Part shown: in pieces, positions 1-52,138 of the stretch
Numbering within the stretch: the stretch's first letter is position 1
How the letters are laid out: the number at the start of each line of letters is the position of its first letter
Source: a virus
Lineage: Duplodnaviria > Caudoviricetes
Direction: 5' to 3' (one strand)
DNA length: 52,138 bases
Virus record (IMG/VR): IMGVR_UViG_3300028840_005437
Span: 1-52,138 of that record
Notes under the pieces: generated by a model
Told to the model about the DNA's origin: nothing
Database searches by the model: none
What the model saw: the letters and a program-made list of their open reading frames with translations, nothing else
Program-made: the position numbers and the translations under genes

Positions 1-263
1 CCCGTCAGATCGGCTCCCTTCAGATCGGCTCCCGTCAGATCGGCTCCCTTCAGATCGGCTCCGTTCAGATAGGCTTCCCTCAGATCGGCTCCGCTCAGAT
101 AGGCTCCCTTCAGATCGGCTCCCGTCAGATCGGCTCCCTTCAGATCGGCTCCGTTCAGATAGGCTTCCCTCAGATCGGCTCCGCTCAGATAGGCTCGCGC
201 GCCTTCTGCCCCGCCGCTTTCAATCCATAATTTATGATTTTCAATTATTGATAAATAATCCAT
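1..263 (-). CDS. Pentapeptide-repeat protein, truncated at window edge
   Basis: Manual translation from ATG at 263: [48 protein letters not shown]...; A(D/Y)LxG repeats encoded by 15-bp DNA repeats. Confidence 0.9.
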
Positions 264-269
264 TATTTT

Positions 270-1589
270 TTACGCTCTCTCGAATCTCGTATATTTTTTA
301 TTGAAAATAAGAGGAACATCCCCTATGGGACCATTGCGGTTTTTATCCATGATAAACACCGCGTTATCATCGTCTTTGTTCTCCCTGTACAAAAAGCCGA
401 CCGTGTCCGCGTCGCTCTCGAACTGAGAGCACTCCTTCAAGTCCGACATGCGCGGCCTTCGGTTCTGCTTCAGCGCCTCTCTGTTTATGGGGCTGATTAT
501 CAGCGAATAAATATGGAGGTCTTTTATGAGAGCGCAAAGCCGTCCGCAAATATCGGTGAACTTCTCCCACCTTCTGCCTTTTCCTTCGGGGAGTTTTATT
601 TTCTGGACGTAATCCAAAATCAAAAGATCAAGCCCTTCTCCGTCTTCTGATTTCGCTTCGGACGCCGCCAAAGATTCTATCTCGCTCATGGTCATCGTGG
701 CCTGATCGCATATTCTGAAATTATCATAGGTGGCGAGCAGGTTGGCTCCGTCGCCGAGCCTATCCCAATCATCAGGATCAAGGCGTCCCGGTACGCGGAT
801 TCTGGTGGAGCTAACTCCCGTGTTTATCGGGAAAAGACGGTCTCTGACTATTGACCTGGCCGTTGTCTCGAGAGAGATCATCAGGATATTCAGGTCAGGG
901 GAGGCGCTGTTGGCGATGTTGGAGACAAGCGCCGTTTTCCCGGAGGACGGCGACCCCGCGATAATATTTGTTTTGCCCCTGAAAAGTCCGCCTCCGAACA
1001 CTTCGTCGAGCGAATCGATGCCCGTCGATAAAGCCGGACTAACTCCAGTCTCCAGGATTTTTTCAGTCTCATGAAAGACGACCGGAATGACCTCTGAAAC
1101 GCTCCAGATTCTGTTTTTTCTGACTCCTAGTCTGGACTGAACGCTCTGGAGTTTTTCTATTCCGTCGCTAACCGCGTCCGTCAGACCGACGTCGGAGTTT
1201 AAAAGTTCCGTTTTGAGCCGGTCCAGTTCCGCCAGCGTTTTCCTGGCCAGATAATGCTCTCTGAGAATTTTGGCGTAGTAGGCGGGGTTGCAGCTTCCGG
1301 GAGCCTGATTCTGAAGCTCGGCAAGATACGAATATCCGCCGGAGTCGTTCAGTTTCTTTTGGGATTTGAGCGCGTTTCCAAGCCCTATTTCGTCCCAGTC
1401 TCCATTTTCTCCGTCCCAATCCAGCATGGCGGCGTAGATGTTTCTGTGCGCCAAAGCCGTGAAGCATTCAAGGCTCTCGATAACGGACTTGACTATGGAG
1501 AAAGCGGAAGTGTTGGCTATGAGATAGCCGAGCAGCCCCTTTTCGCAGTCAAGGTCCTGGAAGTCGGCTTGCGTCATGCGACTAGCCAT
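270..1589 (-). CDS. dnaB: Replicative DnaB-like helicase
   Basis: Walker A AGSPSSGKT, LLILDYVQ, RPRMSDLKECSQFESDAD, KNRNGPIG; DnaB N-terminal domain. Confidence 0.95.
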   Translation of the reverse strand: MASRMTQADFQDLDCEKGLLGYLIANTSAFSIVKSVIESLECFTALAHRNIYAAMLDWDGENGDWDEIGLGNALKSQKKLNDSGGYSYLAELQNQAPGSCNPAYYAKILREHYLARKTLAELDRLKTELLNSDVGLTDAVSDGIEKLQSVQSRLGVRKNRIWSVSEVIPVVFHETEKILETGVSPALSTGIDSLDEVFGGGLFRGKTNIIAGSPSSGKTALVSNIANSASPDLNILMISLETTARSIVRDRLFPINTGVSSTRIRVPGRLDPDDWDRLGDGANLLATYDNFRICDQATMTMSEIESLAASEAKSEDGEGLDLLILDYVQKIKLPEGKGRRWEKFTDICGRLCALIKDLHIYSLIISPINREALKQNRRPRMSDLKECSQFESDADTVGFLYRENKDDDNAVFIMDKNRNGPIGDVPLIFNKKYTRFERA

Positions 1590-1762
1590 AGAAAAAATTT
1601 AGTGACTAATATTCCCGCGGCGAACGGCCAGCATAAAAGAGCCGCAACCATTCCTAGCCAATTATTATCGATAGCTCCGTTTTCCTCCATCAATATGATG
1701 ACTGCCGGAATGACAAGCAAAATGACGGGGATATACCACCAGAATAAGGGAATAGTTATCAT
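1574..1762 (-). CDS. Small two-TM membrane protein
   Basis: MITIPLFWWYIPVILLV...; two hydrophobic segments; tightly packed with neighbours. Confidence 0.55.
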   Translation of the reverse strand: MITIPLFWWYIPVILLVIPAVIILMEENGAIDNNWLGMVAALLCWPFAAGILVTKFFLWLVA

Positions 1763-1959
1763 ATCATCCCCTTTTCCAACGCCAGCCATTCGGGGATTCC
1801 GAATTCCAGCCATTCAATGTCGCCGTCAAAACTGGTTTCCTCGTCATGAATCTGACTTTTCGGAATCCAGACCTCTTGCTCTCCGTCATACAGCAGATAA
1901 GCCCTGTCCGTCTCATGGCGAACTTCGCAGGTGAAATATTCAAGATTATTATTCGACAT
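1759..1959 (-). CDS. Small phage hypothetical protein
   Basis: HETDRAYLL..EVWIPKSQI..IPEWLALEKG motif common in phage proteins; overlaps flanking genes. Confidence 0.7.
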   Translation of the reverse strand: MSNNNLEYFTCEVRHETDRAYLLYDGEQEVWIPKSQIHDEETSFDGDIEWLEFGIPEWLALEKGMI

Positions 1960-2386
1960 TTTGATTATCTCTTTTTATCCTTCGTTTACGTTCAAGATTG
2001 GCGCTTGTCTGAATCTCGCCAAGATCATCTTCAGGCAGAATTGCCGCTTTGCAATGGGGACAACACACCGCATTTTGGCGTTTCCCGCGCCAAGCTTTGT
2101 CCACCATGTTCAGGCTCCTTAAAAAACGCTTTTCCTTGACTTGCTCATTATGTCGCCTTTTAGCCTCCGTTATTTCATCCCATGCGTCCTTGTAAGCAGT
2201 CAGCATATTTTTCAAAGCCCAAAATCCTGAAACTTGAATTTCACAGTCAGAGCAGGTTATGTAACCTCCGTTTTCATGCAAAAGCAGTTTGCGATGTTCG
2301 CATATTTCATCTTTTTCCCTTGATCGCTTATTGATATGCTTAAATTCATAATCATGAATTGAGATTACATTGTTATTCATCGTCAT
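1949..2386 (-). CDS. Hypothetical zinc-binding phage protein
   Basis: CEH, CSDC and CPHC motifs; operon packing. Confidence 0.65.
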   Translation of the reverse strand: MTMNNNVISIHDYEFKHINKRSREKDEICEHRKLLLHENGGYITCSDCEIQVSGFWALKNMLTAYKDAWDEITEAKRRHNEQVKEKRFLRSLNMVDKAWRGKRQNAVCCPHCKAAILPEDDLGEIQTSANLERKRRIKRDNQNVE

Positions 2387-3353
2387 CCTCGTCCTTATAT
2401 CGTCCCCATACGACGATCATGTAGGTTTCCGGTCGTCTATGCAGAAAAGGAGCGTGTCTGCTGACCTTGCTGAAAACTCTCTTGTCTCGCTCCTTAAGCC
2501 ACTTCAAAAGGTCGTCCTGGTCTTTCGTCTCCGAGACTCCTTGTCTGATGAATTCGTAAAGCTCCTTTTGGGTCATACGGTTTTCGGGCGGCTTGTTTCG
2601 GGGAGCTTTGCCTTCGCCCGACTCCATCTTTATTTCCAAAGCGTCGAATTGCTTTCTTAACTTCGACATCGATAAAATGTTCACCTTCCAGAATTCGTCC
2701 GTCTGACACCACGCGATAACCTGCTTCACTTTCTCGATAGGACGCTGATCGATTCTTAGGATCGCGTCCGCGCTTCTGGCCCATAACTGAAGATTGGGCT
2801 TCTTGAAGTCTGGTTTGTTATTCCTGATATGATTCAGAAGAAAAAGAGACAATCGAAACTCGTTAGAGTTTTCGGGGAAGGTTTTTATTCTTTTTGATTC
2901 TTCTTTATTCTTATTGGATGGTTCCCGTTGCCTGTCCGTCCGCCTTACCGTTGCCTGTCCGTCCGCCTTACCGTTCGGGTTACTGTCTGCCTTACTATTC
3001 GCCTTACCGCTATCTTCGGGGTCAAGTTGATAAGTATTATAATTACATATAGTTATAAGTGTAGTTAGATTTCCTCTTTGCTGTGCTATCATGCCTTCCG
3101 TTTCTAGCAAATTCAGGAAACGCGAAACTTTGCCGCGAGACCAACCCCAACGATTTTTTAAGGTTTCCAAAGAATCGGCATTCTGACCCCGCTTGACATC
3201 TACCCGGATGGTCTTCTTATAGAAATGACCATCTTTATAATTAGCCCTGCCGATCAAATCAACCCAAGCCTGACCTTTTGTGAAAGGCTCCGAAGTCCAA
3301 AGCGGATGACTGAGGAGCTTTCTATTTATCTGAAAGTGATTTTTGACTGTCAA
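2373..3353 (-). CDS. Phage replication initiator (lambda O / DnaD-like)
   Basis: INRKLLSHPLW, AWVDLI, wHTH LKNRWGWSRGKVSRFL, ITICNYNTYQ, FWKVNILSMSKLRKQFD; lies upstream of dnaB; internal iteron-like repeats. Confidence 0.85.
   Translation of the reverse strand: MTVKNHFQINRKLLSHPLWTSEPFTKGQAWVDLIGRANYKDGHFYKKTIRVDVKRGQNADSLETLKNRWGWSRGKVSRFLNLLETEGMIAQQRGNLTTLITICNYNTYQLDPEDSGKANSKADSNPNGKADGQATVRRTDRQREPSNKNKEESKRIKTFPENSNEFRLSLFLLNHIRNNKPDFKKPNLQLWARSADAILRIDQRPIEKVKQVIAWCQTDEFWKVNILSMSKLRKQFDALEIKMESGEGKAPRNKPPENRMTQKELYEFIRQGVSETKDQDDLLKWLKERDKRVFSKVSRHAPFLHRRPETYMIVVWGRYKDEDDDE
2881..3010. promoter_or_regulatory. Putative replication origin (iterons plus AT-rich tract) inside the initiator gene
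   Basis: Two perfect 23-bp repeats CCGTTGCCTGTCCGTCCGCCTTA (2925-2970), further GCCTTAC copies, and an adjacent strand-asymmetric AT-rich tract at 2881-2915. Confidence 0.6.
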
Positions 3354-3501
3354 TTGTACCCTTCAGCATGTCGTTAAGCAGAAGACGGTTTACGATTTCG
3401 CTTTTGCTGACCTTCAAATCTCCCGCTTGAATCTCAAGATACTCGTTCAGCTCCTTTTCCAAATAAAGAGAGACGCTTTCCCCTTTTCGTTCCTTAGCCA
3501 T
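3322..3501 (-). CDS. Ribbon-helix-helix (CopG/Arc-like) regulator, 59 aa
   Basis: Manual translation MAKERKGESVSLYLEKELNEYLEIQAGDLKVSKSEIVNRLL...; AGGAG RBS. Confidence 0.7.
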   Translation of the reverse strand: MAKERKGESVSLYLEKELNEYLEIQAGDLKVSKSEIVNRLLLNDMLKGTIDSQKSLSDK

Positions 3502-3578
3502 AAACTCCTTTTTGTTAAGTGTTTAATCTAATATATTTGTAATATAACAGGTATGTCAAGAAAAATATCAGGTCTTCC

Positions 3579-3746
3579 TTAAAGACATGCAAACAGCGCT
3601 CCCAATGAAGAAATTGCCGCAATTAACAGGGAAATAACAAGCAGCGCATCATCCTGGTTATTAACTGCAATACCGACTCCAAGAAGAGCCGCCAGCGCAA
3701 CTGAAAAACATATCATATATATTGTGATTCTTAAACTAAATTTCAT
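3579..3746 (-). CDS. Small two-TM membrane protein, 55 aa
   Basis: Manual translation MKFSLRITIYMICFSVALAALLGVGIAV...; RBS present. Confidence 0.5.
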   Translation of the reverse strand: MKFSLRITIYMICFSVALAALLGVGIAVNNQDDALLVISLLIAAISSLGALFACL

Positions 3747-3799
3747 CTTCCCTCTTTGTTAGCGGAAAATTTTCATTTCCAGGAAAAATATCAGCTTGA

Positions 3800-3872
3800 C
3801 TCCCCAAGCAAGACTCGAACTTGCGACTTCATGGTTAACAGCCATGCGCTCTACCAACTGAACTATTGGGGA
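3800..3872 (-). tRNA. tRNA-Asn(GTT)
   Basis: TCCCCAATAGTTCAGTTGGTAGAGCGCATGGCTGTTAACCATGAAGTCGCAAGTTCGAGTCTTGCTTGGGGAG: canonical cloverleaf; followed by TCA, so CCA is not encoded. Confidence 0.95.
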
Positions 3873-3956
3873 TCAAAAAAAAATTACCGCGCAGCTCCGT
3901 GCAAAATCAAAAGCCGATCGTCCTTCGCTCGAAAAACTTTCTCGGAGATTTCATCA

Positions 3957-4050
3957 TCTTTCAGCCTTAACCTTTAACCGATTTAAACTTTCAGCTTTAA
4001 GCCCTGAATCTTTAGCCTTAAGCTTTGAATTTTAAGCTTTGCCGGTTTAA
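3957..4050 (-). repeat. Degenerate 7-nt tandem repeats (consensus ~TTAAAGC)
   Basis: ttaaaat tcaaagc ttaaggc taaagat tcagggc ttaaagc tgaaagt ttaaatc gg ttaaagg ttaaggc tgaaaga. Confidence 0.8.
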
Positions 4051-4071
4051 GGTCCAATGGACCATAATCAG

Positions 4072-4170
4072 TGCTTGATTTAGAGTCAAGTGCGTTTTCC
4101 ATTCCGCCACGTCTCCATACGGAAACGCCGGGATTCGAACCCGGAAACTGCTTGATTAAAATTCAAGTGC
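4072..4170 (-). tRNA. Circularly permuted tRNA-like element (3' half precedes 5' half); anticodon CTA, duplicate arm with TTT
   Basis: T-arm CCGGG-TTCGAAT-CCCGG, acceptor 3' strand CGTTTCC-G, linker TAT, then GGAGACG-TG-GCGGAATGGAAAACGC-A-CTTGA-CTCTAAA-TCAAG. Confidence 0.7.
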
Positions 4171-4229
4171 AGGGATACCCTCCCTGCGGGGAGACGAGTT
4201 CATGATTTTTCGCGCGGCAATTTTCAGTC

Positions 4230-4850
4230 CTAAACTTCTATGAACGTTATAGCGTTAGCCTCCGACAAAACGGAATCCACTTCGGAGTCGAACCTGTCGT
4301 TCTTTTCCTCCAATTCCTCAATGGTTTTCCTGAGATTCAAGGGATCGACTAATTTTAATTCATTGGCTTCAATATAAGGCTTCGTCACGTTTATAACGTC
4401 TTTGTCCGTCAGCTTCACGTTGTCTTTCGCTAATGCGGCTTCAGCTATCTGCAATGCCTGCTGAGCGACAGCCTTATTATGATTTTCAAGCCACGAGCTT
4501 ACTTCGGCGTAACGCTTTTTCAACGTTTTCAGAAAGGCGTTTCTTTGTTCGGTCATATGCTTTCTGTGAATGGCGTCCGCGATCGACATCTTCTCTCCAT
4601 TGATGTCGACGATGGTTTCAGTGTTGGCTTTCGCGATAGCGGACTTAATAGCCGTCCTCCTGTCAAACAAGTCATTCGCCTTTTGAAAATCGGCACAGGC
4701 CTTTTTAATGAAGTCGTTTTCCTCATGCCGGTTGTTGACGAGTTTTTTAATCTGCTTCCAGCCTATCGGCTCGATATTCACGTTAAGCTTGGCCATCTTT
4801 TTATCTATAAGCCTCAATTCTCCCAATGCTCTATGCAATGTCATCTCCAT
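4230..4850 (-). CDS. DIP1984/septicolysin-like long helical-hairpin protein
   Basis: MTLHRALGELRLIDKK..IKSAIAKANTETIVDINGEKMSIADAI..LVDPL..EVDSVLSEANAITFIEV, recognised as this family's pattern. Confidence 0.7.
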   Translation of the reverse strand: MEMTLHRALGELRLIDKKMAKLNVNIEPIGWKQIKKLVNNRHEENDFIKKACADFQKANDLFDRRTAIKSAIAKANTETIVDINGEKMSIADAIHRKHMTEQRNAFLKTLKKRYAEVSSWLENHNKAVAQQALQIAEAALAKDNVKLTDKDVINVTKPYIEANELKLVDPLNLRKTIEELEEKNDRFDSEVDSVLSEANAITFIEV

Positions 4851-4865
4851 ATTCTCTCCTTAATT

Positions 4866-5036
4866 TTAATCTTTCAAATATTTCCCGACGGCCTTCCTTA
4901 ACTCGTCGCTGATGGCCGCGTAGCCGTTAAGCTGTAGCGCTACGGCATTGTAAGTAAGAGACGGAATATAGGTTTCATGAAACCACCTTAAGCTCCGCCC
5001 CTCTGATTTTAATTTTTCTTGAAGTTGCGCTTTCAT
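4866..5036 (-). CDS. Small Cro-like HTH protein
   Basis: MKAQLQEKLKSEGRSLRWF..YNAVALQLNGY; ATG at 5036 with AGGA RBS, just downstream of a TTGACA promoter. Confidence 0.55.
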   Translation of the reverse strand: MKAQLQEKLKSEGRSLRWFHETYIPSLTYNAVALQLNGYAAISDELRKAVGKYLKD

Positions 5037-5042
5037 GTCCTT

Positions 5043-5084
5043 ATAATAAAAACTTTTTATTAGCACTGTCAAGAAAAATATCAG
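5043..5084 (-). promoter_or_regulatory. Sigma70-like promoter preceded by a CTGATATTTTTC motif
   Basis: CTGATATTTTTC-TTGACA-18 nt-TATTAT; same arrangement at 3530-3571. Confidence 0.55.
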
Positions 5085-5090
5085 CTCTTT

Positions 5091-5234
5091 CTAGTGCGTC
5101 AAAACATATGACAAAATCAATAAGCACATAAGAAAGCTACGCTCTACAGCCGCGTCCCAATCTCTGCCGGCAAAAAAAGCGTATATAAAATTTCCCAGGC
5201 ATATTCCTAAGCAAAAATCCCAAGGTATTTCCAT
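5091..5234 (-). CDS. Small membrane protein, 47 aa
   Basis: Manual translation MEIPWDFCLGICLGNFIYAFF...; AGGAGG RBS. Confidence 0.45.
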   Translation of the reverse strand: MEIPWDFCLGICLGNFIYAFFAGRDWDAAVERSFLMCLLILSYVLTH

Positions 5235-5273
5235 CTCTCCTCCTTTTCGGCGCTTCAATTATGGTTTTATCGT

Positions 5274-5480
5274 TCATTCATCATCCTCTTCAATCATTAA
5301 AGGTGTTGGCGGCAATGCCCTTATTTCCGCTTGAGGGTTATCATCATAATCCGATAATCTTCGCAAAGATTCCTCTATGACGTATTTATTATGAGAAGTT
5401 ATAGGCATTCCTCCTCCAGTCAACATTATCCTCCCTGTTTCTCTGGAAACCAATGCGTAGCAAGGCAATAAAAATTTCAT
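5274..5480 (-). CDS. Hypothetical protein
   Basis: ORF with strong AGGAGG RBS. Confidence 0.55.
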   Translation of the reverse strand: MKFLLPCYALVSRETGRIMLTGGGMPITSHNKYVIEESLRRLSDYDDNPQAEIRALPPTPLMIEEDDE

Positions 5481-5520
5481 CCATCCTCCTTTTCGGCGCG
5501 GGTTAAGAAAATATCAGTCC

Positions 5521-5745
5521 TTATCCGAGCCAACTTTTGAATTCATTCTTGCAGGCATCATAATCATAGCCTAATTCCGCCATCTTGTTTCTTATCGCCA
5601 GCAAAATTTTATCGTCGGCAGTAGCCGTCAAATCAAAAGAAACACTCAAATCCTCATGCTCATATAAGCCGTTTTCGCCTTCACAACCAAGCGCTTCCAT
5701 GATAGCGTTCATTTTGGAATAATCTCTGTTATCATTTGGTTTCAT
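5521..5745 (-). CDS. Hypothetical protein
   Basis: ORF with AAGGAG RBS. Confidence 0.6.
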   Translation of the reverse strand: MKPNDNRDYSKMNAIMEALGCEGENGLYEHEDLSVSFDLTATADDKILLAIRNKMAELGYDYDACKNEFKSWLG

Positions 5746-5777
5746 TGTACTCCTTTTCAGGGCGGTTAAGAAAAATA

Positions 5778-5987
5778 TCAGTCCATTTGCTTCTTATACC
5801 TCTTGATCGCCTCAATGAGGTTATTACCCGGACACTGGGATATGATGGGAAATTCTTCTCCAAGCTCACCGAACATAAAATCATTAACTTTTTGAAAAGC
5901 GGCAAACCATTCATGCCCCGCTTTCACGTCTTCCGTGATCCGTTTGAATTTTTTTCTAGTGATTGATACAAGCTTTTTCTTCTTCAT
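5778..5987 (-). CDS. Hypothetical protein
   Basis: ORF in leftward small-gene run. Confidence 0.5.
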   Translation of the reverse strand: MKKKKLVSITRKKFKRITEDVKAGHEWFAAFQKVNDFMFGELGEEFPIISQCPGNNLIEAIKRYKKQMD

Positions 5988-6286
5988 TCATCGCCATTTT
6001 ATTGGTTTGACCGGGGAAATATCAGGCTTTGTCAGTACGGATAATCCCGTATGGCTCCAGTCATCCGGGGTTGGTAAGGAAACGAATTTCCCGACCAAAC
6101 TCTTACCTGTAGTTTATATGATCGACCGTCCTGAGCAATTTGTAGGCGCGAAGCGGTCTGTCATGGCATCTGATGGCATCCGACCTTTTCGTCGTGGAAG
6201 TGTCGATCGATTTGGGCTTGGGAAGCTCCCCGGAAAGTCGTCTGACGACCAGCTCGGCGGCTATATCGGCGATAGTGATGGCCATA

Positions 6287-6481
6287 TTATTTATCCGCCT
6301 CCGGATTTCTCTCCGTGGCGTCGCAGTTCGGGGCGACTCTTTTCTGGACGTTGAATCGGCAATGCTCGCCTATCTTCAATTCCTCTGTCTCTTCCTTTTC
6401 CAGAGAGCCTTCGACGTAGAAAGGACAATACATGTCGCAGACACCCGCGACCGGCCATATCATAGTGTAAATAGGTTCCAT
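6287..6481 (-). CDS. Small Cys-rich hypothetical protein
   Basis: CDMYCPF..C..C; RBS. Confidence 0.5.
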   Translation of the reverse strand: MEPIYTMIWPVAGVCDMYCPFYVEGSLEKEETEELKIGEHCRFNVQKRVAPNCDATERNPEADK

Positions 6482-6502
6482 GAATATCCTTGAAAACGGA
6501 GT

Positions 6503-6913
6503 TTAGTCAGGTTTGTTTTTCAGCCTTTTCTTATAATCCATAAGCCCCCCGTTAACAAGTTCTCTCGGAGGCCGCGGAAAGTCGCCGTCGACAGGTCTCC
6601 ATAGATGAAGACAGGCGGGGTGAAAATTCACATACTCGGACTTGGGAGGATGAATCTGCATAACCGCGTCCTCATCGTCCCAAAAAAGTGATTTGACCTT
6701 GCGCATGATTTTCCATGACGGAGGATTTTTCGGAATCCTGGCGCCGGGATTGGCGGCGGTCACGGAGACATGCTCCCACCCCAGAATATCGCTCGCTACG
6801 CATAATACCGACATTCCCGAATACGAGAATATAAAGGCTCCGTTGTTTCCCGCGCTCTCGCCTGTCGCCAGACTTCCGGTTTCGATTCTGTATTTTTCGG
6901 GGACTTTAAACAT
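6503..6913 (-). CDS. Conserved phage hypothetical protein
   Basis: GWEHVSV..PSW..M..VK.LFW..QIHPPKSEYVN.HP.CLHLWRP signature. Confidence 0.8.
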   Translation of the reverse strand: MFKVPEKYRIETGSLATGESAGNNGAFIFSYSGMSVLCVASDILGWEHVSVTAANPGARIPKNPPSWKIMRKVKSLFWDDEDAVMQIHPPKSEYVNFHPACLHLWRPVDGDFPRPPRELVNGGLMDYKKRLKNKPD

Positions 6914-6934
6914 TCGCTGTTCTCCTTCGCTTCG

Positions 6935-7117
6935 CTATCTGAAAAATTTATCATTGACGCCTGCTACGCATATCCAGAAAATGGCGGTCAATGTCCAGAA
7001 AATAGCTTCATCTATATTGTCCTCATGATTAAGAATCCCAACCACCTGACATATTATCGCGGTAAAGCCGCACATTAAAGTTAAAACAATCCTCATTATT
7101 AGCCTCTTTTTCGTCAT
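6935..7117 (-). CDS. Small two-TM membrane protein
   Basis: Likely start MTKKRLIMRIVL; two hydrophobic helices. Confidence 0.45.
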   Translation of the reverse strand: MTKKRLIMRIVLTLMCGFTAIICQVVGILNHEDNIDEAIFWTLTAIFWICVAGVNDKFFR

Positions 7118-7315
7118 AATTATCGAATTTTTCCGATAAGAGTTAGGATTAGAGGGGTTGTCAGTATCAACCCCTCTGGAGACAGTCCTAGTTTTTAAGG
7201 ATCGCTCGACGGCTCTACAACGATCCCGATTCACCGAAGACGCGGAAAATATGATACTAAAAAAACACGCCTTATGCCGGAGAATTGCGGACTATCGCCT
7301 GGAGATGCGTTGCGC

Positions 7316-7513
7316 TTAACAAGTATTCTCCAATTTTTCGCGCAAAATCTCTTTCAGTTCCTTCGTTATTTCGGGGCTTTGTCCGGCATCGAAACCGGCT
7401 TCGAAGGCTTGTTTCCATATCTGAAAAGAAAATGAACTTTGATGAGATTCGGAAAGTATGGCGTTATAGCTTTCCCGGACCGCTTCCTTATATTCCGAAC
7501 TGTTTTTAAGCAT
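7316..7513 (-). CDS. Hypothetical protein
   Basis: WKQAFEAGFDAG motif typical of small phage proteins; RBS. Confidence 0.55.
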   Translation of the reverse strand: MLKNSSEYKEAVRESYNAILSESHQSSFSFQIWKQAFEAGFDAGQSPEITKELKEILREKLENTC

Positions 7514-7694
7514 GGTTTCTCCTCTTGTTAATATCGTTTTGCTGACCTCGAAAAACGATCATAGATAATCCTCGAAACTCTGTTGAATATCCGGATCCTT
7601 CTGAAGCTTCTCCCCAAGCACTCGCAAAGCCTTTTCCGCAGCATAGCGAGACGCAAGTGATTTCGGGATTATCCACATTATAAATAGTCTTCAA
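7506..7694 (-). CDS. Hypothetical protein
   Basis: Overlaps neighbours in operon fashion. Confidence 0.45.
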   Translation of the reverse strand: MKTIYNVDNPEITCVSLCCGKGFASAWGEASEGSGYSTEFRGLSMIVFRGQQNDINKRRNHA

Positions 7695-8748
7695 AGGTTT
7701 TCTGACTGGCAGCCGCCTCGATGCGTTTGGCGGCTATCTCGCAATACTTTTTTTCCTTTTCGCAAAGAATCCAACGGCGATTTAAATGCTCGCATGCCAT
7801 AGCCATAGTGCCTGAACCTCCGAAGAAATCCATGCAAAGGTCGCCGGGATTGCTGGAATGCTTCAGGATATTCTCGATCAATCTTACAGGTTTTGGCGTT
7901 AAATGTCCGATTTGAGGCGCGGCTGAATAGTTCCAGACGCTATTATTCCAGTCCTGCAAGTGAAAACAAAAGTCACCGGTGACGGGTTGATTATTGAAGG
8001 TATATCTCAAGTCCTCGTATTCCTTCCTCAAGTCCTCGTATTCCTTCCTCAAGTACTCGTATTCCTTCCTCAAGTCCTCGTATTCCTTCCTCAAGTACTC
8101 GTTATTTAAGAATGCTCTAACTTTCAGATATTGATCTTTAGTGATTATGTTGTCACCATTCAGCCAATTAGAAACGCATCCAGTTAATCCACCCGTTTTA
8201 CTTGGAAATAAAGCCGCTATTTCTTTATTAGTAACACCCGCTTTTTTAAACTCATCCCGTAGGTACTGAGCGAATTTATTTTTTGGTTTAATATGTTCAT
8301 CTTTAATTGCCTCAAGCCCCGTCTCATCCTGAAAGGTATAGAAAAGGCAATATTCCGCCATTGTTTCATAATTGCGCGAACCATCAATAGCAAGATGTCG
8401 CATATAAAAGCCTCTATTTTTAGTTTCCTTAAAGTACTTATTCCAGACAATGAACTTTTTAAACACAAACTCCGTATTTTCTTCAATCCATCTCATCAAC
8501 CGAGCTATCACCGGCATTTTATTATGAAACCAGTAGAATGAACCGTTGTCTTTAAGCATCCTCTGACAGAGCTTGAAGACTGCTCCCATCCACTCTTGAT
8601 AATTATCGATCTTATCCCAGGTATCCTTCTTAATATTGTACGGCGGATCAATGCAAATCAAAGAAGCTTGTTCTTTGAGATACGGACCGATTTCCAAGCA
8701 ATCGCCGTGATAAAGTTTACCTCTCTCAGTCTCAAAATAAGGATTCAT
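7678..8748 (-). CDS. Beta-class N6-adenine/N4-cytosine DNA methyltransferase with an HTH and heptad-repeat insertion
   Basis: LYHGDCL, IDPPYN, HLTPKP, DFFGGSGT; probable start MNPYFETERG at 8748. Confidence 0.9.
   Translation of the reverse strand: MNPYFETERGKLYHGDCLEIGPYLKEQASLICIDPPYNIKKDTWDKIDNYQEWMGAVFKLCQRMLKDNGSFYWFHNKMPVIARLMRWIEENTEFVFKKFIVWNKYFKETKNRGFYMRHLAIDGSRNYETMAEYCLFYTFQDETGLEAIKDEHIKPKNKFAQYLRDEFKKAGVTNKEIAALFPSKTGGLTGCVSNWLNGDNIITKDQYLKVRAFLNNEYLRKEYEDLRKEYEYLRKEYEDLRKEYEDLRYTFNNQPVTGDFCFHLQDWNNSVWNYSAAPQIGHLTPKPVRLIENILKHSSNPGDLCMDFFGGSGTMAMACEHLNRRWILCEKEKKYCEIAAKRIEAAASQKTFEDYL
8004..8100 (-). repeat. 21-bp tandem repeat (~4.5 copies) encoding YEDLRKE heptads
   Basis: ctcaagtcctcgtattccttc repeated; protein EYLRKEYEDLRKEYEYLRKEYEDLRKEYEDLR. 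Confidence 0.9.
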
Positions 8749-9062
8749 CCTACTTCCTCGCTCCGCAATCTTCGCACATCGAAACCTCATGACAATCGCA
8801 ATATCGTTCGCCCGGATGGCAATATCCGCCTGTTCCGCCGCGCACGCAGACCTTTTTTTTGACGTAGTTATGAGAATATCTCCTGCCGCCGCAGATCGGA
8901 GGCTGCCCGGGTGGTCTGAAAATCGGCCGCGAACGCCCAGCAGGATTCTGGATTGGCTTCGATGCGCCTTAATCAGTATTTCGGGAATTTTTATTCGCCG
9001 CGAATTGAATCCTTCGGCATCGCCGAATATCAGCGCCGCGAAGACAAAAGCGAATATCTTTT

Positions 9063-9224
9063 TCACTGAACGCTCTCCGAATAATCTCGCCCTTTATCGG
9101 TGAGTTCCCATCCGTCACCCCTGAAATACTGAATCAATCCGGCATTCCACGCGCTTCTGAGATCATTATAGAAGTCTTCGGCGAAGCCTTTCACTTGCTC
9201 GCCGCTTTTTATTTTCCGCAACAT
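9063..9224 (-). CDS. Small hypothetical protein, 53 aa (winged-helix-like end)
   Basis: Manual translation MLRKIKSG...GLIQYFRGDGWELTDKGRDY. Confidence 0.5.
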   Translation of the reverse strand: MLRKIKSGEQVKGFAEDFYNDLRSAWNAGLIQYFRGDGWELTDKGRDYSESVQ

Positions 9225-9225
9225 T

Positions 9226-9834
9226 TCAGTCATTGTTTATCTCCGGTTTCGGTATTTTGGTTACAGGAATATAATACTTCAATTTAGCGGTGTTTGAAAA
9301 GCTAGTCACCCAATTCTTCACTTCCGGGTACCATGTTCCTATGCATATCGTTCTGTCATCCAATAAACCAAAAAAATCAAACTGTTTGTCGGGCATTTCA
9401 GGAAGGCTGAATCTCTCCCAGGGGAGCCACGCAAGATTCTTGAATCGATCCGAGGGGAGCCACGCAAGATTCTTGAATCGATCCTCAGCCCATTCTCTTA
9501 TGACCTTACTGACTACGGGACCGCAATCCGGCGGCAAATCAAGGACGGCTGCACCTCCCGAAGAAGACGCGAATCGTAGCCAAAAGCCGTCGTCCCCTCT
9601 TTTCAGGGTTAGTCCTTCTCCGATTTCGACCTCTTTAGGATATGCCGGTTCCAGTTCCCATATTTTTTGTTTTTGCTGCTCAATAGTCGGATAAAAGTTG
9701 CTTCCTATCTCAGCATCATTATAAAGAGGCCTTCCGTATTCGCACGTAAACCATTCTCCTTTTTCTCCGCATCTCACTCTTCTTCCACTCTCCGCCGCAA
9801 TCCGCGAAGCGTCGAAAAAATCGTACTTATCCAT
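9226..9834 (-). CDS. Hypothetical protein with an 11-aa internal duplication
   Basis: 202-aa ORF; DRFKNLAWLP occurs twice. Confidence 0.6.
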   Translation of the reverse strand: MDKYDFFDASRIAAESGRRVRCGEKGEWFTCEYGRPLYNDAEIGSNFYPTIEQQKQKIWELEPAYPKEVEIGEGLTLKRGDDGFWLRFASSSGGAAVLDLPPDCGPVVSKVIREWAEDRFKNLAWLPSDRFKNLAWLPWERFSLPEMPDKQFDFFGLLDDRTICIGTWYPEVKNWVTSFSNTAKLKYYIPVTKIPKPEINND

Positions 9835-10228
9835 TTTGCTTATCCATGTCTTCGGCCATCATCGCGGCCATTCTGTTTTCCTCCCAATTCTCCGGATCGG
9901 CGATCCATAAAGAAATATCGCTCAGTCGCCAGCCGGGACTTTTCGCTTTGCCCGGAACCGCTACCGACTCAGGAAACGTTTTCTTTTTGATCAGCTCGTA
10001 AATAGTCGATTCGGGCGTCCCCGTTAAGGCGGAAACGACTTCCAGCTTGACTATTCTGTCCGTCGTGGCCGGAACGTCCGTCAGACATGAAAGCAGTTTT
10101 TGAAGACCAAGTCCGAATTTCCACAGCTTGCCGACCGGGAAAACGACCATCGTTTTATCCGAATGCTCTTCTCCAATCTCGAAAAGCAGGTCTATGATTT
10201 TCTCTATCGTTCGTTCGTTATCGTTCAT
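9827..10228 (-). CDS. AlpA-family DNA-binding protein (excisionase-like)
   Basis: RIVKLEVVSALTGTPESTIYELIKKKTFP..GWRLSDISLWI. Confidence 0.8.
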   Translation of the reverse strand: MNDNERTIEKIIDLLFEIGEEHSDKTMVVFPVGKLWKFGLGLQKLLSCLTDVPATTDRIVKLEVVSALTGTPESTIYELIKKKTFPESVAVPGKAKSPGWRLSDISLWIADPENWEENRMAAMMAEDMDKQNG

Positions 10229-10246
10229 GTATAAGGTTGTATAAGG

Positions 10247-10630
10247 TTAGCGTTTATGAGGTTCGCGGATAAGACTTTCCGGCAGAACTTCGCGGAGCAT
10301 GGCCATCACGACGGAGTCCTTTTCCTCTTCGCTCGCGGCCGAAAATTGAGTGATTAGAGCTTTCGCCAAGTCCCGCTGAAAATCGGGACTCTCCTTCAGG
10401 AGGGAGTTGACCTCGCTTATAAGAGGATGCGTGGAATGCCCTTTGAGCGGCTCATATGCCTCTTTAAATGTTTCCGGGGTCATTATGCGAATGGAATTTT
10501 CAGGAAATTCTTCGTCTTCGGCCCGGATGACTTTAAAGACGGGATTATTATCCAGCGCGGAAAGTCCCGTATACTCGATAATATTTCCCTCATCGTCATC
10601 TTTGCGCTTGAAGCGGTCGTATTTTTTCAT
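10247..10630 (-). CDS. Hypothetical protein
   Basis: 127-aa ORF, RBS, ATGA overlap. Confidence 0.6.
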   Translation of the reverse strand: MKKYDRFKRKDDDEGNIIEYTGLSALDNNPVFKVIRAEDEEFPENSIRIMTPETFKEAYEPLKGHSTHPLISEVNSLLKESPDFQRDLAKALITQFSAASEEEKDSVVMAMLREVLPESLIREPHKR

Positions 10631-10884
10631 TTCTTCTCCTTAAAGTTATCTAATATGGACGCGCCAATAACGGCGTTAACCAGATCAATCGCCAAGACGG
10701 TCGCTTTTCCGGCTCCACCGGGCAGCGAAATGTCAACCTCGTCATTCTGTCCATGAGCGCCCGACTCGACAATCAGCGGCGTCTCCCAATATTTATTATT
10801 TATTTCGCCGTCCAGTCGCGTCGTTCTGATTTTAATTTTCGCTTTCTCGATCATAACTTCCTCCTGTTCCGTTTTTCGATTCAA
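10627..10884 (-). CDS. Hypothetical protein (first gene of leftward operon)
   Basis: ORF just downstream of leftward promoter. Confidence 0.55.
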   Translation of the reverse strand: MNRKTEQEEVMIEKAKIKIRTTRLDGEINNKYWETPLIVESGAHGQNDEVDISLPGGAGKATVLAIDLVNAVIGASILDNFKEKK

Positions 10885-10892
10885 CTGTCCTT

Positions 10893-10996
10893 AACTTATT
10901 TGCCTGAAACTTTTCTGTCAACACAAAAATGTACATATTTATTTTCATTTTTATGTTAACAAAAATGTTGACAAACTAAAATTGGTCATTTAAGCT
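10893..10996. promoter_or_regulatory. Divergent sigma70-like promoters
   Basis: Plus strand: TTGACA(10968)-17 nt-TAAGCT; minus strand: TTGACA(10921)-17 nt-TAAGTT; ACAAAAATGT occurs twice between them. Confidence 0.7.
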
Positions 10997-11030
10997 GAGA
11001 TCATATTTTAAATTCAGCTAAAAGGACAAT

Positions 11031-11204
11031 ATGCCGATACCTAGAAAAAAAAGAGTGCGGATCGGGTCTCTAACCGTTAGCGAAGATTCCGCCGATTATC
11101 TGAAGCACTTAAAGGACAATGGATTTAACGCGAGCCAGGAAGTGGACGACGCTATCCGCACGTCATCCGGATTCAAGGCTTATATAAAGGAGAAAAATAA
11201 ATGA
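11031..11204 (+). CDS. Small putative ribbon-helix-helix regulator, 57 aa
   Basis: Manual translation MPIPRKKRVRIGSLTVSEDSADYLKHLKDNGFNASQEVDDAIR; AAGGA RBS; ATGA overlap with next gene. Confidence 0.6.
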   Translation: MPIPRKKRVRIGSLTVSEDSADYLKHLKDNGFNASQEVDDAIRTSSGFKAYIKEKNK

Positions 11205-11479
11205 AAATAGAACTCGATCTAACGCCGAAAACGCCGGAATCCATACGGAGATTAAGTTACGGAGACGGCTATCTGGTCCATTATCGGGACTGCCAGGGAC
11301 GCGAGAGGCTGGCTTTGGGAATATGGAAAATGGAAAATGATTTTCATTACCCGGCAATGACGCGCAGAACCCCGCCGCTCTTGGAATCCGTTCAGGGATT
11401 TTTCCGCGCAAAAGACTGGTTCGGCGAAACGCATGAAGCGTGTTCCGGGACGAGACTTTCCGAAATGATGACCGCTTAA
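11201..11479 (+). CDS. Hypothetical protein
   Basis: RBS and operon packing. Confidence 0.6.
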   Translation: MKIELDLTPKTPESIRRLSYGDGYLVHYRDCQGRERLALGIWKMENDFHYPAMTRRTPPLLESVQGFFRAKDWFGETHEACSGTRLSEMMTA

Positions 11480-11488
11480 GGAGAAATA

Positions 11489-12913
11489 ATGTCGAAAAGA
11501 AAAAGGTTAAAAATTTTTAAAATAGAGTTCGCCAACCATGTGGTTCTCGAAAACATGGTATGCCAATTCTCGGATACCTACACGGAGATCATAGGCCTGA
11601 ACGGAACAGGCAAGAGTTCGATAATAGACTCGGTCTGGCAGGCATTCGAGGGCATAGCCGAAAAGGGACCGAGTTCCTTTCGCGGAGAACGGTTCAGATT
11701 CATCCGGCCGGGAGCGAAGTCGGCCGCGATCAAGCTGACTCTGATTGACGCCGCCTATGATAACGCCGAAATCATCGTCGAGCGAAAGTTCACCAAGTCC
11801 TCTAACGCCAAACTGAGCTTCAAGGCGCCGGACGGCTATCCGATTAGCCATGAATGGTTGTCGGAGTTGTTTTCGGTCGCTTTCTTCTCTCCCTCGACGT
11901 TCACGGCTCTGACGGCCAAAGAGCAAGCCCTGCTGCTCGGAATCGACACTTCTGAATTCGACGAGAAGAAAAAGTCTCTCAAGAAAAAGTATTCGGAGAT
12001 CAACGCGCGGCTGAAAGCGTTGGGGAAACCGGAGGAATTCGAGAAGGTTGAAAAGGTGGATGTCGATTCATTGGTTGAGAAAAAGATCGAGATCGACAAT
12101 GCCATTAAGTCTGAAAGACAAAAAATCTCGGACCGCAATGAAGAAAAGCGCAAGCTGTATGAAGAACAGTTGCGCGAAGCTAAAGAAATAGAAAAGTTGT
12201 TTAGGGATAAGCAGGACAGCAATCGTATTCTGATAGCAGACGCCAAGGATTGTCTGGAAGACTTAAGAAAGTTGGGATATACCGGAGAAGAGGTCCAAGC
12301 CTGGATAGATTCTCTTCCCAAGCCCGAAAAGGAATATGTCGGGAAAGAGATTCAAACGCCGACTTATGAAGACCCCGAACCCGACAAAACCGCGCTGACA
12401 GAAATTGACAGGCAAATAGCTTCCGCCTCCGAGACGAACGTGAAGGCCGCCGCCTACGAGCGATATCTCGAAAAGCTTGAAAAGATCGAATCCGTCAAAA
12501 AGGAGCTGACGGAAAACAAAACGCTGCAATCGGAACTTGAAAGCGAGCGAACGGATTTTCTTAAAAAATCCAAACTGCCGTTCAAGGGCATGACGATCGA
12601 CGACAATGGCGGACTGCTGTTCGGCTACCAGGGAGAGGCGCCGCGAGAAATCAGACCTCCCTATTTCAGTCAGGGGCAATTAATGAAGATCGTGCCCCAA
12701 CTCCTTGCCTCCCGAAATCCTGAAATGGAGCTTGTCTTTCTGGACGACTTCGACCTCTTCGACGATGAAAACCAGAAGAAAATTCCGGAAATGCTCATCA
12801 AGAAAGGCTTCCAAGTAATCGTCGCCAAAGTGGGAAGATCAAAGCCGGGCGAAAACATCATAACTCTAAGCCCAATCGAAGACGATCGGGAAGAAGGAGA
12901 GGAGCTGGCGTGA
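11489..12913 (+). CDS. SMC/Rad50-like ATPase
   Basis: Walker A GLNGTGKSS, long coiled coil, signature-like FSQGQ, Walker B LVFLDD. Confidence 0.85.
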   Translation: MSKRKRLKIFKIEFANHVVLENMVCQFSDTYTEIIGLNGTGKSSIIDSVWQAFEGIAEKGPSSFRGERFRFIRPGAKSAAIKLTLIDAAYDNAEIIVERKFTKSSNAKLSFKAPDGYPISHEWLSELFSVAFFSPSTFTALTAKEQALLLGIDTSEFDEKKKSLKKKYSEINARLKALGKPEEFEKVEKVDVDSLVEKKIEIDNAIKSERQKISDRNEEKRKLYEEQLREAKEIEKLFRDKQDSNRILIADAKDCLEDLRKLGYTGEEVQAWIDSLPKPEKEYVGKEIQTPTYEDPEPDKTALTEIDRQIASASETNVKAAAYERYLEKLEKIESVKKELTENKTLQSELESERTDFLKKSKLPFKGMTIDDNGGLLFGYQGEAPREIRPPYFSQGQLMKIVPQLLASRNPEMELVFLDDFDLFDDENQKKIPEMLIKKGFQVIVAKVGRSKPGENIITLSPIEDDREEGEELA

Positions 12914-13788
12914 AAGAAGTCAAAGTAACCCCCTGGCGCGAAGGCATGACGCCGGAAGCCGGGAAAATCTATTCCGGCATGCCCAATGAATCCTATCACG
13001 GATTCCGGGAATGGAACGGATCAAGCATGCTTAAACACGCTTTGAGGTCGGTCGAGTCGTTCCTGTACGAGAAGGAGCAGGAGCCGAAGTCTACGTTAGC
13101 CCTTGAGCGCGGAGGAGCTTTCCATCTGTGCCTGGAAGGACTGACGCAGGGAAAAGGGATGGAATTTTATCAAGACAATGTTTTGCCGTGTCCGACCAAA
13201 ACGATTCTGACGAAAAGCTGGTATGCGGAGAAAGAAGCGAACTCCGGTTGTTATTGTCTGCCGGAAGCGGAACGGGACGCGGTCGCCACTATGTCGTTGA
13301 ATATTCATGCAAAAGGTAGCCGTCTGAAGTTGTTCGATTCCGGATTCGCGGAACTATCCTTTTTCTGGATCGACGAGAAGACCGGGATTAAATGCAAGGC
13401 GCGGACGGACTGGATAGATTTCGGCGAACAGTCTGGAAACCAGTTCATTCTGGATTATAAGAGCACCAAAAATCATAAGCGGAAAGGCTTTGATCGAGAG
13501 ATGCTGAACTACGGCTATCATTTCTCGGCCGCCTTTTACATGGAGGGAGTCCGCCAAGTGACCGGATTGCCTTTCGATGATTTCACCGTCGCGGCTTGCG
13601 CCAACACGCCGCCGCACGAGGTAAGGTTCTATCCGGTAGGCCGGGATTCTCTGGACGAGGGACGGAGTCTTTTTCAGGATTGCCTCTGGAAGATAGCGAA
13701 CCATGAGCCGGACGAGGAGCCGATTATCGAAGAGCCGCTGGACATTCCCAGGTACGGAATGACGATTGAAAATCCTTTCGAGGAGTAG
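12910..13788 (+). CDS. PD-(D/E)XK exonuclease (RecE/ExoVIII-like)
   Basis: MPNESYH..SSMLK..GGAFH..ELSFFW..KARTD..LDYKST..YHFSAAFY. Confidence 0.85.
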   Translation: MKEVKVTPWREGMTPEAGKIYSGMPNESYHGFREWNGSSMLKHALRSVESFLYEKEQEPKSTLALERGGAFHLCLEGLTQGKGMEFYQDNVLPCPTKTILTKSWYAEKEANSGCYCLPEAERDAVATMSLNIHAKGSRLKLFDSGFAELSFFWIDEKTGIKCKARTDWIDFGEQSGNQFILDYKSTKNHKRKGFDREMLNYGYHFSAAFYMEGVRQVTGLPFDDFTVAACANTPPHEVRFYPVGRDSLDEGRSLFQDCLWKIANHEPDEEPIIEEPLDIPRYGMTIENPFEE

Positions 13789-13803
13789 AAAGACATAGGC
13801 AAT

Positions 13804-14046
13804 ATGGAACATAAAATTATCATGCCGCATTCGTTGACTGCGGAAAACGGAGCGAAAGCTCTATTAAGCGGTGAATTTCATGAAACCGTGATAATACCGT
13901 GCTCCGCATGCGAGGAAAACGGATATGATGAATTATGCGAAGAGTGCACGGGAGCTGGCGAGTATGCGCTGAAAGTTCCGGTATCCTGGACGACCATAAA
14001 GGAAATCTACCGAAAAGTTGTTGATGAGTTGGGGGTGGAGCAATGA
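13804..14046 (+). CDS. Small zinc-finger-like phage protein
   Basis: LTAENGAKALLSGEF..CSAC..CEECTG..VPVSWTTIKEIY. Confidence 0.7.
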   Translation: MEHKIIMPHSLTAENGAKALLSGEFHETVIIPCSACEENGYDELCEECTGAGEYALKVPVSWTTIKEIYRKVVDELGVEQ

Positions 14047-14216
14047 GCACTAAATACAAAATCGGGTCTGAAGTTCTGAGTGAAATACTATGCAGGAGAC
14101 TGCGGGAACTTTCAGACGCCTACAAGTCAATCAAGAAAAACGTCCTCGCCTTCGCGGAAATGCACGGCAAAAGCGAAGTGATAGAGGAGCAATTGAAGTT
14201 GGAGGAAAATCAATGA
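14043..14216 (+). CDS. Hypothetical protein, 57 aa
   Basis: Manual translation MSTKYKIGSEVL...; ATGA overlaps at both ends. Confidence 0.5.
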   Translation: MSTKYKIGSEVLSEILCRRLRELSDAYKSIKKNVLAFAEMHGKSEVIEEQLKLEENQ

Positions 14217-14476
14217 GCACTACATGGAGGAAGGAAATATCTTACGCGATGAGTAAGACTCAGGAAACATGGCAGGATATAGAATCAATTACCCTTTCAG
14301 ACAAAGAACTGGATGTCGAGTTCAATGATGGATACGGACACGAGGAAGGCATTCCTTTTACCGCATGGTCAAAAAATCATGTATATTTCCCTATCTGTTA
14401 TGATGGCGCGGAATGGTGCGGTTCCGTTTCCAGAAATCCTAATGGGAAACCGACGGGTCATCAAGGAGGCGGCTAA
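14213..14476 (+). CDS. Hypothetical phage protein
   Basis: Start MSTTWRKE; LDVEFNDGYG..FTAW..VYFP..YDGAEW..RNP. Confidence 0.7.
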   Translation: MSTTWRKEISYAMSKTQETWQDIESITLSDKELDVEFNDGYGHEEGIPFTAWSKNHVYFPICYDGAEWCGSVSRNPNGKPTGHQGGG

Positions 14477-14625
14477 TGTTTGACCGCAAGCCCGAACCAT
14501 ACGCCTGGACCTGCTCACGCTGCGAATGCCGAAACGATGAGGAGGACGCGCCCGATTACGGAAAAACGCTGCGCTGCCGAAGGTGCGGCCGAAAAGTTCA
14601 ATTCGGAGAAGAAATTGATGATTGA
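14476..14625 (+). CDS. Small zinc-ribbon protein, 49 aa
   Basis: Manual translation MFDRKPEPYAWTCSRCECRN...LRCRRCGRK. Confidence 0.55.
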   Translation: MFDRKPEPYAWTCSRCECRNDEEDAPDYGKTLRCRRCGRKVQFGEEIDD

Positions 14626-14917
14626 GAAAATCACTGCTTTTAGAACCACTGACGGAGAATATTTTGAGAATCTTCAGCAAGCTATTGATTATCAGCGAAA
14701 AATAGAACGAGAATTAAATATGGGGAAATGGCTCAATGATAATCTTGATCCCGTCAGCGCGTCTTTCATGGCGGAACATGCGCCGAATGTCTCGGTGGTT
14801 CCACTCTGGCATTTATCCTTATTCATAAGCAGACATGGCGAATTGCTGGAAGCCATACAGAAAATTCAGAAACGTCAATCATCTAAAACTGAAAATATTT
14901 TATTAATAGAGGAATGA
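14618..14917 (+). CDS. Hypothetical protein
   Basis: Start MIEKITAFRTTDGEYF. Confidence 0.6.
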   Translation: MIEKITAFRTTDGEYFENLQQAIDYQRKIERELNMGKWLNDNLDPVSASFMAEHAPNVSVVPLWHLSLFISRHGELLEAIQKIQKRQSSKTENILLIEE

Positions 14918-14921
14918 AATT

Positions 14922-15989
14922 ATGAGCAACGAAAATAAGCCCGTTAAAGATTTAATGATCCCTGAAGAATTGCAGGAAAAATTCGATCTTGTAGTTAAGG
15001 AATGTTCGGGAGCTTTAAGCACGGGCGTGAACAGCATTAAGGACAGTTTGGTGGTTATGAACGGAATCAGAAGTCTGAAAGCGTTTTTTAAAACCCCTGA
15101 AATCCAGGAACTTGTGGAGATGTCCCAGGAAAGCCCCGCCGGGTTCCTGACTGATCGAAGCGAGAAAAATATTTTCAAACACAATAAGAACCCCGACAGA
15201 AAATACGACATGAAGCCGTACAGCTATGCGCAAATAGTCGAAGCGCTGATACCTTGCTGTCTGGAAGGCTATAGAATGCATGGCAATGAGATAAATATCA
15301 TTTCAGGAAAGGGAATGCCGGTTAAAGCCGGCAAGTTTCGCCGCATCCTTGAAATGACTGAAGGCTTCCGGGAAACAATCAGCACTCCGGCCGTAAAAGA
15401 CGGACATGCGTTTATAAAATGCAAGGCGAAATGGGTCATTGAGGGACGGGAGCAATCAATCGGTTATGAGGATGGAGATGAAGTCCACATAAAAGTGAAG
15501 TTCGGAAAATGGGATTCCCTGGACAAAGCGCGCGGGCTGGCTCAATCGAAATTATACAGCCAAGTTTTAACGAGAATTACAGGCCGTTTTATCGCCGAAG
15601 AGCCGGACGGCGTTATAATTCCAAATGAGGATACCAAACCATCGGACGTCAAAGTCACGGTCGAAGAGCCGGAGCCGCCGAAGACCGAAGAGACAACCAA
15701 GCCGAAGCGGGAAAAGAAGCCGGAGTCCAAAACGGAGAAGAAACCGAAGGAAAGAGAACCGGAAACCAAGCTTCAACTGCCGCCCAATCCCAATGAAGTC
15801 GTCAAAGAGCTTTTCGGACTGGCGACTCATCCCGACAACGAGGACGCCATAGACGCCATAGGCAGCATGGAAGGAGCGGTCCCTCTGGAGGATGTAATCC
15901 GCCTCAATGATATGAATATGGCGCTGTACTGGGTCAAGGAGATCAAGAGCTTTAACGCGACCGAGAAAGGGGAGGAGGACATGGCGTGA
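14922..15989 (+). CDS. Putative ssDNA-annealing/recombination protein
   Basis: Lies in exonuclease/ATPase cluster; globular N-terminus plus charged low-complexity linker; function inferred from context. Confidence 0.4.
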   Translation: MSNENKPVKDLMIPEELQEKFDLVVKECSGALSTGVNSIKDSLVVMNGIRSLKAFFKTPEIQELVEMSQESPAGFLTDRSEKNIFKHNKNPDRKYDMKPYSYAQIVEALIPCCLEGYRMHGNEINIISGKGMPVKAGKFRRILEMTEGFRETISTPAVKDGHAFIKCKAKWVIEGREQSIGYEDGDEVHIKVKFGKWDSLDKARGLAQSKLYSQVLTRITGRFIAEEPDGVIIPNEDTKPSDVKVTVEEPEPPKTEETTKPKREKKPESKTEKKPKEREPETKLQLPPNPNEVVKELFGLATHPDNEDAIDAIGSMEGAVPLEDVIRLNDMNMALYWVKEIKSFNATEKGEEDMA

Positions 15990-16420
15990 GCTATCCGATT
16001 GAAAGACAAGTCTGCTCTTTGGGGCAGGCTAAGAGGCTGGCTGAGTTGCTTGGGGACGATGCGCCGGAGAGTTTAATATGCTGGGTGAATTGGGACGGCG
16101 ACGACCTTCAGTGGGAATTAGCCAGCGATTCAGAATCGACGGAAGCGAATATTTCACTACCAGCCTACACGGGCGACGAGTTAGGGGCTTTGTTGCCATC
16201 TGTTATCGAAAAAGATGAAATCCAATATTATATAAGATTTTTCAGAACCTTGTATGACAATAAATTCAAAGCGGGTTATTTAAAAACTTATTCCGATTGG
16301 TCAGGAAAATTGTGTGGAAATAGAGGTGAAACCGAAGCCCAGGCCAAAGCCGCGCTCGCTATCCAGGGACTTGAGAAGGACTGGTTTAAAAAGGAGGACT
16401 TCAATTATGGACTTTCCTGA
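15986..16420 (+). CDS. Hypothetical protein
   Basis: QVCSLGQAKRLAEL..PAYT..ELG.LLP..EAQAKA phage motif. Confidence 0.65.
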   Translation: MSYPIERQVCSLGQAKRLAELLGDDAPESLICWVNWDGDDLQWELASDSESTEANISLPAYTGDELGALLPSVIEKDEIQYYIRFFRTLYDNKFKAGYLKTYSDWSGKLCGNRGETEAQAKAALAIQGLEKDWFKKEDFNYGLS

Positions 16421-16640
16421 GAAACGTTATGGTCGGAATCCGACGTGGAAAAGGCGGAAAATAATTCATATTCCGCGCGAAGAGATTGAGGCGGCCACGG
16501 CCGAATTCCTGGCCGAAGGCGGCAAGATCACATATCTGGAATCGCACGAGGACAACAACGCCAATAGAATGAATCCGAAACCGCAGGTGTTCGGCGGAGA
16601 CGGTCCGGCGAACGACTGGGCGCCGCTGATGCCTTTTTAG
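16407..16640 (+). CDS. SutA-like small protein
   Basis: REEIEAATAEFLAEGGKIT resembles the SutA RNA-polymerase-binding motif. Confidence 0.5.
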   Translation: MDFPEKRYGRNPTWKRRKIIHIPREEIEAATAEFLAEGGKITYLESHEDNNANRMNPKPQVFGGDGPANDWAPLMPF

Positions 16641-16648
16641 GAGCAATA

Positions 16649-17131
16649 ATGAAGAATCAAGAATTCAAACAAATCCTTGATGAAAGAATTTCTAAGATAA
16701 CAGAAATTCTTTCCCGAAAAGCAAAGGAGTATTCGGGCAATGAAGATCGACTCTATAATTTCAGAAAAGCCGCAAAAATAAACGGAACAACATTAGAGAC
16801 GGCTTTATGGGGCATGGCATCGAAACATCTTGTTTCCGTTATTGATTTGATTCAGGGCAATCTGTCCCCAACGGAAGAAACCGTTGATGAAAAAATCGGA
16901 GATATGATCAATTATCTGATCTTGCTCGAAGCCATTTTTAAAGAAAAAACTATAGATGAGGAGAACATCATGAACGAACTGCAAAAACAATGTCTGAGAG
17001 CCGAGAAAATAATTAGAGATTCGGACCTCAGCGAAAACGAACAGCTACAGGCTCTCCATGATCTGATTAGAGATATTATGATTGTCGAGGCCGAGCCGGA
17101 GCCGAAGTACGAGGAGGAGAATGGAGAATAA
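16649..17131 (+). CDS. All-alpha nucleotide-modification-associated (MazG-like superfamily) protein
   Basis: KAKEYS..DRLYNF..KH..EKIGDMINYLILL. Confidence 0.6.
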   Translation: MKNQEFKQILDERISKITEILSRKAKEYSGNEDRLYNFRKAAKINGTTLETALWGMASKHLVSVIDLIQGNLSPTEETVDEKIGDMINYLILLEAIFKEKTIDEENIMNELQKQCLRAEKIIRDSDLSENEQLQALHDLIRDIMIVEAEPEPKYEEENGE

Positions 17132-17537
17132 AAAAATCGAAAAGGGTCGGCTCTATATCCCTTTAAACGGAAAGACGATCCATTATAAGGGACGAAAAGT
17201 TACGCCCGTGTGGAGAGTGACCGTGGTCCTGCGAAGCCATGTTTTCGCCAGAGAAGCGTATGGAAACAACGACGCGGTGATAAGCTTCGACGATCTGGAG
17301 AATAAATACGAATCGATAGAAGCGTCCGATCTTTACTCCGAGCGCGAGCTGACGCTCATGACGAAGAAGGAACTGGCGAATTTAAAAGAGCTTTTCGGAG
17401 ATGACGCGCTCAAAAGCATGCCTCCGATTAAAGAGGCGCGGTTAGCGATTAATACGCTAAGAGCGCTTGAGAAAGGAATCCCCGAAAAAAAATCATTTCG
17501 GCAAAAATTTCTGCAATATCTTAAATCCGCTTTTTAG
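17121..17537 (+). CDS. Hypothetical protein
   Basis: GGAGGAG RBS, start MENKKIEK. Confidence 0.6.
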   Translation: MENKKIEKGRLYIPLNGKTIHYKGRKVTPVWRVTVVLRSHVFAREAYGNNDAVISFDDLENKYESIEASDLYSERELTLMTKKELANLKELFGDDALKSMPPIKEARLAINTLRALEKGIPEKKSFRQKFLQYLKSAF

Positions 17538-17723
17538 ACCTCTTTCCGCCGCCAGCTTCGTGAACTCCTCGTTCTTCAGCGTCGAACCGTTCATGATTTC
17601 GGCGAGCTGGCGGTTCTCATGCCGACTCTTGAGAGAAGCGAATATCCATCCGGCCGCCAAAATAATATTTTCGACCTCCGTGGCCAGTTCGAGAGCTTTG
17701 CTCAGTATCATTTCCGTATTCAT
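17493..17723 (-). CDS. Small late protein (possible lysis accessory)
   Basis: Last ORF of late operon; one hydrophobic stretch. Confidence 0.4.
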   Translation of the reverse strand: MNTEMILSKALELATEVENIILAAGWIFASLKSRHENRQLAEIMNGSTLKNEEFTKLAAERGLKSGFKILQKFLPK

Positions 17724-17740
17724 CGCGATTCCCGATTAAA

Positions 17741-18067
17741 TCAACGTTTGCTTTTCAAGATGCCTCTGATTTCCCAAACCATTTCCTTGATGTTTTCGAG
17801 ATGGATCGTATTGGCCTGTATATCCTTGCTCATTTTTTCGACATGCCTGTTGCCCGCCTCCATCTTCTTTTCATGGGTCGCGACAGTTCGCCGTTGCGTT
17901 TTCAGGTCGTTCTTCAAAACATTCACGTCCGATCCTTGTCCGTAAACCCATTTCGCCAAACTGCCGGAAACGGCCATCGTAAGAACGCAAAATCCGCCGA
18001 TAGCCCATTTGAATAATTTTATCTGCATTTCAAGCCCCGCTATCCTTTCCGCCGTTTCCAGCTCCAT
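17741..18067 (-). CDS. Single-TM coiled-coil protein (holin-like or lysis accessory)
   Basis: TM segment WAIGGFCVLTMAVSGSLA then coiled coil; follows tail genes. Confidence 0.5.
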   Translation of the reverse strand: MELETAERIAGLEMQIKLFKWAIGGFCVLTMAVSGSLAKWVYGQGSDVNVLKNDLKTQRRTVATHEKKMEAGNRHVEKMSKDIQANTIHLENIKEMVWEIRGILKSKR

Positions 18068-18068
18068 A

Positions 18069-18524
18069 TTATTCCGAGAAGTCTATGACTATCGCCTCCA
18101 CTTCGGCGATAGTCTGGCATGCGTTTATCTCGGTTTTCTTCGCGATATAATACACCATGACGCGATTTCGCTCCGTGATCATATCCAGCTTGAAAGCGTC
18201 CCACGCTTCCTGAGTCTCGAAATCATGAGCGACGCCGTTTATATCCCGGAAAGTATAAGCGTTCGGATCGGCCGGATCGAGGCCATTCACGACGGTGACT
18301 ATATTATCTATCCCGTCTTTCTTCAGACAATAAGTATTCCCGTCGTAGACATGGCCGCCGCACTCGAACGCCGAAAAGTCCAAATCCAATTCTTCGACTT
18401 TCGCTTTCTTAGCCTCTTCAAGTAAATAAGCGTCAAGCTCCTCCTGCGTAAGTTCGGTCCATCCCTCTTGCGGACGGTTGAATATTCCTATCGCTTCCGT
18501 AATGTCGTTTTTCAAGTATAGCAT
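18069..18524 (-). CDS. Tail fibre assembly/chaperone-like protein
   Basis: LEEAKKAKVEEL..KKTEINACQTIAEVEAI pattern; directly follows tail fibre gene. Confidence 0.7.
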   Translation of the reverse strand: MLYLKNDITEAIGIFNRPQEGWTELTQEELDAYLLEEAKKAKVEELDLDFSAFECGGHVYDGNTYCLKKDGIDNIVTVVNGLDPADPNAYTFRDINGVAHDFETQEAWDAFKLDMITERNRVMVYYIAKKTEINACQTIAEVEAIVIDFSE

Positions 18525-18525
18525 T

Positions 18526-19782
18526 TTAAAATACCTCTATATCGTGGTCCACCCATCCTACCGTCGTTACATGCAGTTGATCAGTGGTAGTCGTGGCTCT
18601 AACAGCTATTTGCGACGAAGTATCAGTCATTACCCTTATTTGCGCCGATATATCCATTATTTCCGAAGGGCTGTCCTTAGCGCCCGAAAAAGTGAAAAGA
18701 CTATTAAAGACGGGAGCCTGATCAACTCCGTCAGGATCGGAAATAATTATCGCTCTTCCGCCTCCTACGGTCGCGGAAGAACGCCATGCGCAGTTTAGAA
18801 TCGCTTCCGTTTTTCTGCCCGAAGGAGTCGTCAGTGCGTAATTCGTTCTTGCTGTCGGAGTGGAGACAAGGGCGGCATCAACTATTAGCGCTCTGTAAAA
18901 AAACGTGTTCTTGACTTGCAGGAAAGCGATAATGTTAGACGAACCGTCCGTTAAGATAGCCCCCACGAGTCGTTTTTTCGTATAGTTAACTAAATTGCCT
19001 ACTAAAGAAGGACCCGCCGGATTGGTAGTAAAAGCGAAATCGCTTAAGCCGTTTGTAGGATCGAAAACAGCGAAACAATGATAAGTGGTGAGTGGCGCTT
19101 TAGTCCCCGTATCCAATCCTCCTTGAGCATCTCCCCCGACGAAGACGCCGTCAAGTTGTTTCGTGTAGGGCGGCGAAAGCGCTGTTGGGGAAATAGCTTC
19201 TCCGGTTCCGTCATCGAAAGTGAATTTTCCCACACTGAAGTCGATGTCGTTGTTCGGATCGACAGCGTTATTTTCGAGAATTATCATCTGATCGCCGAGA
19301 TATGCGATTCCTCGCGAAGTCTGAGTCGCGTCGGGAGCGCCGCTCTTGAGAAGAAAAGCTCCGGCCGTTATGTCGTAGCGGCATTCGGCGTCTCTGTCCG
19401 CAACCAAATCGCCGGGGGACAAGGCCGTCGCTCCATCCTCCTTGAGGATGGGTACGACGTCGACTCCGGCCACGTTAACCGTCGATCCGCCGGTATTGGG
19501 ATTCGTCGGCCTGAATCTGATTCGCATCCCCTCGAAATAAGCGGGAGGAGACCTTAGGGAACTGGTTCCCGGCTTGGAAAGGACATAAGCGTCCGCAAGC
19601 CCGGAATCATCGTAATAATCGGCTCCCGCGCCGTTAATCGCGGCGGCTCTGGAGAGCTGGAACGCGTCGCCTCCAAGACTTTGACCGGAATCCGTGACGG
19701 CGTTTTCGCGTTCGTTCTGATTGCCGTTGAATTCGTTCGCCGTATATTGATCTCCGGTGCCTTTCGTCGGAATATTCTGCAT
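18526..19782 (-). CDS. Tail fibre protein
   Basis: YFEGMRIRFRPTNPNTGGSTVNV motif, DATQTSRGIA, GGLDTG; follows baseplate genes. Confidence 0.8.
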   Translation of the reverse strand: MQNIPTKGTGDQYTANEFNGNQNERENAVTDSGQSLGGDAFQLSRAAAINGAGADYYDDSGLADAYVLSKPGTSSLRSPPAYFEGMRIRFRPTNPNTGGSTVNVAGVDVVPILKEDGATALSPGDLVADRDAECRYDITAGAFLLKSGAPDATQTSRGIAYLGDQMIILENNAVDPNNDIDFSVGKFTFDDGTGEAISPTALSPPYTKQLDGVFVGGDAQGGLDTGTKAPLTTYHCFAVFDPTNGLSDFAFTTNPAGPSLVGNLVNYTKKRLVGAILTDGSSNIIAFLQVKNTFFYRALIVDAALVSTPTARTNYALTTPSGRKTEAILNCAWRSSATVGGGRAIIISDPDGVDQAPVFNSLFTFSGAKDSPSEIMDISAQIRVMTDTSSQIAVRATTTTDQLHVTTVGWVDHDIEVF

Positions 19783-19785
19783 AAC

Positions 19786-20388
19786 TTACACTTCTATGAA
19801 AATAACCTGGCAATTAGCCGGTTTCAGTTTATTGAAAAAACATTGGAGTATGTCCAAAATCCCGTTTCCGAACACTAAAGGGAAAGCATAGGGAAATCCG
19901 CCCGTCAATTCATCCGTCACTTTCACGACAATGGTGAACCGGGATTCCTTGACCGATTCGAAAAAAAGAAGCGGGAAAACATAGGGAAATCCGGCCCCCG
20001 CTATTCCCGAAATCACTTCGACCGTCAAGCCGAACAAAGCGGCCAGCTCCTCGAAGTCGGTCGCGGTCTGCACGGCCGCCGTCAGCTTGGCGACCACGTT
20101 TATTCGGCGCTCATCCAGAGAGCCGCTTGCGTCGAATCAGTCGTCCGGGATTCCGACCGCCGATTCCCATTCCTCTATAAACTCCGTAGTCGTCGAAGGA
20201 TCAAGCTCCTCCCATACGGATTCGAGGAAATCCTCTCCCCTTTTGAAAGTCAGTCCCATGCCGAGAAGCAGTTGACGAACCTTCTTGCCGTCGATGCCCT
20301 TCGCCGCCCAAACGTCGTCGTCAGGCAGGTAAGCGGCAAGAGAGTCGGCATGTTCTTCTTTCGAGTGTCTAGTGAAAAGTTCAGTCAT
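19786..20388 (-). CDS. Baseplate protein (Mu gp48/YmfQ-like) with an in-frame TGA at 20137-20139
   Basis: Track ORFs 20137-20388 and 19786-20097 are in one frame: ..ELDPSTTTEFIEEWESAVGIPDD*FDASGSLDERRINVVAKL..LQCFFNKLKPAN. Confidence 0.75.
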
Positions 20389-20776
20389 CTTTTCTTATTG
20401 AAAAAACGTCGACGGGAATCCCGTAATATTTAATGTCGCTTTTCAAATTGGAAATTTTTATTCTATCGGCGTCATTCTTCCAGATTAAAACGACGGCTGC
20501 TTTTTTCCCCGTCAGTCTGGCGTACCTTAGAGCCTGCCCCAATCCTTCCGCCCATTTGCGAGCGAAATCGAATTCGACGGCGTATTCGCTCGTCACGCAG
20601 TCCGCCCTCGTTCCGTCGGAAAGACGGATTTCCATAATGCCGCCGTTAGCATGGCACCATCTTTCCTGATAATATCGTTCGTTTCTTTTTTCGGACCCGA
20701 ATGCTCTCTGAAAGCTCCTTGCGACAATCGCGAGCAACGCCGCCGTAATTATCAATGTTAGTATGGATTTTCGCAT
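20381..20776 (-). CDS. Signal-peptide/TM protein with a PD-(D/E)XK-like domain
   Basis: Hydrophobic N-terminus; E..YQ..WC..E..L.DGTRADC....AVEFD...KWAEGLGQAL.Y. Confidence 0.55.
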   Translation of the reverse strand: MRKSILTLIITAALLAIVARSFQRAFGSEKRNERYYQERWCHANGGIMEIRLSDGTRADCVTSEYAVEFDFARKWAEGLGQALRYARLTGKKAAVVLIWKNDADRIKISNLKSDIKYYGIPVDVFSIRKDD

Positions 20777-20785
20777 AGCCTTCCA

Positions 20786-22108
20786 TTAAAATGAAACAGG
20801 TCCTTTAACGGGCATTTCAGCGAAAGCCACAGAAATAGGATCGGCTGTTGGAGTGCTTAAAGTAAAACTCTGCACAGTGTCTCCCGTCTCGGTATCTATG
20901 GTATTTTGAATAACGGATATATATTGATTTTTAGGGATGTCTGTTCCGGGAGCCGCTGTTTCCTCAAAAAACGCGTCTAAGCTATTATTGATCGCCGCTT
21001 GCATCGTAGACGTATTCGGGATAAGCGTCCCATTAAAATCAAAAGGAATTTCTTTAGCGGTAATATCTTTGACAATAACATCCGCATCTTCCGTATTAGC
21101 GGGCTTAATTTCCAGTATTTTCGCTTTAGTTCTATCTATGTCGCCGGAAGTCGGTATGATTCCATCATTATCGCGCGTAAAGCGAATTGTTACTTGACCT
21201 GGCGCCGGATATGCAGGAGTAACCCATACTCGCGTGTTCCCTTCTACTTCCAATGCCTTCAGAGTAATGGCCGCTTCATTGAAATTAGCCACCGGATTCT
21301 GAACCCGAAACAGAAATCTGATTCTCTGATCTTCGGTGGATTCCTGATCGGCTCCGCCGGTTAAGCCGTTAATGTCGGCGAAAGCGCTGTTGTTGACTCC
21401 GGCTATAGGAACCGTGAAGGAAAACTCCGCGCCGGGGTCCTGGTTGGTGTCGGCTCCCGCGTAAAGCACGGGGCTGTCGTCCGCTTGCGCCGGAATAAGA
21501 GCCGTGTCGAAAGACGCCGTTATAGTCCCGGTGGCCGGAGTGCTCGGAGTCGTTTCTATTTCATAGGTGAAGGCGTTCGATGCCGTGACGGTGATCGTCC
21601 AGACGCCGTTATATTCGGCCTCGACCGCTCCGGCTATAAGCACGATTACGCCGCTGGCCAAGTTGTGATCGGCCGCCGTGACCGCCGTCACCGTTCCTCC
21701 GAAACGAGTCAGAGACGTGATTCCCAGACTTTGAGCCTGTATGGTTCCGCTCAGAGTCGTCTTGTACTGAATCGCTCCCGAAGAAAGTTTGGAGTTGTTC
21801 GGAACGATCGAGCCGGGAGTTCCCTGAGCCACTATGTATCCCGAAGCCCGCGAAGCCGGATTGGTGACGATGTTGAATATCGAAGACCAGCGATTAAGAT
21901 AAGGATTCTCGGCCGTGTCCCAAAAGGTCTGCTTGAGAATTTCCTTCAGCTTCTCGTAAGTGTCGAAGTTTCTGAAAGCCAAAGCCGCCGCGATCGCGCC
22001 GATCCAGGAATTTCGCAGAAAGGGATTGCTTCCCAGCAGTTCCGAACGAATATCGACCTTCGCCGCCTGATTTATCTCTTCTCTATTCGGAAAAATAATT
22101 TCGGACAT
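20786..22108 (-). CDS. Baseplate J / Mu gp47-like wedge protein
   Basis: FWDTAENPYL, GGADQESTEDQR.R, RVWVTP..PGQV; synteny. Confidence 0.9.
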   Translation of the reverse strand: MSEIIFPNREEINQAAKVDIRSELLGSNPFLRNSWIGAIAAALAFRNFDTYEKLKEILKQTFWDTAENPYLNRWSSIFNIVTNPASRASGYIVAQGTPGSIVPNNSKLSSGAIQYKTTLSGTIQAQSLGITSLTRFGGTVTAVTAADHNLASGVIVLIAGAVEAEYNGVWTITVTASNAFTYEIETTPSTPATGTITASFDTALIPAQADDSPVLYAGADTNQDPGAEFSFTVPIAGVNNSAFADINGLTGGADQESTEDQRIRFLFRVQNPVANFNEAAITLKALEVEGNTRVWVTPAYPAPGQVTIRFTRDNDGIIPTSGDIDRTKAKILEIKPANTEDADVIVKDITAKEIPFDFNGTLIPNTSTMQAAINNSLDAFFEETAAPGTDIPKNQYISVIQNTIDTETGDTVQSFTLSTPTADPISVAFAEMPVKGPVSF

Positions 22109-22110
22109 GA

Positions 22111-22554
22111 TTATTCAAAATTAGTCAGATTCCAAAGATCGTAATAAAACGGCTCTCCGTCAATGGTTATTAAAGCCTCGAGCGTTCCGTTTGAAATGGC
22201 GGTCTCGACCGTCACGTCTTTTGCCAGTCCGTCCTCGATTAGCCATTCGAGAGATTCCTCGATGTAGCTTTTGGCGTCGTTTTTCGTCGCGTCGTCCAAC
22301 CTGGCCTGCTTCAGAAGCCAAAGCTTGGAGCCGGCCTCGAAGCCCGGAAACGCGGATACGAGATTCCCTATCCAGCCGCTTCGATATTCGGGCGTAGGCA
22401 CTTCTCCTTCCGTCGCTCTCCTTCTTCCCGCCAGAGACATCGTCACGGTGGTCCCGAATCCGTCGTCGACTTGCAGGTCTCCGTTTTCGTCCAGGTTTAC
22501 GTCGAAAACTCCCTCGTCGTCCCGGATTAATTTCACGTCTACTGGTTGAGTCAT
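22111..22554 (-). CDS. Mu gp46-like baseplate protein
   Basis: GWIG..GSKLWLLKQA..AKSYIEESLEWLIEDG. Confidence 0.9.
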   Translation of the reverse strand: MTQPVDVKLIRDDEGVFDVNLDENGDLQVDDGFGTTVTMSLAGRRRATEGEVPTPEYRSGWIGNLVSAFPGFEAGSKLWLLKQARLDDATKNDAKSYIEESLEWLIEDGLAKDVTVETAISNGTLEALITIDGEPFYYDLWNLTNFE

Positions 22555-22564
22555 GATTGTTCTC

Positions 22565-22619
22565 GTCTAACCAATCGCTTCACCGGACGCTACCGCGCCG
22601 GTGAGCTCAGTCGTTAGAC
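22565..22619 (+). other. attC site 1 (type A, 55 bp)
   Basis: GTCTAAC-caatc-GCT(T)CACCGG(A)CGC-tacc-GCGCCGGTGAGC-tcagtc-GTTAGAC, two extrahelical bases. Confidence 0.9.
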
Positions 22620-22641
22620 CTTAACTTAATTGGAGAAAATT

Positions 22642-22881
22642 ATGTTTTTAAAATTATACACTCGCAGCATCGTTGAAATGGACCATATTGAAATTGAAGA
22701 TGCTCATATGGCAGTAGGACAAACTTTAATTCATGAGAAAAATGAATATATTATTTTCGAGATCACTCATTCCATAATAGGCAAACAAACAATTACTACG
22801 GTTCATTGCAGTGAAGGAACATATCTTGATCGCCTTAAAGTTTTACTCAGCAATGATTGGATCGCGGAAAGCGGCATTTAA
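22642..22881 (+). CDS. Cassette 1 ORF, hypothetical 79 aa
   Basis: GGAG RBS then ATG at 22642 just after attC1. Confidence 0.6.
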   Translation: MFLKLYTRSIVEMDHIEIEDAHMAVGQTLIHEKNEYIIFEITHSIIGKQTITTVHCSEGTYLDRLKVLLSNDWIAESGI

Positions 22882-23034
22882 TTGCTTCTCCGCGTTCTCT
22901 TTGAGAGTTTTTATTTGTTTCGTTAAATCTTCTTCTTGATGGCCTTCTTTATTTAACTCCATTAAACTCAGGGCTAGATAGTCTGATGCCTTATGTAAAT
23001 TCGTGATAATTTTTGTTTTGCTTTGTGCGTTCAT
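22843..23034 (-). CDS. Cassette 1 antisense ORF, helical 63 aa
   Basis: ORF convergent with 22642-22881 inside the same cassette. Confidence 0.4.
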   Translation of the reverse strand: MNAQSKTKIITNLHKASDYLALSLMELNKEGHQEEDLTKQIKTLKENAEKQLNAAFRDPIIAE

Positions 23035-23051
23035 GGCTATTTTATTGCTTA

Positions 23052-23122
23052 GTCTAACAAATTGCTAGACGCGAACATCACGCCGCTTCGCGGCTCATGT
23101 CGCGTCAGCTCCGTCGTTAGAT
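23052..23122 (+). other. attC site 2 (type B, 71 bp)
   Basis: GTCTAAC..GCT(A)GACGCGA(A)CAT..GCCGC-TTC-GCGGC..ATGTCGCGTCAGC..GTTAGAT. Confidence 0.9.
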
Positions 23123-23155
23123 AGCAATCCAAAAAATATTAATAATAGAGGAATT

Positions 23156-23548
23156 ATGAGAAAAAGAATAAAAGCGGTATTCATAAAAATAGTAGCTAAT
23201 TTTACCTGGGTCTCCATGCTTATTATTTCTTTTTTTTTAGTTTTCGCTTCACTCATATATTCCTTCCATATAAAAGATTTCGATATATTCGCGAGTTCAG
23301 GAGCAATTGTTACTATTGCAGGCATCTATCTTTCTTTTTGGCCTACCATAAATTTAACCCCCCAAAATGAAACCGAATTAATGGCTCATAAACTCGCATT
23401 TATGCGTTTCTGGCCCAAAAAAGGCACCGATGAATATGATCAGCTTCTTCAAGAAGCAAGACAAATACTTAGAAATGAAAGAATTGGTTTTGGAATGTCT
23501 ATAATTGGTACTTTTATTTGGGCTTATGGTGGTTATATTACTATCTAA
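23156..23548 (+). CDS. Cassette 2 ORF, multi-TM membrane protein, 130 aa
   Basis: About three hydrophobic helices; stop TAA lies inside the R'' box (ATCTAAC) of attC3, as is typical of cassettes. Confidence 0.75.
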   Translation: MRKRIKAVFIKIVANFTWVSMLIISFFLVFASLIYSFHIKDFDIFASSGAIVTIAGIYLSFWPTINLTPQNETELMAHKLAFMRFWPKKGTDEYDQLLQEARQILRNERIGFGMSIIGTFIWAYGGYITI

Positions 23549-23597
23549 CAAATCGCTTCACCGGACGCTACCGCGCCGGTGAGCTCAGTCGTTAGAC
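23543..23597 (+). other. attC site 3 (type A)
   Basis: Near-identical to attC1. Confidence 0.9.
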
Positions 23598-23619
23598 CTT
23601 AACTTAATTGGAGAAAATT

Positions 23620-23829
23620 ATGAATTTAGAAAACAAAATACGCCAAGATGTTGAAAGAGATTTAAGGCGTAAAATAGGATATTTAAAATGTCAGGTGCAT
23701 TTAGAGGCGCCCCGAATCAACTTCAAAAATATGATTGGCAATAAAGTCAATTTTAATGTTTCCGGTTGCTGCCCTGAGTTTGACGACATCTTAAAAAAAA
23801 AACTTATTAGTCTTGGCTATCGCTTTTAA
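23620..23829 (+). CDS. Cassette 3 ORF, hypothetical 69 aa
   Basis: Same leader and RBS as cassette 1; C..H...CC.EF motif. Confidence 0.6.
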   Translation: MNLENKIRQDVERDLRRKIGYLKCQVHLEAPRINFKNMIGNKVNFNVSGCCPEFDDILKKKLISLGYRF

Positions 23830-23983
23830 AGTCTATGCCTACTTCAGCGGTTCGCAGGCAAATACTGTAATAAAGCCAATTTTTATTTTCCTCATCTCCT
23901 TTAACCTCTGATTCGGAAGCTACTATTTCCGTGTTTTCGTCATTCAGCAAATCTATTAAAAATTGCTTATCTATTACGCCCAT
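23807..23983 (-). CDS. Cassette 3 antisense ORF, 58 aa
   Basis: Manual translation MGVIDKQFLIDLLNDENTEIVASESEVKG...; GAGG RBS. Confidence 0.4.
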   Translation of the reverse strand: MGVIDKQFLIDLLNDENTEIVASESEVKGDEENKNWLYYSICLRTAEVGIDFKSDSQD

Positions 23984-24206
23984 AAATATTTAATCCTCAT
24001 ATTACCAGCAAATTCGAGGAGTTACCAAAAAGCGAAATCGCTTCCCAGGGAAAGGAGGAATTTTCTTGCTTCATTCATCTGCGCGACGCTAAGTACTACA
24101 TCCCTGTTAATAATGGTGTGCCTAATAATAATACGGTCTTTGTTCGTCTTTCTCTTGAAAAAATACATGGGTTCTCTCTTGGAACATTAGAAGTTAGAGA
24201 ATAACG

Positions 24207-24277
24207 GCCTAACAAATCGCTAGACGCGAACATCACGCCGCTTCGCGGCTCATGTCGCGTCAGCTCCGTCGTTAGAT
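24207..24277 (+). other. attC site 4 (type B)
   Basis: Near-identical to attC2. Confidence 0.9.
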
Positions 24278-24297
24278 ATTTAAATTCGGAGAAAATT

Positions 24298-24747
24298 ATG
24301 AACGAATATAAAAAACTATTGAAGCAGTTCTCGGATCATCCGATCACAATAAATGATATTGAAAACAATGGATTCGATATTAACTCCAAAGAATTCGTAA
24401 CTTCTTTCCAATGGCTTGAGTCAGAGCAATTAATAACGCCACTATCTGAGTCCACTTGCGGGCTTAGATTATATGACAATGGTAGTCCCCTTTGGGTTCC
24501 AGTTGAGCTTGTCATTACCAAAAAAGGAAAAGACTATCTTGATCCGCCTAAACTTGAGAGTGATAAGCTGAAAAACTGGCTGTTTAAACCACTTATTGTT
24601 GCAATAATTACATCTCTGGTTTCTGGCGCCATTGGTTTCTATATAGGAAAAAAATTGCAACAGAACAAATTATGCCAACAAATAAGCCACCCGCAAAAGA
24701 AGCTGCCCAAACCACATGAATTAATTCAGAACACATCAAATCCATAA
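24298..24747 (+). CDS. Cassette 4 ORF: winged-helix-like N-terminus plus C-terminal TM, 149 aa
   Basis: WLESEQLI..LVITKKGKDYL then TM LIVAIITSLVSGAIGFYIG; GGAG RBS. Confidence 0.7.
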   Translation: MNEYKKLLKQFSDHPITINDIENNGFDINSKEFVTSFQWLESEQLITPLSESTCGLRLYDNGSPLWVPVELVITKKGKDYLDPPKLESDKLKNWLFKPLIVAIITSLVSGAIGFYIGKKLQQNKLCQQISHPQKKLPKPHELIQNTSNP

Positions 24748-24775
24748 TGCTGAAATCATCAATATATTAATGTAT

Positions 24776-24832
24776 ATCTAACAAGTCGCTAGAGCCGACG
24801 CCTACCGGCGCGGCTGAACTCAATCGTTAATC
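24776..24832 (+). other. attC site 5 (divergent, 57 bp)
   Basis: ATCTAAC-aagtc-GCTAGAGCCG(A)CGCC-tacc-GGCGCGGCTGAAC-tcaatc-GTTAATC. Confidence 0.75.
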
Positions 24833-24881
24833 ATGCATATTTTATTCCGTTTACGCCGGGATACGGCGTTAAGAGCGCAAT

Positions 24882-25340
24882 CTATGGAGCCGGAGGACCG
24901 GACAAGCCCGCTCCCGTCGTCACTCCCGTGTGAACATGCGTAATCAGGTCCGAAATAACCAAAGTTCCTCCCTTCCAAACCTCTATCGTTCCTTGGTCCG
25001 TGAATTTCAAATAAGTCGGAACGGTAGCCGAGAAAGCTCCGACGACCACCTCTTTGGAATTGTGCGCCGGAATGGTCTTGGGATCGTAGGCGATTCCGAC
25101 CTGATTCGAGCTTTCGCCCTGGACGTTGAACTTGACTCCCGACGCGCCGACCGGCGGCTTGGCCGCTAATCCGTAGGGACTCAGCAACTCCACGTATGAC
25201 GTCTTTCCCAATGCGTCGACCTGCGCGTCCGGGTATTCGCCGGCCTCATAGGGTTCCGATTCGGTCACTATAAGACGCTGAATCATCGTCATGATTTTGT
25301 TTTTCAAAGCCGCTAGAGCGGCCTCCACTATAGGCGTCAT
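24882..25340 (-). CDS. Baseplate spike (Mu gp45/gpV-like)
   Basis: PYGLAAKPP; C-terminal HxH motif THVHTGVTTG..SGPP. Confidence 0.9.
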   Translation of the reverse strand: MTPIVEAALAALKNKIMTMIQRLIVTESEPYEAGEYPDAQVDALGKTSYVELLSPYGLAAKPPVGASGVKFNVQGESSNQVGIAYDPKTIPAHNSKEVVVGAFSATVPTYLKFTDQGTIEVWKGGTLVISDLITHVHTGVTTGAGLSGPPAP

Positions 25341-26497
25341 TAAAAAAACCCCAATGGAAGATCGCTGTAGCGATTTCCTATTTGCTCCTGAACCGGTATT
25401 TCAGGAAAGGCGTAGGCGCCGGGATTGACGCAGACGAGTTTCGTCGTCGAACCGCCGCTTTCGCTTTCTCTGAAAATCACGTCTCGAACCAGCATTTTGC
25501 CGTTTATATCCGCGTAATCGTCCAGCACGTTAACCGCTATATTGGAATCCCATACGTTTTCACCTAAAGAATGCCCCTGCATAAGAACATCGTAAATAAT
25601 AGATTCGCTCTGAATTTTCACGGCTTCCCATCTGGTTCTGTCCTGACAATCATTTTGCGAGGACGGATTTTCCGCAATCAGATACTTTTGCCGAGTAGTG
25701 CGAATATTCGGGTCGATAACGAAGTCACTCGTTAAAATCAGATTTTCCGGAGTGATTTCCGACAGTTTGCTTATATCACCCCTCGCCGGCTGGGAAGCGG
25801 CTCTGTAGACGTTGAAACGCTTGGTCCCGTCATAACTAACCGACATTTCCTTCAGAATATTATTATTTTGATTATCCGCCGTGTTTCTTATTACGAAAGG
25901 AGACGGAGAATTGCCGCGACCGCGAGTGAACACCAGATCGCCGTTGCCGTTAGTAGTGACCAGGACGCTTCTTTTTCGAGCGAATTTCTCTATTATTTCG
26001 ATATACTTTTGCCCGGGTTCCTCGTTCAAATCCTCGTCGTCCCTGAAATCTTCTATATCCTCGTCGATCGCCACCTTGATGAACGGCTCGATAGCGGGAG
26101 CGATAATGGCCGGAAGAGGAGCCGCTCCCGGAACGATGGAGTTCTCAAGATATCCTATCAGAGTTTCCGCGACGGTTCTCAGCGATTGCTTCCCTCTGAA
26201 CTGAACTCTTGAGTCAATCGAAGAATCAATCAAATCTCCCGTTTTGGTTCGCCCCGCAAGAGTGAATAAATCCTGGCCGGCGCTTTGCGTTCTTTGAAGC
26301 TTCTCGATGAATCCGTCCAGTCTCAACTGTTCGTCGACGTAAATTCTTATGCTATTGCCGACTTTAAGACGAAAATCGCCGAAATCGGTCGACGCGGTCG
26401 TGAAGGAAAAGCTTCTTACCGCGTTCAGCAAAGACGCTCTCAGAGATATTTCCTTAAATCCGTCATAAGGCAGTCTGTTGACCTCGACTCGCATCAT
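25340..26497 (-). CDS. Baseplate hub (Mu gp44-like)
   Basis: LDGFIEK..GRTKTGDLIDS, VLVTTNGNGDLV; synteny. Confidence 0.85.
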   Translation of the reverse strand: MMRVEVNRLPYDGFKEISLRASLLNAVRSFSFTTASTDFGDFRLKVGNSIRIYVDEQLRLDGFIEKLQRTQSAGQDLFTLAGRTKTGDLIDSSIDSRVQFRGKQSLRTVAETLIGYLENSIVPGAAPLPAIIAPAIEPFIKVAIDEDIEDFRDDEDLNEEPGQKYIEIIEKFARKRSVLVTTNGNGDLVFTRGRGNSPSPFVIRNTADNQNNNILKEMSVSYDGTKRFNVYRAASQPARGDISKLSEITPENLILTSDFVIDPNIRTTRQKYLIAENPSSQNDCQDRTRWEAVKIQSESIIYDVLMQGHSLGENVWDSNIAVNVLDDYADINGKMLVRDVIFRESESGGSTTKLVCVNPGAYAFPEIPVQEQIGNRYSDLPLGFF

Positions 26498-27687
26498 CGG
26501 AAAACCTCCAGGTCTCCTCTAACGAAATCCACGTCCTTTACGGAGTTTAAAGACGCCAGCCGTTCGAAGTCGTCGACGTTCCCGTAAAGACGATAAGTCA
26601 GCTCCTGAAGAGTGGTCGGTCCGGTCTCGAAATCCACTATTCTCTTGACGTTCAAACGCCTGTCGTCAAGAAGTTCGTTCGTCAGCGATCTCAGAGAAGT
26701 CAGCTCCGCCGCCAGATCGTTGTCCGTCAGCGAAGGAAAAACCTTATCGAACTGGGAGTTCAGCTTTTCGGAGTAGACATCGATTTCGCGAATGGTGAAA
26801 AAGTCTATGTTAGCCGTTCTCTCGTACGCGAAAGCCAAAGCTCCGACCTGCATATACTGGTTAAGCAGCGTTCTGTTGGCCAGTCTCTCGATCCTCTCGA
26901 AAGTCGTCTGCGGTATTTCGGGATCTTCGTCTCCGAAGCCGAAGAACTTCTCCAAAGTCAGAAAAGCCTCTTCCGGCGTTTGAGCCAGAGCGACGGCCCT
27001 GTTGTAGAGATTCTTAAGACTGTTGACCAGTTGCTGCGGAAGATTGACGAGCCTGAGAATATTGTTGCGAAAATCCGTCAGCGCCTGAGCGAAGGCGTCT
27101 ATCTCCGCCAGTTGGCGATTAAAGGTTGTAGTCACCTTGTCGAACGCCGCTCCGATCTTGGCTAGAGTTTTAATGGCGGCGGAAAAATTAAAGGGAAACG
27201 CCGAGCTGACCTTGAAGTTTTCAACTATTTCCGTCCCGACGAATTCGATGGTCTGAACCTGCGCCTCCTCCACGGCGGCGATCGTGACCGTGAATTCCAG
27301 AGGAGCGATCTCGTCTTCGGCTCGAAAAAATTTCATCGAGAAATCGGCTCGGCCCAATTCCCCGACGCTCTCGACAAGAGTATACTTGTCGGCGACGACT
27401 AGAAACTTGCCTAGAAACGGATGGCTTAGAATGCCAGACCCCGGCTGCTCCAAAGCGTTTATCAGCGCTCTTTTCCGCTTAAAGTACTGACCGTCCGAAT
27501 TGGTGATTACGCCGCGAATATTAAAGACTTTCTGGTAAAGACCTTCATCCTCCACGGTCCTTCTGTCCGAATTGACGAACTCGTGCACCACGGTCTTGCG
27601 GCCTCCCGTCGTCGAAGTGTCGGCGGGTATGGCGAAAGGAACCCCCTTGAATGATGGCTCCTGCAATTCTGGTGAAATAGACGGCAT
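26494..27687 (-). CDS. DNA circularization / tail-tube initiator protein (Mu gp43-like)
   Basis: PSFKGVPF..GGRKTVVHEF..EDEG..LINALEQPGSGILSHPFLG. Confidence 0.9.
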   Translation of the reverse strand: MPSISPELQEPSFKGVPFAIPADTSTTGGRKTVVHEFVNSDRRTVEDEGLYQKVFNIRGVITNSDGQYFKRKRALINALEQPGSGILSHPFLGKFLVVADKYTLVESVGELGRADFSMKFFRAEDEIAPLEFTVTIAAVEEAQVQTIEFVGTEIVENFKVSSAFPFNFSAAIKTLAKIGAAFDKVTTTFNRQLAEIDAFAQALTDFRNNILRLVNLPQQLVNSLKNLYNRAVALAQTPEEAFLTLEKFFGFGDEDPEIPQTTFERIERLANRTLLNQYMQVGALAFAYERTANIDFFTIREIDVYSEKLNSQFDKVFPSLTDNDLAAELTSLRSLTNELLDDRRLNVKRIVDFETGPTTLQELTYRLYGNVDDFERLASLNSVKDVDFVRGDLEVFR

Positions 27688-27748
27688 AGCATTGCAATGT
27701 GATGACGACCATTTTACCCGATCGGGAAAAATGGTTCGTTATTGATTC

Positions 27749-29353
27749 TCAGTAAGCGAAATTAGTTCCCATGTTGAAGTCCACGTCTCCTTCGGCGGTC
27801 CCACGCGCGCTTTCGACGGCTTCCGTATTGCCTCTTAGGTTCACGTCCACCTGAACTCGACCGGCGGCTCCGGCCTTACCCGCTGTTCCTCCCATTTCTT
27901 CCCGCGTCATAATGCTTTCCAATCGAGGAGTCTCGCCTTTTATCAATGACCATAATTGGCCGATATTTTCCAATCTCGCAAGAAAGGCATCCCAACCCTT
28001 AGCTAACGCGAAAGGAGCCGTTAGGATTTCCCAAATCAATAAAACGGTGTTCAGAAATTGCAGAGCGCTGCTCGTCAGTCTGATGAAGAAACCTAAAATA
28101 GCTTTCAGACCGCCGGGGGGAGCGCCGCTCAAAAGAGTTATGAAAGCCACCCATTGTCTGTGCAGTTCAAGCAAGGCGGGCTTAATTTCATCAAAAATGT
28201 CTTTAAGGGACTTATCCCAAACCGCCCATATTTTATTTACTTCCTTTTCATAAGAAGTAAGCACGGTCCTAGCAGTATCCAAAGCGATATTGGTTCCTTT
28301 TAATTCTTTTTTGAATTCCCTGATTAATGGTATGGCTTTCATGATTTCGGTAGCGGCATGCGCTTGGCGAACTCCGAAAATATCCGCTGATTTGGCCACG
28401 TCCAGAAGCGACCCGTCCACCGAAAGCAAGTCAGCCGCCAATCCTTCAAGGACGCTCATAAACGTATCGCCATTCTCTTTAGCCTGACGCGCCACTCGTA
28501 TCATCACCGTTCTAAGGGAAGTTCCGGCAATGCTGTTTAGTATGCCGGCGCGAGCCAATGCCTGAAGAACCGAGATTAATTCTATGAAGGGAACTTGAGC
28601 GGATTGGGCGATAGGACCGGATTTCAAAAAAGACCTCGCCATGTCGATAACTTCCGCGCTTCCCTTTCTCTGCGCCGCCGCCAGAATATTCGTGAATTCG
28701 GCAGCCGACTCCGCCGTGCGTCCGTAAACGTTCAGAGCGACGGTCAAGGCTCTGGAGACTTTTTCTATCTGCTCCATCGGAGCGTCCAGAATCAGAGTCC
28801 ATTTGGTGAGTTCGGCCAATGCCGGAACGTTTTTCAGAAGTTCGGGCTTCAATCCGGCGACGCGCTTGAAACCGGTCATCACGTCCTCCATAGGAACTCC
28901 CATGACGCGTGAAAATTGGAAAGCCTTCTTTTCCAGAAACTCGAAATCCTTCCCGACGATTCCAGTAAGAGCCTCCGTTATTTTGAAGGCCTTGTCCATA
29001 GGCTTCATCTTATCGACAAACTGTTTCATGCCCATACCCGTCATTCCCATGGTCACCAGCAAAGACGCCAGTCTGAACTTCAGATTGCCAACCACGGCGC
29101 TCATGCCGCGCATGGCCATCGTCTGCTTCCTGGTGTCGCGCGTAAAGCGCTCCATTCCTTCGCGCGCCTGACGGGTTCCTCTTTTAGCCTTGTCCATGCT
29201 CTCGGAAGCCGCCTTCTCGAATTTTTTGAAATTCTTGGACGCCCCCAGTATATTCTTGTCTATCTTCTGAATATGCTGGTTCAGTTGCGCCGCCACCTTG
29301 CTGTATTTGTCGATCAGCTCAATGACGTAGGCTATCTGAAAATTACCGGGCAT
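27749..29353 (-). CDS. Tape measure protein (short, 534 aa)
   Basis: Helical and Ala-rich; GILNSIAGTSLRT and IFG motifs; position after chaperones. Confidence 0.9.
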   Translation of the reverse strand: MPGNFQIAYVIELIDKYSKVAAQLNQHIQKIDKNILGASKNFKKFEKAASESMDKAKRGTRQAREGMERFTRDTRKQTMAMRGMSAVVGNLKFRLASLLVTMGMTGMGMKQFVDKMKPMDKAFKITEALTGIVGKDFEFLEKKAFQFSRVMGVPMEDVMTGFKRVAGLKPELLKNVPALAELTKWTLILDAPMEQIEKVSRALTVALNVYGRTAESAAEFTNILAAAQRKGSAEVIDMARSFLKSGPIAQSAQVPFIELISVLQALARAGILNSIAGTSLRTVMIRVARQAKENGDTFMSVLEGLAADLLSVDGSLLDVAKSADIFGVRQAHAATEIMKAIPLIREFKKELKGTNIALDTARTVLTSYEKEVNKIWAVWDKSLKDIFDEIKPALLELHRQWVAFITLLSGAPPGGLKAILGFFIRLTSSALQFLNTVLLIWEILTAPFALAKGWDAFLARLENIGQLWSLIKGETPRLESIMTREEMGGTAGKAGAAGRVQVDVNLRGNTEAVESARGTAEGDVDFNMGTNFAY

Positions 29354-29355
29354 GT

Positions 29356-29574
29356 TTATTTGCTCCTTCCGTCCATTTTAAGCAGTCTGGATAAGTCCGC
29401 ATGCATTCTTAAAAGCTTTGTCACGGGCATGTTTTCCGCTTCAGTCAGACTGACGGCTCCTCCGAAAAAATAAATCACCTCGTTCCTGATTTTCTCTAAG
29501 CCCTCGCGATCTTCTCTTCGGCTCGCGAATCTTCCGTCATGGACGCCTTGAAGATGGAGGGCTGGATAAAAACC
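29356..29574 (-). CDS. Tail assembly chaperone C-terminal extension (gpGT-like, -1 frame)
   Basis: -1 frame overlapping the chaperone 3' end and stopping just before the tape measure ATG; no convincing start of its own. Confidence 0.5.
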   Translation of the reverse strand, partial: GFYPALHLQGVHDGRFASRREDREGLEKIRNEVIYFFGGAVSLTEAENMPVTKLLRMHADLSRLLKMDGRSK

Positions 29575-30059
29575 CCGATAAACTGAAAAAGCATATCGAG
29601 CTTGTCGTCGTTCCGCAGTTCGTTCCATTGCAGGATATTGATTTTCATATCCTTGACCAGAACGCAGCCCGCCGTCGCCAGCTCGAAAAACATATCTATC
29701 GCGTCTTTCACGGGAAACCTGGAGAAATCCGCCAGATACTGAAAAGACTCTCCGGCTTTGGCCGGCGTCTGTTCCGCCAGCAAGTCGGGCTTTTCCTCCT
29801 CATCCATCGTTAGAAGCTTCGGAGTTTCGATCGCGTATTGAGCGATCATGGAAGAGATCGCCGCCGATTCCATCAGGGCTTTTCCGACCATTTGCCGAAG
29901 CGGATAAGCCTCGAAGAGAAGTCCCATCCCCGGCGCTTTCACCTTGAGCTTATCCACTCGAACGCTTTGACCGCCGACATTGTATCCAACCGGCTTCCTC
30001 AGATGAAAATCGAATGAATCGATTTCCAAAGCCTTTTTTTCGTCGTTGTTTTTATCCAT
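29496..30059 (-). CDS. Tail assembly chaperone
   Basis: Lies between tube and tape measure genes. Confidence 0.7.
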   Translation of the reverse strand: MDKNNDEKKALEIDSFDFHLRKPVGYNVGGQSVRVDKLKVKAPGMGLLFEAYPLRQMVGKALMESAAISSMIAQYAIETPKLLTMDEEEKPDLLAEQTPAKAGESFQYLADFSRFPVKDAIDMFFELATAGCVLVKDMKINILQWNELRNDDKLDMLFQFIGVFIQPSIFKASMTEDSRAEEKIARA

Positions 30060-30439
30060 TATACGAACGCTTCTCCCTCGAACACTATTTCCGCTTCTCC
30101 CTCGACTCCGATCGCTATTTCAGGGTCATTGAGCATAATGGCGCTAGTCATGGTTCTGGTAATTCCGGATTCCTGAAAAGCCACCGTGTTGGCGTCGAAA
30201 TTGCGCTGCCATTTCTCCACCAGCTCTACCGTCTCCGTCGTCGTATGCATGACGAATTTGATATAGCCGCGTTGAGTTTCAATGTCTTCGGTGTTTATGC
30301 TTTCCTTTTTGCCGGCTCCTCCCGAAGCGACTCTGCTTTTTCTGTCTCCCGCTCCCCCCTTGTAGCTTACGGAATTAGGCTTAATCCAGGCGACTACGCC
30401 GTTGACCGCTATTTGCGGCTGATAAAGTTCTGTTGCCAT
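30059..30439 (-). CDS. Tail tube protein
   Basis: 126 aa, beta-rich, follows sheath; ends EIVFEG. Confidence 0.8.
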   Translation of the reverse strand: MATELYQPQIAVNGVVAWIKPNSVSYKGGAGDRKSRVASGGAGKKESINTEDIETQRGYIKFVMHTTTETVELVEKWQRNFDANTVAFQESGITRTMTSAIMLNDPEIAIGVEGEAEIVFEGEAFV

Positions 30440-30452
30440 GTTTGATAACCTC

Positions 30453-32033
30453 CTATACCGAAAGCGGGACGTCGAATCTTATTTGAATCGTCGCCTGATA
30501 ATTTCTGAATTGAGTCAGTATCGGGACGCGTTGGTCCACGGTCGCGGTTCCCGTGTCGAAATCTATGGAAACGTTCAGATTCTGCCGGTAGAAGCTAACG
30601 GCCTCCGGTCCGCCCACCACGAGCGAATATTCCGGAGTGGACGCTCTGACGTAAAGCTGGACCAGAAACCCGGACAATTCGTCTACGTTCACCGACGGAA
30701 CGCCGGGAATAAGAGCGCCGTCCACCAGACGATGCTGAGGATATTTCGCGAGAATGTTGTTGTACTGAAGCTCCCTGAACGCGCTTCCCTCGTCCACGTA
30801 GTTCAAAAATTTGAATGTGACGTCGGGATTGGCCGCCGCGTCCGTCTTGTAGGTCGTGACGACATTACCGGAAATAATCTGGTTTTTGGCTCTGTTGTTG
30901 CCGCGAACCGTGATCCCGGCGTCGTTGAGAGCGTCGATCTGCGTTTGGGAAAACCCCTTCCCGGCCGGAATGACAGGCGAATAGGGGAAGGGCGTGTTGG
31001 CGTACGGCTTCGAAGACAGATGAACGCCTCCGAATGCGTCTCGTCCGGCTTCGCCCACTATAAACCGGGAAATATTTACTCCATCCGTCAGTCTCATCGC
31101 TCTGATCCCCCCCGCGTAGCCGACCGTGTCGTAGGAAGGCTCCAGGATGGCCGGTCCCTTGTACAGGGAATCGTTAACCAAAGCGTCTCCGTAAATGACG
31201 AGACTCTGACTGTTTTCAGCGTTCGCGGCCGATTTCAGATTAGCCTCCGTGTCGATCAGCGCCGTGATTCCGCGTCCGTCGAGCAGTTCTCCCGTGGGAT
31301 TGAAGCGCGGGTCCAGAAAGTCGGTCAGCGTGTCGAATCCCCAGTTGGCGGGATAAAGAACGGTCTGGTATCTCTCGGTCGCCACGGGATCGAAAAGAGT
31401 CGTCAAAACAGGGTCGGTAGCTCCGCCCGACATGGCCGTGACCGCGATCGAAACATCCGGGATCGATCCCACGACCTTGATCCCAATATCATTGCCGACG
31501 GTTCCCTTGTGAACCGAAGTCAAAGCAACGTCTCCCGCCGTGTTCACCGCCGAAACCTGAGCTTTCGAGTCCGCCGTTATCGCGGCCACGAGCGCGTCGC
31601 CGATAGCGGTGACGCTATCGTTGTCATCGTAGGAAACCGTATAGCTATGATTTCTGGAACCTCCGACAATCACGGTTATCGATCCGGATCCGTCCGCCGG
31701 TCCCGACGTGAAGGTCACATTACCGGACGCCTCCGTTCCCCCGCCGTTATCGTCAAGGCCTATGGCGTCCAACTTGGTGTAGCGATTGAGAGGCGCCGTC
31801 AGACTTCCCTTGAAGGCTCTAATCATCGACGCCAGCATTGATTGCTCGTCGAACAGAGTGTCCCAGGAATTGTCGTTTCCGATGTCCTCCTGAAGCTCTC
31901 CCGAAGTCGCCGTTCCGCCGGGCAGCTTTTGACCGACCGCCAAAACCCGATGTTCGGTCAATCCGACTTCGGGATTGTCGCCCCGCAAAGAAATGGAGGC
32001 GCTCGGATAAATTATTTTTGTGTCTCCCGCCAT
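30453..32033 (-). CDS. Contractile tail sheath protein
   Basis: VLAVGQKL, FDEQSMLASM, TAMSGGATDP, VTTYKTDAA (Mu gpL-like). Confidence 0.95.
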   Translation of the reverse strand: MAGDTKIIYPSASISLRGDNPEVGLTEHRVLAVGQKLPGGTATSGELQEDIGNDNSWDTLFDEQSMLASMIRAFKGSLTAPLNRYTKLDAIGLDDNGGGTEASGNVTFTSGPADGSGSITVIVGGSRNHSYTVSYDDNDSVTAIGDALVAAITADSKAQVSAVNTAGDVALTSVHKGTVGNDIGIKVVGSIPDVSIAVTAMSGGATDPVLTTLFDPVATERYQTVLYPANWGFDTLTDFLDPRFNPTGELLDGRGITALIDTEANLKSAANAENSQSLVIYGDALVNDSLYKGPAILEPSYDTVGYAGGIRAMRLTDGVNISRFIVGEAGRDAFGGVHLSSKPYANTPFPYSPVIPAGKGFSQTQIDALNDAGITVRGNNRAKNQIISGNVVTTYKTDAAANPDVTFKFLNYVDEGSAFRELQYNNILAKYPQHRLVDGALIPGVPSVNVDELSGFLVQLYVRASTPEYSLVVGGPEAVSFYRQNLNVSIDFDTGTATVDQRVPILTQFRNYQATIQIRFDVPLSV

Positions 32034-32081
32034 GTCATCTCCTTAATGATCGCAGGTTGTTATTGATTGCCGCTTAAGGCG

Positions 32082-33197
32082 TTACAAAGGTTCCTCGTCC
32101 AGATCGATGTCGGATTCCAGTTTGCTTGTTCCGGTCCCGAAATCGTATCCCGTTTCCGTTTCCACGTCTCTCAAAGCCCGATTGTCTTCAGGACCAATCG
32201 TGTCGGGATAGGTGACGTCAACCACCCGCTGAAAGGAAAACTCATGAATGTAAATCGCGTCGTCGCTGCCTTCGGCCACGAATCTGTCTCCGGTGGGAGC
32301 CGTCTTCGACCAGGCGTTTTCTATCAGCGAAGTCGAGAAAATCCTGCCAAGCAGCGAATTGTATATGAATCCCCTGACATCCTCCATCGCGTCCTGAAAC
32401 TGGCGTCCGCCATAGGCGGTTACGGCCGGAGCGAAAACGAACGTTCTGAAATTCTCCATGAGCCGCGCTCTGAATTCGTCCTGTCGGGAAAACTCGAAGA
32501 CCGCGTCTCCCAAAATCTGCCTGTCCTTGACGGCCAGCGTGTCGTCGATTACGACGAACAGCCAGTATTCATCTGTCTGCTGCGCGGTATAGCTCCTCAG
32601 CGCTCGACCGAGATCAAGCGCCGAACTGATCCTCGTCCCTCCTTCGGCGAGGATGGTTCCTCCGGCCGGACTGATCGGAGTCGTCGCTATCTGGTAGGTG
32701 AAAGTCGTCGGATCGAAGACCGTTATCTCGAATCTGCCGTTATAGCCTCCCTCCTGCCTCAGCGCCGGACTTCCCGTCGCGGGAGTGCTCGGCGAACCGG
32801 AAACGGGATAGCTGAACGTCTTTCTGTTCGGGACGGCCGACAGAATCTCCCTGTCGTTGTATTCCGATTCGTTCGCTCCTTCGACATCCGCGTAGTTGAA
32901 GTCGTAAAGATTTCCGTAACGGATCATTCGCTCGGTCGGCAAAGTCAGATCATGATCGTTCTGAGTGATCGCCGTCGCGATTCCGTCCGCGAAAGTAAGA
33001 CTCGTAATCGGGTTCAGCTCTTTGGCTCCCTTGACGAGAACGTATGTCCCTGTCGTCAGATTGTGAGGGACGGCCGTGACCGCCGTCACCGTGTTTCCGC
33101 TTCTGGTTAGAGAAGTCACCGAGACCGAATCCGTGAATAAGTCGGTTCTCTTGGGAAGTTCGTTCTGTAGTTGGGCTACGACTTCGGAAGCTCTCAT
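32082..33197 (-). CDS. Tail terminator/completion protein with inserted beta-sandwich modules
   Basis: Directly upstream of sheath; repeated TSLT...H.L...YN...TF.Y modules. Confidence 0.7.
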   Translation of the reverse strand: MRASEVVAQLQNELPKRTDLFTDSVSVTSLTRSGNTVTAVTAVPHNLTTGTYVLVKGAKELNPITSLTFADGIATAITQNDHDLTLPTERMIRYGNLYDFNYADVEGANESEYNDREILSAVPNRKTFSYPVSGSPSTPATGSPALRQEGGYNGRFEITVFDPTTFTYQIATTPISPAGGTILAEGGTRISSALDLGRALRSYTAQQTDEYWLFVVIDDTLAVKDRQILGDAVFEFSRQDEFRARLMENFRTFVFAPAVTAYGGRQFQDAMEDVRGFIYNSLLGRIFSTSLIENAWSKTAPTGDRFVAEGSDDAIYIHEFSFQRVVDVTYPDTIGPEDNRALRDVETETGYDFGTGTSKLESDIDLDEEPL

Positions 33198-33478
33198 TCT
33201 TCGATCATCTCGTAAGTATCCTTGAAAATGTCGGGCTTACATGGGTAGAATTCCCCCCGAACTCCCTTGATGATCCAATCTCCTTGAGATGCGATCATTT
33301 CACCCTCCAAAGTCTGGATTGGGAAAATGGATTTGCCTAGATTATACGCGGAAACAATGTAGGTATCATGGCGGATGTTCATGAAACTTAATACGTCTCT
33401 AATATTTCCGCCGTCTTCCGGATGATAGCCAAGCCATTGAATCGCCTCTATCTCCACAGGTCTTTTTCTGAATCTCAT
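33194..33478 (-). CDS. PGDYG-like small phage protein
   Basis: FRKRPVEIEAIQW..TLEGEM..GDWIIKGVRGEFYPCKPDIF..TY. Confidence 0.85.
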   Translation of the reverse strand: MRFRKRPVEIEAIQWLGYHPEDGGNIRDVLSFMNIRHDTYIVSAYNLGKSIFPIQTLEGEMIASQGDWIIKGVRGEFYPCKPDIFKDTYEMIEE

Positions 33479-33524
33479 AATATTTTATATTCTAATAAGC
33501 TCCTTCCAAGGCTGATTGGCGTAA

Positions 33525-34043
33525 TTATATCCTTAGCATTTTTCTGGCTATTTGCCTGGAATAGTAATTATTGATATTCCGATAATTAAACATGACATTC
33601 TTGCGAAGATAAAAGCGGCGCATAACCGTTTCCAGTTTAAGCGCGTAGTTAACGGTTCTACCGAATCCGACTTGACCTCCCAAATCAATATATCGGACTC
33701 TTTTAACCATCGGGACCGATCCTCCTTCGTTGCCTGCTCCTATTACAAGCTGGGAACTCGAAGCGACGTAATTAACGGAAGCGCTCAGGGAACCGGTGAA
33801 AACCGCCGGGGCTTCTCCTGGCGCGGAAGCCCTGTGAACGACATCCTTTTCTCCTCTCCAGAACTCTCTAAGAACGTAACGCTTGCCGTGCTTCGGCCTG
33901 CGCATGTCGGCTCTAATGTCTTTTTGAACCTGCCTGCCTATCAGCGTGTTCGCGCTTCTTATCCCAACTTCGATGTTTCGCGGAATATTGGCGATCTGCC
34001 TGAAAACCTTTTGATTCGCCGGGCGTCCGGTTATTCTGAACAT
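33525..34043 (-). CDS. Neck/tail component (HK97 gp10-like)
   Basis: HRASAPGEAPAVFTGSL..S; YA..LE; basic protein. Confidence 0.8.
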   Translation of the reverse strand: MFRITGRPANQKVFRQIANIPRNIEVGIRSANTLIGRQVQKDIRADMRRPKHGKRYVLREFWRGEKDVVHRASAPGEAPAVFTGSLSASVNYVASSSQLVIGAGNEGGSVPMVKRVRYIDLGGQVGFGRTVNYALKLETVMRRFYLRKNVMFNYRNINNYYSRQIARKMLRI

Positions 34044-34045
34044 GG

Positions 34046-34438
34046 CTATACCTGATTAATGGGAAGCGTTTTGATTCCCCTGATAACGCAGTAAAGAAAC
34101 AAATATTCGTTGCGCTGCTCCAGGTTCTCCGCGCTTAGAATATCGTAGTTAACGTTTTCGTACTCGACCCAAACTTCCGAAGTCACGTCGTCCCGATACC
34201 GAATCATGAACAAATGCGTGATCTGACGAGCGATATTCGTTCTGTCGAATAAAATCGGACCTCTGGACATCGTCTGAACCGCGGCCCATTCCTCGCTCCC
34301 CGGGTCGAAAGTCTCCGAATAATCGACCGAATCTCCGCTTGGGGGAGTGATGTTTCGCCCCTTCAGCGTAATCAGCTTGTCCATCGCCCCGATGCATACC
34401 TGACGACGCTTCGGGTTTATTTTAGCGCATTTCGTCAT
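34046..34438 (-). CDS. Head closure (head-tail adaptor) protein
   Basis: WAAV..ITHLFMIRYR..YDI. Confidence 0.85.
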   Translation of the reverse strand: MTKCAKINPKRRQVCIGAMDKLITLKGRNITPPSGDSVDYSETFDPGSEEWAAVQTMSRGPILFDRTNIARQITHLFMIRYRDDVTSEVWVEYENVNYDILSAENLEQRNEYLFLYCVIRGIKTLPINQV

Positions 34439-34444
34439 ACGGTT

Positions 34445-35233
34445 TTATTCGAACTCGGCCGCGTCGACGCCGTCGAAGACGATCGGCGGATTGAAAGAAG
34501 CGTCAGGCAAACCCGTGACGGAAGGTTCATTGCGCGAAACCGGAATAAGAATCGCTTTTAAATATTCGGCTATTTCCTCGCCTGTGGCGACGCGCCAGGG
34601 AAAGCCATAAAAAAATATTCCCAAATCATGATTGTCGCATGCCATTTCTCCGGTAAGGGAGTTGCGCCTGTAACCATTGACGCATACGGCGAGAAGCGAT
34701 TCGCAGGCGTATTCTCCGGGACTCGTTTCCTTAAAAGCGCTTATGGGAATCGCCACCTTCATAAGCGATGTTTTCGGAGGATAATAGTATAACGATTCTC
34801 CGATCGAGAATATTTCTCCATATAGCGGAGCGATCGGAAAACGATCCGACGGCATGGGATAGTCGGAAAACTCGACATAAGGCGCCCCCGCGCAGTGATC
34901 GGCGGCGAATACGATCTTGTCTCCGGGAATTATTAATCGGCCGTCGCTCATAAGAGGCAAAGCCTTGTATTCAGGATTGAACCGCAAAAAAACCTTTCCC
35001 TTGTCGATTCTGGATTTTCCTATGGGAACGCCCGCCGCGTATGTGGAATACAGCCTTTGCGAGAAGGGCGTCAGGGATTCCAGGTAAGAGAAATTACTGT
35101 TTAGCTCGTCAGCGTCCACTATTTTCCCGTTTCGCAGAATATGGGGGACGTCGGCTGAAACTATCGCTGCGAAGGTTATTATCGCAAGAAACATGACTCC
35201 GAAGAGCTTCTTTTCGCGATCTATGAATTCCAT
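34445..35233 (-). CDS. Inserted putative secreted/surface protein
   Basis: Start MEFIDREKK with signal peptide; NGKIVDADELNSNFSYL motif; interrupts head-tail genes. Confidence 0.55.
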   Translation of the reverse strand: MEFIDREKKLFGVMFLAIITFAAIVSADVPHILRNGKIVDADELNSNFSYLESLTPFSQRLYSTYAAGVPIGKSRIDKGKVFLRFNPEYKALPLMSDGRLIIPGDKIVFAADHCAGAPYVEFSDYPMPSDRFPIAPLYGEIFSIGESLYYYPPKTSLMKVAIPISAFKETSPGEYACESLLAVCVNGYRRNSLTGEMACDNHDLGIFFYGFPWRVATGEEIAEYLKAILIPVSRNEPSVTGLPDASFNPPIVFDGVDAAEFE

Positions 35234-35393
35234 TGTTTTTTCCCCGCGCATATTGAGATTCTCCGTAGATTCCGACTCCGTATACGGATGACTCCTCTTC
35301 ATGCTCATTCGAATAGGATTGTTGGCAGCCATACATCAGAGCGATAGCGATATATATTTTCAAAAGAAACGGCATACGATTCTCTTTCGTTTA

Positions 35394-36056
35394 TCAGATT
35401 CCGATTTCCAGAATGCGGTTCTGATTATAGATCCCCCTGGCTCCCGGAGGCAGAAACCTGCCGTCGACGCAGTCTCCGCGATTGGCGAAGGCGTTGGCCA
35501 CATGCATCTTGATGGCCGTCTTCACGTCTTCCGGCACGGCGTCCGCGTCCGCCCCGTAGCCGGCCGTGAAGTCGATCCTCACGGCCTGCTCCCGGTTGTC
35601 GAGATCATTAGGCCAGGATTGACCGTCCGCAAGCAGTATCCTGGAATACTCGTTCTCCGAAGTCGCGTAGTAAATCGAAGAATCCACCAGGGTCCAGACG
35701 TCCGACTTCAGATATTCTATAGAATCAACGCTTTGAAGAGGAGATCGTCTTAATTCGATTCCGGGACGATAGCTTCGCCGCGAAGCGGGAATCAAAACCG
35801 AGTAATCGCCGCAAAGCCCGTCATAGTCGTCGAACCGATCGCGAAAGGTCCGGAAACCCTTGTCGATCAGCTCGCGCCTCATGTGATTCTCGGCCGTTTT
35901 CGTCGCGCCTTTAATCAAAGCCGTTATCTCGGCGTCCAAAGATTCCCCCCATGCGCCGGACGGTTTCAGCCAAAGCTTGACCTCGTCCAGAGGGACCGCG
36001 AGTTCGGCCGCCGGAACTTCGACGAAATAACTCCAATTCTTTTTGTGACTAGCCAT
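35394..36056 (-). CDS. Head-tail connector protein (gp6-like)
   Basis: VPLDEVKLWLK..ALIKGATKTAE..FTAGYG..VPEDVKTAIKMHVA..NR. Confidence 0.9.
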   Translation of the reverse strand: MASHKKNWSYFVEVPAAELAVPLDEVKLWLKPSGAWGESLDAEITALIKGATKTAENHMRRELIDKGFRTFRDRFDDYDGLCGDYSVLIPASRRSYRPGIELRRSPLQSVDSIEYLKSDVWTLVDSSIYYATSENEYSRILLADGQSWPNDLDNREQAVRIDFTAGYGADADAVPEDVKTAIKMHVANAFANRGDCVDGRFLPPGARGIYNQNRILEIGI

Positions 36057-36064
36057 CGATTATC

Positions 36065-36523
36065 TTAAGTTCCGTAATCTCCCGTCACCAATTGCCGGCT
36101 GACCGTCAGCAATCCGCTGAAGGGCAACTGAGCCGCGACGTAAAAGCCCGTCTTGGCGCTGTCGGTTATTTCCAGAGTGTATGTCCCGTCCGCTTTGGTC
36201 TGGACGCGCAGGGCTTTCTTGGCGGTGTAAATGCCGATGTCGGCTCCTTCGCCGGACTTGGCCTGAACCGTTCCGCTGGCCGAAGTCGCCGTCAGTCCCG
36301 CGCCCGCCGAATCGTCGGAAAGCGACAGGTCGAAATTCATGGCCTTCGCGATCGTCGCTCCGTGTCCGTCCCGGACGGTAAGCGTCACTTCGCAGACGTT
36401 AGCTCCTCCGGCGGCTATGGAATAGCCGATTATCTGAGGCGTCAATTCGCCTTCCAGATAGGGAGCGTTATCGTCGTTGTCAGGCGTTCGCGGCTGCTCG
36501 AAGCCGTTTTTAACAGTGCTCAT
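36065..36523 (-). CDS. Virion structural protein (Ig-like)
   Basis: Thr/Gly/Ala-rich beta protein in head cluster. Confidence 0.55.
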   Translation of the reverse strand: MSTVKNGFEQPRTPDNDDNAPYLEGELTPQIIGYSIAAGGANVCEVTLTVRDGHGATIAKAMNFDLSLSDDSAGAGLTATSASGTVQAKSGEGADIGIYTAKKALRVQTKADGTYTLEITDSAKTGFYVAAQLPFSGLLTVSRQLVTGDYGT

Positions 36524-36885
36524 TATTCTCCTTCGTCAAAATTGAATTCGCCGTTCTCCTCTTCACGTTTCAGTATGACTCCGATGATCGCCGGAATGGT
36601 CCGATGCTTGGATTTCACCGGAATCCCGTTCGCCTTGCAGAACTCTTTAAGCTCGGCCAGGGAGAATCTCTTCTCGTAAAGCCGAAAGCGTTCCTCTCGT
36701 TTCGCTTCGGAATCAGGCTCCGGCTTTCTCCCCTGGTTCTCCGTAGGTTCCCTGACCGCGAACCCGGATTCAATCATACGTTCCGCTTCGGAACGCTCGA
36801 CGTCGCAGAGAATGCCTTCGTCATATACCGTGATTCTTCCGTCCGAAAACGGCCAATGACCTTTATTTAAAATTTTAACCAGCAT
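36523..36885 (-). CDS. Head-associated hypothetical protein
   Basis: AERMIESGFA motif; C-terminal LAELKEFCKANGI (SAP/Rho-N-like). Confidence 0.6.
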   Translation of the reverse strand: MLVKILNKGHWPFSDGRITVYDEGILCDVERSEAERMIESGFAVREPTENQGRKPEPDSEAKREERFRLYEKRFSLAELKEFCKANGIPVKSKHRTIPAIIGVILKREEENGEFNFDEGE

Positions 36886-36906
36886 TTTTTATATATCGGT
36901 TAAGGA

Positions 36907-37308
36907 TTAAGCCATGTTTTTGCGGTTCAGCGGGCTTTTCCACGCGGTCGCGCCAATCAGACCATTGGGAGTGGCCGCTCCGGTTAAAGTCAGCCTGACG
37001 TAACGCTTATGGCTGACTACGCCAATGCTCTTCGCCAACCCGTCATCAGTCGCCGCGAACGTCGCGCCGGCGATAGTCCCGATCAAAAGAGCCGAATCCA
37101 CGTCGGCCGCGTCCGACAAGGCCGCGTCGTCTCCGTCTTCTATTTTCGGCGTCCATGTGCCGGTGGTCAATACACCCGCCTGTATAATGAATTCCAATCC
37201 TTCCGCGCCCAAAGTGTCGATAATATCTCCTACTTTGGTAGCCGTGTAAACCGCCGGCGCTATAGCCGGAACAAGTTCCTTGTCAGTGTGAATATCAACG
37301 CTAGACAT
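36907..37308 (-). CDS. Head decoration-like protein
   Basis: GDIIDTLG..IEDGDD..KRYVRL; immediately after capsid gene. Confidence 0.65.
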   Translation of the reverse strand: MSSVDIHTDKELVPAIAPAVYTATKVGDIIDTLGAEGLEFIIQAGVLTTGTWTPKIEDGDDAALSDAADVDSALLIGTIAGATFAATDDGLAKSIGVVSHKRYVRLTLTGAATPNGLIGATAWKSPLNRKNMA

Positions 37309-37336
37309 TTCTCCGTACCTTTTTAGATGTTCGCAA

Positions 37337-37361
37337 TGCGGGCATGAAGCCCGCTTTTATT
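37337..37361. terminator. Hairpin after the capsid gene
   Basis: GCGGGC-ATGAA-GCCCGC followed by TTTTATTT on the plus strand. Confidence 0.4.
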
Positions 37362-37365
37362 TCAA

Positions 37366-38598
37366 TTAAACGGCGCACTTCATTTTCACGAAAGCTTCAG
37401 GCAATACGATGTCGCACCCTGTCCTTTTCCTCGATTTGAAAACGACTTTGTCGTCATCGGACCCGGTGAAGACGTCTCTCAGCAATGTGATTCCGATGCG
37501 ATCCACGATATAGAACTTCCTGAAATCGCCGTATATGATAGGATAGGCGTCAGCCGCTATATCCGGCATATCAGGCACTATTATGTACTGATAACCGTTG
37601 ATCTCGTTGGGAACGCCGGGATCCAGGCCGTTCGTTCCGGACGGAGTCCAGATATAAGCTCCGGCTCCGTCCTTGAATTTTCTGATTCTGGCGAGAGTCT
37701 TTCTGTTAAAGGCGAAAATCGGCCTGTAACCGCTTTTCAGTTCGCCCGTCAGATCAATCAGAGCGTCCGCCTTGATGTCGTCCGCCACGGTGCTGTTGAC
37801 TGACGCTACCAAAGGATTATTCATAAAGCCCTTCATCTCGTTCACGCCGTCTCCCGACACCATCTGCTGACCCTCTTTGCGGTCGAACTCCTCCTGAATG
37901 TCGCGCCTGATCTCGCTTTCGAGATTATACTGGGCATCCTCCAGAGCTTCCGCCGTGACGGGCACTTTAGCGGTTATCTTCTTGACGAAAATTTCAATTC
38001 CGCCATACTGGGAAATGCTCGCGACAAGAGCCTGAGCTTCGGCGGTCATAGCCGAACCGAGCAATTCGGTCCTTACCGGCTGAAACCAGCTCTTGGCCCC
38101 GATGGTGATAACTCTTGAAAACGGACGCAAAGCCGAAATCTCGGTCATATTGCGCTCGATCTCGCTCGACCATTCCACAGGCGCCAGAAAACCGCCGTCA
38201 GGGTTGTTATCAGTGCGCATATATTGTTTATGGTTGGCAAGAAGAATTTTTCGATTTTCGGCTTTCATGTTTTGGCCGTTCTTCATGTAATCCAAAAACG
38301 CCTTTTCTTCGGCAGTTCTTTCAGGATCCCCGCCCGCTGCGCCGGGCATCCGAAACAGCTTTTTCTCAAGCTCCTTCATCTGCTCCTTAAGCTCTTCGCG
38401 CTCGGCCTTTTCCTTATGGCTGTCCGCCGTTATTTTCTGATTGACCTCTTCAAGCTTGTCGAACTGCTTTTCCAGCTTTTCTATTTTCTCTTTGCCTTCG
38501 GCGGTTTCCGCCGCCTGGCTGTCGTGAACTTCCTTGTACTCTTCCCAAGTTTTCTGAAGTTTCTTAATGTAATCCGGTATTTCAGGATTTCCAGACAT
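37366..38598 (-). CDS. Major capsid protein, HK97 family
   Basis: Coiled-coil delta domain, DGGFLAP, SGDG, IRKFKDGAGAYIW, IIYGDF. Confidence 0.95.
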   Translation of the reverse strand: MSGNPEIPDYIKKLQKTWEEYKEVHDSQAAETAEGKEKIEKLEKQFDKLEEVNQKITADSHKEKAEREELKEQMKELEKKLFRMPGAAGGDPERTAEEKAFLDYMKNGQNMKAENRKILLANHKQYMRTDNNPDGGFLAPVEWSSEIERNMTEISALRPFSRVITIGAKSWFQPVRTELLGSAMTAEAQALVASISQYGGIEIFVKKITAKVPVTAEALEDAQYNLESEIRRDIQEEFDRKEGQQMVSGDGVNEMKGFMNNPLVASVNSTVADDIKADALIDLTGELKSGYRPIFAFNRKTLARIRKFKDGAGAYIWTPSGTNGLDPGVPNEINGYQYIIVPDMPDIAADAYPIIYGDFRKFYIVDRIGITLLRDVFTGSDDDKVVFKSRKRTGCDIVLPEAFVKMKCAV

Positions 38599-39643
38599 AA
38601 TCGTTAAACTCCGATAATGTTTTTATCTCGTTCGTTATTTCAGCGAAAGCTGCGGCTATGGCGCTCTCCTCGGACTTCCTCCGACTCGGCAGCGAAGACG
38701 ACAGCTTAATCAGGGCCTTTCTCGAAAACAGGCCGGTTTCCTTGAGAAATTCGTTCAAATCCTCTCTCGTTTCGATGTCTTCCACATCCGACAAGATGAA
38801 GGACTTTTCCGCATCCTCAAGCTGCGAAAGGTAGCGCTCCGCATGGCGCAGAATTTTGGGCTTGTCCGCCTCCGGCACGTCGAGTCCTCCCCTCGCCCCG
38901 CCCACGGCCGCCTTGATCGCTATCAAAGCCCTGGGGACGGCCTTGAACTTGCCGTCGATCCAGTCCGCGTAGGGAAGTTTGTAGGCGGTGAAGTCGCTCG
39001 CGTTCGCGGAATCGAACCACATGAAATATTTTCTGTACGAGCGCGAAGGCTTTTCGGAGGAGCCGGTATGCTCTCTTATCCTCGGTATCGCCGCCTTTTT
39101 GCTCCATTTGGTCTTTCTGTCGGCCAGGGGAAGATTCTTGAATCCGGTGACGGTTTTAGAGGTTAAGTCATCAAATATTTTGAAATGTTCAATGGCCGCA
39201 TTCGGATTCATGGGAATCGGGACGGGCGATATTTCATAAAGCTTGCCCTTTTCAATAATTCTAATGCGACGTTCGTGTATTTCCTTGAAACTAAAAACAC
39301 AAATTTCAAATCCGATCGACATGGTACGGACGGACCCAATCTCAATTTGCGGAATAACTCGACCTGAAACCAGCGTGTCTTTTCTGGGAAGCTTCGCCGC
39401 GAATTCAATGCCTCGCGCCGTGTGAAGCGCCTTCGTGATTCCAATTGGCTCTTTCATCTGGTGTATCCACAAGACAACCGGGTCAAGCTCTTTTAGACTT
39501 TCAGAAAATGCCCCCGGCGCTATGATGTCATCTCCTCGATCAATATCAGAAGTGCTCGCCAATCCGCTGAAACGGAAAAACTCTTCGTCACCTTGTATTT
39601 CTTCAACTTTGAAGCTTAACGTCTTATATTCCAGGCCTTCCAT
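38582..39643 (-). CDS. HK97-family prohead protease with C-terminal extra domain
   Basis: FSGLAS..DRGDDIIAPGAF..LWIH..PIG..MSIGF..LYEISPVPIPMN. Confidence 0.9.
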   Translation of the reverse strand: MEGLEYKTLSFKVEEIQGDEEFFRFSGLASTSDIDRGDDIIAPGAFSESLKELDPVVLWIHQMKEPIGITKALHTARGIEFAAKLPRKDTLVSGRVIPQIEIGSVRTMSIGFEICVFSFKEIHERRIRIIEKGKLYEISPVPIPMNPNAAIEHFKIFDDLTSKTVTGFKNLPLADRKTKWSKKAAIPRIREHTGSSEKPSRSYRKYFMWFDSANASDFTAYKLPYADWIDGKFKAVPRALIAIKAAVGGARGGLDVPEADKPKILRHAERYLSQLEDAEKSFILSDVEDIETREDLNEFLKETGLFSRKALIKLSSSLPSRRKSEESAIAAAFAEITNEIKTLSEFNDYVWKS

Positions 39644-39666
39644 GCGAATCCTATTGATTTTTATTA

Positions 39667-41001
39667 CTATTTCTGTGGCTCATCGAACTGGTCGTCAGTA
39701 TATCGGTCTCGAGAAATCGGCACCATAGACGCCGGTCTGTACAGCATGTCTCCTCCCTCGTCCAGTTTCTCCATTCCGGCCATCGTCCTCAGCTCGTTTA
39801 TAGTGTATATCCCCGTCTCGCCTTTCTCCTTCACCTCTCTCGTCTTGCGATTGTTAAGCGCCGAAATAGCGGACTCGTCGTAAGTCAGCGTCAGGTTTTC
39901 GGAACGCTTGTACCTGGGCAACAGAAACAGATTCAGCTCCTCGAACAGTCTGTCGGCCAAAGGCAGCACTCCGTTGTCGTAAAGCTGATCGTTAGCCGTT
40001 TCCATATTGGAGAAGGTCTGACGAGACGATGATATGAACGGCAAAGGAATCTTGTACTGAACGTAAATAGTCTCCCTGGTGTCGCGCCTCCCGGATATGA
40101 AGTCCATTTCCTGATTGGTGGTCAGCAAAGTCTCCCATGACGCCTCCCGGTCCGGAATATCGAAAACAACGGGCTTGCCGCTGTTGCTCGCGCCCGCGAA
40201 CTTCGTTTGAAACTGCTCCACCAGTCTCTTATATTGATCCTCGGTCAGAACGTCGCCCCCTTCCTCCTCCGAAGCCTTTCCCGCCGTCAGCGTCAGAATA
40301 CCCGAAGGCCGCGCCCCTCTTTTCAGGAGACTAACGTTATGCGTCGACGACAGGTTGTACCAGTCTATTTCCGGCAATATGGCCGAAACCGGAGTTTGAC
40401 CGACCAGCATGCTCTTATTGGGATTGAATCTCTTTACCTGCCAAAGCTCCGACCAGTCCTCGAAGTAGTATCTGAAAACGCCGCCTATTTCGTCGCGCTT
40501 GTACGCCATGCCGCCCGATTGCGTCTCCAGATTGAAAACCGCGGCGAACCCGTCCTTGTCGTCCGGCTGAATATACGAAATCTGCTGCGGCCACGGGCCG
40601 TAAATCTCAAGAGGCTCACGCCTCACGTCTCCCGACGCCGTCAGGTAGGTGTTTCCCGTAATCAGATAAAAGGCGGCGAGCCGATACAGAAACTCGCTTC
40701 CTGTCGAATCCGCGTTCGGCCGTTTCAGCAAATCAAGAACGGGATGACCCGATACGATTTCCTCCTTGTCGCCCTTTTTCTCCTTCACTATCGGCTTCAA
40801 GGATGAGAATTCGGAACTAAGAATATCCACCGCGCTCGAAAGAGGCGCCGTCTGGTCGAATAGTGAAACGGTCGCATACGCCGCGAGGTCATGATGACCG
40901 TAGGTCGTCAGATATTCGGAAAACGCGCCGAGAGGAACGTATGATTTGCGAACCAGACGCGGCGAAGCCGTTTTACGTTTGAAGGGATTCCAGAATCTCA
41001 T
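39667..41001 (-). CDS. Portal protein, HK97 family
   Basis: HPVLDLLKRPN, LITGNTY, GARPSGIL, TINELR. Confidence 0.95.
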   Translation of the reverse strand: MRFWNPFKRKTASPRLVRKSYVPLGAFSEYLTTYGHHDLAAYATVSLFDQTAPLSSAVDILSSEFSSLKPIVKEKKGDKEEIVSGHPVLDLLKRPNADSTGSEFLYRLAAFYLITGNTYLTASGDVRREPLEIYGPWPQQISYIQPDDKDGFAAVFNLETQSGGMAYKRDEIGGVFRYYFEDWSELWQVKRFNPNKSMLVGQTPVSAILPEIDWYNLSSTHNVSLLKRGARPSGILTLTAGKASEEEGGDVLTEDQYKRLVEQFQTKFAGASNSGKPVVFDIPDREASWETLLTTNQEMDFISGRRDTRETIYVQYKIPLPFISSSRQTFSNMETANDQLYDNGVLPLADRLFEELNLFLLPRYKRSENLTLTYDESAISALNNRKTREVKEKGETGIYTINELRTMAGMEKLDEGGDMLYRPASMVPISRDRYTDDQFDEPQK

Positions 41002-42321
41002 CTACAGCGCTCTCGCTCTACGTCGTTGTTTTTTGCGTCCCGATTCGAGAAAAAGATAAGTTCCCCCCCAGACAAGCGCGTCAACTCTATTCGGAGATTT
41101 TCCAAGTCCCGGAACCCATTCAAGCTGTTCGTTCTCCAGCTTGTCCAGACCTTCCATGTGCTTTATCTGACCGTTTTCGTACAATGTGACGATTGGCTCC
41201 GCTCTTGGATGCTTGCCCTTGCTGGCAGGCACAAGCTTCACCGGGACCGTCGGGTCTTCCGCCCTCAAAGCCATTTTCACCAAAGCTCCTCCCTGGTTCT
41301 TTTCGGCCACTATCTTGTTGGCTCCGTAATACTGATAAGCCCACACCGCCTTTTTAGCCCATTGGGTCGCGGAAAGTTCCCCGCTATAATCGGCGACCAC
41401 AACCGCGTTGCCGTCCGGGCCTCTAAACGGAGTATCCTTGGACATCACCACAATTCCAACTTCGTCGGCCGTGAAATTTTCGCCCGGCTTTATGTCGTCG
41501 GCGACGTTCGGATCCAGAGCGACGACGGTCAAAGGAGCGTTCGTCATCCACGGTTCGCGGTCTTCTTCTGAAAGCTGCACCGCGTTAATCAGATCGTTGC
41601 TCCAAAGAGCGCCTTCGGTGTCGGAGGCGAAAAGGCCATGTTTAAATCTATCTCGCTTGCGCTTTCCCATGCTGTCAAGGACCTTAAAATAGGTCTTCGG
41701 CAAATGACGCTTGTTGTGAACTGGATTTATAAGCAACGATCCGTAATCTCTTTTCGCCGATTCAGACAGCTTTTTGTCGTTGTCGGGATGAATGCCCTTC
41801 ATGAATAGCTTGTATATCCAATGCTTTTTACTGGGCGGGTTGCAGTCGCCCAACAGTCTAAGCGGGAGCCCCGATTTTTCCCCTAAACGAGTTTTTATCG
41901 TGTCCTGGTGATGAAAATTCATTTCGGAGGCTTCGCTTAATAAAATAGTGCTATAGCGATTTCCTAAAATTTTATCCAGCCTTTCTCCTTCGTCCAGGCC
42001 GGCGAACCAGATCATGGATTTATTGTGAAATTCGCAATACCAGTCACCTTTATTGAGTTGGTAATGGACGTCTTTTTTTAAGCCTGGAAAACACTCGGCT
42101 AAAACATCGGGAAGCGTCTCATACCAAATCGACCGCTTAACGGCGTTAAATGTCCTTCTGAAAAAAACATGACGCGAAACCTTATGCAGAGCTCTTGTCA
42201 CCGTGACATACACGTTAGTGAACGTCTTGCCGGAATTACTTCCGCCAAACAGCATAGTGAACAGATGTTCTCCAATTAGATCAATCGCCTCTCGTTGCCT
42301 GGGATTTCTATCAAAAGACAT
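41002..42321 (-). CDS. terL: Terminase large subunit
   Basis: GGSNSGKT, LSEASE, DCNP, VALDP, AEKNQGG, SPNRVDALVW. Confidence 0.95.
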   Translation of the reverse strand: MSFDRNPRQREAIDLIGEHLFTMLFGGSNSGKTFTNVYVTVTRALHKVSRHVFFRRTFNAVKRSIWYETLPDVLAECFPGLKKDVHYQLNKGDWYCEFHNKSMIWFAGLDEGERLDKILGNRYSTILLSEASEMNFHHQDTIKTRLGEKSGLPLRLLGDCNPPSKKHWIYKLFMKGIHPDNDKKLSESAKRDYGSLLINPVHNKRHLPKTYFKVLDSMGKRKRDRFKHGLFASDTEGALWSNDLINAVQLSEEDREPWMTNAPLTVVALDPNVADDIKPGENFTADEVGIVVMSKDTPFRGPDGNAVVVADYSGELSATQWAKKAVWAYQYYGANKIVAEKNQGGALVKMALRAEDPTVPVKLVPASKGKHPRAEPIVTLYENGQIKHMEGLDKLENEQLEWVPGLGKSPNRVDALVWGGTYLFLESGRKKQRRRARAL

Positions 42322-42372
42322 ATTTTAATAATGACTCGATCTCCTGCTTCGCCGCCTTACTGAACGCCATGT

Positions 42373-42735
42373 CTAAACCTCAAAAGGAGCTTCCCATTCG
42401 ACGCTGTACGGCTCGACGGCGTAATCCTCGACTCCGTCCATCAAATCCTCCTCCGGCTTTGGAACGTGCCACTTGTCGAGACTATGGGCTTTATCGATAC
42501 GCGTCGGCATCGTCGTTCCATTCAAAGAGGGATCCACGCGGCCGTTTCTCTCGCTGTATATTTTAAGCCCCGCTATCCGGTCATCGGTCAACCCCGACAA
42601 ATCAGAGTAATGAACAATACCCGTTCCGACAAGATTCTCGCCTTCCGCCGCTCTCTTCCTAACCCTGTTTATCCAGATTCTTCTTTGCGCGGCCAGCGCT
42701 TTCTCCTCCGCGTCGAACGTTAGACAATCTCTCAT
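42373..42735 (-). CDS. Hypothetical protein
   Basis: 120-aa ORF coupled to the lectin-like gene. Confidence 0.6.
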   Translation of the reverse strand: MRDCLTFDAEEKALAAQRRIWINRVRKRAAEGENLVGTGIVHYSDLSGLTDDRIAGLKIYSERNGRVDPSLNGTTMPTRIDKAHSLDKWHVPKPEEDLMDGVEDYAVEPYSVEWEAPFEV

Positions 42736-42736
42736 C

Positions 42737-43540
42737 CTACAATGCCCACCTGGGCTTTAAATATGAATTTTTAAGCCGATCCTTCTCGCTGGAGTTCAGC
42801 TCTCTTCCGTAATATAGAACTTCCGCGATATGTCCCTTCATCTGAGTCACCGGATTAGCGCCCGGCGGCACAAGATTGGGCTGGCTTCCAAGCATTGGAG
42901 TCGGACCTCCTCCCGCGTAGATTTGAGAGCCGTAAGCGCCAGACAATCCGGCTGTCGCTCCGTTGTAATCCGTGTCCAAGCGTCCGGGCTTTCTGGTGCA
43001 GATCAACAGCGAATACGTTGAAACCAGAATCGGTCTAACCCGCAGGCTATTCCCCGCCGCGTCTCTCGCGAAAAACACGTCCTGGCTTCCTTTATTCTCC
43101 GATCTGACTAAAACGATAGGATTAGCCGCCTGCTGGACATAGTCCGCCATCAATGTGGGCGCCGCCTGGATTCCGTTCAAATCGGATTGGAAAACGAAAA
43201 ACCATGTCCCAGTGTCGGTCGTTATGAAATCGTTGACGCATGTCAGGTGTCCAAGATTCACATCGTTAACGCTGATCGTCGCCCGGCCGTTCTGCTGATT
43301 CAGTTGGTATTCAGGCTGATTAGTCGGCGTAGACTGCGAAAAATGATTTCCGTTCCCGCTCTTGTCGTACCACGTCGTTACATATTGCGAAAGCCGCAGG
43401 TCGACCGTATTTATATCAGACGCGTCAAGCCACAACTTCAAGCCCGGAATGTCCAGCGGGTTGAACGGACGTCTCTCCGTGTATATCGCGCGGTTCGCCG
43501 CTCTGCCTATCGAGCTCGTCACTGCTCTGGATACGCTCAT
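42737..43540 (-). CDS. LamG/concanavalin A-like lectin-domain virion protein
   Basis: LKLWLDASD..WYDKSGNGNH..Q..QP..GHIAEVLYY..YL..RW; likely start MSVSRAV. Confidence 0.85.
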   Translation of the reverse strand: MSVSRAVTSSIGRAANRAIYTERRPFNPLDIPGLKLWLDASDINTVDLRLSQYVTTWYDKSGNGNHFSQSTPTNQPEYQLNQQNGRATISVNDVNLGHLTCVNDFITTDTGTWFFVFQSDLNGIQAAPTLMADYVQQAANPIVLVRSENKGSQDVFFARDAAGNSLRVRPILVSTYSLLICTRKPGRLDTDYNGATAGLSGAYGSQIYAGGGPTPMLGSQPNLVPPGANPVTQMKGHIAEVLYYGRELNSSEKDRLKNSYLKPRWAL

Positions 43541-43872
43541 TATTCGCCCATGTACACTGAAACAAGCGTGGCCGTTCCGCTCGTTATGACAAGGTCCGCT
43601 CTGATCTGCCATCCGGCCGGCAACGAAACCCTGACCCCGGCGGTGTTGGAGCTGTATTCGGCCAGACCGCTGATGGTGTTGACGTCCTCCAGGGTTTTGA
43701 AGGCGTTCGCCGCTCCGTAATTGGCGCGAGCTTTCAGGACAACTTTGCCGTCGCCGCCGAAGCTTGACGCCTGGATGTCTATCGACACCTCGGAGCCGTT
43801 CATGTTGACCGGAGTTCCTTCGACCCCCGGACTGCCCTGCGAGGCTACGCTTAATAGTTCAGTGTTGCTCAT
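43540..43872 (-). CDS. Small beta-sandwich virion protein
   Basis: 110-aa beta-rich ORF coupled to neighbours. Confidence 0.6.
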   Translation of the reverse strand: MSNTELLSVASQGSPGVEGTPVNMNGSEVSIDIQASSFGGDGKVVLKARANYGAANAFKTLEDVNTISGLAEYSSNTAGVRVSLPAGWQIRADLVITSGTATLVSVYMGE

Positions 43873-43874
43873 AG

Positions 43875-44396
43875 CTATTTATAATTGATTTGATACGTAA
43901 GCTCTTTAGGCGCTCCGAGCCTGTTTCTGATCCTGACTCCGTTATCATGCGCGAAAAAGCACAACTTGTCCGCCTCGTCCGAGTCGGAGACGTTCGCGGA
44001 GCTGATCATCAATACCGGCGTTCCATCCTGGCTCCAGGAAAACTGCGCCCATGCCTCGTTGTTTCCTAGTTGCGCGAAACCGTTTCCGGTCGTAGTCTCC
44101 GGCAGGTCTATATAGGCGTCGTCATCAATGCTTACGGTATCGACATTTCCCTCCGGCGTGACTGATAGCCGCGTCCTGACTCCGGCGGAGTTGTCCGCGA
44201 CTTTGGCGTAGAGATTCAGGTTGCCCTGATAGCGATGCTGCGGGAATTTGAACGCCAGCACGGAGTACTCGTCATCGCCCGCGGGCTCGGCCGCTCCGGT
44301 ATAAATCCAGGCGTTCAGCCCCTCCAGCATCTCGATAGACGAACTGCCCTCGCCTATTTTCTGCCAGTCGTCCGTCAGCGTGTAGATAGTCGTCAT
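43875..44396 (-). CDS. Hypothetical (probably structural) protein
   Basis: 173 aa, beta-rich; ends VRIRNRLG. Confidence 0.6.
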   Translation of the reverse strand: MTTIYTLTDDWQKIGEGSSSIEMLEGLNAWIYTGAAEPAGDDEYSVLAFKFPQHRYQGNLNLYAKVADNSAGVRTRLSVTPEGNVDTVSIDDDAYIDLPETTTGNGFAQLGNNEAWAQFSWSQDGTPVLMISSANVSDSDEADKLCFFAHDNGVRIRNRLGAPKELTYQINYK

Positions 44397-45045
44397 TATT
44401 TGTATTCGATATTCAGAGTTTTACGGAGCTGTTCCGAGTAAGAGCCTGTCGGCTTCGGCCGCTTCTGGTTCGTCGGCTTGGCGGCGGTCTTTGTTTTGTC
44501 GCGCTTCATGTCTTTATTTTTGAAAGGACGTTCCGGCCGGCTTGATCGTCATCGAGAAATTAAAAACAGGTATTCAGTGAAACTTAACACCTGAAACGAC
44601 CGGAACGTCCAAGACCTTTTCTATTATCAAATAGATTTTATTATATTCGACTGACGCGCTCTTACGGCGTTAAAGCGACATCAACAATAGTACAACCTTT
44701 AAAAGAAAACTTCCCCGCAAGAGCGCTTAGAGCTGTTTTTCGCATCTTTTCTTCAATTGTCTGCATAACGTGACACTATTATCAAGAAGTTATGCGCCGC
44801 GTGTTACTTTTTTAAGATTCGTGTTACGCCGGAAGCCGAAAAAACGACCGACTAGGGAGGACGCGAGCCGGCCGCTTGTTATTCTTCTTTCGCTTTATGA
44901 GCCTTGACGCACAATTTGCAGGTAACCGGCGTTCTGTCGCTGTGATAATGAATTTTCCTTTTCACCAGACCGCAGACGGATACATGAGTATACCAGCGTC
45001 CGCTGTAGTTAGTGTGTTTTCTGATCATGAGATGATTTTTGCTCA

Positions 45046-45330
45046 TTACATAACCCTGTTGCGGCTTAACTGTCGCCTCGTTTCCTCAGCCTCGCGGTTT
45101 CTCTCTATGATCCGCAGGCAATCCGGGCATGTCGGCCGCTCATGGCGCGGCGCAGGGTAATCGGTCATCCAGGGACCGCACAAGGCGAAATATCCCCGCG
45201 CGTCCGCTCTCGGACTTCCGGCTCTGCGAGGGTCAGTGCGGTGAGTGATCCGGGTAGAAGTCGTCGGCGGCGGCTCCGGTTTCAGCTTTTCCTTGAATTC
45301 GTCCAGTTTTTCCTTGAATATGCTCGTCAT
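45046..45330 (-). CDS. Small zinc-binding hypothetical protein
   Basis: H..ALCG..TCPDC. Confidence 0.5.
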   Translation of the reverse strand: MTSIFKEKLDEFKEKLKPEPPPTTSTRITHRTDPRRAGSPRADARGYFALCGPWMTDYPAPRHERPTCPDCLRIIERNREAEETRRQLSRNRVM

Positions 45331-45506
45331 GACGTAATGAGTTCAGGTTGCGGAAGCCGCCGTCCCGACCAGCGACAGCAAGACGGGCGGCTTCCTGGAC
45401 AGGTGCCGTTAAACCCTGTCGTTAAATTCAAACGTTTTTGTACGCGGCCCAAATCAGCGCGATTACTCCGAGTCCTAGTAGTCCGGCGAAAATGTCCAGG
45501 GCAAGG

Positions 45507-45737
45507 TCAATTCCATTCATCACTGAGACTGCGGTCAAAAAGTTTCGCCGCCAAGTCCGCCTTTTTAGCGGCGGCGGTCATGCTTTTAGGCGTATCGGAT
45601 AACTCTTCCCGATAATGCATCATAAATACATTAATCCAGAAATTCGCGCGAACCTCGAACACTTTCGCCGCTAACGTCTCGCTTACTCTGAGTGTCTCGC
45701 ACTCGTCGTTCGTCTCTGTTTTTGCCTCGTCGCTCAA
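45507..45737 (-). CDS. Hypothetical protein
   Basis: Overlaps terS stop; RBS. Confidence 0.5.
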   Translation of the reverse strand: MSDEAKTETNDECETLRVSETLAAKVFEVRANFWINVFMMHYREELSDTPKSMTAAAKKADLAAKLFDRSLSDEWN

Positions 45738-46141
45738 TCCTCGTCTCCCTCGATCAATTTTCGGTCCTGTTCGTCGAAGTGAAGGTGGACCGCTCCGGTG
45801 TGTTCCAGCTCTTGCTTGTCGCGCCAGCCGAAATTATTTTTGAGGCTGAATTGAACGCCGTTGGAGTTTTTGACAATGAACAAATGTTCCTCCGCGTACG
45901 CCTGTATTTTCAACTTCGCGCGCGTAACCGTGTCCAGAAACGCGCCTTTCTCCGAGTAGTTCAAAAGCGTCTGCCTGCTGCAATTCAGCGCGTACGCCAT
46001 GCCGCAAACAGTGTAGGGCTTTCCTTTCTCGTCGCACTCTGCAAAATATTGATCAATGCATTTTTGAAGTTCCTCCGGCGTTTTAAACTTCAGCGGTCTT
46101 CCGCCTTTCCCTGGCACGGTCATGATTCTCCTCTCTGTCAT
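45734..46141 (-). CDS. terS: Terminase small subunit
   Basis: GRPLKFKTPEEL..IDQYF..YTVCGMAYAL..RQTLLNY..FSLKNNFGWRDKQE. Confidence 0.9.
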   Translation of the reverse strand: MTERRIMTVPGKGGRPLKFKTPEELQKCIDQYFAECDEKGKPYTVCGMAYALNCSRQTLLNYSEKGAFLDTVTRAKLKIQAYAEEHLFIVKNSNGVQFSLKNNFGWRDKQELEHTGAVHLHFDEQDRKLIEGDED

Positions 46142-46145
46142 TTCG

Positions 46146-46646
46146 TCAATACGCTCTGACTACTGGTTCTTCTTCGGGCATGATCGTCTTTCCTTGCCGC
46201 CTATGCCCAGCGGTGAATGTTTTTGTTTTTTCGTCATAGTGCACGTACATGCCGGGGGAATATTCAACGCGCGCTGTTCGTCCGTTCAGTTCGAACGTGG
46301 CGGTTTTCATTTTTTTTTCATTCGATGAATTTCCCTTCGGCAGGACGTGTGGAAACCTGGCTATGACGTTCGATTTTTTCTCCGCTCCGTCTTCGCTGTT
46401 CAGGTCTGGGAACAGCGCGGACGCGTCAATTATAAGCGCATCGTCTATGCTTCCGCATTCGCGGAAATCTCTGAATCGTCCGCAATAGTCGTTCTTTCCT
46501 GGTTTCGGCCAGTAGGGTCGGTGTCGAGGGCTGTCGGCCATCGGCGGGGCTTCTCTGCACTCGCCGTTTTTATTCCGATAATGACAGTGTTCGCAGGTTT
46601 GGTACATGTCGCTGTTTTTATTGACGTTTTCAGTTGCTACCGACAA
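46146..46646 (-). CDS. Hypothetical protein with N-terminal Cys cluster
   Basis: CEHCHY..GECR..PP..WP..DYCGRF. Confidence 0.6.
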   Translation of the reverse strand: MSVATENVNKNSDMYQTCEHCHYRNKNGECREAPPMADSPRHRPYWPKPGKNDYCGRFRDFRECGSIDDALIIDASALFPDLNSEDGAEKKSNVIARFPHVLPKGNSSNEKKMKTATFELNGRTARVEYSPGMYVHYDEKTKTFTAGHRRQGKTIMPEEEPVVRAY

Positions 46647-47071
46647 ATGGACCGGGCGCGTTCTAAAGTTTTGGATCGTAGCGGCGTCCGCCGCCTTGTT
46701 TCGCGAAGAACCGCTTCGCTTCGCTCGCTATGCAAGCTGACGCTTGCATGGAGTTTTTTTTCTTTAATTTTCGTTTTTCTTTTTTGCGGTCGGCTCCGAG
46801 TTCGGGCCGGACCGTCTTTCCTGCGTTCGTTTCAGCTCCGCGATTATTTCAAGTCTCAGTATTGACTTCGAAGATAAACTTTTTTTTCGATAATGTAAAG
46901 CTGAAAACTCGTTTTATTTTAGTTGCGGCGTGAACTAATGCTTTGGCAACCGTTGCTCTTTGAATTGCTTGCGTACAATTTACTCGCATACTAGTAATTG
47001 CGGGTTGAACAGTTGCGGCGGTAATGATTGCAGTGGCAACTATTATATTGTTCGGCTACCCTTCGGAGCGA

Positions 47072-47121
47072 TAAAAAAAGCCCGCTATTCTGCGGCAACA
47101 GAGAAGCGGGCTATTAAAAAA
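47072..47121. terminator. Probable intrinsic terminator (U-tract on minus strand)
   Basis: AAAAAAA-GCCCGCT...AGCGGGC-TATTAAAAAA. Confidence 0.5.
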
Positions 47122-47332
47122 CGATATTTTCAATCATATATCATGAATAACAATAGCATTTCGGAGTGGGAAATTTACGACGAATTTATGGCATTTGGTT
47201 TTTTCTTCACTTCTTCACCTTTTTTACAGTCAAACGCTAAAAAAACTTTAGTGAATCTCAAGATAATTTATCTTTTCTCGCACTCGCTTGATTTCGTTAA
47301 ACATCTTTTTTAATAATAATTACATTTTATGC

Positions 47333-47361
47333 TTGACATAATGTCACTGATTAGAGATACT
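47333..47361 (+). promoter_or_regulatory. Early sigma70-like promoter with palindromic operator over -35
   Basis: TTGACA-17 nt-GATACT; TGACA-TAA-TGTCA palindrome; AT-rich upstream region. Confidence 0.65.
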
Positions 47362-47411
47362 GTATTTAACGAATCAGGGAAACCTAAACCAAAAACTCTA
47401 AGGAGAAGAAA

Positions 47412-47804
47412 ATGAAACTGAAAAAATTAATCGGCGATATTAAAAAAAGCATTGAAGCCAATCTCGAAATCGGCGACGCCTGCGATGTTTGCCGCATGGG
47501 TTACGTGGATAACGCGCATATGTTTTCGGAAACCGAAATCGAACTCGGCTTAAACGCCCCGAATTGCGCCGGTTGCGGACTGAATGATTGCGAAACGCTC
47601 AGCGAAAAACTCAGGACCTACAAATACGGCATGTGGCATACCGAGTCCTGGATTGATTTCGCCTTTAACGACGCGGGCTATGACCTGAGTCCCGCCGATT
47701 ACGGATTTGACGGTTATTACGGCGATGAAATCACGGAGGAGGAAGAGGAAAAATTAAACGCGGCCTTGGAGGCGTTTTGCGCTGAAATTGAGAAAAAATC
47801 ATGA
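47412..47804 (+). CDS. Acidic Cys-containing hypothetical protein
   Basis: AAGGAG RBS; CDVC and CAGC. Confidence 0.65.
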   Translation: MKLKKLIGDIKKSIEANLEIGDACDVCRMGYVDNAHMFSETEIELGLNAPNCAGCGLNDCETLSEKLRTYKYGMWHTESWIDFAFNDAGYDLSPADYGFDGYYGDEITEEEEEKLNAALEAFCAEIEKKS

Positions 47805-48067
47805 AAAGGGAAAAATTCAAAATCGACAGAGGAATTCCAATCCCAATTACGTTGCGTCGATACCCGTTCGATGAAATGAAAATCGGGGACTCTTTTTTAA
47901 TACCAGGGGAGCAGTGCGACGCTCCCGAAAACAAAAAGCGGGAAAACAGCGTTCACAAATCCCTGAGACACTATAATAAATTTTCAATGGAGAGTATTGC
48001 AATAACAACCAGAGCCGTCAACAGCGAGAGGCTTGGCTATGGAATTAGGGTTTGGAGAATCAAATAA
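47801..48067 (+). CDS. Small putative DNA-binding phage protein
   Basis: IDRGIPIP..YPFDEMKIGDSF..GIRVWRI family motif. Confidence 0.75.
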   Translation: MKREKFKIDRGIPIPITLRRYPFDEMKIGDSFLIPGEQCDAPENKKRENSVHKSLRHYNKFSMESIAITTRAVNSERLGYGIRVWRIK

Positions 48068-48106
48068 CGAATCGGGGAAACCTAAACTAAAACCAGCGAG
48101 GAAAAG

Positions 48107-48628
48107 ATGACCCTGCAAGAGATCGAAAACAAGTGTTGCGAGTTAGAGGAGAAAGTGAGAGCGCTTCAAGCCCGGCAACGAGAGAATGACGAGCCGGTAA
48201 CGATAATCGCCAAATCTTCCGACGAGGAGCTGAAAGCGTCCTCTTTCGAGATTCCGCCGAAGCCCTCCGCGGAAAAGACTGTGGATAAGGATTTGAAAAA
48301 ATATTTCAGTTTAGCGAAAAAAATGGTTCAGGCTATGCGCAGAGCCGGGCTAACTGAAAATAGTCTGTCATATACTAGGCAAACCTACGAGGTTAGAGAA
48401 TCCAGAAAAAAAATGACTGAGTTTGCCGAATCGCGCGATATGGACATAGTTGTAAAAGATAATTGGGCTAGATTGGAAATCAGCCGCGAAGGAGAGCTTC
48501 TTGGAAAAATAAGCCCGCGTCACGCGCAAAGAAAAATCAACGGTTGTTACGCATGGATTGGCTATGTCTTATACCCGGCTGATTATTTCGATGCGGACGG
48601 ATTCATTATTAAATTGGGAATAACCTAA
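48107..48628 (+). CDS. Hypothetical protein
   Basis: RBS; N-terminus shared with next gene. Confidence 0.65.
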   Translation: MTLQEIENKCCELEEKVRALQARQRENDEPVTIIAKSSDEELKASSFEIPPKPSAEKTVDKDLKKYFSLAKKMVQAMRRAGLTENSLSYTRQTYEVRESRKKMTEFAESRDMDIVVKDNWARLEISREGELLGKISPRHAQRKINGCYAWIGYVLYPADYFDADGFIIKLGIT

Positions 48629-48645
48629 AAACCAGCGAGGAAAAG

Positions 48646-48933
48646 ATGACCCTGCAAGAGATCGAAAACAAGTGTTGTGAGCTCGAGGAGAAAGTAAGAA
48701 CGCTTCAAGCCGGGCAACCTATCCCCGGAATGATTTTCAGGGAACGGAAAACGGCTCTATCCGAATCCGGCGAAGTGACGATATGCGACATGGGGAGAAT
48801 CAAAGGCCGTAACAGAGTGATAGCGGCCGGTTTTTCTCAATGTCCCAACCCGAACTACTTTCAAAGGGGATTCTGGGTGACTCATTACAATATGAAAATT
48901 AAAGCCTGGATTCTCTACGAAACTAAAGATTAA
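48646..48933 (+). CDS. Hypothetical protein
   Basis: RBS; N-terminus shared with previous gene. Confidence 0.6.
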   Translation: MTLQEIENKCCELEEKVRTLQAGQPIPGMIFRERKTALSESGEVTICDMGRIKGRNRVIAAGFSQCPNPNYFQRGFWVTHYNMKIKAWILYETKD

Positions 48934-48958
48934 ATCAACCTGAAAACCAGCGAAAGAA

Positions 48959-49144
48959 ATGAAAAACGAATTGCTGAACATACTGACCGAGACGGCGATA
49001 GAGACATTGTCGGAAGCGCATGGCGCGAGCGTCGCGGACGTGAAGACGGCGTTGATGGCGGGCCAGGAAATCGTCTGCCGGGAATTTCAGAAGTTGATGC
49101 AAGCCGGGCTTGAAACCGTCCGGGAAATGAAAACGCGAATCTAA
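48959..49144 (+). CDS. Hypothetical protein
   Basis: Follows repeated leader motif. Confidence 0.55.
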   Translation: MKNELLNILTETAIETLSEAHGASVADVKTALMAGQEIVCREFQKLMQAGLETVREMKTRI

Positions 49145-49155
49145 GGAGAAGGAAA

Positions 49156-49482
49156 ATGACATATTTAAAATCACATTACGAAAGATTAAGCGAATTTCTC
49201 GAAACGTCTAGCGAAATTCTTTATGCTATCGAGCAAATCAGCGATGATTATTTTGATTTCATTGAAGATGAAGACGTTTTCGGCGAAAAAACGAATGAAA
49301 TCGATGAAAATTCGCATTCTTACGAACTTTGGGAAGACGGCGGGCGCGAAGATGAAATACTGGCCGCTCTTCCGACTGAAAACGGCGGCTCGCCGATAGA
49401 GGAAGGAACGGAGGTTTTATGGGGAATGGAGGGGAAATTCGCGGAATTCGACGGAGAGAAATGGGCAAGAACACGGGAATAA
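49156..49482 (+). CDS. Highly acidic hypothetical protein
   Basis: Asp/Glu-rich 108 aa; AAGGAG RBS. Confidence 0.65.
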   Translation: MTYLKSHYERLSEFLETSSEILYAIEQISDDYFDFIEDEDVFGEKTNEIDENSHSYELWEDGGREDEILAALPTENGGSPIEEGTEVLWGMEGKFAEFDGEKWARTRE

Positions 49483-50000
49483 AAAGAGAACCGACGCCGC
49501 CGGGCGTGATCCTGCGCGAGAAGCTATTGAAGCCGCTCGGAATCTCCAGACGCGAACTGGCGGAATATCTCGGATGGAGCGTTCGGCAAGTGGACCGAAT
49601 ATGCGACAACGAAGCCGCGATCACCCCCGAAAAAGCCGTGCCGCTAGGGTTGGCGTTCAACATTCGTCCGGAATTCTGGCTGAAAGCGCAGGCGGCGTAC
49701 GATCTATGGCGACTGCGCGGTCTTTGGGACGCGCGAAGCCCGCTTGCGGACGGATCCGGATTCGTTAAGAAAGTTAAAATTATCAATTTTCCGCGTCCGC
49801 GACACGGTATCCGCAAATATTTTTTCGCGGATATGAAAATAGGAGAGTGGGAATATTTTGAAGCACATCCCGAAAAAGTAAAAAATCGGCAGGCAATCAT
49901 TCATTCAACGATTAGTCAATATAACAGGAGATATAACAGAAATATATTGGTTATCACGCGGAGGACTGAAACGGGATTCAAAATATGTCGCGTGCGATAA
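49461..50000 (+). CDS. HigA-like (XRE HTH) antitoxin domain fused to a 47801-like domain
   Basis: PTPPGVILRE..LGISRRELA..ITPEKA..FWLKAQAAYDLW; C-terminal FADMKIGE..GFKICRV; start MGKNTG. Confidence 0.8.
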   Translation: MGKNTGIKREPTPPGVILREKLLKPLGISRRELAEYLGWSVRQVDRICDNEAAITPEKAVPLGLAFNIRPEFWLKAQAAYDLWRLRGLWDARSPLADGSGFVKKVKIINFPRPRHGIRKYFFADMKIGEWEYFEAHPEKVKNRQAIIHSTISQYNRRYNRNILVITRRTETGFKICRVR

Positions 50001-50045
50001 ATGATTTATGCGTGATAACGAAACCGAAAACCAGCGAGAGGGAAA

Positions 50046-50426
50046 ATGTTAAAAAAATTAAAAGCTTTAAATTTCTCGGATTTGGCGAAACTGAATCCGG
50101 CTTTGCTTGAAAAATATTATCGCAACTGCGCTATTGACCAACATTGCGATGTCGAACAGCTCAAAAGGTTGCGCATCAACGATAGAGCGTCTCGAAAAAT
50201 GATTTATAGCCGAATCAAAGAGGCACTGAACATCAAAAAAGGATTTTGCTTTAAAGACGCTTCTTCCGTTTATCATGGTCTTGAGGCCGTGATCAAATAT
50301 CATTTAGAGTATAAAACCGTCGGATTTCATTACGAACCGTTATGGTGCGGCGTGAAAATAGGCGAAATACTGAATGACGACAATCTTGATGAGCACGGCG
50401 CTGTAGTTATAGCGGTAGTCAGATAA
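50046..50426 (+). CDS. Hypothetical protein
   Basis: Follows repeated leader motif. Confidence 0.6.
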   Translation: MLKKLKALNFSDLAKLNPALLEKYYRNCAIDQHCDVEQLKRLRINDRASRKMIYSRIKEALNIKKGFCFKDASSVYHGLEAVIKYHLEYKTVGFHYEPLWCGVKIGEILNDDNLDEHGAVVIAVVR

Positions 50427-50559
50427 CCGAAAAACATCGGTTTAAACTGAACCATCAACGAGCCGAAAAACATCGGTTTAAACTGAACCATCAACGAGCC
50501 GAAAAACATCGGTTTAAACTGAACCATCAACGAGCCGAAAAACATCGGTTTAAACTGAA
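50427..50559 (+). repeat. Perfect 36-bp tandem repeat, ~3.7 copies
   Basis: CCGAAAAACATCGGTTTAAACTGAACCATCAACGAG at 50427, 50463, 50499 and partially at 50535. Confidence 0.95.
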
Positions 50560-50572
50560 AGGAGAAAGATAA

Positions 50573-50797
50573 ATGCTTAAAAGACTGGAAATAAACAAAG
50601 ACGGAGCGCTTGAAATTCAGCGCGGATCGAGAGTGATACAGCAATATTGTCCAAGACAGGCACGCAGTGTGTGTTGCGGCGATTACTGCGCTTTATTCGG
50701 AGAACCCCAGTATTGTCAAGTCGCAAAAGTCTGGTCCCTGGAACTGTGCGAAGGCAAGAAGCTGATAACCGAAAACTTCGATGACGAGAGAATTTGA
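50573..50797 (+). CDS. Small Cys-rich hypothetical protein
   Basis: QYCP..CGDYCALFGEP..C. Confidence 0.65.
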   Translation: MLKRLEINKDGALEIQRGSRVIQQYCPRQARSVCCGDYCALFGEPQYCQVAKVWSLELCEGKKLITENFDDERI

Positions 50798-50798
50798 G

Positions 50799-51080
50799 AT
50801 GAAAAAACTAATGCTGGCCGCTATGATGCTGGCCGTCTCGACCGGAGTTCAGGCGCAGGCCGTCGAAAAGGCCGAAACGGAGCATGACGCTTACTGCGCA
50901 AGCGTCTACTGGGAGGACGAGGAAAACTGCGTCGATCCCGAAGAGAAAATAGACAAGGAATTTTGCGAAAGTCTGCCGTTTGAATACTCTGCGAAATTGT
51001 GCCTTCAGGCTCTTGATGCTTGGAAAAAGTCTATTGAAACCAAAACCGAAAACCAGCGAGGAAGAAATGAGAAAAATTAA
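50799..51080 (+). CDS. Secreted hypothetical protein
   Basis: Signal peptide MKKLMLAAMMLAVSTGVQA; four Cys. Confidence 0.6.
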   Translation: MKKLMLAAMMLAVSTGVQAQAVEKAETEHDAYCASVYWEDEENCVDPEEKIDKEFCESLPFEYSAKLCLQALDAWKKSIETKTENQRGRNEKN

Positions 51081-51252
51081 AAAACTGCTCGAAAACACGG
51101 ATATTGAGACATTGAAAGAAGTCGTCAAGGGATTGAATGACGATTTTAACGCTCCCTGCGTGTTATTCGAGGCTGCCCTGGAAGAGCTGGAAAATAGAAT
51201 GGAGGCGTCTGAATTAATTAAATTTTGCGAAGATTTATATAAAGCATCTTAA
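51067..51252 (+). CDS. Hypothetical protein
   Basis: Start MRKIKKLL after repeated leader. Confidence 0.6.
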   Translation: MRKIKKLLENTDIETLKEVVKGLNDDFNAPCVLFEAALEELENRMEASELIKFCEDLYKAS

Positions 51253-51328
51253 GACTTAGCGTTTGCCTGAAGGAAGAAAACGCGCTTAACAACGACCGAT
51301 TTCATGTCGGTTTAAAAAGGAGAAAATC

Positions 51329-51879
51329 ATGAAACTGACGACTACCTTGAACCTGATAGACGAACACGAACCCTGCTACCGCGATCCCGACAATCCCAGC
51401 CACAGCGGATGGAACCGTCTGATAGATCATCTCGGTCATGACTACGATCGCGACGCGGAAATAAATCTCTTGACCATCCTGGAAAGCAACGGCGTCGCTG
51501 ATTGTTTATGGTCTTTGCGGGCGACGATCCAGGATTCGCGGGTGAAGCGGCTAAAGCATGTCTGGAAAATCCGACGGAAGAGAACAGGAGAAAAGCCGAC
51601 AATGCCGCCGAAGCCGCCCGTTCCGCCTCCTATGCCGCCCGTTCCGCCGTCGCCGCCGCCGAAGCCGCCCGTTCCGCCTCCTATGCCGCCGAAGCCGCCC
51701 GTTCCGCCTCCTATGCCGCCGAAGTCGTCGCCGCCGAAGCCGAAGCCGCCGAAGCCGCCTATGCCGGCTATGCCGCCGCCGCCGTCGGCGCCGCCGAAGC
51801 CGCCTATGCCGCCGCCTATGCCGCCGAATGCGAAAAGCAGGCGGAAATTATCAGAAAACATCTTGTGGGCAAAATATGA
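51329..51879 (+). pseudogene. Ala-rich-repeat phage protein disrupted near 51542 (frameshift/deletion or misassembly)
   Basis: N-terminal MKLTTTLN..PC..GW..LLTILESNG..LW.LR domain in one frame; expected EAAK...AAEAARSASYAA tail in another frame. Confidence 0.6.
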
Positions 51880-51924
51880 TCAACCAAGGAAACGATTTCA
51901 TGTCGGTTTAAAAAGGAGAAAATC

Positions 51925-52138
51925 ATGAAACTGACGACTACCTTGAACCTGATAGACGAACACGAACCCTGCTACCGCGATCCCGACAATCCCCGCCACA
52001 GCGGATGGAACCGTCTGATAGATCATCTCGGTCATGACTACGATCGCGACGCGGAAATAAATCTCTTGACCATCCTGGAAAGCAACGGCGTCGCTGATTG
52101 TTTATGGTCTTTGCGGGCGACGATCCAGGATTCGCGGG
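51925..52138 (+). CDS. Second copy of the 51329 gene, truncated at window edge
   Basis: Same N-terminal coding sequence. Confidence 0.7.
   Translation, partial: MKLTTTLNLIDEHEPCYRDPDNPRHSGWNRLIDHLGHDYDRDAEINLLTILESNGVADCLWSLRATIQDSR

Follow-up and report, generated by a model that had tools for sequence, protein, structure and literature searches.

What occupies the long noncoding interval behind the 206-aa gene of this phage genome, and do the gene and the interval belong together? The initial annotation of the window, by which we mean the whole 52,138-nt stretch of DNA that was analysed, had placed a noncoding stretch of about 345 nt directly after this gene. It is indeed there, 347 nt long when counted between the outermost bases of its closing stem; it begins 4 nt past the TAG of the gene, ends in a U-run just ahead of a tRNA-Asn, and lies near replication genes (Table 1). 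The upstream promoter that had been noticed was also recovered, as a promoter-like site with 11/12 matches reading from 5072 to 5043, and the repeated motif CTGATATTTTTC stands directly ahead of it on the gene strand. The "Cro-like" label of the small upstream ORF fared less well, as this 68-aa ORF matched no Pfam or PHROG family; given that the listed TTG and the -35 hexamer overlap, translation more likely begins at an internal ATG some 36 nt further on. The tRNA-like module within the interval (4074-4150) and the tRNA-Asn behind it (3800-3872) had both been overlooked.

Table 1. Features of the locus in the order of transcription (in boundary motifs, the slash marks the boundary).
Feature	Position	Strand	Remarks
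Promoter-like site	5043..5072	(-)	TTGACA-18-TATTAT, 11/12 matches
Small upstream ORF	4866..5072	(-)	68 aa as listed
206-aa protein gene	4230..4850	(-)	phrog_1491, family of T5.085 and AKFV33 orf083
Structured non-coding RNA	3879..4225	(-)	347 nt, first to last base of P1
P1, 5' strand	4211..4225	(-)	ends ...CG ahead of A-run
P2, 5' strand	4203..4209	(-)	AAAAUCA
CCCC, then hairpin Pe	4169..4191	(-)	GCAGGGA/UCCCUGC
Hairpin P6	4151..4167	(-)	5-bp stem, 7-nt anticodon-loop-like loop AUUUUAA
Circularly permuted tRNA-like module, whole	4074..4150	(-)	
Module: variable region and T arm	4128-4150	(-)	
Module: acceptor stem	4110-4127	(-)	closed by GUAU
Module: D arm	4092-4107	(-)	
Module: anticodon arm	4074-4090	(-)	CUA
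Extra hairpin	4051..4063	(-)	GGUCC-AUU-GGACC, outside family core; similar one in L019
About 12 heptamers	3948..4042	(-)	conserved AAAG/AAGG plus three variable bases
P3, 5' strand	3943..3947	(-)	CUCCG
Hairpin P4	3911..3930	(-)	
P2, 3' strand	3903..3909	(-)	UGAUUUU
P3, 3' strand	3895..3899	(-)	CGGAG
P1, 3' strand	3879..3893	(-)	after family motif G-C/UG
Nine-U run	3875..3883	(-)	overlaps, then follows P1 3' strand; possible terminator tail
tRNA-Asn(GUU)	3800..3872	(-)	co-oriented, begins 6 nt past RNA

The fold of the noncoding stretch as a whole is better than that of its shuffles (-113.6 kcal/mol, z -3.05, 0/100 shuffles as good), and most of the pairings proposed initially were recovered. 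The closing stem of 4212-4224 with 3880-3892 is present as 13 bp, one G.U among them, and an unconstrained helix search lengthens it to 15 bp (4211-4225 with 3879-3893; helix P1); the U-run reported after it consists of nine U (3875-3883). Both of the local hairpins, GCAGGGA/UCCCUGC (4169-4187) and GGUCCA/UGGACC (4051-4063), were found. As for the long-range pairings, CUCCG/CGGAG (3943-3947 with 3895-3899) is real and constitutes a family-wide pseudoknot helix, P3, whereas in place of CGAAAAA/UUUUUCG the family pairs the A-run after CG with UGAUUUU (P2, 4203-4209 with 3903-3909), and UCGUC/GACGA was not confirmed. P2 and P3 cross, thus forming a pseudoknot. The GGG in the hairpin loop of Pe can pair with the CCC upstream of it, a possible second pseudoknot (Pd).

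The window RNA is one member of a widespread phage non-coding RNA family. An alignment-based search of IMG/VR gave 148 stretches that encode relatives of the 206-aa protein; the alignment was needed, as a search with the single protein sequence confirmed 0/15 candidate stretches. Among the best 80 of these 148, which constitute our set of loci, 72 have a closing helix of 9-21 bp that starts 3-49 nt past the stop codon and is bounded by ...YG/AAA on its 5' side and GGC/UG on its 3' side. Four more carriers of the RNA (L022, L023, L025 and L065) were added by R1, a 162-position covariance model of the 3' domain built from 14 loci other than the window, and in all 76 of the 78 testable loci have the RNA directly downstream of the homologous gene (in L021 and L048 the downstream sequence is absent). 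In the window, R1 matches 3884-4030(-) with 76.3 bits (E 1.7e-13); a second match (47099-47226, 20.5 bits, E 0.026) was taken as chance. The same arrangement is found after the gene in 5/5 cultured phages examined, the T5-like AKFV33, Bacillus BC-T25, Vibrio Chester, Proteus Mydo and Pseudomonas psageK4, with R1 scores of 34.5-58.4 bits plus a P1 helix; their records annotate the RNA region as empty or as tiny ORFs. The adjacency spans proteins that are 30-46% identical and phage families of both Gram-positive and Gram-negative hosts, and the pair usually lies within arrays of co-oriented tRNAs. The RNAs of the family are 230-490 nt long and share a pseudoknotted core of P1, P2, P3, P4, Pe, P6 and P7, the last of which has both strands absent together from the window RNA.

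Homologous genes that lacked a downstream stem and repeats had been named beforehand as the observation that would speak against the proposal; with the stem at 72/80 loci and the heptamers in nearly all clades, the outcome is clearly in its favour. The closing helices, the four loci found by the model and the recurring heptamers together make a conserved gene-RNA pair well supported, and we hold it to be nearly certain that the RNA family and its linkage to the gene are real. When IMG/VR was scanned with a 17-base 3' motif, 118 stretches were obtained, 103 of which fail a crude 3'-signature test; the protein gene lies upstream in ten of the 15 that pass it. As to the five others, L131 and L173 look like chance, L171 has the gene's last codons only, L194 is cut at the start of the locus and L133 is without the gene. 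The latter has a 3' domain scoring 172 bits, no protein homologue in 14.5 kb and a P1 without its 5' partner. A DNA search of 50,697 phage records with the RNA sequence gave no match.

The covariation that the initial annotation had asked for turned out to be strong, with 90.0% of the cells paired compared to 70.8% in shuffles. In an alignment of 14 loci that excludes the window (A5), slid partners are only 36-45% paired, both sides have changed at 41/60 pairs and the covariation score is 0.472 against 0.162, the observed values being attained by 0/500 shuffles. A second alignment, A7, of 32 non-seed sequences and fitted to the model, is 88.4% paired versus 68.8%; here P3 is 99.4% paired and compensatory at 4/5 pairs, and this helix has 14 distinct sequences among 56 loci. 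P1 is closed by an invariant G.U (14/14) and there are many further G.U pairs. On the opposite strand these would be A.C mismatches; the RNA is read from the gene strand. The features that define the family are all seen in the window RNA: a P1 bounded by CG/AAAA and G-C/UG, the crossing of P2 and P3, and a position just past the stop of a phrog_1491 gene.

These data also bear on whether the element might act as DNA, with P1 as the terminal inverted repeat of a miniature transposon, a replication origin or a set of iterons. Terminal inverted repeats of 9-21 bp, AT-rich short repeats within the element and, in the window, the nearby replication genes could be read in this way. However, the "inverted repeats" vary freely among loci yet stay complementary, their G.U pairs, one of them invariant, would be mismatches in DNA, the internal helices covary likewise, and the element always keeps its place relative to the stop codon. 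Covariation thus largely refutes a DNA-level element, and the probability that we leave it is almost negligible. We also give little credence to a cis-acting 3' untranslated region, whether it ends or stabilises the transcript in an elaborate way or lets the protein bind, and so control, its own mRNA. The start of the RNA 4 nt past the stop codon, the U-run after P1 in the window and several relatives, and the lack, on the gene strand, of any promoter-like site with >9/12 matches within the RNA or shortly before it would all suit such a region, but a terminator or stabiliser needs far less than two pseudoknots, some ten conserved helices and a slot for a tRNA. Moreover, co-oriented tRNAs begin 6-40 nt beyond the RNA at many loci, so transcription often runs past it.

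The slot in question lies between the conserved 5' and 3' domains. It may be empty or hold a normal tRNA or, as in the window RNA, a tRNA-like module that is circularly permuted and has its acceptor stem closed. ARAGORN called no tRNA in the native order (3873-4232); once the halves were swapped back by a script it called a cloverleaf of 74 nt, with CUA as the anticodon and an acceptor stem of 7 bp. The Rfam tRNA model (RF00005) gives a partial match to 4120-4184 (29.2 bits, threshold 29), without the D arm, and another to the D and anticodon arms at 4074-4107 (21.7 bits). More generally, tRNAs are present at 48/80 loci, and 176/177 of them are oriented like the gene; for 56 distinct RNAs, a tRNA was called inside 14 and at most 300 nt downstream of 23. 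The embedded permuted modules illustrate how phages recycle tRNA folds.

It is perhaps tempting to see this module as the functional part of the RNA: a cut in the acceptor loop would then leave a chargeable tRNA in two pieces, amber-reading in the window, or a likewise two-piece tmRNA-like molecule with the heptamers as its message, the route being RNase P, 3' trimming and CCA addition. The canonical cloverleaf of the un-permuted form fits with this, as do the NCCA that directly follows the acceptor 3' strand in L008, L012 and L015 and the precedent of the Mycobacterium smegmatis YrlA, which has a 7-bp closed acceptor, is cut by RNase P and gains CCA. In the window, though, the discriminator base is followed by UAU rather than CCA, neither ARAGORN nor the Rfam tmRNA models call a tmRNA, standard or permuted, and the 7-nt repeat has the effect that any reading frame meets a UAA after a few codons. 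Since the module is missing from L013, L014, L018 and L023, and a normal tRNA replaces it in L003 and the L041 clade, it cannot be the core function, and we judge this explanation very unlikely. There is also no sign of TAG recoding in the genome, where TAG is the stop codon of 21 of the 110 ORFs that reach 100 aa or more, and the RNA was likewise rejected as the source of an amber suppressor.

The protein matches phrog_1491 almost from end to end (E 1.2e-46, residues 2-206 on profile positions 4-209 of 211). This family has 3330 cluster representatives at E <= 0.001 and occurs in 668/50,697 deposited phage genomes; its "tail fiber" label finds no backing in the proteomics of AKFV33, where the tail fibre was identified as ORF137. 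The structural model (pLDDT 95.5) is all-helical with small terminal strands, and the protein is predicted to form a homodimer: the modelled pair scores 0.59, a mark reached by 20/30 solved same-chain pairs and 1/23 solved single chains, compared to 0.02 for the best of three controls, and the runs have at least 89% of contacts in common with a partner pLDDT of at least 87. Conserved basic residues are R7, R13, K18, R64, R65, K69 and K97; the median pI of the family is 6.35 and its net charge about -1, unlike RNA-coating proteins. The description of the protein as DIP1984-like survives in part. PDB 3kdq, an uncharacterised helical protein of Corynebacterium diphtheriae that we take to be DIP1984, is the top match by three methods (profile match, E 0.012; Foldseek, E 0.043, prob 0.99; VIA-align, Z 10.6 over 151 aligned residues at an rmsd of 7.0 A, a Z in the range where helical bundles can score by chance), which is weak but consistent support. 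Among the models of Pfam and NCBIfam, none matches the window protein. PF20935 (DUF6847) is matched by 7/59 family members, with a best E of 1.8e-4, but not by the window protein. With 12-16% identity and 153 versus 206 residues, 3kdq resembles the phage protein only remotely and no function is transferable. Structure searches gave uncharacterised phage proteins only in BFVD and hypothetical proteins only in the ESM Atlas.

The RNA also has the heptamer tract (3948-4042), whose 7-nt periodicity was already apparent to the initial annotation. Identity at lags 7, 14 and 21 is 0.47, 0.45 and 0.45, compared to about 0.12-0.35 at the remaining lags, and 0/5000 shuffles reach the lag-7 value; TRF reports period 7 x 7.1 copies (63% matches) and period 21 x 2.2 copies. 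For most of the units no conserved pairing partner was found. The AAAG heptamers are present in every clade examined but one. In the L026/L024 clade the array is nearly gone, yet the conserved motifs of the protein are retained, and this, together with the near-neutral charge and with a dimer as the only modelled assembly, leaves unsupported the idea of an oligomer that binds one repeat per subunit. Nor did anything emerge in favour of the suggested RNA-antitoxin/toxin system, a type III-like pair whose protein would be toxic unless neutralised by the repeat RNA. What recommends it is a protein gene that adjoins an RNA with short tandem repeats; in ToxIN, however, the toxin gene comes after the RNA repeats, the opposite of the order seen here. 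Furthermore, the repeats are 7-nt units inside a large fold and not processed units of about 36 nt, the pair sits in the early and tRNA regions of lytic phages, and PADLOC gives no ToxN- or AbiE-type toxin but just weak, chance-level matches (PtuB, E 3.6e-4, 18 bits; PDC-M64C, 16 bits). Such a pair thus appears extremely unlikely.

What, then, might the gene-RNA pair do? Our preferred, if tentative, reading, to which we accord slightly less than an even chance, is that RNA and protein form a particle working in the phage tRNA/translation sphere. Gene, RNA and tRNA-Asn would be co-transcribed from the promoter-like site near 5072, and the RNA, stabilised by P1 and the U-run, would accumulate as a discrete molecule. 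With the dimeric protein it could act as a ribonucleoprotein toward host tRNA or the translation machinery, for example by presenting host enzymes that bind tRNA, or defences that target it, with the tRNA mimic and the array of AAAG heptamers. The protein would probably recognise the universally conserved core and not one heptamer per subunit. Neighbouring genes often encode products that do not interact, and this counts against a ribonucleoprotein, as do the near-neutral protein, the L026/L024 clade almost without an array and the L133 3' domain without a gene. A bolder version, which we consider rather improbable, would make of this a new class of phage ribonucleoprotein, in which the tRNA mimic and a dozen AAAG units at even spacing (lysine-codon-like words) capture or distract host tRNA factors and so protect phage translation. 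RNA and dedicated dimeric protein would then be made along with the phage tRNA operon, and candidate targets would be the anticodon nucleases of defence systems, tRNA-modifying enzymes or tRNA-Lys itself.

No earlier description of the RNA was found in the literature on T5 RNAs, phage structured RNAs, permuted tRNAs or DIP1984/septicolysin, although the supplements of CRISPRi-ART and of a catalogue of 10,006 candidate phage RNAs could hold entries. The main text of the CRISPRi-ART paper does not name T5.085, and a 2026 preprint on tRNA mimics deals, in the portions accessible, with other families. Bacterial and phage RNAs that are large and elaborately folded but lack an assigned function are rare, and every new class has so far opened new biology. 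The occurrence of this one in T5-like coliphages makes knock-outs, pull-downs and structures straightforward to attempt. At the very least, the annotation of these phages is corrected with respect to the "tail fiber" label of the gene family and the spurious small ORFs within the RNA.

Several known systems resemble the pair in part. In the two-piece tmRNA that works with SmpB, a pseudoknotted RNA, the T arm and acceptor 3' strand precede the acceptor 5' strand. The permuted order and the pseudoknots recur here, possibly with a small dedicated protein, but our RNA has full D and anticodon arms, no conserved tag frame and, in the window, no CCA, and the all-helical dimer is not SmpB-like. TRAP and HutP are protein rings that bind evenly spaced NAG triplets, with a 4-nt spacer and hence a period of 7 in the case of HutP; the likeness lies in a tract that is single-stranded and repeats a conserved purine triplet at fixed spacing, whereas their folds are unrelated to the 206-aa protein and one of our clades is without the tract. 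YrlA has its T arm, closed acceptor-like stem and D arm in the same order as the window module, placed within an RNA whose 5' and 3' ends pair, and it too is found in phages. Our family differs in that not every member has the tRNA-like module, and its RNA is two to three times the size of YrlA. A search for Rsr/Ro60 (TROVE, PF05731) gave no match at E <= 1 in the 52-kb record, which is an estimated 89% complete, while the controls were positive, and the YrlA 5' motif GNCGAAN0-1G occurs in 0/57 distinct RNAs, the window among them; with neither of these found, the reading as a Y RNA with Rsr was dropped.

The initial annotation could assign the RNA to no named family, and indeed no Rfam family model covers the window RNA, although an 86-nt 5' fragment in one subclade corresponds to RAGATH-27 (RF03100), with 94.7 bits in L060 and 88 bits in L067 against a threshold of 76.1. 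The RAGATH set consists of RNAs near genes that are associated with twister and hammerhead ribozymes. Its model 27, a name for which we found no paper, covers the first 85 nt or so of the L060 and L067 RNAs, that is the P1 5' strand, CGAAAAC and the first hairpin; it leaves the P1 and P2 strands unpaired and, ending earlier, includes neither the tRNA slot nor the heptamers nor the pseudoknot domain on the 3' side. It is absent from the window even at E <= 10 and from 18 other loci scanned, so that what links the window to RAGATH-27 is the shared architecture and not the model.

We know of no protein partner of GOLLD, and the RNA described here might similarly work without the protein, self-folding and perhaps self-assembling, with a gene that merely shares its transcript or pathway. 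We regard this as somewhat unlikely. It has in its favour the near-neutral protein family, the 3' domain of L133 without a gene and the A-rich unpaired tracts and short palindromes (AAGCUU) that could make RNA-RNA contacts; against it stands a gene-RNA adjacency that is almost invariant, at 3-49 nt, across divergent proteins and phage families. GOLLD and ROOL, in the available portions of their published descriptions, are likewise phage-encoded, often near tRNA islands, with tRNAs in a variable linker between conserved regions and multiple pseudoknots, and they are thought to act without protein partners. Their Rfam models match neither the window nor 20 related loci. According to the same descriptions, they are also longer (about 580-800 nt or more, versus 230-490 nt) and of a different architecture. 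The AAAG heptamer array is a feature of our family and not of theirs, and the upstream protein gene is almost obligatory here, whereas for ROOL those descriptions identify no protein partner. The 206-aa protein, as a candidate partner, offers a direct experimental handle of a kind that GOLLD and ROOL do not.

The association of this RNA with its gene is almost obligatory, and a tRNA-operon setting is habitual to the pair. The downstream stem that the initial annotation had described in the window recurs in 72 of the best 80 among the 148 stretches in which an alignment-based scan of IMG/VR found a relative of the protein: it is a helix of 9-21 bp, 3-49 nt past the stop codon, that encloses 230-490 nt. 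The sequences of this closing helix vary freely from locus to locus, and its borders are YG/AAA at the 5' side and GGC/UG at the 3' side. The eight other loci comprise L021 and L048, which have no downstream sequence, L022, L023, L025 and L065, which were recovered by a model of the 3' domain, and L024 and L034, with closing helices of 13 bp and variant borders. In the cultured phage AKFV33, the RNA occupies an unannotated 383-nt gap after orf083; Bacillus phage BC-T25 (Herelleviridae), Vibrio Chester, Proteus Mydo and Pseudomonas psageK4 all have a match to the same model (34.5-58.4 bits) just after the gene. The closing helix P1 measures 9-21 bp and the RNA 291-357 nt in all five (5/5). Two annotated small ORFs fall within the RNA, Mydo gp259 (44 aa; L204 2300-2434) and the antisense psageK4 110c (L202 2343-2516); these are probably not genes. 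Transfer RNAs occur in 48 of these best 80 of 148 loci, and among 56 distinct RNAs a tRNA is called inside 14 and lies within 300 nt downstream of 23; 176 of 177 tRNAs run in the gene's direction. A drum RNA (RF02958, 74 bits) was also seen in a tRNA-rich phage contig (L036 123-233), upstream of the protein gene by about 2.8 kb.

That the stretch encodes a structured RNA, as the initial annotation proposed, is borne out by covariation. In a MAFFT alignment of 14 loci that excludes the window (A5), a hand-built structure has 90.0% of 738 cells paired, against 70.8% after shuffling and 36-45% when the partners are slid. Covariation scores 0.472 versus 0.162, both sides change in 41 of 60 pairs, and none of five measures was reached by any of 500 shuffles (0/500). 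Helix P3, present as 14 different sequences among 56 loci, crosses P2, making the RNA a pseudoknot; the GGG loop of hairpin Pe and the CCC upstream of it possibly form a second one. The G.U pair closing P1 is invariant and there are many other wobble pairs in A5, which together assign this conserved RNA to the strand of the gene and exclude an inverted repeat acting at the DNA level. The covariance model R1, built on the 3' domain (162 positions, 14 loci, window left out), matches the window at 76.3 bits (E 1.7e-13). There, the two strands of helix P7 (two copies of AAAGUUCUU) are absent together, the pattern that a true helix should give. Matches to R1 also occur in 33 of 40 further sources. 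The alignment of its 32 non-seed matches, which was fitted to the model and is thereby biased towards the model's structure, is 88.4% paired versus 68.8% when shuffled, with P3 at 99.4% and compensatory changes appearing in P7. The best-scoring 3' domain (172 bits) is on the minus strand of L133 (5124-5285), preceded by two permuted tRNA-like modules, with no 5' partner for P1 and no protein homologue within 14.5 kb; rearrangement may have produced this copy, or it may function with no need of the protein.

In the window, which is a complete IMG/VR virus record (52,138 bases, completeness estimate 89%), the order on the gene strand is promoter-like site, small ORF, gene, RNA and tRNA-Asn (see table). 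The RNA-like stretch begins four bases after the TAG; that it would be a cis-acting 3' UTR seems improbable to us. The 13-bp closing stem noted earlier is present and grows to 15 bp, one G.U included, the reported U-run consists of nine U overlapping its 3' strand, and a promoter-like site with 11/12 matches lies upstream. As RNA, 360 nt fold with -113.6 kcal/mol (z = -3.05), and 0/100 shuffles fold equally well. Just downstream of the cassette are an ORF that looks helicase-like by eye and a gene for a DnaD-like loader or replication initiator, which places the cassette in the early, replication region of the phage. The motif GAAAAATATCAG has four exact copies in the window, where 0.63 are expected with up to one mismatch. 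Read on the gene strand, CTGATATTTTTC stands directly 5' of TTGACA in the two best promoter-like sites (5072 and 3559) and again directly 3' of tRNA-Asn; in this phage it probably marks promoters or the boundaries of transcription units.

Features of the gene-RNA cassette and its surroundings in the window
Feature	Position	Strand	Remarks
Promoter-like site	5072->5043	-	
206-aa ORF	4850->4230	-	stop TAG
P1	4225-4211 with 3893-3879	-	closing helix; supported on A5
P2			A-run after P1 with NNNUUUU; supported on A5
P3			AAAUCC-NNN with NNN-GG just before CUG; crosses P2; supported on A5
P4			helix; supported on A5
Pe			hairpin; loop GGG opposite upstream CCC; supported on A5
P6			hairpin, anticodon-like 7-nt loop; supported on A5
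tRNA-like module			four stems; supported on A5
Variable region and T arm	4150-4128	-	permuted module, first part
Acceptor 3' strand, GUAU loop, acceptor 5' strand	4127-4110	-	permuted module; 7 bp
D arm	4107-4092	-	permuted module
Anticodon arm with CUA	4090-4074	-	permuted module, last part
Partial Rfam tRNA match	4184->4120		29.2 bits; without D arm
Partial Rfam tRNA match	4107->4074		21.7 bits; D and anticodon arms only
R1 match	3884-4030	-	
tRNA-Asn(GUU)	3872->3800	-	3' of RNA
GAAAAATATCAG	3560-3571, 3783-3794, 5073-5084, 5770-5781	+	exact copies
DnaD-like gene	2373-3353	-	phrog_2514, E 3.4e-54
439-aa ORF	270-1589	-	looks helicase-like by eye
Tandem repeats at record end	1-304	-	pentapeptide-repeat-like open frame (ADLxGADLxG...), off contig edge
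462-aa ORF	7678-9066	-	run of LRKEYEDLRKEYE-type repeats, about 7960-8110; matching repeat ORFs on opposite strand

Two partial tRNA matches, obtained in the window at a permissive threshold, together constitute a circularly permuted tRNA. ARAGORN makes no tRNA call on the module in its native order and, after a scripted swap of the halves, returns a canonical cloverleaf of 74 nt. The module sits in a slot for a tRNA or tRNA mimic, between P6 and the heptamers, which is empty in L013, L014, L018 and L023, and which is filled by a normal tRNA in L003 and the L041 clade and by the permuted module in most close relatives; because its content varies in this way, the module cannot be the core function of the RNA. 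The modules of L008, L012 and L015 have GCCA or ACCA after the acceptor 3' strand, which looks like an encoded 3' CCA end, followed by a small GAAA-capped hairpin or A-rich loop; the window has UAU in place of CCA, and the closed acceptor of L008 contains a G3.U70-type pair. In L009 (2444-2948), ARAGORN reports a permuted tmRNA immediately upstream of the gene, overlapping a call of tRNA-Met; the tmRNA call may be either false or another permuted tRNA-like element.

The 7-nt periodicity of the A-rich tract is real: identity is 0.47, 0.45 and 0.45 at lags 7, 14 and 21, the lag-7 value being found in 0/5000 shuffles, and TRF reports period 7 with 7.1 copies and period 21 with 2.2. AAAG heptamers spaced at 7, 14 or 21 nt are present in every clade examined except that of L026. 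The protein of that clade keeps the family's conserved motifs even though little of the array is left there, which argues against the earlier suggestion of one protein subunit per heptamer.

The window protein has no Pfam or NCBIfam match and belongs to phrog_1491 over its full length (E 1.2e-46). A nine-homologue profile retrieves 3330 cluster representatives, 1108 of them at E <= 1e-30. By tblastn, 668 of 50,697 deposited phage genomes have a copy; most are T5-like phages of Salmonella and Escherichia, and phages of Pseudomonas, Vibrio, Bacillus and Klebsiella are also represented. The frequent "tail fiber" label on this family is without backing from AKFV33 proteomics, where the tail fibre is ORF137; the AKFV33 copy, orf083, is annotated as similar to T5.085. 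The AlphaFold model is helical and confident (pLDDT 95.5). Its best solved match, the uncharacterised C. diphtheriae protein 3kdq (profile E 0.012; Foldseek E 0.043, prob 0.99; VIA-align Z 10.6, 151 aligned, rmsd 7.0), is remote and uninformative, and all BFVD relatives are uncharacterised. Complex modelling supports a predicted homodimer, with a score of 0.59, a mark reached by 20 of 30 proteins solved as same-chain pairs and 1 of 23 solved as single chains, versus 0.02 for the best of three controls; at least 89% of contacts are common to the runs, with a partner pLDDT of at least 87. The family is near neutral (median pI 6.35).

Our leading, still tentative reading is that RNA and protein form a ribonucleoprotein. 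Gene, RNA and following tRNA would be transcribed together, the RNA would accumulate as a stable molecule delimited by P1, and RNA and dimeric protein may act jointly on the host's tRNA-related machinery. An RNA-only role, as in GOLLD and ROOL, strikes us as rather unlikely, and the remaining readings as less probable even than a 3' UTR. GOLLD is not known to have a protein partner. For ROOL, none is reported. According to the literature, both share with our RNA an occurrence in phages and tRNA islands, tRNAs in a linker and an unknown function. Neither gives a match by model.

Rfam 15 has no match in the window other than tRNA. Its RAGATH-27 (86 nt) covers about the first 85 nt of the RNA in L060 and L067, with the P1 and P2 strands modelled as unpaired, so that a fragment of one subclade is already catalogued. 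We found no paper using that name and no published description of the full RNA or of its link to the gene; supplementary catalogues may list pieces. As to the bacterial Y RNA YrlA, its 5' motif was found in 0/57 RNAs and the window has no TROVE gene; the tRNA-like domain of YrlA runs from T arm through closed acceptor to D arm, and this is also the order of the window module.

Follow-up and report, generated by a model that had tools for sequence, protein, structure and literature searches.

Does this caudovirus carry a circularly permuted tRNA gene that reads UAG, or does it use the shape of a tRNA for something other than decoding? The question arises on the minus strand at positions 4170-4071 of the window (the whole stretch of DNA analyzed, 52,138 nucleotides), where a hairpin, a T arm, an acceptor helix of 7 bp with a 4-nt closing loop, a D arm and a second hairpin follow one another (Table 1). 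A preliminary description, made from the letters alone, had seen in this stretch a permuted tRNA with two anticodon arms inside an ncRNA, and all the elements that it listed were recovered in place on that strand. Our analysis favors the second answer: with a probability of roughly 60%, we take the stretch to be a tRNA-mimic domain of a large phage ncRNA, recognized by tRNA enzymes and not there to decode codons. A tRNA look-alike is more likely here than a working suppressor tRNA.

Table 1. Coordinates of the permuted module, its host RNA and the flanking genes in the window, ordered along the minus strand.
Feature	Position	Strand	Description
206-aa gene, PHROG 1491	4230..4850	-	phrog_1491, E = 1.2e-46
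Whole structured ncRNA	3880..4224	-	about 345 nt; a U run and tRNA-Asn come next; compared with 49 related loci
Closing helix, 5' strand	4212..4224	-	13 bp, pairs with 3880-3892; conserved GAAAA follows
Pseudoknot-like element	4169..4190	-	CCC, 7-bp hairpin, GGG in its loop
Upstream hairpin ("UUU arm")	4167-4151	-	5 bp, 7-nt loop with UUU; 3' strand 4155-4151 alternatively in the long-range anticodon stem
Variable-loop equivalent	4150-4145	-	6 nt
T arm	4144-4128	-	5-bp stem, 7-nt loop of canonical tRNA T-loop type
Acceptor helix as hairpin	4127-4110	-	3' strand 4127-4121; loop G4120 + UAU 4119-4117; 5' strand 4116-4110
U8, G9 and D arm	4109-4092	-	3-4 bp stem, loop with GG
Module's own anticodon arm ("CUA arm")	4090-4074	-	5 bp, 7-nt loop: U33, CUA, A37, A38
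Small hairpin	4051..4063	-	5 bp, 3-nt loop
A-rich run	3955..4045	-	short AAAG-based repeats, family hallmark
Conserved inner helix, 5' strand	3943..3947	-	after the AAAUC motif; pairs with 3895-3899
Closing helix, 3' strand	3880..3892	-	AGCUG before (family consensus GGCUG), U run after
tRNA-Asn(GUU), ordinary	3800..3872	-	7 nt past the closing helix; ARAGORN; Rfam 68.4 bits

A tRNA body with its halves exchanged

The central claim of a circularly permuted, tRNA-like cloverleaf was borne out. Once the two halves are re-joined in silico, with padding from the re-joining script that adds one artificial terminal pair to the input, ARAGORN calls a tRNA with either of the two loops; for the native order it makes no call. 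The Rfam tRNA model likewise hits the halves separately, at 29.2 bits for 4120-4184 and 21.7 bits for 4074-4107. The acceptor helix of the window has seven pairs, one of them G-U, and its 3' strand runs into a G (G73) and then UAU, with no encoded CCA. As far as can be told, the permuted arrangement is not an assembly artefact: when local misassembly was checked against Logan contigs, those of two runs spanned 3600-4600 in one piece with no differences or joints, although they do not count as independent support because the two runs may be one data set, and possibly the source sample itself.

The kinship with tRNA-Pyl that had been suggested for the cloverleaf was not upheld, and the name that ARAGORN returns is no guide, as the program names any CUA anticodon 'Pyl'. 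tRNA-Pyl has a compact D loop without GG, a 3-nt variable loop and a 6-bp anticodon stem, whereas in the cloverleaf of the window the D loop is 8 nt long and contains GG, the T loop is canonical, the anticodon stem has 5 bp and the variable stretch 6 nt. When the 5' half of the module is compared with 148 phage tRNAs, a tRNA-Leu comes out nearest.

A repeat search showed that each of the two hairpins falls within one copy of a 22-nt direct repeat; the copies, 4072-4093 and 4149-4170, are 77 nt apart and share 86% identity. The mimic reading leaves this identity of the two arms (19/22) unaccounted for, save that chance or a local copying event may have produced it.

The module lies in an RNA of a widespread phage family

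The stretch had also been described as part of a larger ncRNA, and this held up well: the module is a domain of an RNA of about 345 nt with a folding z-score of -2.49. At the related loci, the equivalent 12-bp closing helix retains 10-12 of its 12 pairs in 46 of 49 cases despite differing sequences, with compensatory changes present. The relatives display the same CCC/GGG and hairpin layout as the pseudoknot-like element of the window, and the equivalent of the inner helix covaries in their alignment (columns 248-252 with 298-302). Together with the GAAAA and (G/A)GCUG anchors, the AAAG repeats and the AAAUC motif, these elements are common to the window RNA and its relatives, which range from 230 to 617 nt and usually lie in or beside phage tRNA gene clusters. 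The window RNA fits the family in position as well, being located directly 3' of a PHROG 1491 gene on the same strand; the TAG stop of this gene (4232-4230) lies 5 nt ahead of the ncRNA. We infer the transcription, ends, cleavage and fold of the RNA from such comparisons, and scans for sigma-70 promoters and terminators around it were uninformative. The upstream hairpin has an 11-nt complement in the A-rich region of the window, for which no counterpart was seen by eye in the relatives.

The ncRNA signature is found behind the PHROG 1491 gene at 145 of 172 loci, all of them fetched via the protein, so that the link between gene and RNA was measured on a biased sample. The 206-aa protein encoded in the window has relatives in 726 phage records, and its homologue in phage T5 is T5.085. 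It gave no sequence match in Pfam, NCBIfam or PDB, and in the protein atlas it falls in hypothetical viral clusters only. Its predicted structure is helical (pLDDT 90.9); Foldseek returned nothing at E <= 0.001, the best row being 3kdq, a protein whose function is itself unknown. The PADLOC rows were weak (E = 3.6e-4 and worse), as were those for SelB. Some records label PHROG 1491 proteins as 'tail fiber protein'.

No family of Rfam 15 matches the ncRNA. The literature covered, which lay outside the tables of PMC8040213 (3,161 candidate RNAs from human microbiomes, which could include gut-phage members), holds no description of the ncRNA family or of T5.085. The relatives were recovered by alignment-based scans: a DNA search of the phage collection with 3700-4700 produced tRNA-Asn look-alikes only, and pattern scans of viral and genome contigs, each starting from one protein (the 206-aa protein, a DnaD-like protein or DnaB), produced no relatives. 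An exact 18-base pattern of the acceptor hairpin matched two contigs, which were discarded as unrelated chance matches. Among cultured phages, none was found nearer than about 38% protein identity to the module-bearing branch. The window RNA is a member of a widespread phage ncRNA family that is missing from Rfam 15.

Conservation and variation of the permuted module

The same permuted tRNA-like module occurs at the same site of the ncRNA in 56 distinct relatives, and two tandem tRNAs decaying independently are not what these relatives show. In a set of 16 sequences, 93.7% of the cells are paired, compared to 63.2% in shuffles and 34-48% in slid controls, with both-sided changes at 18 of the 21 pairs. 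When 54 sequences are fitted to the model, the paired fraction is 95.3% against 62.2% for shuffled sequences, with 19 of 21 pairs changed on both sides; this alignment leans towards the structure because it was fitted to it. Compensatory changes are seen in all four helices of the module, and in the acceptor each of the 7 pairs changes on both sides among the relatives. The invariant columns are the tRNA tertiary positions, namely U8, G10, A14, G18/19, A21, G53, T54, T55, C56, A58 and C61. Further, a covariance model built from 54 relatives with the window left out finds 4155-4086 of the window at full length (53.7 bits, E = 4.4e-15), the only significant match on either strand of the 52 kb. 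Since this model never saw the window, its match indicates that the permuted module is more than chance; to judge from these sequence comparisons, the module is a real, selected structure.

In 51 of the 56 distinct modules, 4-5 of 5 pairs form a long-range anticodon stem that, instead of being capped by a loop, opens into the remainder of the RNA; in the window, the partners would be 4155-4151 and 4090-4086, the latter being the 5' strand of the CUA arm. A closed anticodon arm is present in the other five modules, with the triplets CUA, UAG, UAG, GAG and one that is unclear. The two UAG triplets, of Leu type, belong to relatives L017 and L167. Besides a perfect acceptor of 7 bp, L017 has A73 and encodes CCA. 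More generally, the acceptor has 7 pairs in 31/56 modules, position +1 is a G in 31/56, and N-CCA directly follows the acceptor 3' strand in 7/56, as against about 0.9 expected by chance. In the window, all 5 pairs can form whether the arrangement is long-range or local, and the energies of the two conformers, -26.2 and -27.8 kcal/mol, hardly differ.

These distributions revise several earlier interpretations. The direct repeat had been read as the trace of a tRNA circle inserted through its anticodon arm, but it is confined to the window among the modules, whereas the permuted module itself recurs at one and the same ncRNA site across the family. Nor is there support for the two hairpins as alternative anticodon arms of one tRNA: the upstream one occupies a hairpin position general to the family, directly after the pseudoknot-like element, and is also present in members that have no tRNA module (L020, L016). 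Amber suppression as the selected function fares no better, with the closed arm missing from most modules and the five that have it differing in triplet. The permuted module is absent from many family members, T5 included, and another branch (20 ncRNAs) has a tRNA-like domain in normal order that is joined via its acceptor stem. The tRNA-like module would thus be an accessory domain rather than a decoder.

Comparison with known permuted and tRNA-like RNAs

Permuted tRNA genes are known from Cyanidioschyzon merolae, other algae and Thermofilum, where a bulge-helix-bulge junction, circularization and opening at the acceptor yield a tRNA that keeps a defined anticodon. The module shares with them the 3' half placed before the 5' half, the short linker across the acceptor ends and a good re-joined cloverleaf. 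It differs in having no bulge-helix-bulge, in the want of an anticodon loop in 51/56 cases and in its flanks, which are conserved ncRNA. Two-piece (permuted) tmRNA, found in alphaproteobacteria and some cyanobacteria, likewise has the T arm and acceptor 3' strand ahead of the 5' strand and far ends that pair, and it encodes CCA before its spacer, a feature matched in the 7/56 relatives with N-CCA, not in the window. It was considered as a candidate on account of the permuted order, the A-rich stretch and the closing helix, and was rejected: ARAGORN is able to detect permuted tmRNA but makes no such call in the window or at the ncRNA of the relatives, and no tag frame was recognized. Unlike two-piece tmRNA, the window has a full D stem and anticodon stem, and G3-U70 is not general in the family.

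The closest parallel in topology is YrlA (RF02553), known from bacteria and mycobacteriophage. According to PMC4201824 and bioRxiv 10.1101/312249, it has the same rotated series of T arm, loop-closed acceptor and D arm, with an open equivalent of the anticodon stem leading into the rest of the RNA, and it too conserves the tRNA tertiary nucleotides. In M. smegmatis, a YrlA of this topology whose acceptor has 7 bp undergoes cleavage by RNase P and CCA addition (PMC4201824). The window RNA departs from YrlA in being three times longer, in its different core and linked protein gene, and in an anticodon arm that can close on itself. On the whole record, the Rfam YrlA model gives a sole row of 13.5 bits at 3756-3852, which is the tRNA-Asn, against a gathering cut-off of 69 bits, and an Rfam scan of 3700-4400 gives no YrlA row at E up to 10. 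A search of the 52,138-base record (89% complete) for Ro60/TROVE (PF05731) found nothing, while control genomes gave matches. The GNCGAA motif, described near the 5' end of YrlA as GNCGAAN0-1G (PMC4201824), is absent from the RNA strand at 3880-4224. A Ro-binding helix had been considered from the motifs CUUGACU and GGUCC, on grounds of resemblance; their strand order is reversed and both are part of local hairpins, and the candidate was set aside.

GOLLD and ROOL are, according to PMC12286853, large structured phage RNAs of unknown function near tRNA clusters, as is the window RNA, and GOLLD sometimes has tRNAs in a variable linker region, much as the window family has a variable site with tRNA-like inserts. 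The Rfam GOLLD and ROOL models give no row for the ncRNA. In contrast to both, the window family is of smaller size and is tied to a protein gene, and where GOLLD receives a standard tRNA gene, the module-bearing branch has a permuted tRNA body without free ends.

Decoder, decoy, remnant or mimic

A genuine permuted tRNA gene would have its acceptor hairpin opened by RNase P, 3' trimming and CCA addition, and the resulting two-piece or cut-and-ligated tRNA would be charged and would read UAG. The likeliest amino acid would be Leu or Ser, for which the synthetases disregard the anticodon, and the rest of the ncRNA would stand in place of the long variable arm of class II tRNAs. The ARAGORN call on the re-joined sequence, the canonical anticodon loop with U33 and A36-A37-A38, the nearness of the 5' half to a phage tRNA-Leu, the Leu triplets of L017 and L167 (with the acceptor, A73 and CCA of the former) and the enrichment of N-CCA all speak for such a suppressor. 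We nonetheless consider it unlikely, given how few modules close an anticodon arm, the disagreement among the triplets of those five, and the G73 without CCA in the window. Further, of the 33 long ORFs, which are intact under the standard code, 8 end in TAG, and no gene requires UAG read-through to be complete. The junction has no bulge-helix-bulge, its flanks forming only two 5-bp helices around a 7x7 internal loop, and no enzyme of bacteria is known to splice by that route. The contigs of the two runs, which are of DNA, show no joined form. Similarly doubtful, in our view, is a decoy or sponge role, in which the UUU loop (as of tRNA-Lys) and the CUA loop on a tRNA body would bait anticodon nucleases and other host defence effectors that cleave tRNA, and so spare the real tRNAs. 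It would fit a tRNA-like shape under selection, the location of the family in phage tRNA clusters and a two-hairpin conformer that can expose two 7-nt anticodon-type loops, and there is a precedent of a kind in T5, whose tRNAs are reported to neutralize a tRNA-cutting defence (PMC11464382). However, the modules of most relatives have no closed anticodon loop to offer, and the loop of the general hairpin in the relatives is mostly GCU rather than UUU (by eye, untallied), so that no particular nuclease target is conserved; the neighboring protein matches no defence or anti-defence family beyond the weak PADLOC rows.

It is very improbable that the stretch is a functionless remnant, whether 1.3 units of a tandem tRNA duplication or a scar of recombination or assembly. 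The 77-nt repeat period does equal one tRNA (74 nt) plus a 3-nt linker, ordinary tandem tRNA junctions also score on the module model (L052, 56 bits), and tandem duplication is the usual model for the origin of permuted tRNA genes. Yet 56 distinct relatives share the permuted layout, with compensatory changes in all four helices; the two strands of the acceptor covary with each other, which is not expected of unrelated neighbors; and the relatives have neither an upstream 5' half nor a downstream 3' half. The contigs of the two runs (possibly the source sample, and one data set) also show the arrangement unchanged. The covariation and the match to the window-free model largely refute this reading, even if duplication may have been the first origin of the module. 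Equally hard to credit is a role as a Y RNA of the YrlA type, docking the Ro60 (Rsr) protein: the shared order of T arm, closed acceptor and D arm favors it, and it is opposed by the absence of a model match on the module, of a TROVE gene and of the GNCGAA motif, as well as by the place of the module inside a 345-nt RNA of a different architecture.

For the tRNA-mimic domain that we prefer, one branch of the family would have had a full tRNA body built into the variable site with its chain order rotated. The chain would enter via the 3' strand of the anticodon stem, run through the variable loop, the T arm, the capped 7-bp acceptor and the D arm, and exit via the 5' strand of the anticodon stem; as the elbow nucleotides are invariant, the module is expected to fold into an L shape. 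In the window, the exit strand would then meet its own complement to give a closed, Leu-like anticodon arm with CUA, and because the upstream hairpin has the same stem as this arm, the RNA can form either two hairpins or the usual long-range anticodon stem. The domain would act by being taken for a tRNA by tRNA-binding enzymes of the host or phage. RNase P is the first candidate: it could cut 5' of G4116, to be followed by 3' trimming and CCA addition, and the outcome would be two base-paired RNA pieces with a tRNA-like end. The domain may serve as a processing signal or as a decoy, both of which were raised in the preliminary description. There may also be some anticodon-dependent role, as the closed arm keeps U33 and A36-A37-A38, which a pure shape mimic does not obviously need.

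A bolder and quite unlikely extension would make the RNase P-opened, CCA-bearing module a chargeable two-piece tRNA tethered to a body of about 270 nt. Here it would be a Leu-type amber suppressor with the ncRNA as its 'variable arm', in which the duplicated anticodon stem would switch between a decoding state (closed CUA arm) and a non-decoding one (long-range stem), and the family would be a new class of large phage RNA, present also in T5.

Significance for phage RNA biology

Rotated-order tRNA mimicry is already known in the Ro60-linked Y RNAs; in the present family, the same design would recur, with strong compensatory evolution, in another and far larger phage RNA, as a domain that can be exchanged. 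The existence of members with a permuted, a normal-order or no tRNA body, together with the CCA-bearing subset and the location in tRNA clusters, suggests that phages repeatedly graft the tRNA shape onto this RNA. This bears on the question of why large RNAs such as GOLLD and ROOL are maintained next to the tRNA islands of phages, and on the way in which infection engages the enzymes that process tRNAs and the defences directed at them. The ncRNA signature is read downstream of the homologous gene in the phages T5, pVp-1 and Av-05, and with these three named phages at hand both the RNA and its partner gene are open to bench study at once.

The permuted tRNA-like element and its locus

The preliminary description had placed at 4072-4170 a circularly permuted tRNA with two alternative anticodon arms, and this account of the elements proved accurate: all of them are read in order on the minus strand at 4170-4071, the 22-nt direct repeat was recovered by a repeat search of the window (copies 77 nt apart, 86% identity), and the two halves, re-joined by script as had been suggested there, were called as a tRNA by ARAGORN with either loop (UUU or CUA). 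On the window as it stands, ARAGORN and Rfam at curated thresholds called only the adjoining tRNA-Asn (3800-3872) and nothing on the permuted element, while the Rfam tRNA model at looser thresholds matched the halves separately, with 29.2 and 21.7 bits. The region is identical and free of joints in two Logan contig sets, which are possibly one data set and possibly the source sample.

Elements of the permuted tRNA-like module in the window, in 5' to 3' order of the minus strand
Feature	Position	Strand	Basis
Upstream hairpin, 5 bp, 7-nt loop with UUU	4167-4151	minus	sequence reading
Six unpaired bases between upstream hairpin and T arm		minus	sequence reading
T arm, canonical	4144-4128	minus	sequence reading
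Acceptor 3' strand, 7 nt, then G and UAU	4127-4121	minus	sequence reading
Acceptor 5' strand, 7 nt; seven pairs with 4127-4121, one G-U	4116-4110	minus	
U and G, then D arm with GG in loop, then A	4107-4092 (D arm)	minus	
Downstream hairpin, 5 bp, 7-nt loop with CUA	4090-4074	minus	

The 52-kb IMG/VR record has an estimated completeness of 89% and codes for DnaB, a DnaD-like loader, a methylase, terminase, portal, protease, capsid and a Mu-like baseplate. A 357-nt gap that separates a 206-aa ORF (4850-4230, stop TAG) from the tRNA-Asn contains the element, all three on the minus strand. This gap folds with a z-score of -2.49, with none of 100 shuffles folding as well, and its ends are mutually complementary (4224-4212 with 3880-3892). 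The tRNA-Asn starts 7 nt past the closing helix so formed, and in Escherichia phage Av-05 a tRNA likewise lies within about 5 nt downstream of the ncRNA; given these close downstream tRNAs, the 3' end of the ncRNA would also be tied to tRNA processing. The window further shows a perfect 11-nt complementarity between the 5' strand and loop of the upstream hairpin (4156-4166) and A-rich repeats (4025-4035), of which no counterpart was seen in relatives.

A ncRNA family linked to the PHROG 1491 gene

The 206-aa protein belongs to PHROG 1491; nine relatives of nearly its length were retrieved from the protein collection. With the alignment of these as query, we found 80 viral, 11 genome and 80 metagenome loci, some contigs occurring in two sets; the genome loci are mostly from Bacteroidota, Ignavibacteria and Kapaibacterium MAGs, and homologs are present in 726 records of the phage collection. 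The protein model displays long helices and a small sheet, its sole structural neighbor being 3kdq, an uncharacterized Corynebacterium protein. Many phage records label the protein 'tail fiber protein'; the window copy adjoins replication genes, away from the tail and baseplate genes. This label looks unfounded.

Directly 3' of the gene, nearly all loci feature a conserved non-coding stretch. Its 12-bp closing helix varies in sequence by locus yet stays complementary, at least 10 of the 12 pairs being formed in 46 of 49 loci. The family is anchored by GAAAA after the 5' strand of this helix and GGCUG before its 3' strand, and further comprises a pseudoknot-like CCC/hairpin/GGG element, a 7-nt-loop hairpin, short AAAG-based repeats in series, the motif AAAUCC and its inner helix, and a U run past the closing helix. 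The window RNA agrees with this consensus part by part. Of the 24 pairs that RNAalifold predicted for 14 short members, 19 show compensatory changes. A simple signature search recovered the ncRNA in 145 of 172 loci (230-617 nt, median 340), the 27 misses including several cut contigs or slightly divergent members.

The signature was also read 3' of the gene in three phage records, namely Vibrio phage pVp-1, Escherichia phage Av-05 and phage T5. In T5, the RNA occupies an unannotated gap after T5.085 (1643-2005 of the fetched locus L180; NC_005859 about 43142-43504, minus strand) and has the closing helix, a GAAA anchor, AAAG repeats and GGCUG, with neither the T/acceptor/D module nor any tRNA-like domain. 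About 1.6 kb away, in the same tRNA-rich region, the T5 record lists a 719-nt 'RNAX, stable RNA with unknown functions' (40848-41566; L180 1-67). In other branches, 20 ncRNAs bear a tRNA-like domain in normal order, joined via its acceptor stem. That of locus L052 (3317-3388) scores 58.9 bits on the Rfam tRNA model and has counterparts at the corresponding site of L043-L063 and L080; in this clade of phage contigs, 90-160 kb in length, the acceptor stem of the domain runs on into the ncRNA and the anticodon triplets are unusual (AUA, AUG or GUA).

The family ranges from marine-sediment phages to T5. Rfam 15 gave no match to the ncRNA in the window at curated or looser thresholds, none at curated thresholds in ten relatives, T5, pVp-1 or Av-05, and no ncRNA family match at E up to 0.05 in L091, L016, L052 or the T5 locus; nor was an account of the family found in Rfam 15 or the literature searched.

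Conservation and anatomy of the permuted module

When the loci were scanned for a T arm with a self-complementary acceptor hairpin and then a D arm after it, many relatives showed the same layout about 100 nt past the gene. In a MAFFT alignment of 16 sequences, scored over the long-range anticodon stem, T stem, acceptor and D stem, 93.7% of the cells are paired (shuffled 63.2%, slid controls 34-48%), with both-side changes at 18 of 21 pairs. The corresponding values for 54 sequences are 95.3%, 62.2%, 33-45% and 19 of 21, in an alignment that was fitted to the covariance model R1 of the module and is hence biased towards structure. In both tests, all 500 shuffles fell short of the observed value. 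The columns that do not vary in the 16-sequence alignment correspond to the tertiary positions universal in tRNAs, U8, G10, A14, G18/19, A21, G53, T54, T55, C56, A58 and C61.

R1 places the module inside the ncRNA in the window, in 15 of the 91 viral and genome loci and in 49 of the 80 metagenome loci. Its other matches in the viral and genome loci fall outside the ncRNA, at the junctions between ordinary tRNAs in tandem, a kind of false positive also described for YrlA searches (PMC4201824). A second model, R2, built from 54 relatives without the window, recovered the window module with 53.7 bits (E 4.4e-15) as its only significant match there. These results show a conserved large RNA with a conserved tRNA-shaped domain in rotated order, its elbow nucleotides intact.

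We tallied the anatomy by script over 56 distinct modules. Fifty-one show a T stem with every pair formed; acceptors of seven pairs number 31, of six pairs 20 and of five pairs 5, with loops of 0-20 nt, and 31 acceptor 5' strands open with G. In 51 modules, the 5-nt segments that precede the variable loop and follow the D arm pair with each other (5/5 pairs in 45, 4/5 in 6); thus, the anticodon stem is normally a long-range helix that serves the chain as both entry to and exit from the tRNA body. Only five modules close a local anticodon arm downstream of the D arm: the window (CUA), L017 and L167 (both UAG), L004 (GAG) and one module of L172. Two ncRNAs carry a tandem pair of permuted modules (L156 1530-1680; L172 1480-1657).

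The two hairpin arms of the window

The pseudoknot-like element of relatives leads, with or without the tRNA module, into a hairpin whose 7-nt loop often reads UGCUAA; this hairpin is also present in L020 and L016, which lack the module. L017 and L167, whose D arm and anticodon stem most resemble those of the window, have this general hairpin 7 and 13 nt before the T arm, the same layout as the 6-nt spacing of the window. The upstream (UUU) arm therefore holds the position of the general hairpin of the family, and by this comparison the anticodon arm that belongs to the module itself is the downstream (CUA) one. In a comparison with 148 phage tRNAs, the 5' half of the module came closest to a tRNA-Leu, which is weak evidence. 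The stems of the two arms are identical in the window phage, the only one of the 56 modules in which the long-range and local arrangements both reach 5/5 pairs; nearest-neighbor energies are -26.2 kcal/mol for two hairpins versus -27.8 for the long-range stem plus outer helix.

Identity and proposed processing

The chain order of the module is the same as that of YrlA in the description of PMC4201824. Membership in YrlA was rejected, the Rfam model being silent on the module, with no TROVE gene in the record and no GNCGAA motif in the RNA; tmRNA was ruled out for the ncRNA by ARAGORN in the window and relatives. The likeness to tRNA-Pyl proposed earlier did not hold, as the re-joined cloverleaf is not Pyl-like. 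A permuted tRNA gene of the algal or archaeal kind would mature through a bulge-helix-bulge, in place of which the flanks here yield no more than a 7x7 internal loop with a 5-bp helix on either side; that most relatives' modules are without any anticodon loop also counts against it. Tandem tRNAs decaying in relatives, which the preliminary description had named among its refuting cases, are likewise not what the loci present: the acceptor strands covary with each other, and the outer halves are absent. GOLLD, as portrayed in PMC12286853, has a similar setting, being a large phage RNA that lies close to tRNA clusters and has a variable region into which tRNAs are inserted. To our knowledge, it is new for a protein-linked phage RNA family to carry a permuted tRNA body in the form of an exchangeable domain.

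Since other branches carry a normal-order tRNA-like domain or, like T5, none, we take selection to act on the tRNA shape rather than on decoding. The domain would then serve to be recognized as a tRNA. N-CCA directly follows the acceptor 3' strand in 7 of the 56 modules, versus about 0.9 expected by chance, and in all seven the acceptor 5' strand starts with GG. [quoted passage not shown]

Possible amber suppression

The CUA loop of the window is a good suppressor-type loop (U33, CUA, A37, A38), and L017 resembles a full Leu-type tRNA, with A73 and CCA encoded. A charged form in two pieces may therefore exist, but the family pattern does not require it. The 33 long ORFs of the window end in TAG (8), TAA (16) or TGA (9), and its large genes are whole under the standard code. 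Read-through of the TAG stops would add 0-444 residues (n = 8 only), running in frame through a whole downstream gene in two cases, terminase into portal and 6938-7234 into 6506-6913. This agreement of frame is probably due to chance. The portal ORF directly follows the terminase TAG (41002-41004), and read-through would fuse 439 and 444 residues. Among relatives, the large phage contigs L043-L063 (several loci, 3978-5462) have tRNA arrays, adjoining the gene and ncRNA, that include tRNAs with a CUA anticodon, and the arrays of L069-L073 include a UUA anticodon; both are candidate suppressor tRNAs.

Follow-up and report, generated by a model that had tools for sequence, protein, structure and literature searches.

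The window analysed here is the complete IMG/VR record IMGVR_UViG_3300028840_005437 (52,138 nt), which represents an uncultured tailed phage of the contractile-tailed type and carries a cassette array at positions 22565–24832. Five attC-type hairpins and four AT-rich cassettes are contained within these 2.3 kb, with the sites in the order A-B-A-B-C. The array lies between a gp46-like gene (22111–22554, minus strand) and a gp45-like gene (24882–25340, minus strand). It begins with attC1 (type A, 55 nt, 22565–22619), which is followed by cassette 1 (22614–23116), attC2 (type B, 71 nt, 23052–23122), cassette 2 (23117–23591), attC3 (type A, 55 nt, 23543–23597), cassette 3 (23592–24271), attC4 (type B, 71 nt, 24207–24277), cassette 4 (24272–24826) and attC5 (type C, 57 nt, 24776–24832), all on the plus strand; a spacer of 49 nt (24833–24881) separates attC5 from the gp45 stop codon. 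Measured from G|TT to G|TT, the cassettes are 503, 475, 680 and 555 bp long. A previous sequence-only reading had proposed five sites of 55–71 bp in this order, and cassettes of about these sizes; our script returned five sites of 55–71 nt, and reproduced the cassette lengths exactly.

The cassette bodies have a GC content of 32–35% (0.336 in cassette 1) versus 48.9% for the remainder of the record, and the kilobase of lowest GC in the window falls at 23001–24000. This low GC content relative to the phage suggests a foreign origin of the cassettes. The type A repeats (attC1 and attC3) extend over 88 nt with 95% identity, and the type B repeats (attC2 and attC4) over 70 nt with 99% identity. 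All four cassettes have a plus-strand ORF, preceded by a ribosome-binding site, upstream of the attC and in the same polarity.

The R'' boxes of the five sites all fit the consensus RYYYAAC (GTCTAAC in attC1 and attC2, ATCTAAC in attC3 and attC5, GCCTAAC in attC4). Four of the R' boxes fit GTTRRRY (GTTAGAC in attC1 and attC3, GTTAGAT in attC2 and attC4), the exception being attC5, whose R' reads GTTAATC, as had been claimed. Both consensus strings agree with those quoted in the available part of Qi et al. 2023 (Front Microbiol; PMC9892861). Folded as single-stranded DNA, for which both strands were taken, attC1 to attC4 adopt a 7-bp R stem, an unpaired spacer of 5/6 nt, an L box of 3 bp with a bulged base, and a stem rich in G+C; the z-scores range from −3.1 to −4.4 (attC1, −4.4, with −16.7 kcal/mol for the bottom strand; attC2, −3.4; attC3, −3.9; attC4, −3.1). 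The fifth site folds as the inner stem only (z −1.6), because its R' is non-cognate; the imperfect hairpins with R ends, L box and extrahelical bases described by the sequence-only reading are thus found in full in four of the five sites. The bulged bases presumably lie on the arm that is canonical for strand choice. The RNAalifold consensus of the sites comprises 20 pairs, four of them with compensatory changes.

A covariance model (R1), for which the five phage sites alone served as input, was run over both strands of the 52-kb record with filters off. It returned the five sites at 67.6–83.6 bits (81.6, 68.7, 83.6, 68.6 and 67.6 bits for attC1 to attC5), and the next match scored 12.1 bits (E = 1.3). 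In a class 1 integron (L046, containing intI1, aac(6')-Ib, blaIMP-45, gcu, blaOXA-1, catB3 and qacEdelta1/sul1), the five best plus-strand matches of R1 correspond to the 3' ends of its five cassettes, with scores of 47.9, 29.0, 27.6, 22.7 and 12.6 bits (E < 1e-3 in four cases, E = 0.23 in the fifth). Among 31 genome loci selected by pattern, 19 match at E ≤ 1e-3, and eight of these have at least two sites and so form arrays. In the five genomes with the closest sites, IntI exceeds the curated cut-off in one (372 bits), and strong split IntI-like matches occur in three more. The best plasmid BLAST place for attC5 is an attC within a class 1 integron; Rfam holds no attC family and none for these hairpins. 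The attC-model check that had been proposed, in this reciprocal form, did not refute the earlier assignment: a model derived from the phage recognises the attC sites of class 1 integron cassettes. Judged from sequence and predicted fold, the five sites are genuine attC sites that bound cassettes.

The start of each cassette was compared with the R'' box of its own attC over G plus 8 nt, which gave a complementarity of 7/9, 9/9, 7/9 and 9/9 for cassettes 1 to 4. The match of each cassette start to its own R'', claimed earlier, outranks all others in cassettes 2 and 4, and is tied in cassettes 1 and 3. The first 53 nt of cassettes 1 and 3 are common to both, and a 72-nt exact repeat (22573–22644) covers both sides of the crossover. 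As read from these matches, the cassettes follow the circular-cassette boundary rule.

The cassettes encode orf1a (22642–22881, plus strand, 79 aa) and the convergent orf1b (22843–23034, minus strand, 63 aa) in cassette 1; orf2 (23156–23548, plus strand, 130 aa) in cassette 2; orf3a (23620–23829, plus strand, 69 aa) and the convergent orf3b (23807–23983, minus strand, 58 aa) in cassette 3; and orf4 (24298–24747, plus strand, 149 aa) in cassette 4. Seven ORFs compared with Pfam, PHROGs, PADLOC and NCBIfam gave no significant match, and the cassette ORFs matched no defence family, which gives no support to the defence or superinfection-exclusion role suggested by the sequence-only reading; when the seven were compared with 39 loci by tblastn, no match had an E-value under 0.09. 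No similarity was found between orf1a and orf3a, or between orf1b and orf3b. A search of 5.8 billion proteins with orf1a retrieved orf1a itself only, and the homologue search with orf4 likewise retrieved only the query.

The product of orf2 is a helical membrane protein with two long hydrophobic stretches, for which AF2 gives a model of four helices (pLDDT 73.8); the TAA stop codon of the gene sits within the R'' box of attC3. It has four homologues with 48–61% identity. The homologue on contig L048 (53% identity) is a cassette between two attCs of an unrelated metagenomic array, in which the own-R'' boundary rule holds at 9/10 positions, twice, and the relatives on L047 (61%) and L049 (28%) have no attC. 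Distant relatives (28–29% identity) are present in eight viral contigs, with no attC nearby. On contig L051, an orf2 relative is flanked by an integrase, a Bro-N protein and a D5-type primase-helicase, which is no more than a hint that the gene may be an accessory gene of small integrative elements. Foldseek searches of the PDB with the models of orf2 and orf3a gave nothing at E ≤ 0.001.

The orf3a protein contains a C-x2-H...CC motif and has nine distant homologues (E 1e-5 to 1e-3), in which C24, H27, C50 and C51 are invariant. Its AF2 model has a pLDDT of 88; the family profile found nothing among PDB sequences or in Pfam, and the Atlas look-alikes of the model may serve as leads only. The orf4 protein has a winged-helix-like domain at its N terminus and a single TM segment (residues 94–118), and its putative structural neighbours in the Atlas (DUF2513, YjcQ and PadR, at a TM-score of about 0.5) are no more than a lead. 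The two membrane-protein payloads announced by the sequence-only reading thus correspond to orf2 and orf4. The cargo genes are probably accessory genes of the ‘moron’ type, outside the baseplate, and encode small proteins that include two membrane proteins and one protein with a Cys/His motif. Promoter-like sites are not enriched in the array (3 vs. 7.3 ± 2.9 in shuffles), the strand of most cassette ORFs (plus) is antisense to the late operon, and no RNA runs were listed as containing the stretch.

The genes at either side of the array belong to a baseplate operon of the Mu type. The gp46-like gene encodes a Mu gp46-like baseplate wedge protein (PF07409 GP46, 5e-19; phrog_180 baseplate wedge, 9.9e-22), and the gp45-like gene a baseplate spike protein similar to Mu gp45 and GpV (PF06890, 2.6e-06) that keeps an intact C-terminal Apex motif (PF18946, residues 132–151 of 152). 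A Baseplate_J gene (PF04865) also flanks the array. The module (gp43–gp48 order) is present with gp45 (PF06890 and Apex), gp46 (PF07409) and gp47 (PF04865) in order, and with hub and tape-measure PHROGs upstream of it; the same gene order is found in six annotated phages. The distance between gp45 and gp46 is −4 to +4 nt in 6/6 annotated relatives versus 2327 nt in this phage, which agrees with the claim that the array is placed, on the opposite strand, between two normally adjacent genes. On the left, the gp46 start codon is located 10 nt from attC1. The spacer on the right contains a small 6-bp hairpin, whose fold is no better than that of shuffles (z −0.9). A 7-bp inverted repeat beside the insert was noticed post hoc and rejected; it was reached in 8/5000 shuffles with 15-nt flanks and in 338/5000 with wider flanks.

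The continuity of array and phage was examined in the assemblies of the sequencing runs. A contig of 13,148 nt extends from the phage into attC1, reaching position 22602 (38 nt into attC1), and a contig of 23,870 nt runs from attC4 via cassette 4 and attC5 into the phage, with more than 500 nt on the right. The unique parts have a depth of 24–30x, and two repeat contigs are at 58x and 51x, in keeping with a copy number of two. Both junctions are thus bridged by separately built contigs at phage depth, which argues that the array is no assembly chimera and answers the call of the sequence-only reading for support across positions 22560 and 24835. The two runs concerned, X1 and X2, give contigs whose lengths are identical; they may represent a single data set, and the record may itself derive from it, so that the evidence from depth and bridging is independent of the assembler, and not of the sample; runs X3 and X4 contain almost none of the stretch. 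The order of cassettes 1 and 3 is not fixable from the 31-mer contigs. Array and phage are joined without a physical break and are equally abundant.

A search with the integrase model TIGR02249 over the full 52,138-nt record, which is about 89% complete, gave 0 candidates; the same model detects integrases in 14/14 control genomes. Tyrosine-recombinase candidates are likewise absent from the record. Since attC1 lies so close to the gp46 start codon, there is no room for an attI or Pc, and no sigma-70-like site is found upstream of the array on the plus strand. The absence of intI and attI noted by the sequence-only reading was accordingly borne out, the array starting with an attC at gp46. With at least two clustered attC sites and no integrase in a record of this completeness, the array is a CALIN and not a complete integron, following the definition (at least two clustered attC sites, no intI nearby) given in the available part of PMC9892861 and in bioRxiv 2024.07.02.601686. 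Neither a host nor an IntI donor was found; the closest attCs are spread over many phyla and have only the flanks in common, and so point to no particular host. The capsid protein has at most 34% identity to that of any cultured phage, and was not found in 10 genomes with similar attCs, a search with a single query in incomplete genomes that is no evidence of absence.

The two ends of the array differ. At the right junction, the canonical sequence of attC5 ends at G24826|TT and continues as TTAATC, which fits neither GTTRRRY nor the R'' of attC5 itself; the sequence that follows attC5 in the phage is TTAATCATGCAT... That the non-canonical R' sets in precisely where attC5 has its G|TT crossover favours an insertion made by an integrase, and the junction agrees with the G|WT crossover of attC × attG insertion, as described in the available part of bioRxiv 10.1101/2022.09.11.507474. 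Further indirect support for integrase action comes from the orf2 family, which forms a cassette in a second array (L048). At the left end, attC1 is an extra site with no cassette upstream, giving five attCs for four cassettes, and its edge is off any canonical G|TTRRRY crossover. The simple insertion of a single circle thus fails to account for the left end, where the extra attC1 abuts gp46.

Taken as a whole, the locus is probably a genuine CALIN in a phage, with cassettes moved by bacterial IntI and a right junction made by IntI, that is now carried as passive cargo. A bacterial integron integrase would have built and moved the cassettes, and at least at the right junction IntI would have joined an attC to a G|TT site outside any attC, by the attC × attG route. 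The insertion probably took place during infection of an integron-bearing host. As no integrase of its own is present in the record, the array would be passive, and could lose, gain or hand over cassettes only where the cell supplies IntI in trans.

Alternatively, a contiguous piece of a bacterial array of the sedentary type may have entered the phage en bloc, in the way that phage morons are acquired, through recombination of an illegitimate or microhomology kind or through template switching at the hairpins; IntI would then never have acted on the phage, and the array would be inert cargo. Five attCs with four cassettes have the look of an interior fragment of an array, and the left edge is away from the crossover point. 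The duplicated A and B types and the common leader (88 nt at 95%, 70 nt at 99%) suggest a single homogenised donor array. Since the relatives have no spacer between gp45 and gp46, the 49 nt to the right of attC5 may be imported too, as may the 10 nt on the left, which would fit such a capture. In addition, the available part of Qi et al. (PMC9892861) reports Vibrio phages with pieces of chromosomal integrons and raises illegitimate recombination. However, the canonical part of attC5 stops at G|TT and is followed by a sequence other than GTTRRRY, where a random breakpoint would seldom fall, and the insert ends within 10 nt (left) and 0 nt (right) of attC ends. Moreover, a pattern search of 185,579 species genomes that required exact flanks retrieved no donor array carrying these attC stems. 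We regard capture of this kind as possible, if rather unlikely.

A further reading is that the gp45–gp46 gap is a working, integrase-less platform for cassettes, in which IntI swaps the units in each integron-bearing host, so that the phage samples host accessory genes to its own advantage, such as membrane proteins that keep out competitors, and ferries cassettes between bacterial lineages. This we consider doubtful. Were it true, sibling phages would carry different cassettes at the gp45–gp46 site, and no sibling with other cassette content was found in our searches of viral contigs. Among these contigs, the search for related loci with gp46 or Baseplate_J gave no relative, and the exact stems of neither type A nor type B recur in any other contig; the gp46 alignment with six homologues from cultured phages is too divergent to serve as a query. 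Comparison of the array DNA with 50,697 phage records gave no match. The attC flank pattern retrieved three loci from the viral contigs, all of them false positives, either on reading or with a model score of at most 19 bits.

The hairpins could also be repeated palindromes of the phage itself (terminators, regulatory hairpins or REP/MITE-like elements) and not attC sites, a view in line with the missing integrase, the lack of an Rfam family and the fact that four of the five hairpins fall into two repeat types. It is nevertheless very improbable, given that R1 recovers all five attCs of the class 1 integron, as well as arrays in numerous genomes, that the hairpins are absent elsewhere in the phage and delimit low-GC units with an ORF in canonical polarity and the own-R'' rule kept, and that a homologue of the cargo is a cassette elsewhere (L048). 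That bacterial integron DNA was falsely joined into a phage contig is scarcely credible, even in a metagenomic record whose A and B repeats break the de Bruijn graph and leave the internal order to the repeat resolution of the assembler, as two false joins would need to restore a colinear baseplate operon between neighbouring genes, separately built contigs cross both junctions at uniform depth with no alternative joint seen, and the cargo proteins occur on three contigs, the longest of 56,070 nt.

Several known systems can be compared with the locus. As in chromosomal arrays of the sedentary type, an ORF followed by an attC is repeated, the attCs have common flanks (CTAACAAATCGCT ... GCTC-GTCGTTAGA), and the cassettes are AT-rich, promoterless-looking and mostly without an assigned function, some with reverse-strand ORFs. 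By contrast, intI, attI and Pc are absent, there are only four cassettes, and these are carried by a phage replicon. Between types A, B and C, the inner stems differ more than is presumably usual within one homogeneous chromosomal array. Phage morons are similar in being low-GC foreign genes between two conserved late genes, without a role in the virion. Unlike morons, the units described here carry bacterial gene-capture recombination sites, are oriented against the operon, and split a gene pair that normally overlaps. The right end resembles the product of attC × attG insertion as presented in the available part of bioRxiv 10.1101/2022.09.11.507474, with an attC body, G|TT and non-attC sequence at a 5'-GWT-3' type site outside any integron; it departs from this scheme in that the left end is a complete attC instead of target-G|TTRRRY-cassette, and that the target is a phage and not a chromosome.

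The closest counterparts are the CALINs of Qi et al. (PMC9892861), of which the available part of that article reports 17 in 10,705 phage genomes, virulent and temperate, and where IntI1 was able to recombine 5/6 assayed phage attCs with attI1. As far as that part describes them, these share with the present array several attCs, co-oriented cassettes, no intI, a tailed phage as carrier and cargo mostly without an annotated function, as well as the proposals that mobility needs a host IntI and that the phage acts as a vehicle for cassettes. The examples in that text have 2–3 sites, whereas five are present here, in an uncultured metagenomic myovirus. Compared with the same examples, intact own-R'' boundaries, alternating duplicated attC types and the antisense position in an essential baseplate operon set this locus apart.

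Bacteria capture and reshuffle small adaptive genes, those for resistance and against phages among them, mainly by means of integrons. The evidence for cassettes in phages is recent (first reported in 2023) and comes from few genomes. As phage-borne CALINs have already been published (Qi et al. 2023, PMC9892861, in the part available), the locus is a clean new example that leaves the picture unchanged. It is an unusually clear environmental case, with intact boundaries, one junction at the crossover and one cargo gene that is a cassette elsewhere. Although the insert interrupts an essential structural operon, the phage is abundant in the sample. The locus offers a concrete substrate for asking if the DNA of infecting phages is a target of host integrases, and if cassettes travel between hosts with phages.

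The window is an entire IMG/VR virus record of 52,138 nt, linear and with a completeness estimated at 89%, and its gene content is that of a contractile-tailed phage. Genes were identified for the head and packaging machinery (an HK97-type capsid, prohead protease, portal and large terminase), the tail (tail sheath, tape measure and a Mu-type baseplate block) and replication (a DnaD/O-like initiator and a DnaB helicase), and the phage also encodes an N6/N4 methylase, an SMC-like ATPase with a PD-(D/E)XK nuclease, and a tRNA-Asn (3800–3872, minus strand). The gene for a tail-fibre-family protein (4230–4850, minus strand; phrog_1491, 1.2e-46) is remote from the tail module and adjoins the tRNA-Asn and the replication genes. 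The distance from cultured phages is large, with identities to any of them of at most 34% for the capsid and at most 42% for gp46.

The array, in which five attC sites bound four cassettes, is flanked by a gp46-like gene (22111–22554, minus strand; PF07409 GP46) and a gp45-like gene (24882–25340, minus strand; PF06890 Mu Gp45, whose C-terminal Apex motif is intact). Baseplate_J follows gp46, the hub and tape-measure genes precede gp45, and the remaining genes of the baseplate block all abut or overlap. The distance between gp45 and gp46 is 2327 nt in this phage, compared with −4 to +4 nt in all six annotated phages examined out of the 27 records matching gp46. The cassette ORFs are oriented opposite to the late operon, and the depth of the phage, about 25x, suggests that an antisense insert in the baseplate operon is tolerated.

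An assembler artefact is excluded by bridging contigs and by depth. An independently built contig of 13,148 nt leads out of the phage and ends at 22602, 38 nt inside attC1, and a second one of 23,870 nt extends from 24249 through cassette 4, attC5 and the right junction far into the phage; no alternative joints at the array were present in the independently built contigs. Unique pieces have a depth of 24–30x, and the 72-nt type A and 60-nt type B repeats reach 58x and 51x, respectively, equivalent to two copies each. The sequence-only reading had named chimeric assembly as a point to be checked; with both junctions bridged and the depth uniform, the array is continuous with the phage. Two sequencing runs, X1 and X2, contain 98% of the words sampled from the stretch. 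Their contigs have identical lengths; both runs may represent a single data set, possibly that from which the record was built, and they do not amount to a second sample. The order of cassettes 1 and 3 is not fixed by 31-mers because the A and B sites are repeated.

The five sites occupy positions 22565–22619 (attC1, 55 nt), 23052–23122 (attC2, 71 nt), 23543–23597 (attC3, 55 nt), 24207–24277 (attC4, 71 nt) and 24776–24832 (attC5, 57 nt). The R'' end box agrees with the consensus RYYYAAC in every site and the R' box with GTTRRRY in four, the exception being GTTAATC in the fifth. Sites 1 and 3 (95% over 88 nt) and sites 2 and 4 (99% over 70 nt) form near-identical pairs, which gives the order A-B-A-B-C; the coordinates, box fits and paired repeats thereby bear out the five sites and the order first read from the sequence. 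As single-stranded DNA, four of the sites fold into a 7-bp R stem, an unpaired spacer of 5/6 nt, a 3-bp L box, a bulged base and a G+C-rich stem-loop, with z-scores of −3.1 to −4.4 against shuffles. The fifth, attC5, folds its inner stem only, since R' and R'' do not pair with each other in this site. The consensus fold contains 20 pairs, four of which show two-sided changes that preserve pairing.

Rfam contains no attC family and returned no matches at the five sites. A covariance model, R1, was therefore built from the five phage sites alone. On the window, with filters off, R1 scored these sites at 67.6–83.6 bits, and the next match had 12.1 bits (E=1.3). The best BLAST placement of attC5 in a plasmid collection was weak (E=5) and falls at a cassette's 3' end within a class 1 integron. 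As a control, R1 was run on 12 kb with this integron, whose order is intI1, aac(6')-Ib, blaIMP-45, a cassette without known function, blaOXA-1, catB3 and qacEdelta1-sul1. The top five plus-strand matches were the 3' ends of its five cassettes, with scores of 47.9, 29.0, 27.6, 22.7 and 12.6 bits (E<1e-3 for four and E=0.23 for one).

A collection of species genomes was scanned with a pattern of the shared attC flanks, which returned 31 loci. R1 matched at E<=1e-3 in 19 of these pattern-selected loci, eight of which carry at least two sites; the pattern itself had picked the first site in each locus, and independent evidence comes from the additional ones. The largest number of sites per locus at this threshold, seven, was found on a Pseudorhodoferax contig. 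The attCs from the scan come from many phyla and have flanks in common with the phage sites, whereas the inner stems of types A, B and C are not shared. An integron integrase scoring above the curated cut-off (372 bits) is present in one of the five genomes whose sites are closest, and three others have strong two-part IntI-like matches. The R1 control, the genome scan and the fold together place the phage sites in the attC family; this assignment is made by sequence, structure and position, and recombination of the sites is predicted.

The scan also included a Halobacteriales MAG contig, L033, archaeal by its bin label, with attC-like sites at 700–763 and 1378–1474 (R1 scores of 54.1 and 37.4 bits). 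Integrons reportedly occur in Archaea, and the L033 sites are in line with this. The attC-pattern match on the IMG/VR contig L001 is a false positive, with R1 scores of at most 19 bits. Its intergenic clusters (approximately 4300–4480, 5560–5700 and 6600–6780) contain many direct and inverted copies of CTAACAG/CTGTTAG beside small hairpins, and resemble arrayed copies of a protein-binding motif.

Measured from crossover to crossover (G|TT), the cassettes are 503, 475, 680 and 555 bp long, reproducing the sizes originally proposed. The GC content of the cassette bodies is 32–35%, compared with 48.9% in the remainder of the record, and the kilobase with the lowest GC in the window is 23001–24000. 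Each unit consists of a plus-strand ORF with a strong ribosome-binding site followed by its own attC; the stop codon of orf2, in cassette 2, lies inside the R'' box. When the start of each cassette (G plus 8 nt) is compared with the reverse-complemented R'' region of its own site, 7/9, 9/9, 7/9 and 9/9 positions match. This match is the unique best of the five sites for cassettes 2 and 4, and is tied with other sites for cassettes 1 and 3. The units are cassettes with attC sites, made as circular-cassette products, that now reside within a phage lacking an integrase.

An exact repeat of 72 nt (22573–22644 and 23551–23622) gives cassettes 1 and 3 an identical post-crossover leader that includes the ribosome-binding site and the ATG, and their proteins are unrelated despite this leader. 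The ribosome-binding sequence GGAGAAAATTATG is present in three of the four cassettes, cassette 4 having the same start context as the leader. The identical leaders and the GGAGAAAATTATG context suggest a single donor array with homogenised attC-plus-leader units.

The seven candidate ORFs of the array gave no significant match in Pfam, PHROGs, PADLOC or NCBIfam. The orf2 product (130 aa) contains two long hydrophobic segments, and its predicted model shows four helices (pLDDT 73.8). Four homologues were found with identities of 48–61%, and a metagenome scan with their alignment returned three loci, L047, L048 and L049. The homologue in L048 (53%) has an attC-like site on either side, and the next cassette ends in a third one (R1 scores of 12.9, 20.5 and 15.2 bits); at 9/10 positions, the start of both cassettes agrees with their own R'' in reverse complement. 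A second array, unrelated to the first, thus also carries the orf2 family as a cassette gene. No attC sites were found near the relatives in L047 (61%) and L049 (28%). Distant relatives (28–29% identity) occur without attCs in eight viral contigs and retain the motifs FASSGA and IWAYGGY. One of them, on IMG/VR contig L051 (3998–4441), belongs to a small integrative element that also encodes an integrase, a Bro-N protein and a D5-type primase-helicase; between these it occupies an accessory-gene position and is the sole gene of at least 100 aa on its strand within the inspected stretch.

In cassette 3, orf3a (23620–23829, 69 aa) has nine distant homologues of approximately 66–87 aa in which Cys24, His27, Cys50 and Cys51 are invariant (C-x2-H ... 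CC). Its predicted model is confident (pLDDT 88) with a helix-strand-strand-helix arrangement, and no match to the family was obtained in Pfam, in the PDB or by fold; a separate Atlas search with orf3a gave look-alikes among bacterial hypothetical proteins of Acidobacteriota, Myxococcota and Pseudomonadota. The family is probably a metal-binding module. The product of orf4 in cassette 4 (149 aa) has one TM segment, and the nearest Atlas models of its N-terminal domain, winged-helix proteins with a TM of ~0.5, may serve as a lead only. Homologue searches with orf4 and with orf1a, in cassette 1, each returned only the query itself.

Cassettes 1 and 3 each contain a putative convergent ORF on the reverse strand, of 63 and 58 aa, respectively. 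The latter (23807–23983, minus strand) has no family match. Besides orf3a, cassette 3 thus holds two putative co-directional reverse-strand ORFs, since one of 48 aa (24022–24168, minus strand) lies 38 nt from that of 58 aa; by analogy, this layout recalls inverted toxin-antitoxin cassettes known from chromosomal integrons. The array shows no enrichment of promoter-like sites (3 observed against 7.3 ± 2.9 expected), and no RNA runs are listed for the stretch. Defence models gave no match to the cassette cargo. Anti-phage cassettes are reported in chromosomal integrons (bioRxiv 2024.07.02.601686), and by analogy with that report a defence or exclusion role of the cargo is plausible; we hypothesize that the cassettes might have an anti-phage function.

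The edges of the insert bear on its origin. The canonical attC5 sequence stops at G24826|TT, and the sequence from there on, TTAATC, agrees with neither GTTRRRY nor the R'' of attC5. We infer that this end is probably the mark of a crossover made by an integrase between attC5 and a non-attC partner. IntI1–3 are reported to insert cassettes into chromosomes at 5'-GWT-3' attG sites (bioRxiv 10.1101/2022.09.11.507474), and the right junction in the phage is similar to the attG sites described there. Other features argue against this reading: there are five attCs for four cassettes, attC1 lies 10 nt from the gp46 start with no preceding cassette, the left edge is not a crossover, and a further 49 nt, phage-derived or imported, separate attC5 from the gp45 stop, where relatives have no spacer. 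They would agree with illegitimate recombination having brought in an inner stretch of a bacterial array, or with a deletion that occurred later at the foot of the attC1 hairpin. Because attC5 has a crossover-type end, insertion by integrase is favoured. The cassettes would have been inserted by an integrase, probably into phage DNA inside an integron-bearing host, and later changes to the array would occur only where a host supplies IntI; active shuffling through a borrowed integrase is a hypothesis on our part.

A perfect 7-bp inverted repeat, CATGATT (22552–22558) and AATCATG (24829–24835), brackets the insert, its left arm including the gp46 start codon. Removal of the array at G22559 and G24826 would leave the arms around a central GTT. 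Such a repeat, noticed post hoc, seldom arose when the nearest 15 nt were shuffled (8 of 5000), which did not hold for shuffles of the wider flanks (338 of 5000).

The integron-integrase model gave no candidates in the whole record, which is an estimated 89% complete, and the same model responds to ordinary tyrosine recombinases in all 14 control genomes. Because no integrase was found, the region is not a complete integron; it is a CALIN, a cluster formed by attC sites with no integron integrase, in a phage. The structural part of the sequence-only reading, a cassette array without an integrase between baseplate genes, was right. According to the text of Qi et al. 2023 (PMC9892861), 10,705 phage genomes yielded three complete integrons, one In0 element and 17 CALINs, with virulent phages among the carriers, and five of six tested phage attCs recombined with attI1 under IntI1; its supplementary tables list these CALINs together with their genomic contexts. 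Phage CALINs were thus already described in 2023, with phages proposed there as a route of cassette transfer, and the present array is an unusually clean further case. Relative to the text of that study, it adds the position in a baseplate operon, the junction at the integrase crossover, the alternation of duplicated attC types and a cargo gene common to another array.

Follow-up and report, generated by a model that had tools for sequence, protein, structure and literature searches.

A phage-borne CALIN in a Mu-type baseplate operon, with two cassettes that share one attC-plus-leader module

The attC sites of integron gene cassettes have two inverse core sites, R'' (consensus RYYYAAC) and R' (GTTRRRY). 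In sedentary chromosomal integrons the attC repeats can be homogeneous, and those of Vibrio cholerae are an example. Phages, for their part, carry morons and mosaic modules with conserved linkers, such as the T4-type promoter-stem-loop cassettes, and phage mosaics usually originate by illegitimate or short-homology recombination. The definition of a CALIN that we use is taken from Cury et al. 2016 (PMC4889954). There, attC sites are described as more alike within than between integrons, homogeneous attC sites behind unrelated cargos are taken as the trace of cassette creation in one host, and the manner in which cassettes are created is acknowledged to be unknown. CALINs borne by phages were published in 2023 (Qi et al., PMC9892861), and that report quotes the same R'' and R' consensus strings and records that IntI1 recombined five of the six phage attC sites tested.

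The window analysed here is the entire 52-kb record of an uncultured tailed phage, rated 89% complete. It holds four integron gene cassettes and five classical attC sites, in the order A1-B1-A2-B2-C, between positions 22565 and 24832 on the plus strand (Table 1). The array is a phage-borne CALIN of the kind already described in 2023 (PMC9892861), an assignment made because the record contains neither an integron integrase nor another tyrosine recombinase. Two of its cassettes, 1 and 3, combine near-identical ends with interiors that show no detectable relationship, and it is the origin of this pair that most of our analysis concerns.

Table 1. Coordinates of the cassette array, its genes and the flanking baseplate genes
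Feature	Position	Strand	Description
Mu gp46-like baseplate wedge gene	22111..22554	-	left flank; Pfam GP46 E 5e-19; PHROG 180 baseplate wedge subunit E 1e-21
attC-A1	22565..22619	+	first site, no cassette upstream; R1 71.6 bits; fold z -4.6
Cassette 1	22614..23116	+	503 nt, GC 0.368; a G|TT crossover point at each end
Cassette 1 shared 5' end	22614..22644	+	R' TTAGAC, 22-nt untranslated stretch with GGAG, ATG; identical to 23592-23622
c1+ ORF	22642..22881	+	79 aa; strong ribosome-binding site
c1- ORF	22843..23034	-	63 aa; convergent with c1+, 39-nt overlap; candidate gene
attC-B1	23052..23122	+	cassette 1 attC; R1 69.8 bits; fold z -4.5
Cassette 2	23117..23591	+	475 nt, GC 0.349
Cassette 2 ORF	23156..23548	+	130 aa, multiple hydrophobic segments; stop TAA inside R'' box
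attC-A2	23543..23597	+	cassette 2 attC; R1 72.8 bits; fold z -4.5
Cassette 3	23592..24271	+	680 nt, GC 0.379
c3+ ORF	23620..23829	+	69 aa, small Cys/His alpha-beta-beta-alpha protein
c3-58 ORF	23807..23983	-	58 aa, acidic; candidate gene; GAGGA ribosome-binding site
c3-48 ORF	24022..24168	-	48 aa, basic; candidate gene upstream of c3-58
attC-B2	24207..24277	+	cassette 3 attC; R1 71.9 bits; fold z -3.2
Cassette 4	24272..24826	+	555 nt, GC 0.373
Cassette 4 ORF	24298..24747	+	149 aa, one hydrophobic segment near C-terminus
attC-C	24776..24832	+	last site; R' off consensus (GTTAATC); R1 61.3 bits; fold z -2.0
Mu gp45-like baseplate spike gene	24882..25340	-	right flank; Pfam Phage_Mu_Gp45 E 2.6e-6; Apex E 2.3e-4

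The attC sites and their setting in the phage genome

Sites were called with a covariance model of our own (R1), which returns exactly five in the 52 kb at 61-73 bits; the attC box pattern gives 10 matches against 0.66 expected. Both core-site boxes fit the consensus in A1, B1 and A2, the R'' box of B2 (GCCTAAC) fits too, and the R' box of attC-C is one position away. Folded as bottom-strand DNA, four of the five sites form an R stem, an unpaired spacer and an L stem with two bulges on its 3' arm; in attC-C the L stem alone folds, and the TTAATC half is unpaired with its own R''. RNAalifold, applied to ten sites (these five and five attCs from MAGs), yields 18 pairs with compensatory changes in 8 of them. 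An IntI above the curated TIGR02249 cut-off is encoded in three of five MAGs having the same attC box type, and R1 places sites upstream of, and divergent from, intI on MAG contigs L026, L028 and L029, with no site at E<=0.01 on contig L027. By sequence and predicted fold the five are real attC sites that bound cassettes, and their recombination by an integrase is predicted.

The 5' end of each of the four cassettes, following the G|TT, completes that cassette's own attC. In cassettes 1 to 4 respectively, R'' pairs with its own 5' end at 7/9, 9/9, 7/9 and 9/9 positions, compared with 6/9, 6/9, 5/9 and 6/9 for the present neighbour. In every cassette the match of R'' to its own 5' end thus exceeds that to the neighbour, so that the cassettes look like units that once existed as circles.

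The array runs antisense to the operon that contains it and splits the gp45-like and gp46-like baseplate genes, which are otherwise tightly coupled; the ATG of the gp46-like gene is 10 nt away from the R'' box of attC-A1. The genes of the Mu-type baseplate module are in order, with Pfam homologues of gp44, gp45, gp46, gp47 (Baseplate_J) and gp48 on the minus strand from 26497 down to 19786. GC content is 0.35-0.38 in the cassettes against roughly 0.45-0.52 in the phage DNA on either side, and by this contrast the cassettes are AT-rich foreign DNA. No related phage with an empty gp45/gp46 junction was found among viral contigs with Baseplate_J and terminase as queries, so that the insertion site cannot be reconstructed; the nearest named phages reach only 27-38% identity, and a blastn comparison of the array with plasmids gave zero matches. 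Among the other products of the phage are a PD-(D/E)XK nuclease and an SMC/AAA-type ATPase.

Five sites within 2.3 kb, in a 52-kb record with no match to TIGR02249 or PF00589, agree with the definition of a CALIN (PMC4889954), although a recombinase could sit in the missing part of this 89%-complete record. A complete integron, with intI, attI and Pc beside the array, is not seen: intI is absent, the first site of the array is an attC that abuts a baseplate gene, and the promoter signal is not above chance, with 3 promoter-like sites in the region against 7.3 expected. Terminator-like sites number 7, against 3.7 +/- 2.0 expected, and are likewise not counted as above chance. The record gives no reverse transcriptase or group II intron signal, and its only Rfam match is one tRNA.

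Shared ends and dissimilar cargos of cassettes 1 and 3

The first-pass annotation had described cassettes 1 and 3 as starting with an identical 32-nt leader, which is indeed present in exactly two copies (22613-22644 and 23591-23622) with 0 mismatches, against 0 expected from 100 shuffles; what the cassettes proper have in common is their first 31 nt, the leading G of the 32 preceding the crossover. The repeat is longer than was noted earlier: it takes in attC-A together with 25 nt of the leader, 88 nt in all, of which 95% are identical, and attC-A and leader form an uninterrupted 79-nt block with one mismatch between its two copies. The near-identical type-B attC ends were also borne out, 23054-23123 and 24209-24278 being 99% identical over 70 nt (1 mismatch). 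In the circular form these pieces become a single contiguous 95-nt module, 93/95 identical, which consists of attC-B, then TTAGAC, then a 25-nt leader ending in GGAG-N6-ATG. Its identity begins on the left at the first base of R'' and ends on the right at the start codon. Over the first 39 nt past the ATG, 20/39 positions are identical in register (6 identical residues in 13 codons), where the in-frame null for 39-nt windows has a mean of 10.8 and an sd of 2.9, and 0.26% of windows reach 20; other cassette pairs give 16 and 13 identities in the same comparison. Similarity thus fades over about 13 codons, with no sharp stop at the ATG. A related leader had been claimed for cassette 4 as well. 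The string in question, GGAGAAAATTATG, is present at 24288-24300 but is a generic Shine-Dalgarno-to-ATG string: these 13 nt also occur at 11 unrelated metagenome loci, even with TCGTTAGA demanded upstream, and resemble the phage's own ribosome-binding sites.

The payloads between these ends are unrelated as far as can be detected, as had been proposed. The blastn search returns only chance matches of 7-12 nt, and the best tblastx match has an E of 0.57. BLASTP aligns nothing between the c1+ and c3+ proteins at E<=100, and hhalign gives c1+ a probability of 0.13% against the c3+ family profile. The invariant C/H/CC residues of the c3+ family are missing from c1+, for which a beta-beta-beta-alpha secondary structure is predicted (low confidence), as against alpha-beta-beta-alpha in c3+, and the 3' halves of the two cassettes are unlike in length and ORF content. 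Each cassette nevertheless has the annotated layout, with a plus-strand ORF and a convergent minus-strand ORF overlapping by 39 nt in cassette 1 and 23 nt in cassette 3, plus the additional minus-strand c3-48 ORF. All four cassettes are equally low in GC, and in this respect cassettes 1 and 3 resemble the other two.

Searches with the cassette proteins yielded nothing meaningful in Pfam, NCBIfam, PHROGs or PADLOC and no match among PDB sequences, and the c2, c3+ and c4 proteins had no tblastn match in phages. Among 5.8 billion proteins c1+ has no homologue and finds only itself, and it occurs in 0/401 Pseudomonadota genomes. Its ESM Atlas model has a pLDDT of 0.76, and its single-sequence AF2 model is poor (pLDDT 45); ESM Atlas matches for c1+ and c1- score 0.80-0.87, under the bar of 0.9, and serve as leads only. 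The c3+ protein gives an AF2 model of pLDDT 88 and has nine distant homologues (E 1e-5 to 1e-3), in which C24, H27, C50 and C51 are invariant; it is probably metal-binding. Its model has no Foldseek match at E<=0.001 in PDB or BFVD, and its family is found in none of five attC-bearing MAGs. A relative in one genome (G324; 34% identical, E 2e-14) lies in an island that adjoins a TnsE-like gene and is without attC.

The ORFs on the minus strand exceed the length to be expected by chance and have no homologues, and we treat them as candidate genes. An ORF as long as c1- arises in 1.45% of dinucleotide shuffles of 22843-23052, and tandem same-strand ORFs of at least 48 and at least 58 aa, as in cassette 3, in 0.05% of shuffles. 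The protein collection contains no homologue of c1-, nor c1- itself, and the ORF has no clear ribosome-binding site; c3-58 finds only itself in that collection, and c3-48 has no family or PDB match. A plus-strand ORF of 75 aa (23963-24190) overlaps c3-48, which makes either one or the other a shadow ORF; a three-position codon-composition score, which is near zero even for training genes, is too weak to tell real from shadow ORFs. In the cassette 3 pair a basic ORF of 48 aa precedes an acidic one of 58 aa, and this layout is all that suggests a toxin-antitoxin system: the pair found no match in Pfam, NCBIfam, PHROG, PADLOC or PDB. The first-pass annotation supposed that transcription of the late operon would take in the minus-strand ORFs, a prediction that follows only from orientation, the baseplate genes lying on the minus strand.

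Further copies and the origin of the pair

Neither the leader nor attC-A nor attC-B has a match in viral contigs. The pattern scan of metagenomes produced 11 matches, 0/11 of them linked to an attC, and that of genome contigs (one genome each of 185,579 species) produced 7, none with attC-A or attC-B. The wider set of cassettes with this leader and attC-B that the first-pass annotation envisaged therefore did not appear: no third member came from the viral, metagenome or genome pattern scans, and n remains 2. It had also suggested looking for source loci of the payloads that lack attC. A relative without attC exists for c3+, but its best relative is only 34-39% identical; a close source was found for neither payload, and for c1+ no relative at all.

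It is barely credible that the repeats led the assembler to stitch cassettes of different genomes into one contig. The exact repeats do exceed k=31, unitigs break there, and that graph cannot resolve which of cassettes 1 and 3 comes first; exchanging the two, however, leaves the finding unchanged. In a source-like metagenome the cassette unitigs have depths of 30.2, 25.9 and 23.7, against 24.6-28.1 for the backbone, while the repeat unitigs lie at about twice backbone depth (58 and 50.7), which implies merely two copies in the phage, and the cassette 2 unitig bridges B to A. Moreover, 3 contigs are on record for c1+ and 3 for c3-58, the longest, of 56,070 nt, being the same for both. Samples X1 and X2 gave identical contigs, but they are perhaps the record's own source and hence do not count as independent support. 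Contigs of four runs show no joints or variants at attC sites, although contigs drop rare variants.

Our preferred reading, which we judge to be evenly poised, is that of a phage CALIN in which cassettes 1 and 3 are siblings from one unsampled source integron. The repeat unit of that integron would be the 95-nt attC-plus-leader module, joined to unrelated cargo; the cassettes would have been placed by integrase-type G|TT crossovers, and the phage would have inherited both of them rather than made them. For the cassettes to move again, an integron integrase of the host would have to act in trans on the minus (bottom) strand in its folded form. An origin of this kind would have its counterpart in sedentary chromosomal integrons with their homogeneous attC repeats. 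Against it, the viral, genome and metagenome pattern scans turned up no source integron that has attC-A, attC-B or the leader, and a limited literature search found no integron in which a conserved repeat continues beyond the R' box for 25 nt and reaches a start codon. Nor does simple insertion of a circle into a GTT target in the phage explain the array, since upstream of A1, its leftmost site, there is no cassette. The present array also has the leader after attC-A twice, which duplication of an A-plus-leader block would explain without an integrase.

Such duplication belongs to an alternative that we consider unlikely, namely that cargo was replaced in a duplicated cassette (or between duplicated A-plus-leader and B blocks), in the phage or in a donor, by illegitimate or short-homology recombination with the ends as linkers. 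The two blocks, of 79 and 70 nt, do occur twice each with a single mismatch, the module was found nowhere else in the scans, the phage's nuclease and ATPase could serve recombination, and the fade past the ATG is of the kind seen at an old recombination edge, even if 20/39 is a weak signal beside the 16 and 13 of other cassette pairs. Random breakpoints, on the other hand, are not expected to fall at the first base of R'' and at a start codon, and the complementarity between R'' and its own 5' end is integrase-type circle behaviour. The same fade, together with plus-strand ORFs alike in size, could point to an ordinary duplication whose homologous cargos drifted past recognition while selection or gene conversion kept the ends. 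This we hold to be highly improbable: the protein comparisons, the unlike secondary structures, the missing C/H/CC residues and the differing 3' halves all speak against it, and ends that are 98-100% identical beside interiors that cannot be aligned are at odds with uniform divergence.

The first-pass annotation itself saw in attC-B plus leader a reusable frame for arbitrary DNA, and in the array a record of cassette genesis. One part of this stands, in that a fixed backbone of leader plus attC does enclose unrelated cargo; evidence for the loading was not found, with no third cassette in the scans and with a similarity whose fade past the ATG is unlike the clean edge of a frame. In its favour, a single contiguous backbone means that each cassette would require no more than one joining event, relatives of one cargo gene occur outside integrons and without attC, and cassette creation is an open problem (PMC4889954). 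As the two instances lack a close source locus for either cargo, in a record without integrase, reverse transcriptase or group II intron signal, and as their GC does not mark them as visibly fresh captures, we think this reading quite unlikely. Cassette genesis on the 95-nt module is nonetheless a possible, candidate reading of the sequence. In the fullest form of this reading, arbitrary DNA circularised onto the module would gain from it, at a single step, both a recombination site and a start of translation, genes living elsewhere without attC would be among the DNA captured, cassettes 1 and 3 would be recent products, and, with the array kept antisense in the baseplate operon, the late transcript would express the minus-strand genes as well; that whole chain strikes us as very unlikely.

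Comparison with known systems

The pair, a 93/95 module with two unrelated cargos, one of which has relatives outside integrons, bears on the open question of cassette creation. Known from two instances in a single example so far, and lacking a source in the scans, the pair amounts to a lead rather than a result; the 95-nt module nevertheless gives a concrete sequence for metagenome searches and bench tests. The locus is in addition a clear case of a phage with canonical cassettes inside an essential tail operon, and supports the view of phages as vehicles of cassette exchange.

Phage morons resemble the array in being small AT-rich accessory genes between essential late genes, with conserved short boundaries around unrelated genes, but what bounds the genes of this array is neither promoters nor terminators: it is canonical integron attC sites that follow G|TT logic. 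Sedentary chromosomal integrons, as portrayed in PMC4889954, likewise have near-identical attC sites after unrelated cargos. Unlike them, the present array has no integrase, no great length and two copies only, and its unit continues for 25 nt beyond the R' box, as far as a ribosome-binding site and ATG, an extension that a limited search did not find described. The nearest counterparts are the phage CALINs of Qi et al. 2023 (PMC9892861), which have at least two co-oriented attC sites, small cassettes of unassigned function and a phage genome without an integrase, all as found here. Although a similar case may be among the CALIN boundaries tabulated with that report, this locus is distinguished by its antisense position in a Mu-type gp45 | gp46 operon and by the attC-plus-leader module common to two of its cassettes.

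An attC array in the phage baseplate operon

A genuine cluster of attC sites lacking an integron integrase (CALIN) lies in the baseplate operon of this phage, and two of its cassettes, 1 and 3, are siblings with a common attC-plus-leader module; both conclusions are solid. The record, which is linear, encodes capsid, portal and terminase proteins and a minus-strand Mu-type baseplate row by Pfam; adjacent baseplate genes overlap or abut, and the array, oriented opposite to them, puts 2.3 kb between the gp45-like and gp46-like genes. GC content is 35–38% in the cassettes against roughly 45–52% in flanking phage DNA. No tyrosine recombinase of any kind, an integron integrase included, was detectable in the record (CheckV completeness 89%).

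Coordinates of attC sites, cassettes (limits set by the crossover between G and TT within the R' end box) and baseplate genes
Feature	Position	Strand	Basis
attC-A1	22565-22619	+	
attC-B1	23052-23122	+	
attC-A2	23543-23597	+	
attC-B2	24207-24277	+	
attC-C	24776-24832	+	
Cassette 1	22614-23116		
Cassette 2	23117-23591		
Cassette 3	23592-24271		
Cassette 4	24272-24826		
gp44-like	25340-26497	-	Pfam
gp45-like	24882-25340	-	Pfam
gp46-like	22111-22554	-	Pfam
Baseplate_J	20786-22108	-	Pfam
gp48-like	19786-20388	-	Pfam Phage_Mu_Gp48

All five sites start with a YCTAAC box and end in GTTAGAY, except site C, which ends in GTTAATC; the box pattern gives 10 matches where 0.66 are expected. Folded as single-stranded DNA, four of the five minus strands adopt the attC bottom-strand layout, in which a 6–7-bp R stem and an L stem flank an unpaired spacer, two bases bulge from the 3' arm of the L stem, and the loop varies (z against shuffles -4.6 to -3.2); site C forms the L stem alone (z -2.0). 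Scanned over 185,579 species, each represented by one genome, the same box pattern turned up at seven loci; by eye, an attC-like stem layout is present in five (L003, L005, L006, L007, L009) and not clear in L004 and L008. The window's five sites aligned with those five MAG sites yield 18 consensus pairs, eight with compensatory changes, and a covariance model from this alignment, run over the full 52 kb, detects the window's five sites and no others (61–73 bits, all on the plus strand). It also matches upstream of, and divergent from, integron integrase genes on MAG contigs L026, L028 and L029, with no such site on L027; IntI scores above the curated cut-off in three of the five MAGs. The five window sites are classical attC sites. 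Nearly the same 63-nt attC (3 mismatches in 63), with differing sequence after it, occurs at loci L003 (1540-1602) and L006 (663-725), which belong to two MAGs filed under different names, one as an unclassified bacterium and the other as a Nitrospira.

Elsewhere in the record, the gp48-like gene has one in-frame TGA at 20137-20139 (between GIPDD and FDASG), for which nonsense mutation, sequencing error and recoding are all possible explanations; both halves match Phage_Mu_Gp48 (profile positions 2-63, E 1e-6; 85-148, E 0.011), and the other long ORFs appear intact under table 11. Between the gp48-like gene and Baseplate_J lies a 131-aa ORF (20381-20776, minus), hydrophobic at its N-terminus and matching no family; it has no attC sites and resembles a second small insertion into this row of genes. 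Within the 49 nt from attC-C to the gp45-like stop codon (24833-24881) there is a short GC hairpin (ACGCCG...CGGCGT). The phage also encodes a tRNA-Asn(GTT) (3800-3872, minus), an N6/N4 DNA methylase (7678-9066, minus; Pfam E 1.5e-39) and a large terminase (41002-42321, minus) nearest to those of two Synechococcus phages (38% identity).

The module shared by cassettes 1 and 3

The 32-nt leader with RBS and ATG, reported as identical in the two cassettes by the first-pass annotation, does occur exactly twice (22613 and 23591; 0 expected by chance), although a repeat finder shows the repeat to be actually 88 nt at 95% identity, comprising a 54-nt type-A hairpin site and 25 nt of leader, with similarity fading a few bases inside the ORF. 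The type-B sites are likewise near-identical (99% across 70 nt). The 13-nt 'related leader' ascribed to cassette 4 is instead a generic ribosome-binding string resembling the phage's own, since a looser metagenome pattern (R' box, then 8–16 nt, then GGAGAAAATTATG) hit 11 loci, none attC-linked by eye. Exact scans of 2.9 million viral contigs for the leader or attC boxes returned nothing, and neither attC-A nor attC-B was found among the genomes of the 185,579 species.

The R'' end box pairs with its cassette's own first bases, as against those now following the attC, at 9/9 versus 6/9 positions in cassettes 2 and 4, 7/9 versus 6/9 in cassette 1 and 7/9 versus 5/9 in cassette 3, a pattern that units once closed as circles and later shuffled would show. 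Because the leader directly follows its own attC in a circular cassette, cassettes 1 and 3 share one contiguous module rather than two separate ends: 95 nt of attC-B, TTAGAC and the 25-nt leader to ATG, identical at 93 positions. In the array the leader sits behind an A-type site at both places, attC-A1 opens the array with no cassette upstream, and the last R' box, GTTAATC, pairs with neither A1 nor C; this layout is not the product of a single insertion of a circle into GTT.

Cargo of cassettes 1 and 3

The ORFs named earlier all lie at their stated coordinates, and the convergent pairs overlap by 39 and 23 nt. As had been claimed, blastn and tblastx detect no similarity between the two payloads; the plus-strand proteins likewise show none in BLASTP or in hhalign with the cassette 3 family profile. 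Nine distant relatives of the 69-aa cassette 3 protein, 66–87 aa long, share with it the invariant residues C24, H27, C50 and C51; it has a confidently predicted alpha-beta-beta-alpha fold (pLDDT 88), for which no structural match was found. Its family is present in three of 401 Pseudomonadota genomes. The best match (genome G324, locus L033; 34% identical, E 2e-14) adjoins a TnsE_C-domain protein within an island of ~50% GC in a region of 60–70%, where no attC was detectable, so the family also occurs outside integrons. No close source locus emerged. The lower-GC island measures roughly 9 kb; in the L033 stretch 6165-13693 a staphylococcal-nuclease homologue and an AAA-type ATPase of 614 aa are further neighbours, and the arrangement resembles the cargo of a Tn7-like element.

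The cassette 1 protein (79 aa) matched only itself in searches that included the 401 Pseudomonadota genomes. Over the first 39 nt past the ATG the two cassettes are identical at 20, a weak signal reached by 0.26% of in-frame windows; as the N-terminus of the cassette 3 protein aligns with its own family, cassette 1 may carry a short remnant of a cassette 3-like gene.

On the minus strand, a 63-aa ORF occupies the space from the plus-strand ORF to attC-B in cassette 1 (a length reached in 1.45% of shuffles), and tandem 48- and 58-aa ORFs fill the equivalent space in cassette 3 (0.05%). GAGGA precedes the 58-aa ORF as a ribosome-binding site, the 63-aa ORF has no clear one, and no homologue was found for any. 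Judged from sequence, they are probable, though unproven, genes; being co-directional with the phage late genes, they could be expressed by read-through from the gp45-like gene. A scan for promoters and terminators gave no signal beyond chance.

Origin of the module and comparison with known CALINs

We prefer, with the balance about even, the reading that cassettes 1 and 3 would have been inherited from one unsampled integron in which the attC-plus-leader module was the repeat unit. Replacement of cargo inside a duplicated cassette is a doubtful second choice, and the frame loaded with captured DNA that the first-pass annotation proposed, a record of cassette genesis, is less probable again. 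Diverged duplication is very unlikely. Least likely of all is an assembly artefact. The order of cassettes 1 and 3 is beyond the resolution of the k=31 graph, but a swapped order leaves the finding unchanged. In two runs, whose contigs are identical and which may represent the source sample, repeat unitigs stand at depths of 58 and 50.7, whereas backbone and cassettes are at about 25; each phage would thus have two copies, with no sizeable additional pool.

Inheritance from a source integron and cassette genesis are related readings, since homogeneous attCs within one integron are thought to mirror local cassette creation (PMC4889954); they differ on one point, whether anything generative is recorded at this locus. 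The array is a CALIN by the definition published in the same source. Phage CALINs were reported in 2023 (n=17), and IntI1 recombined five of the six phage attC sites tested there (PMC9892861).
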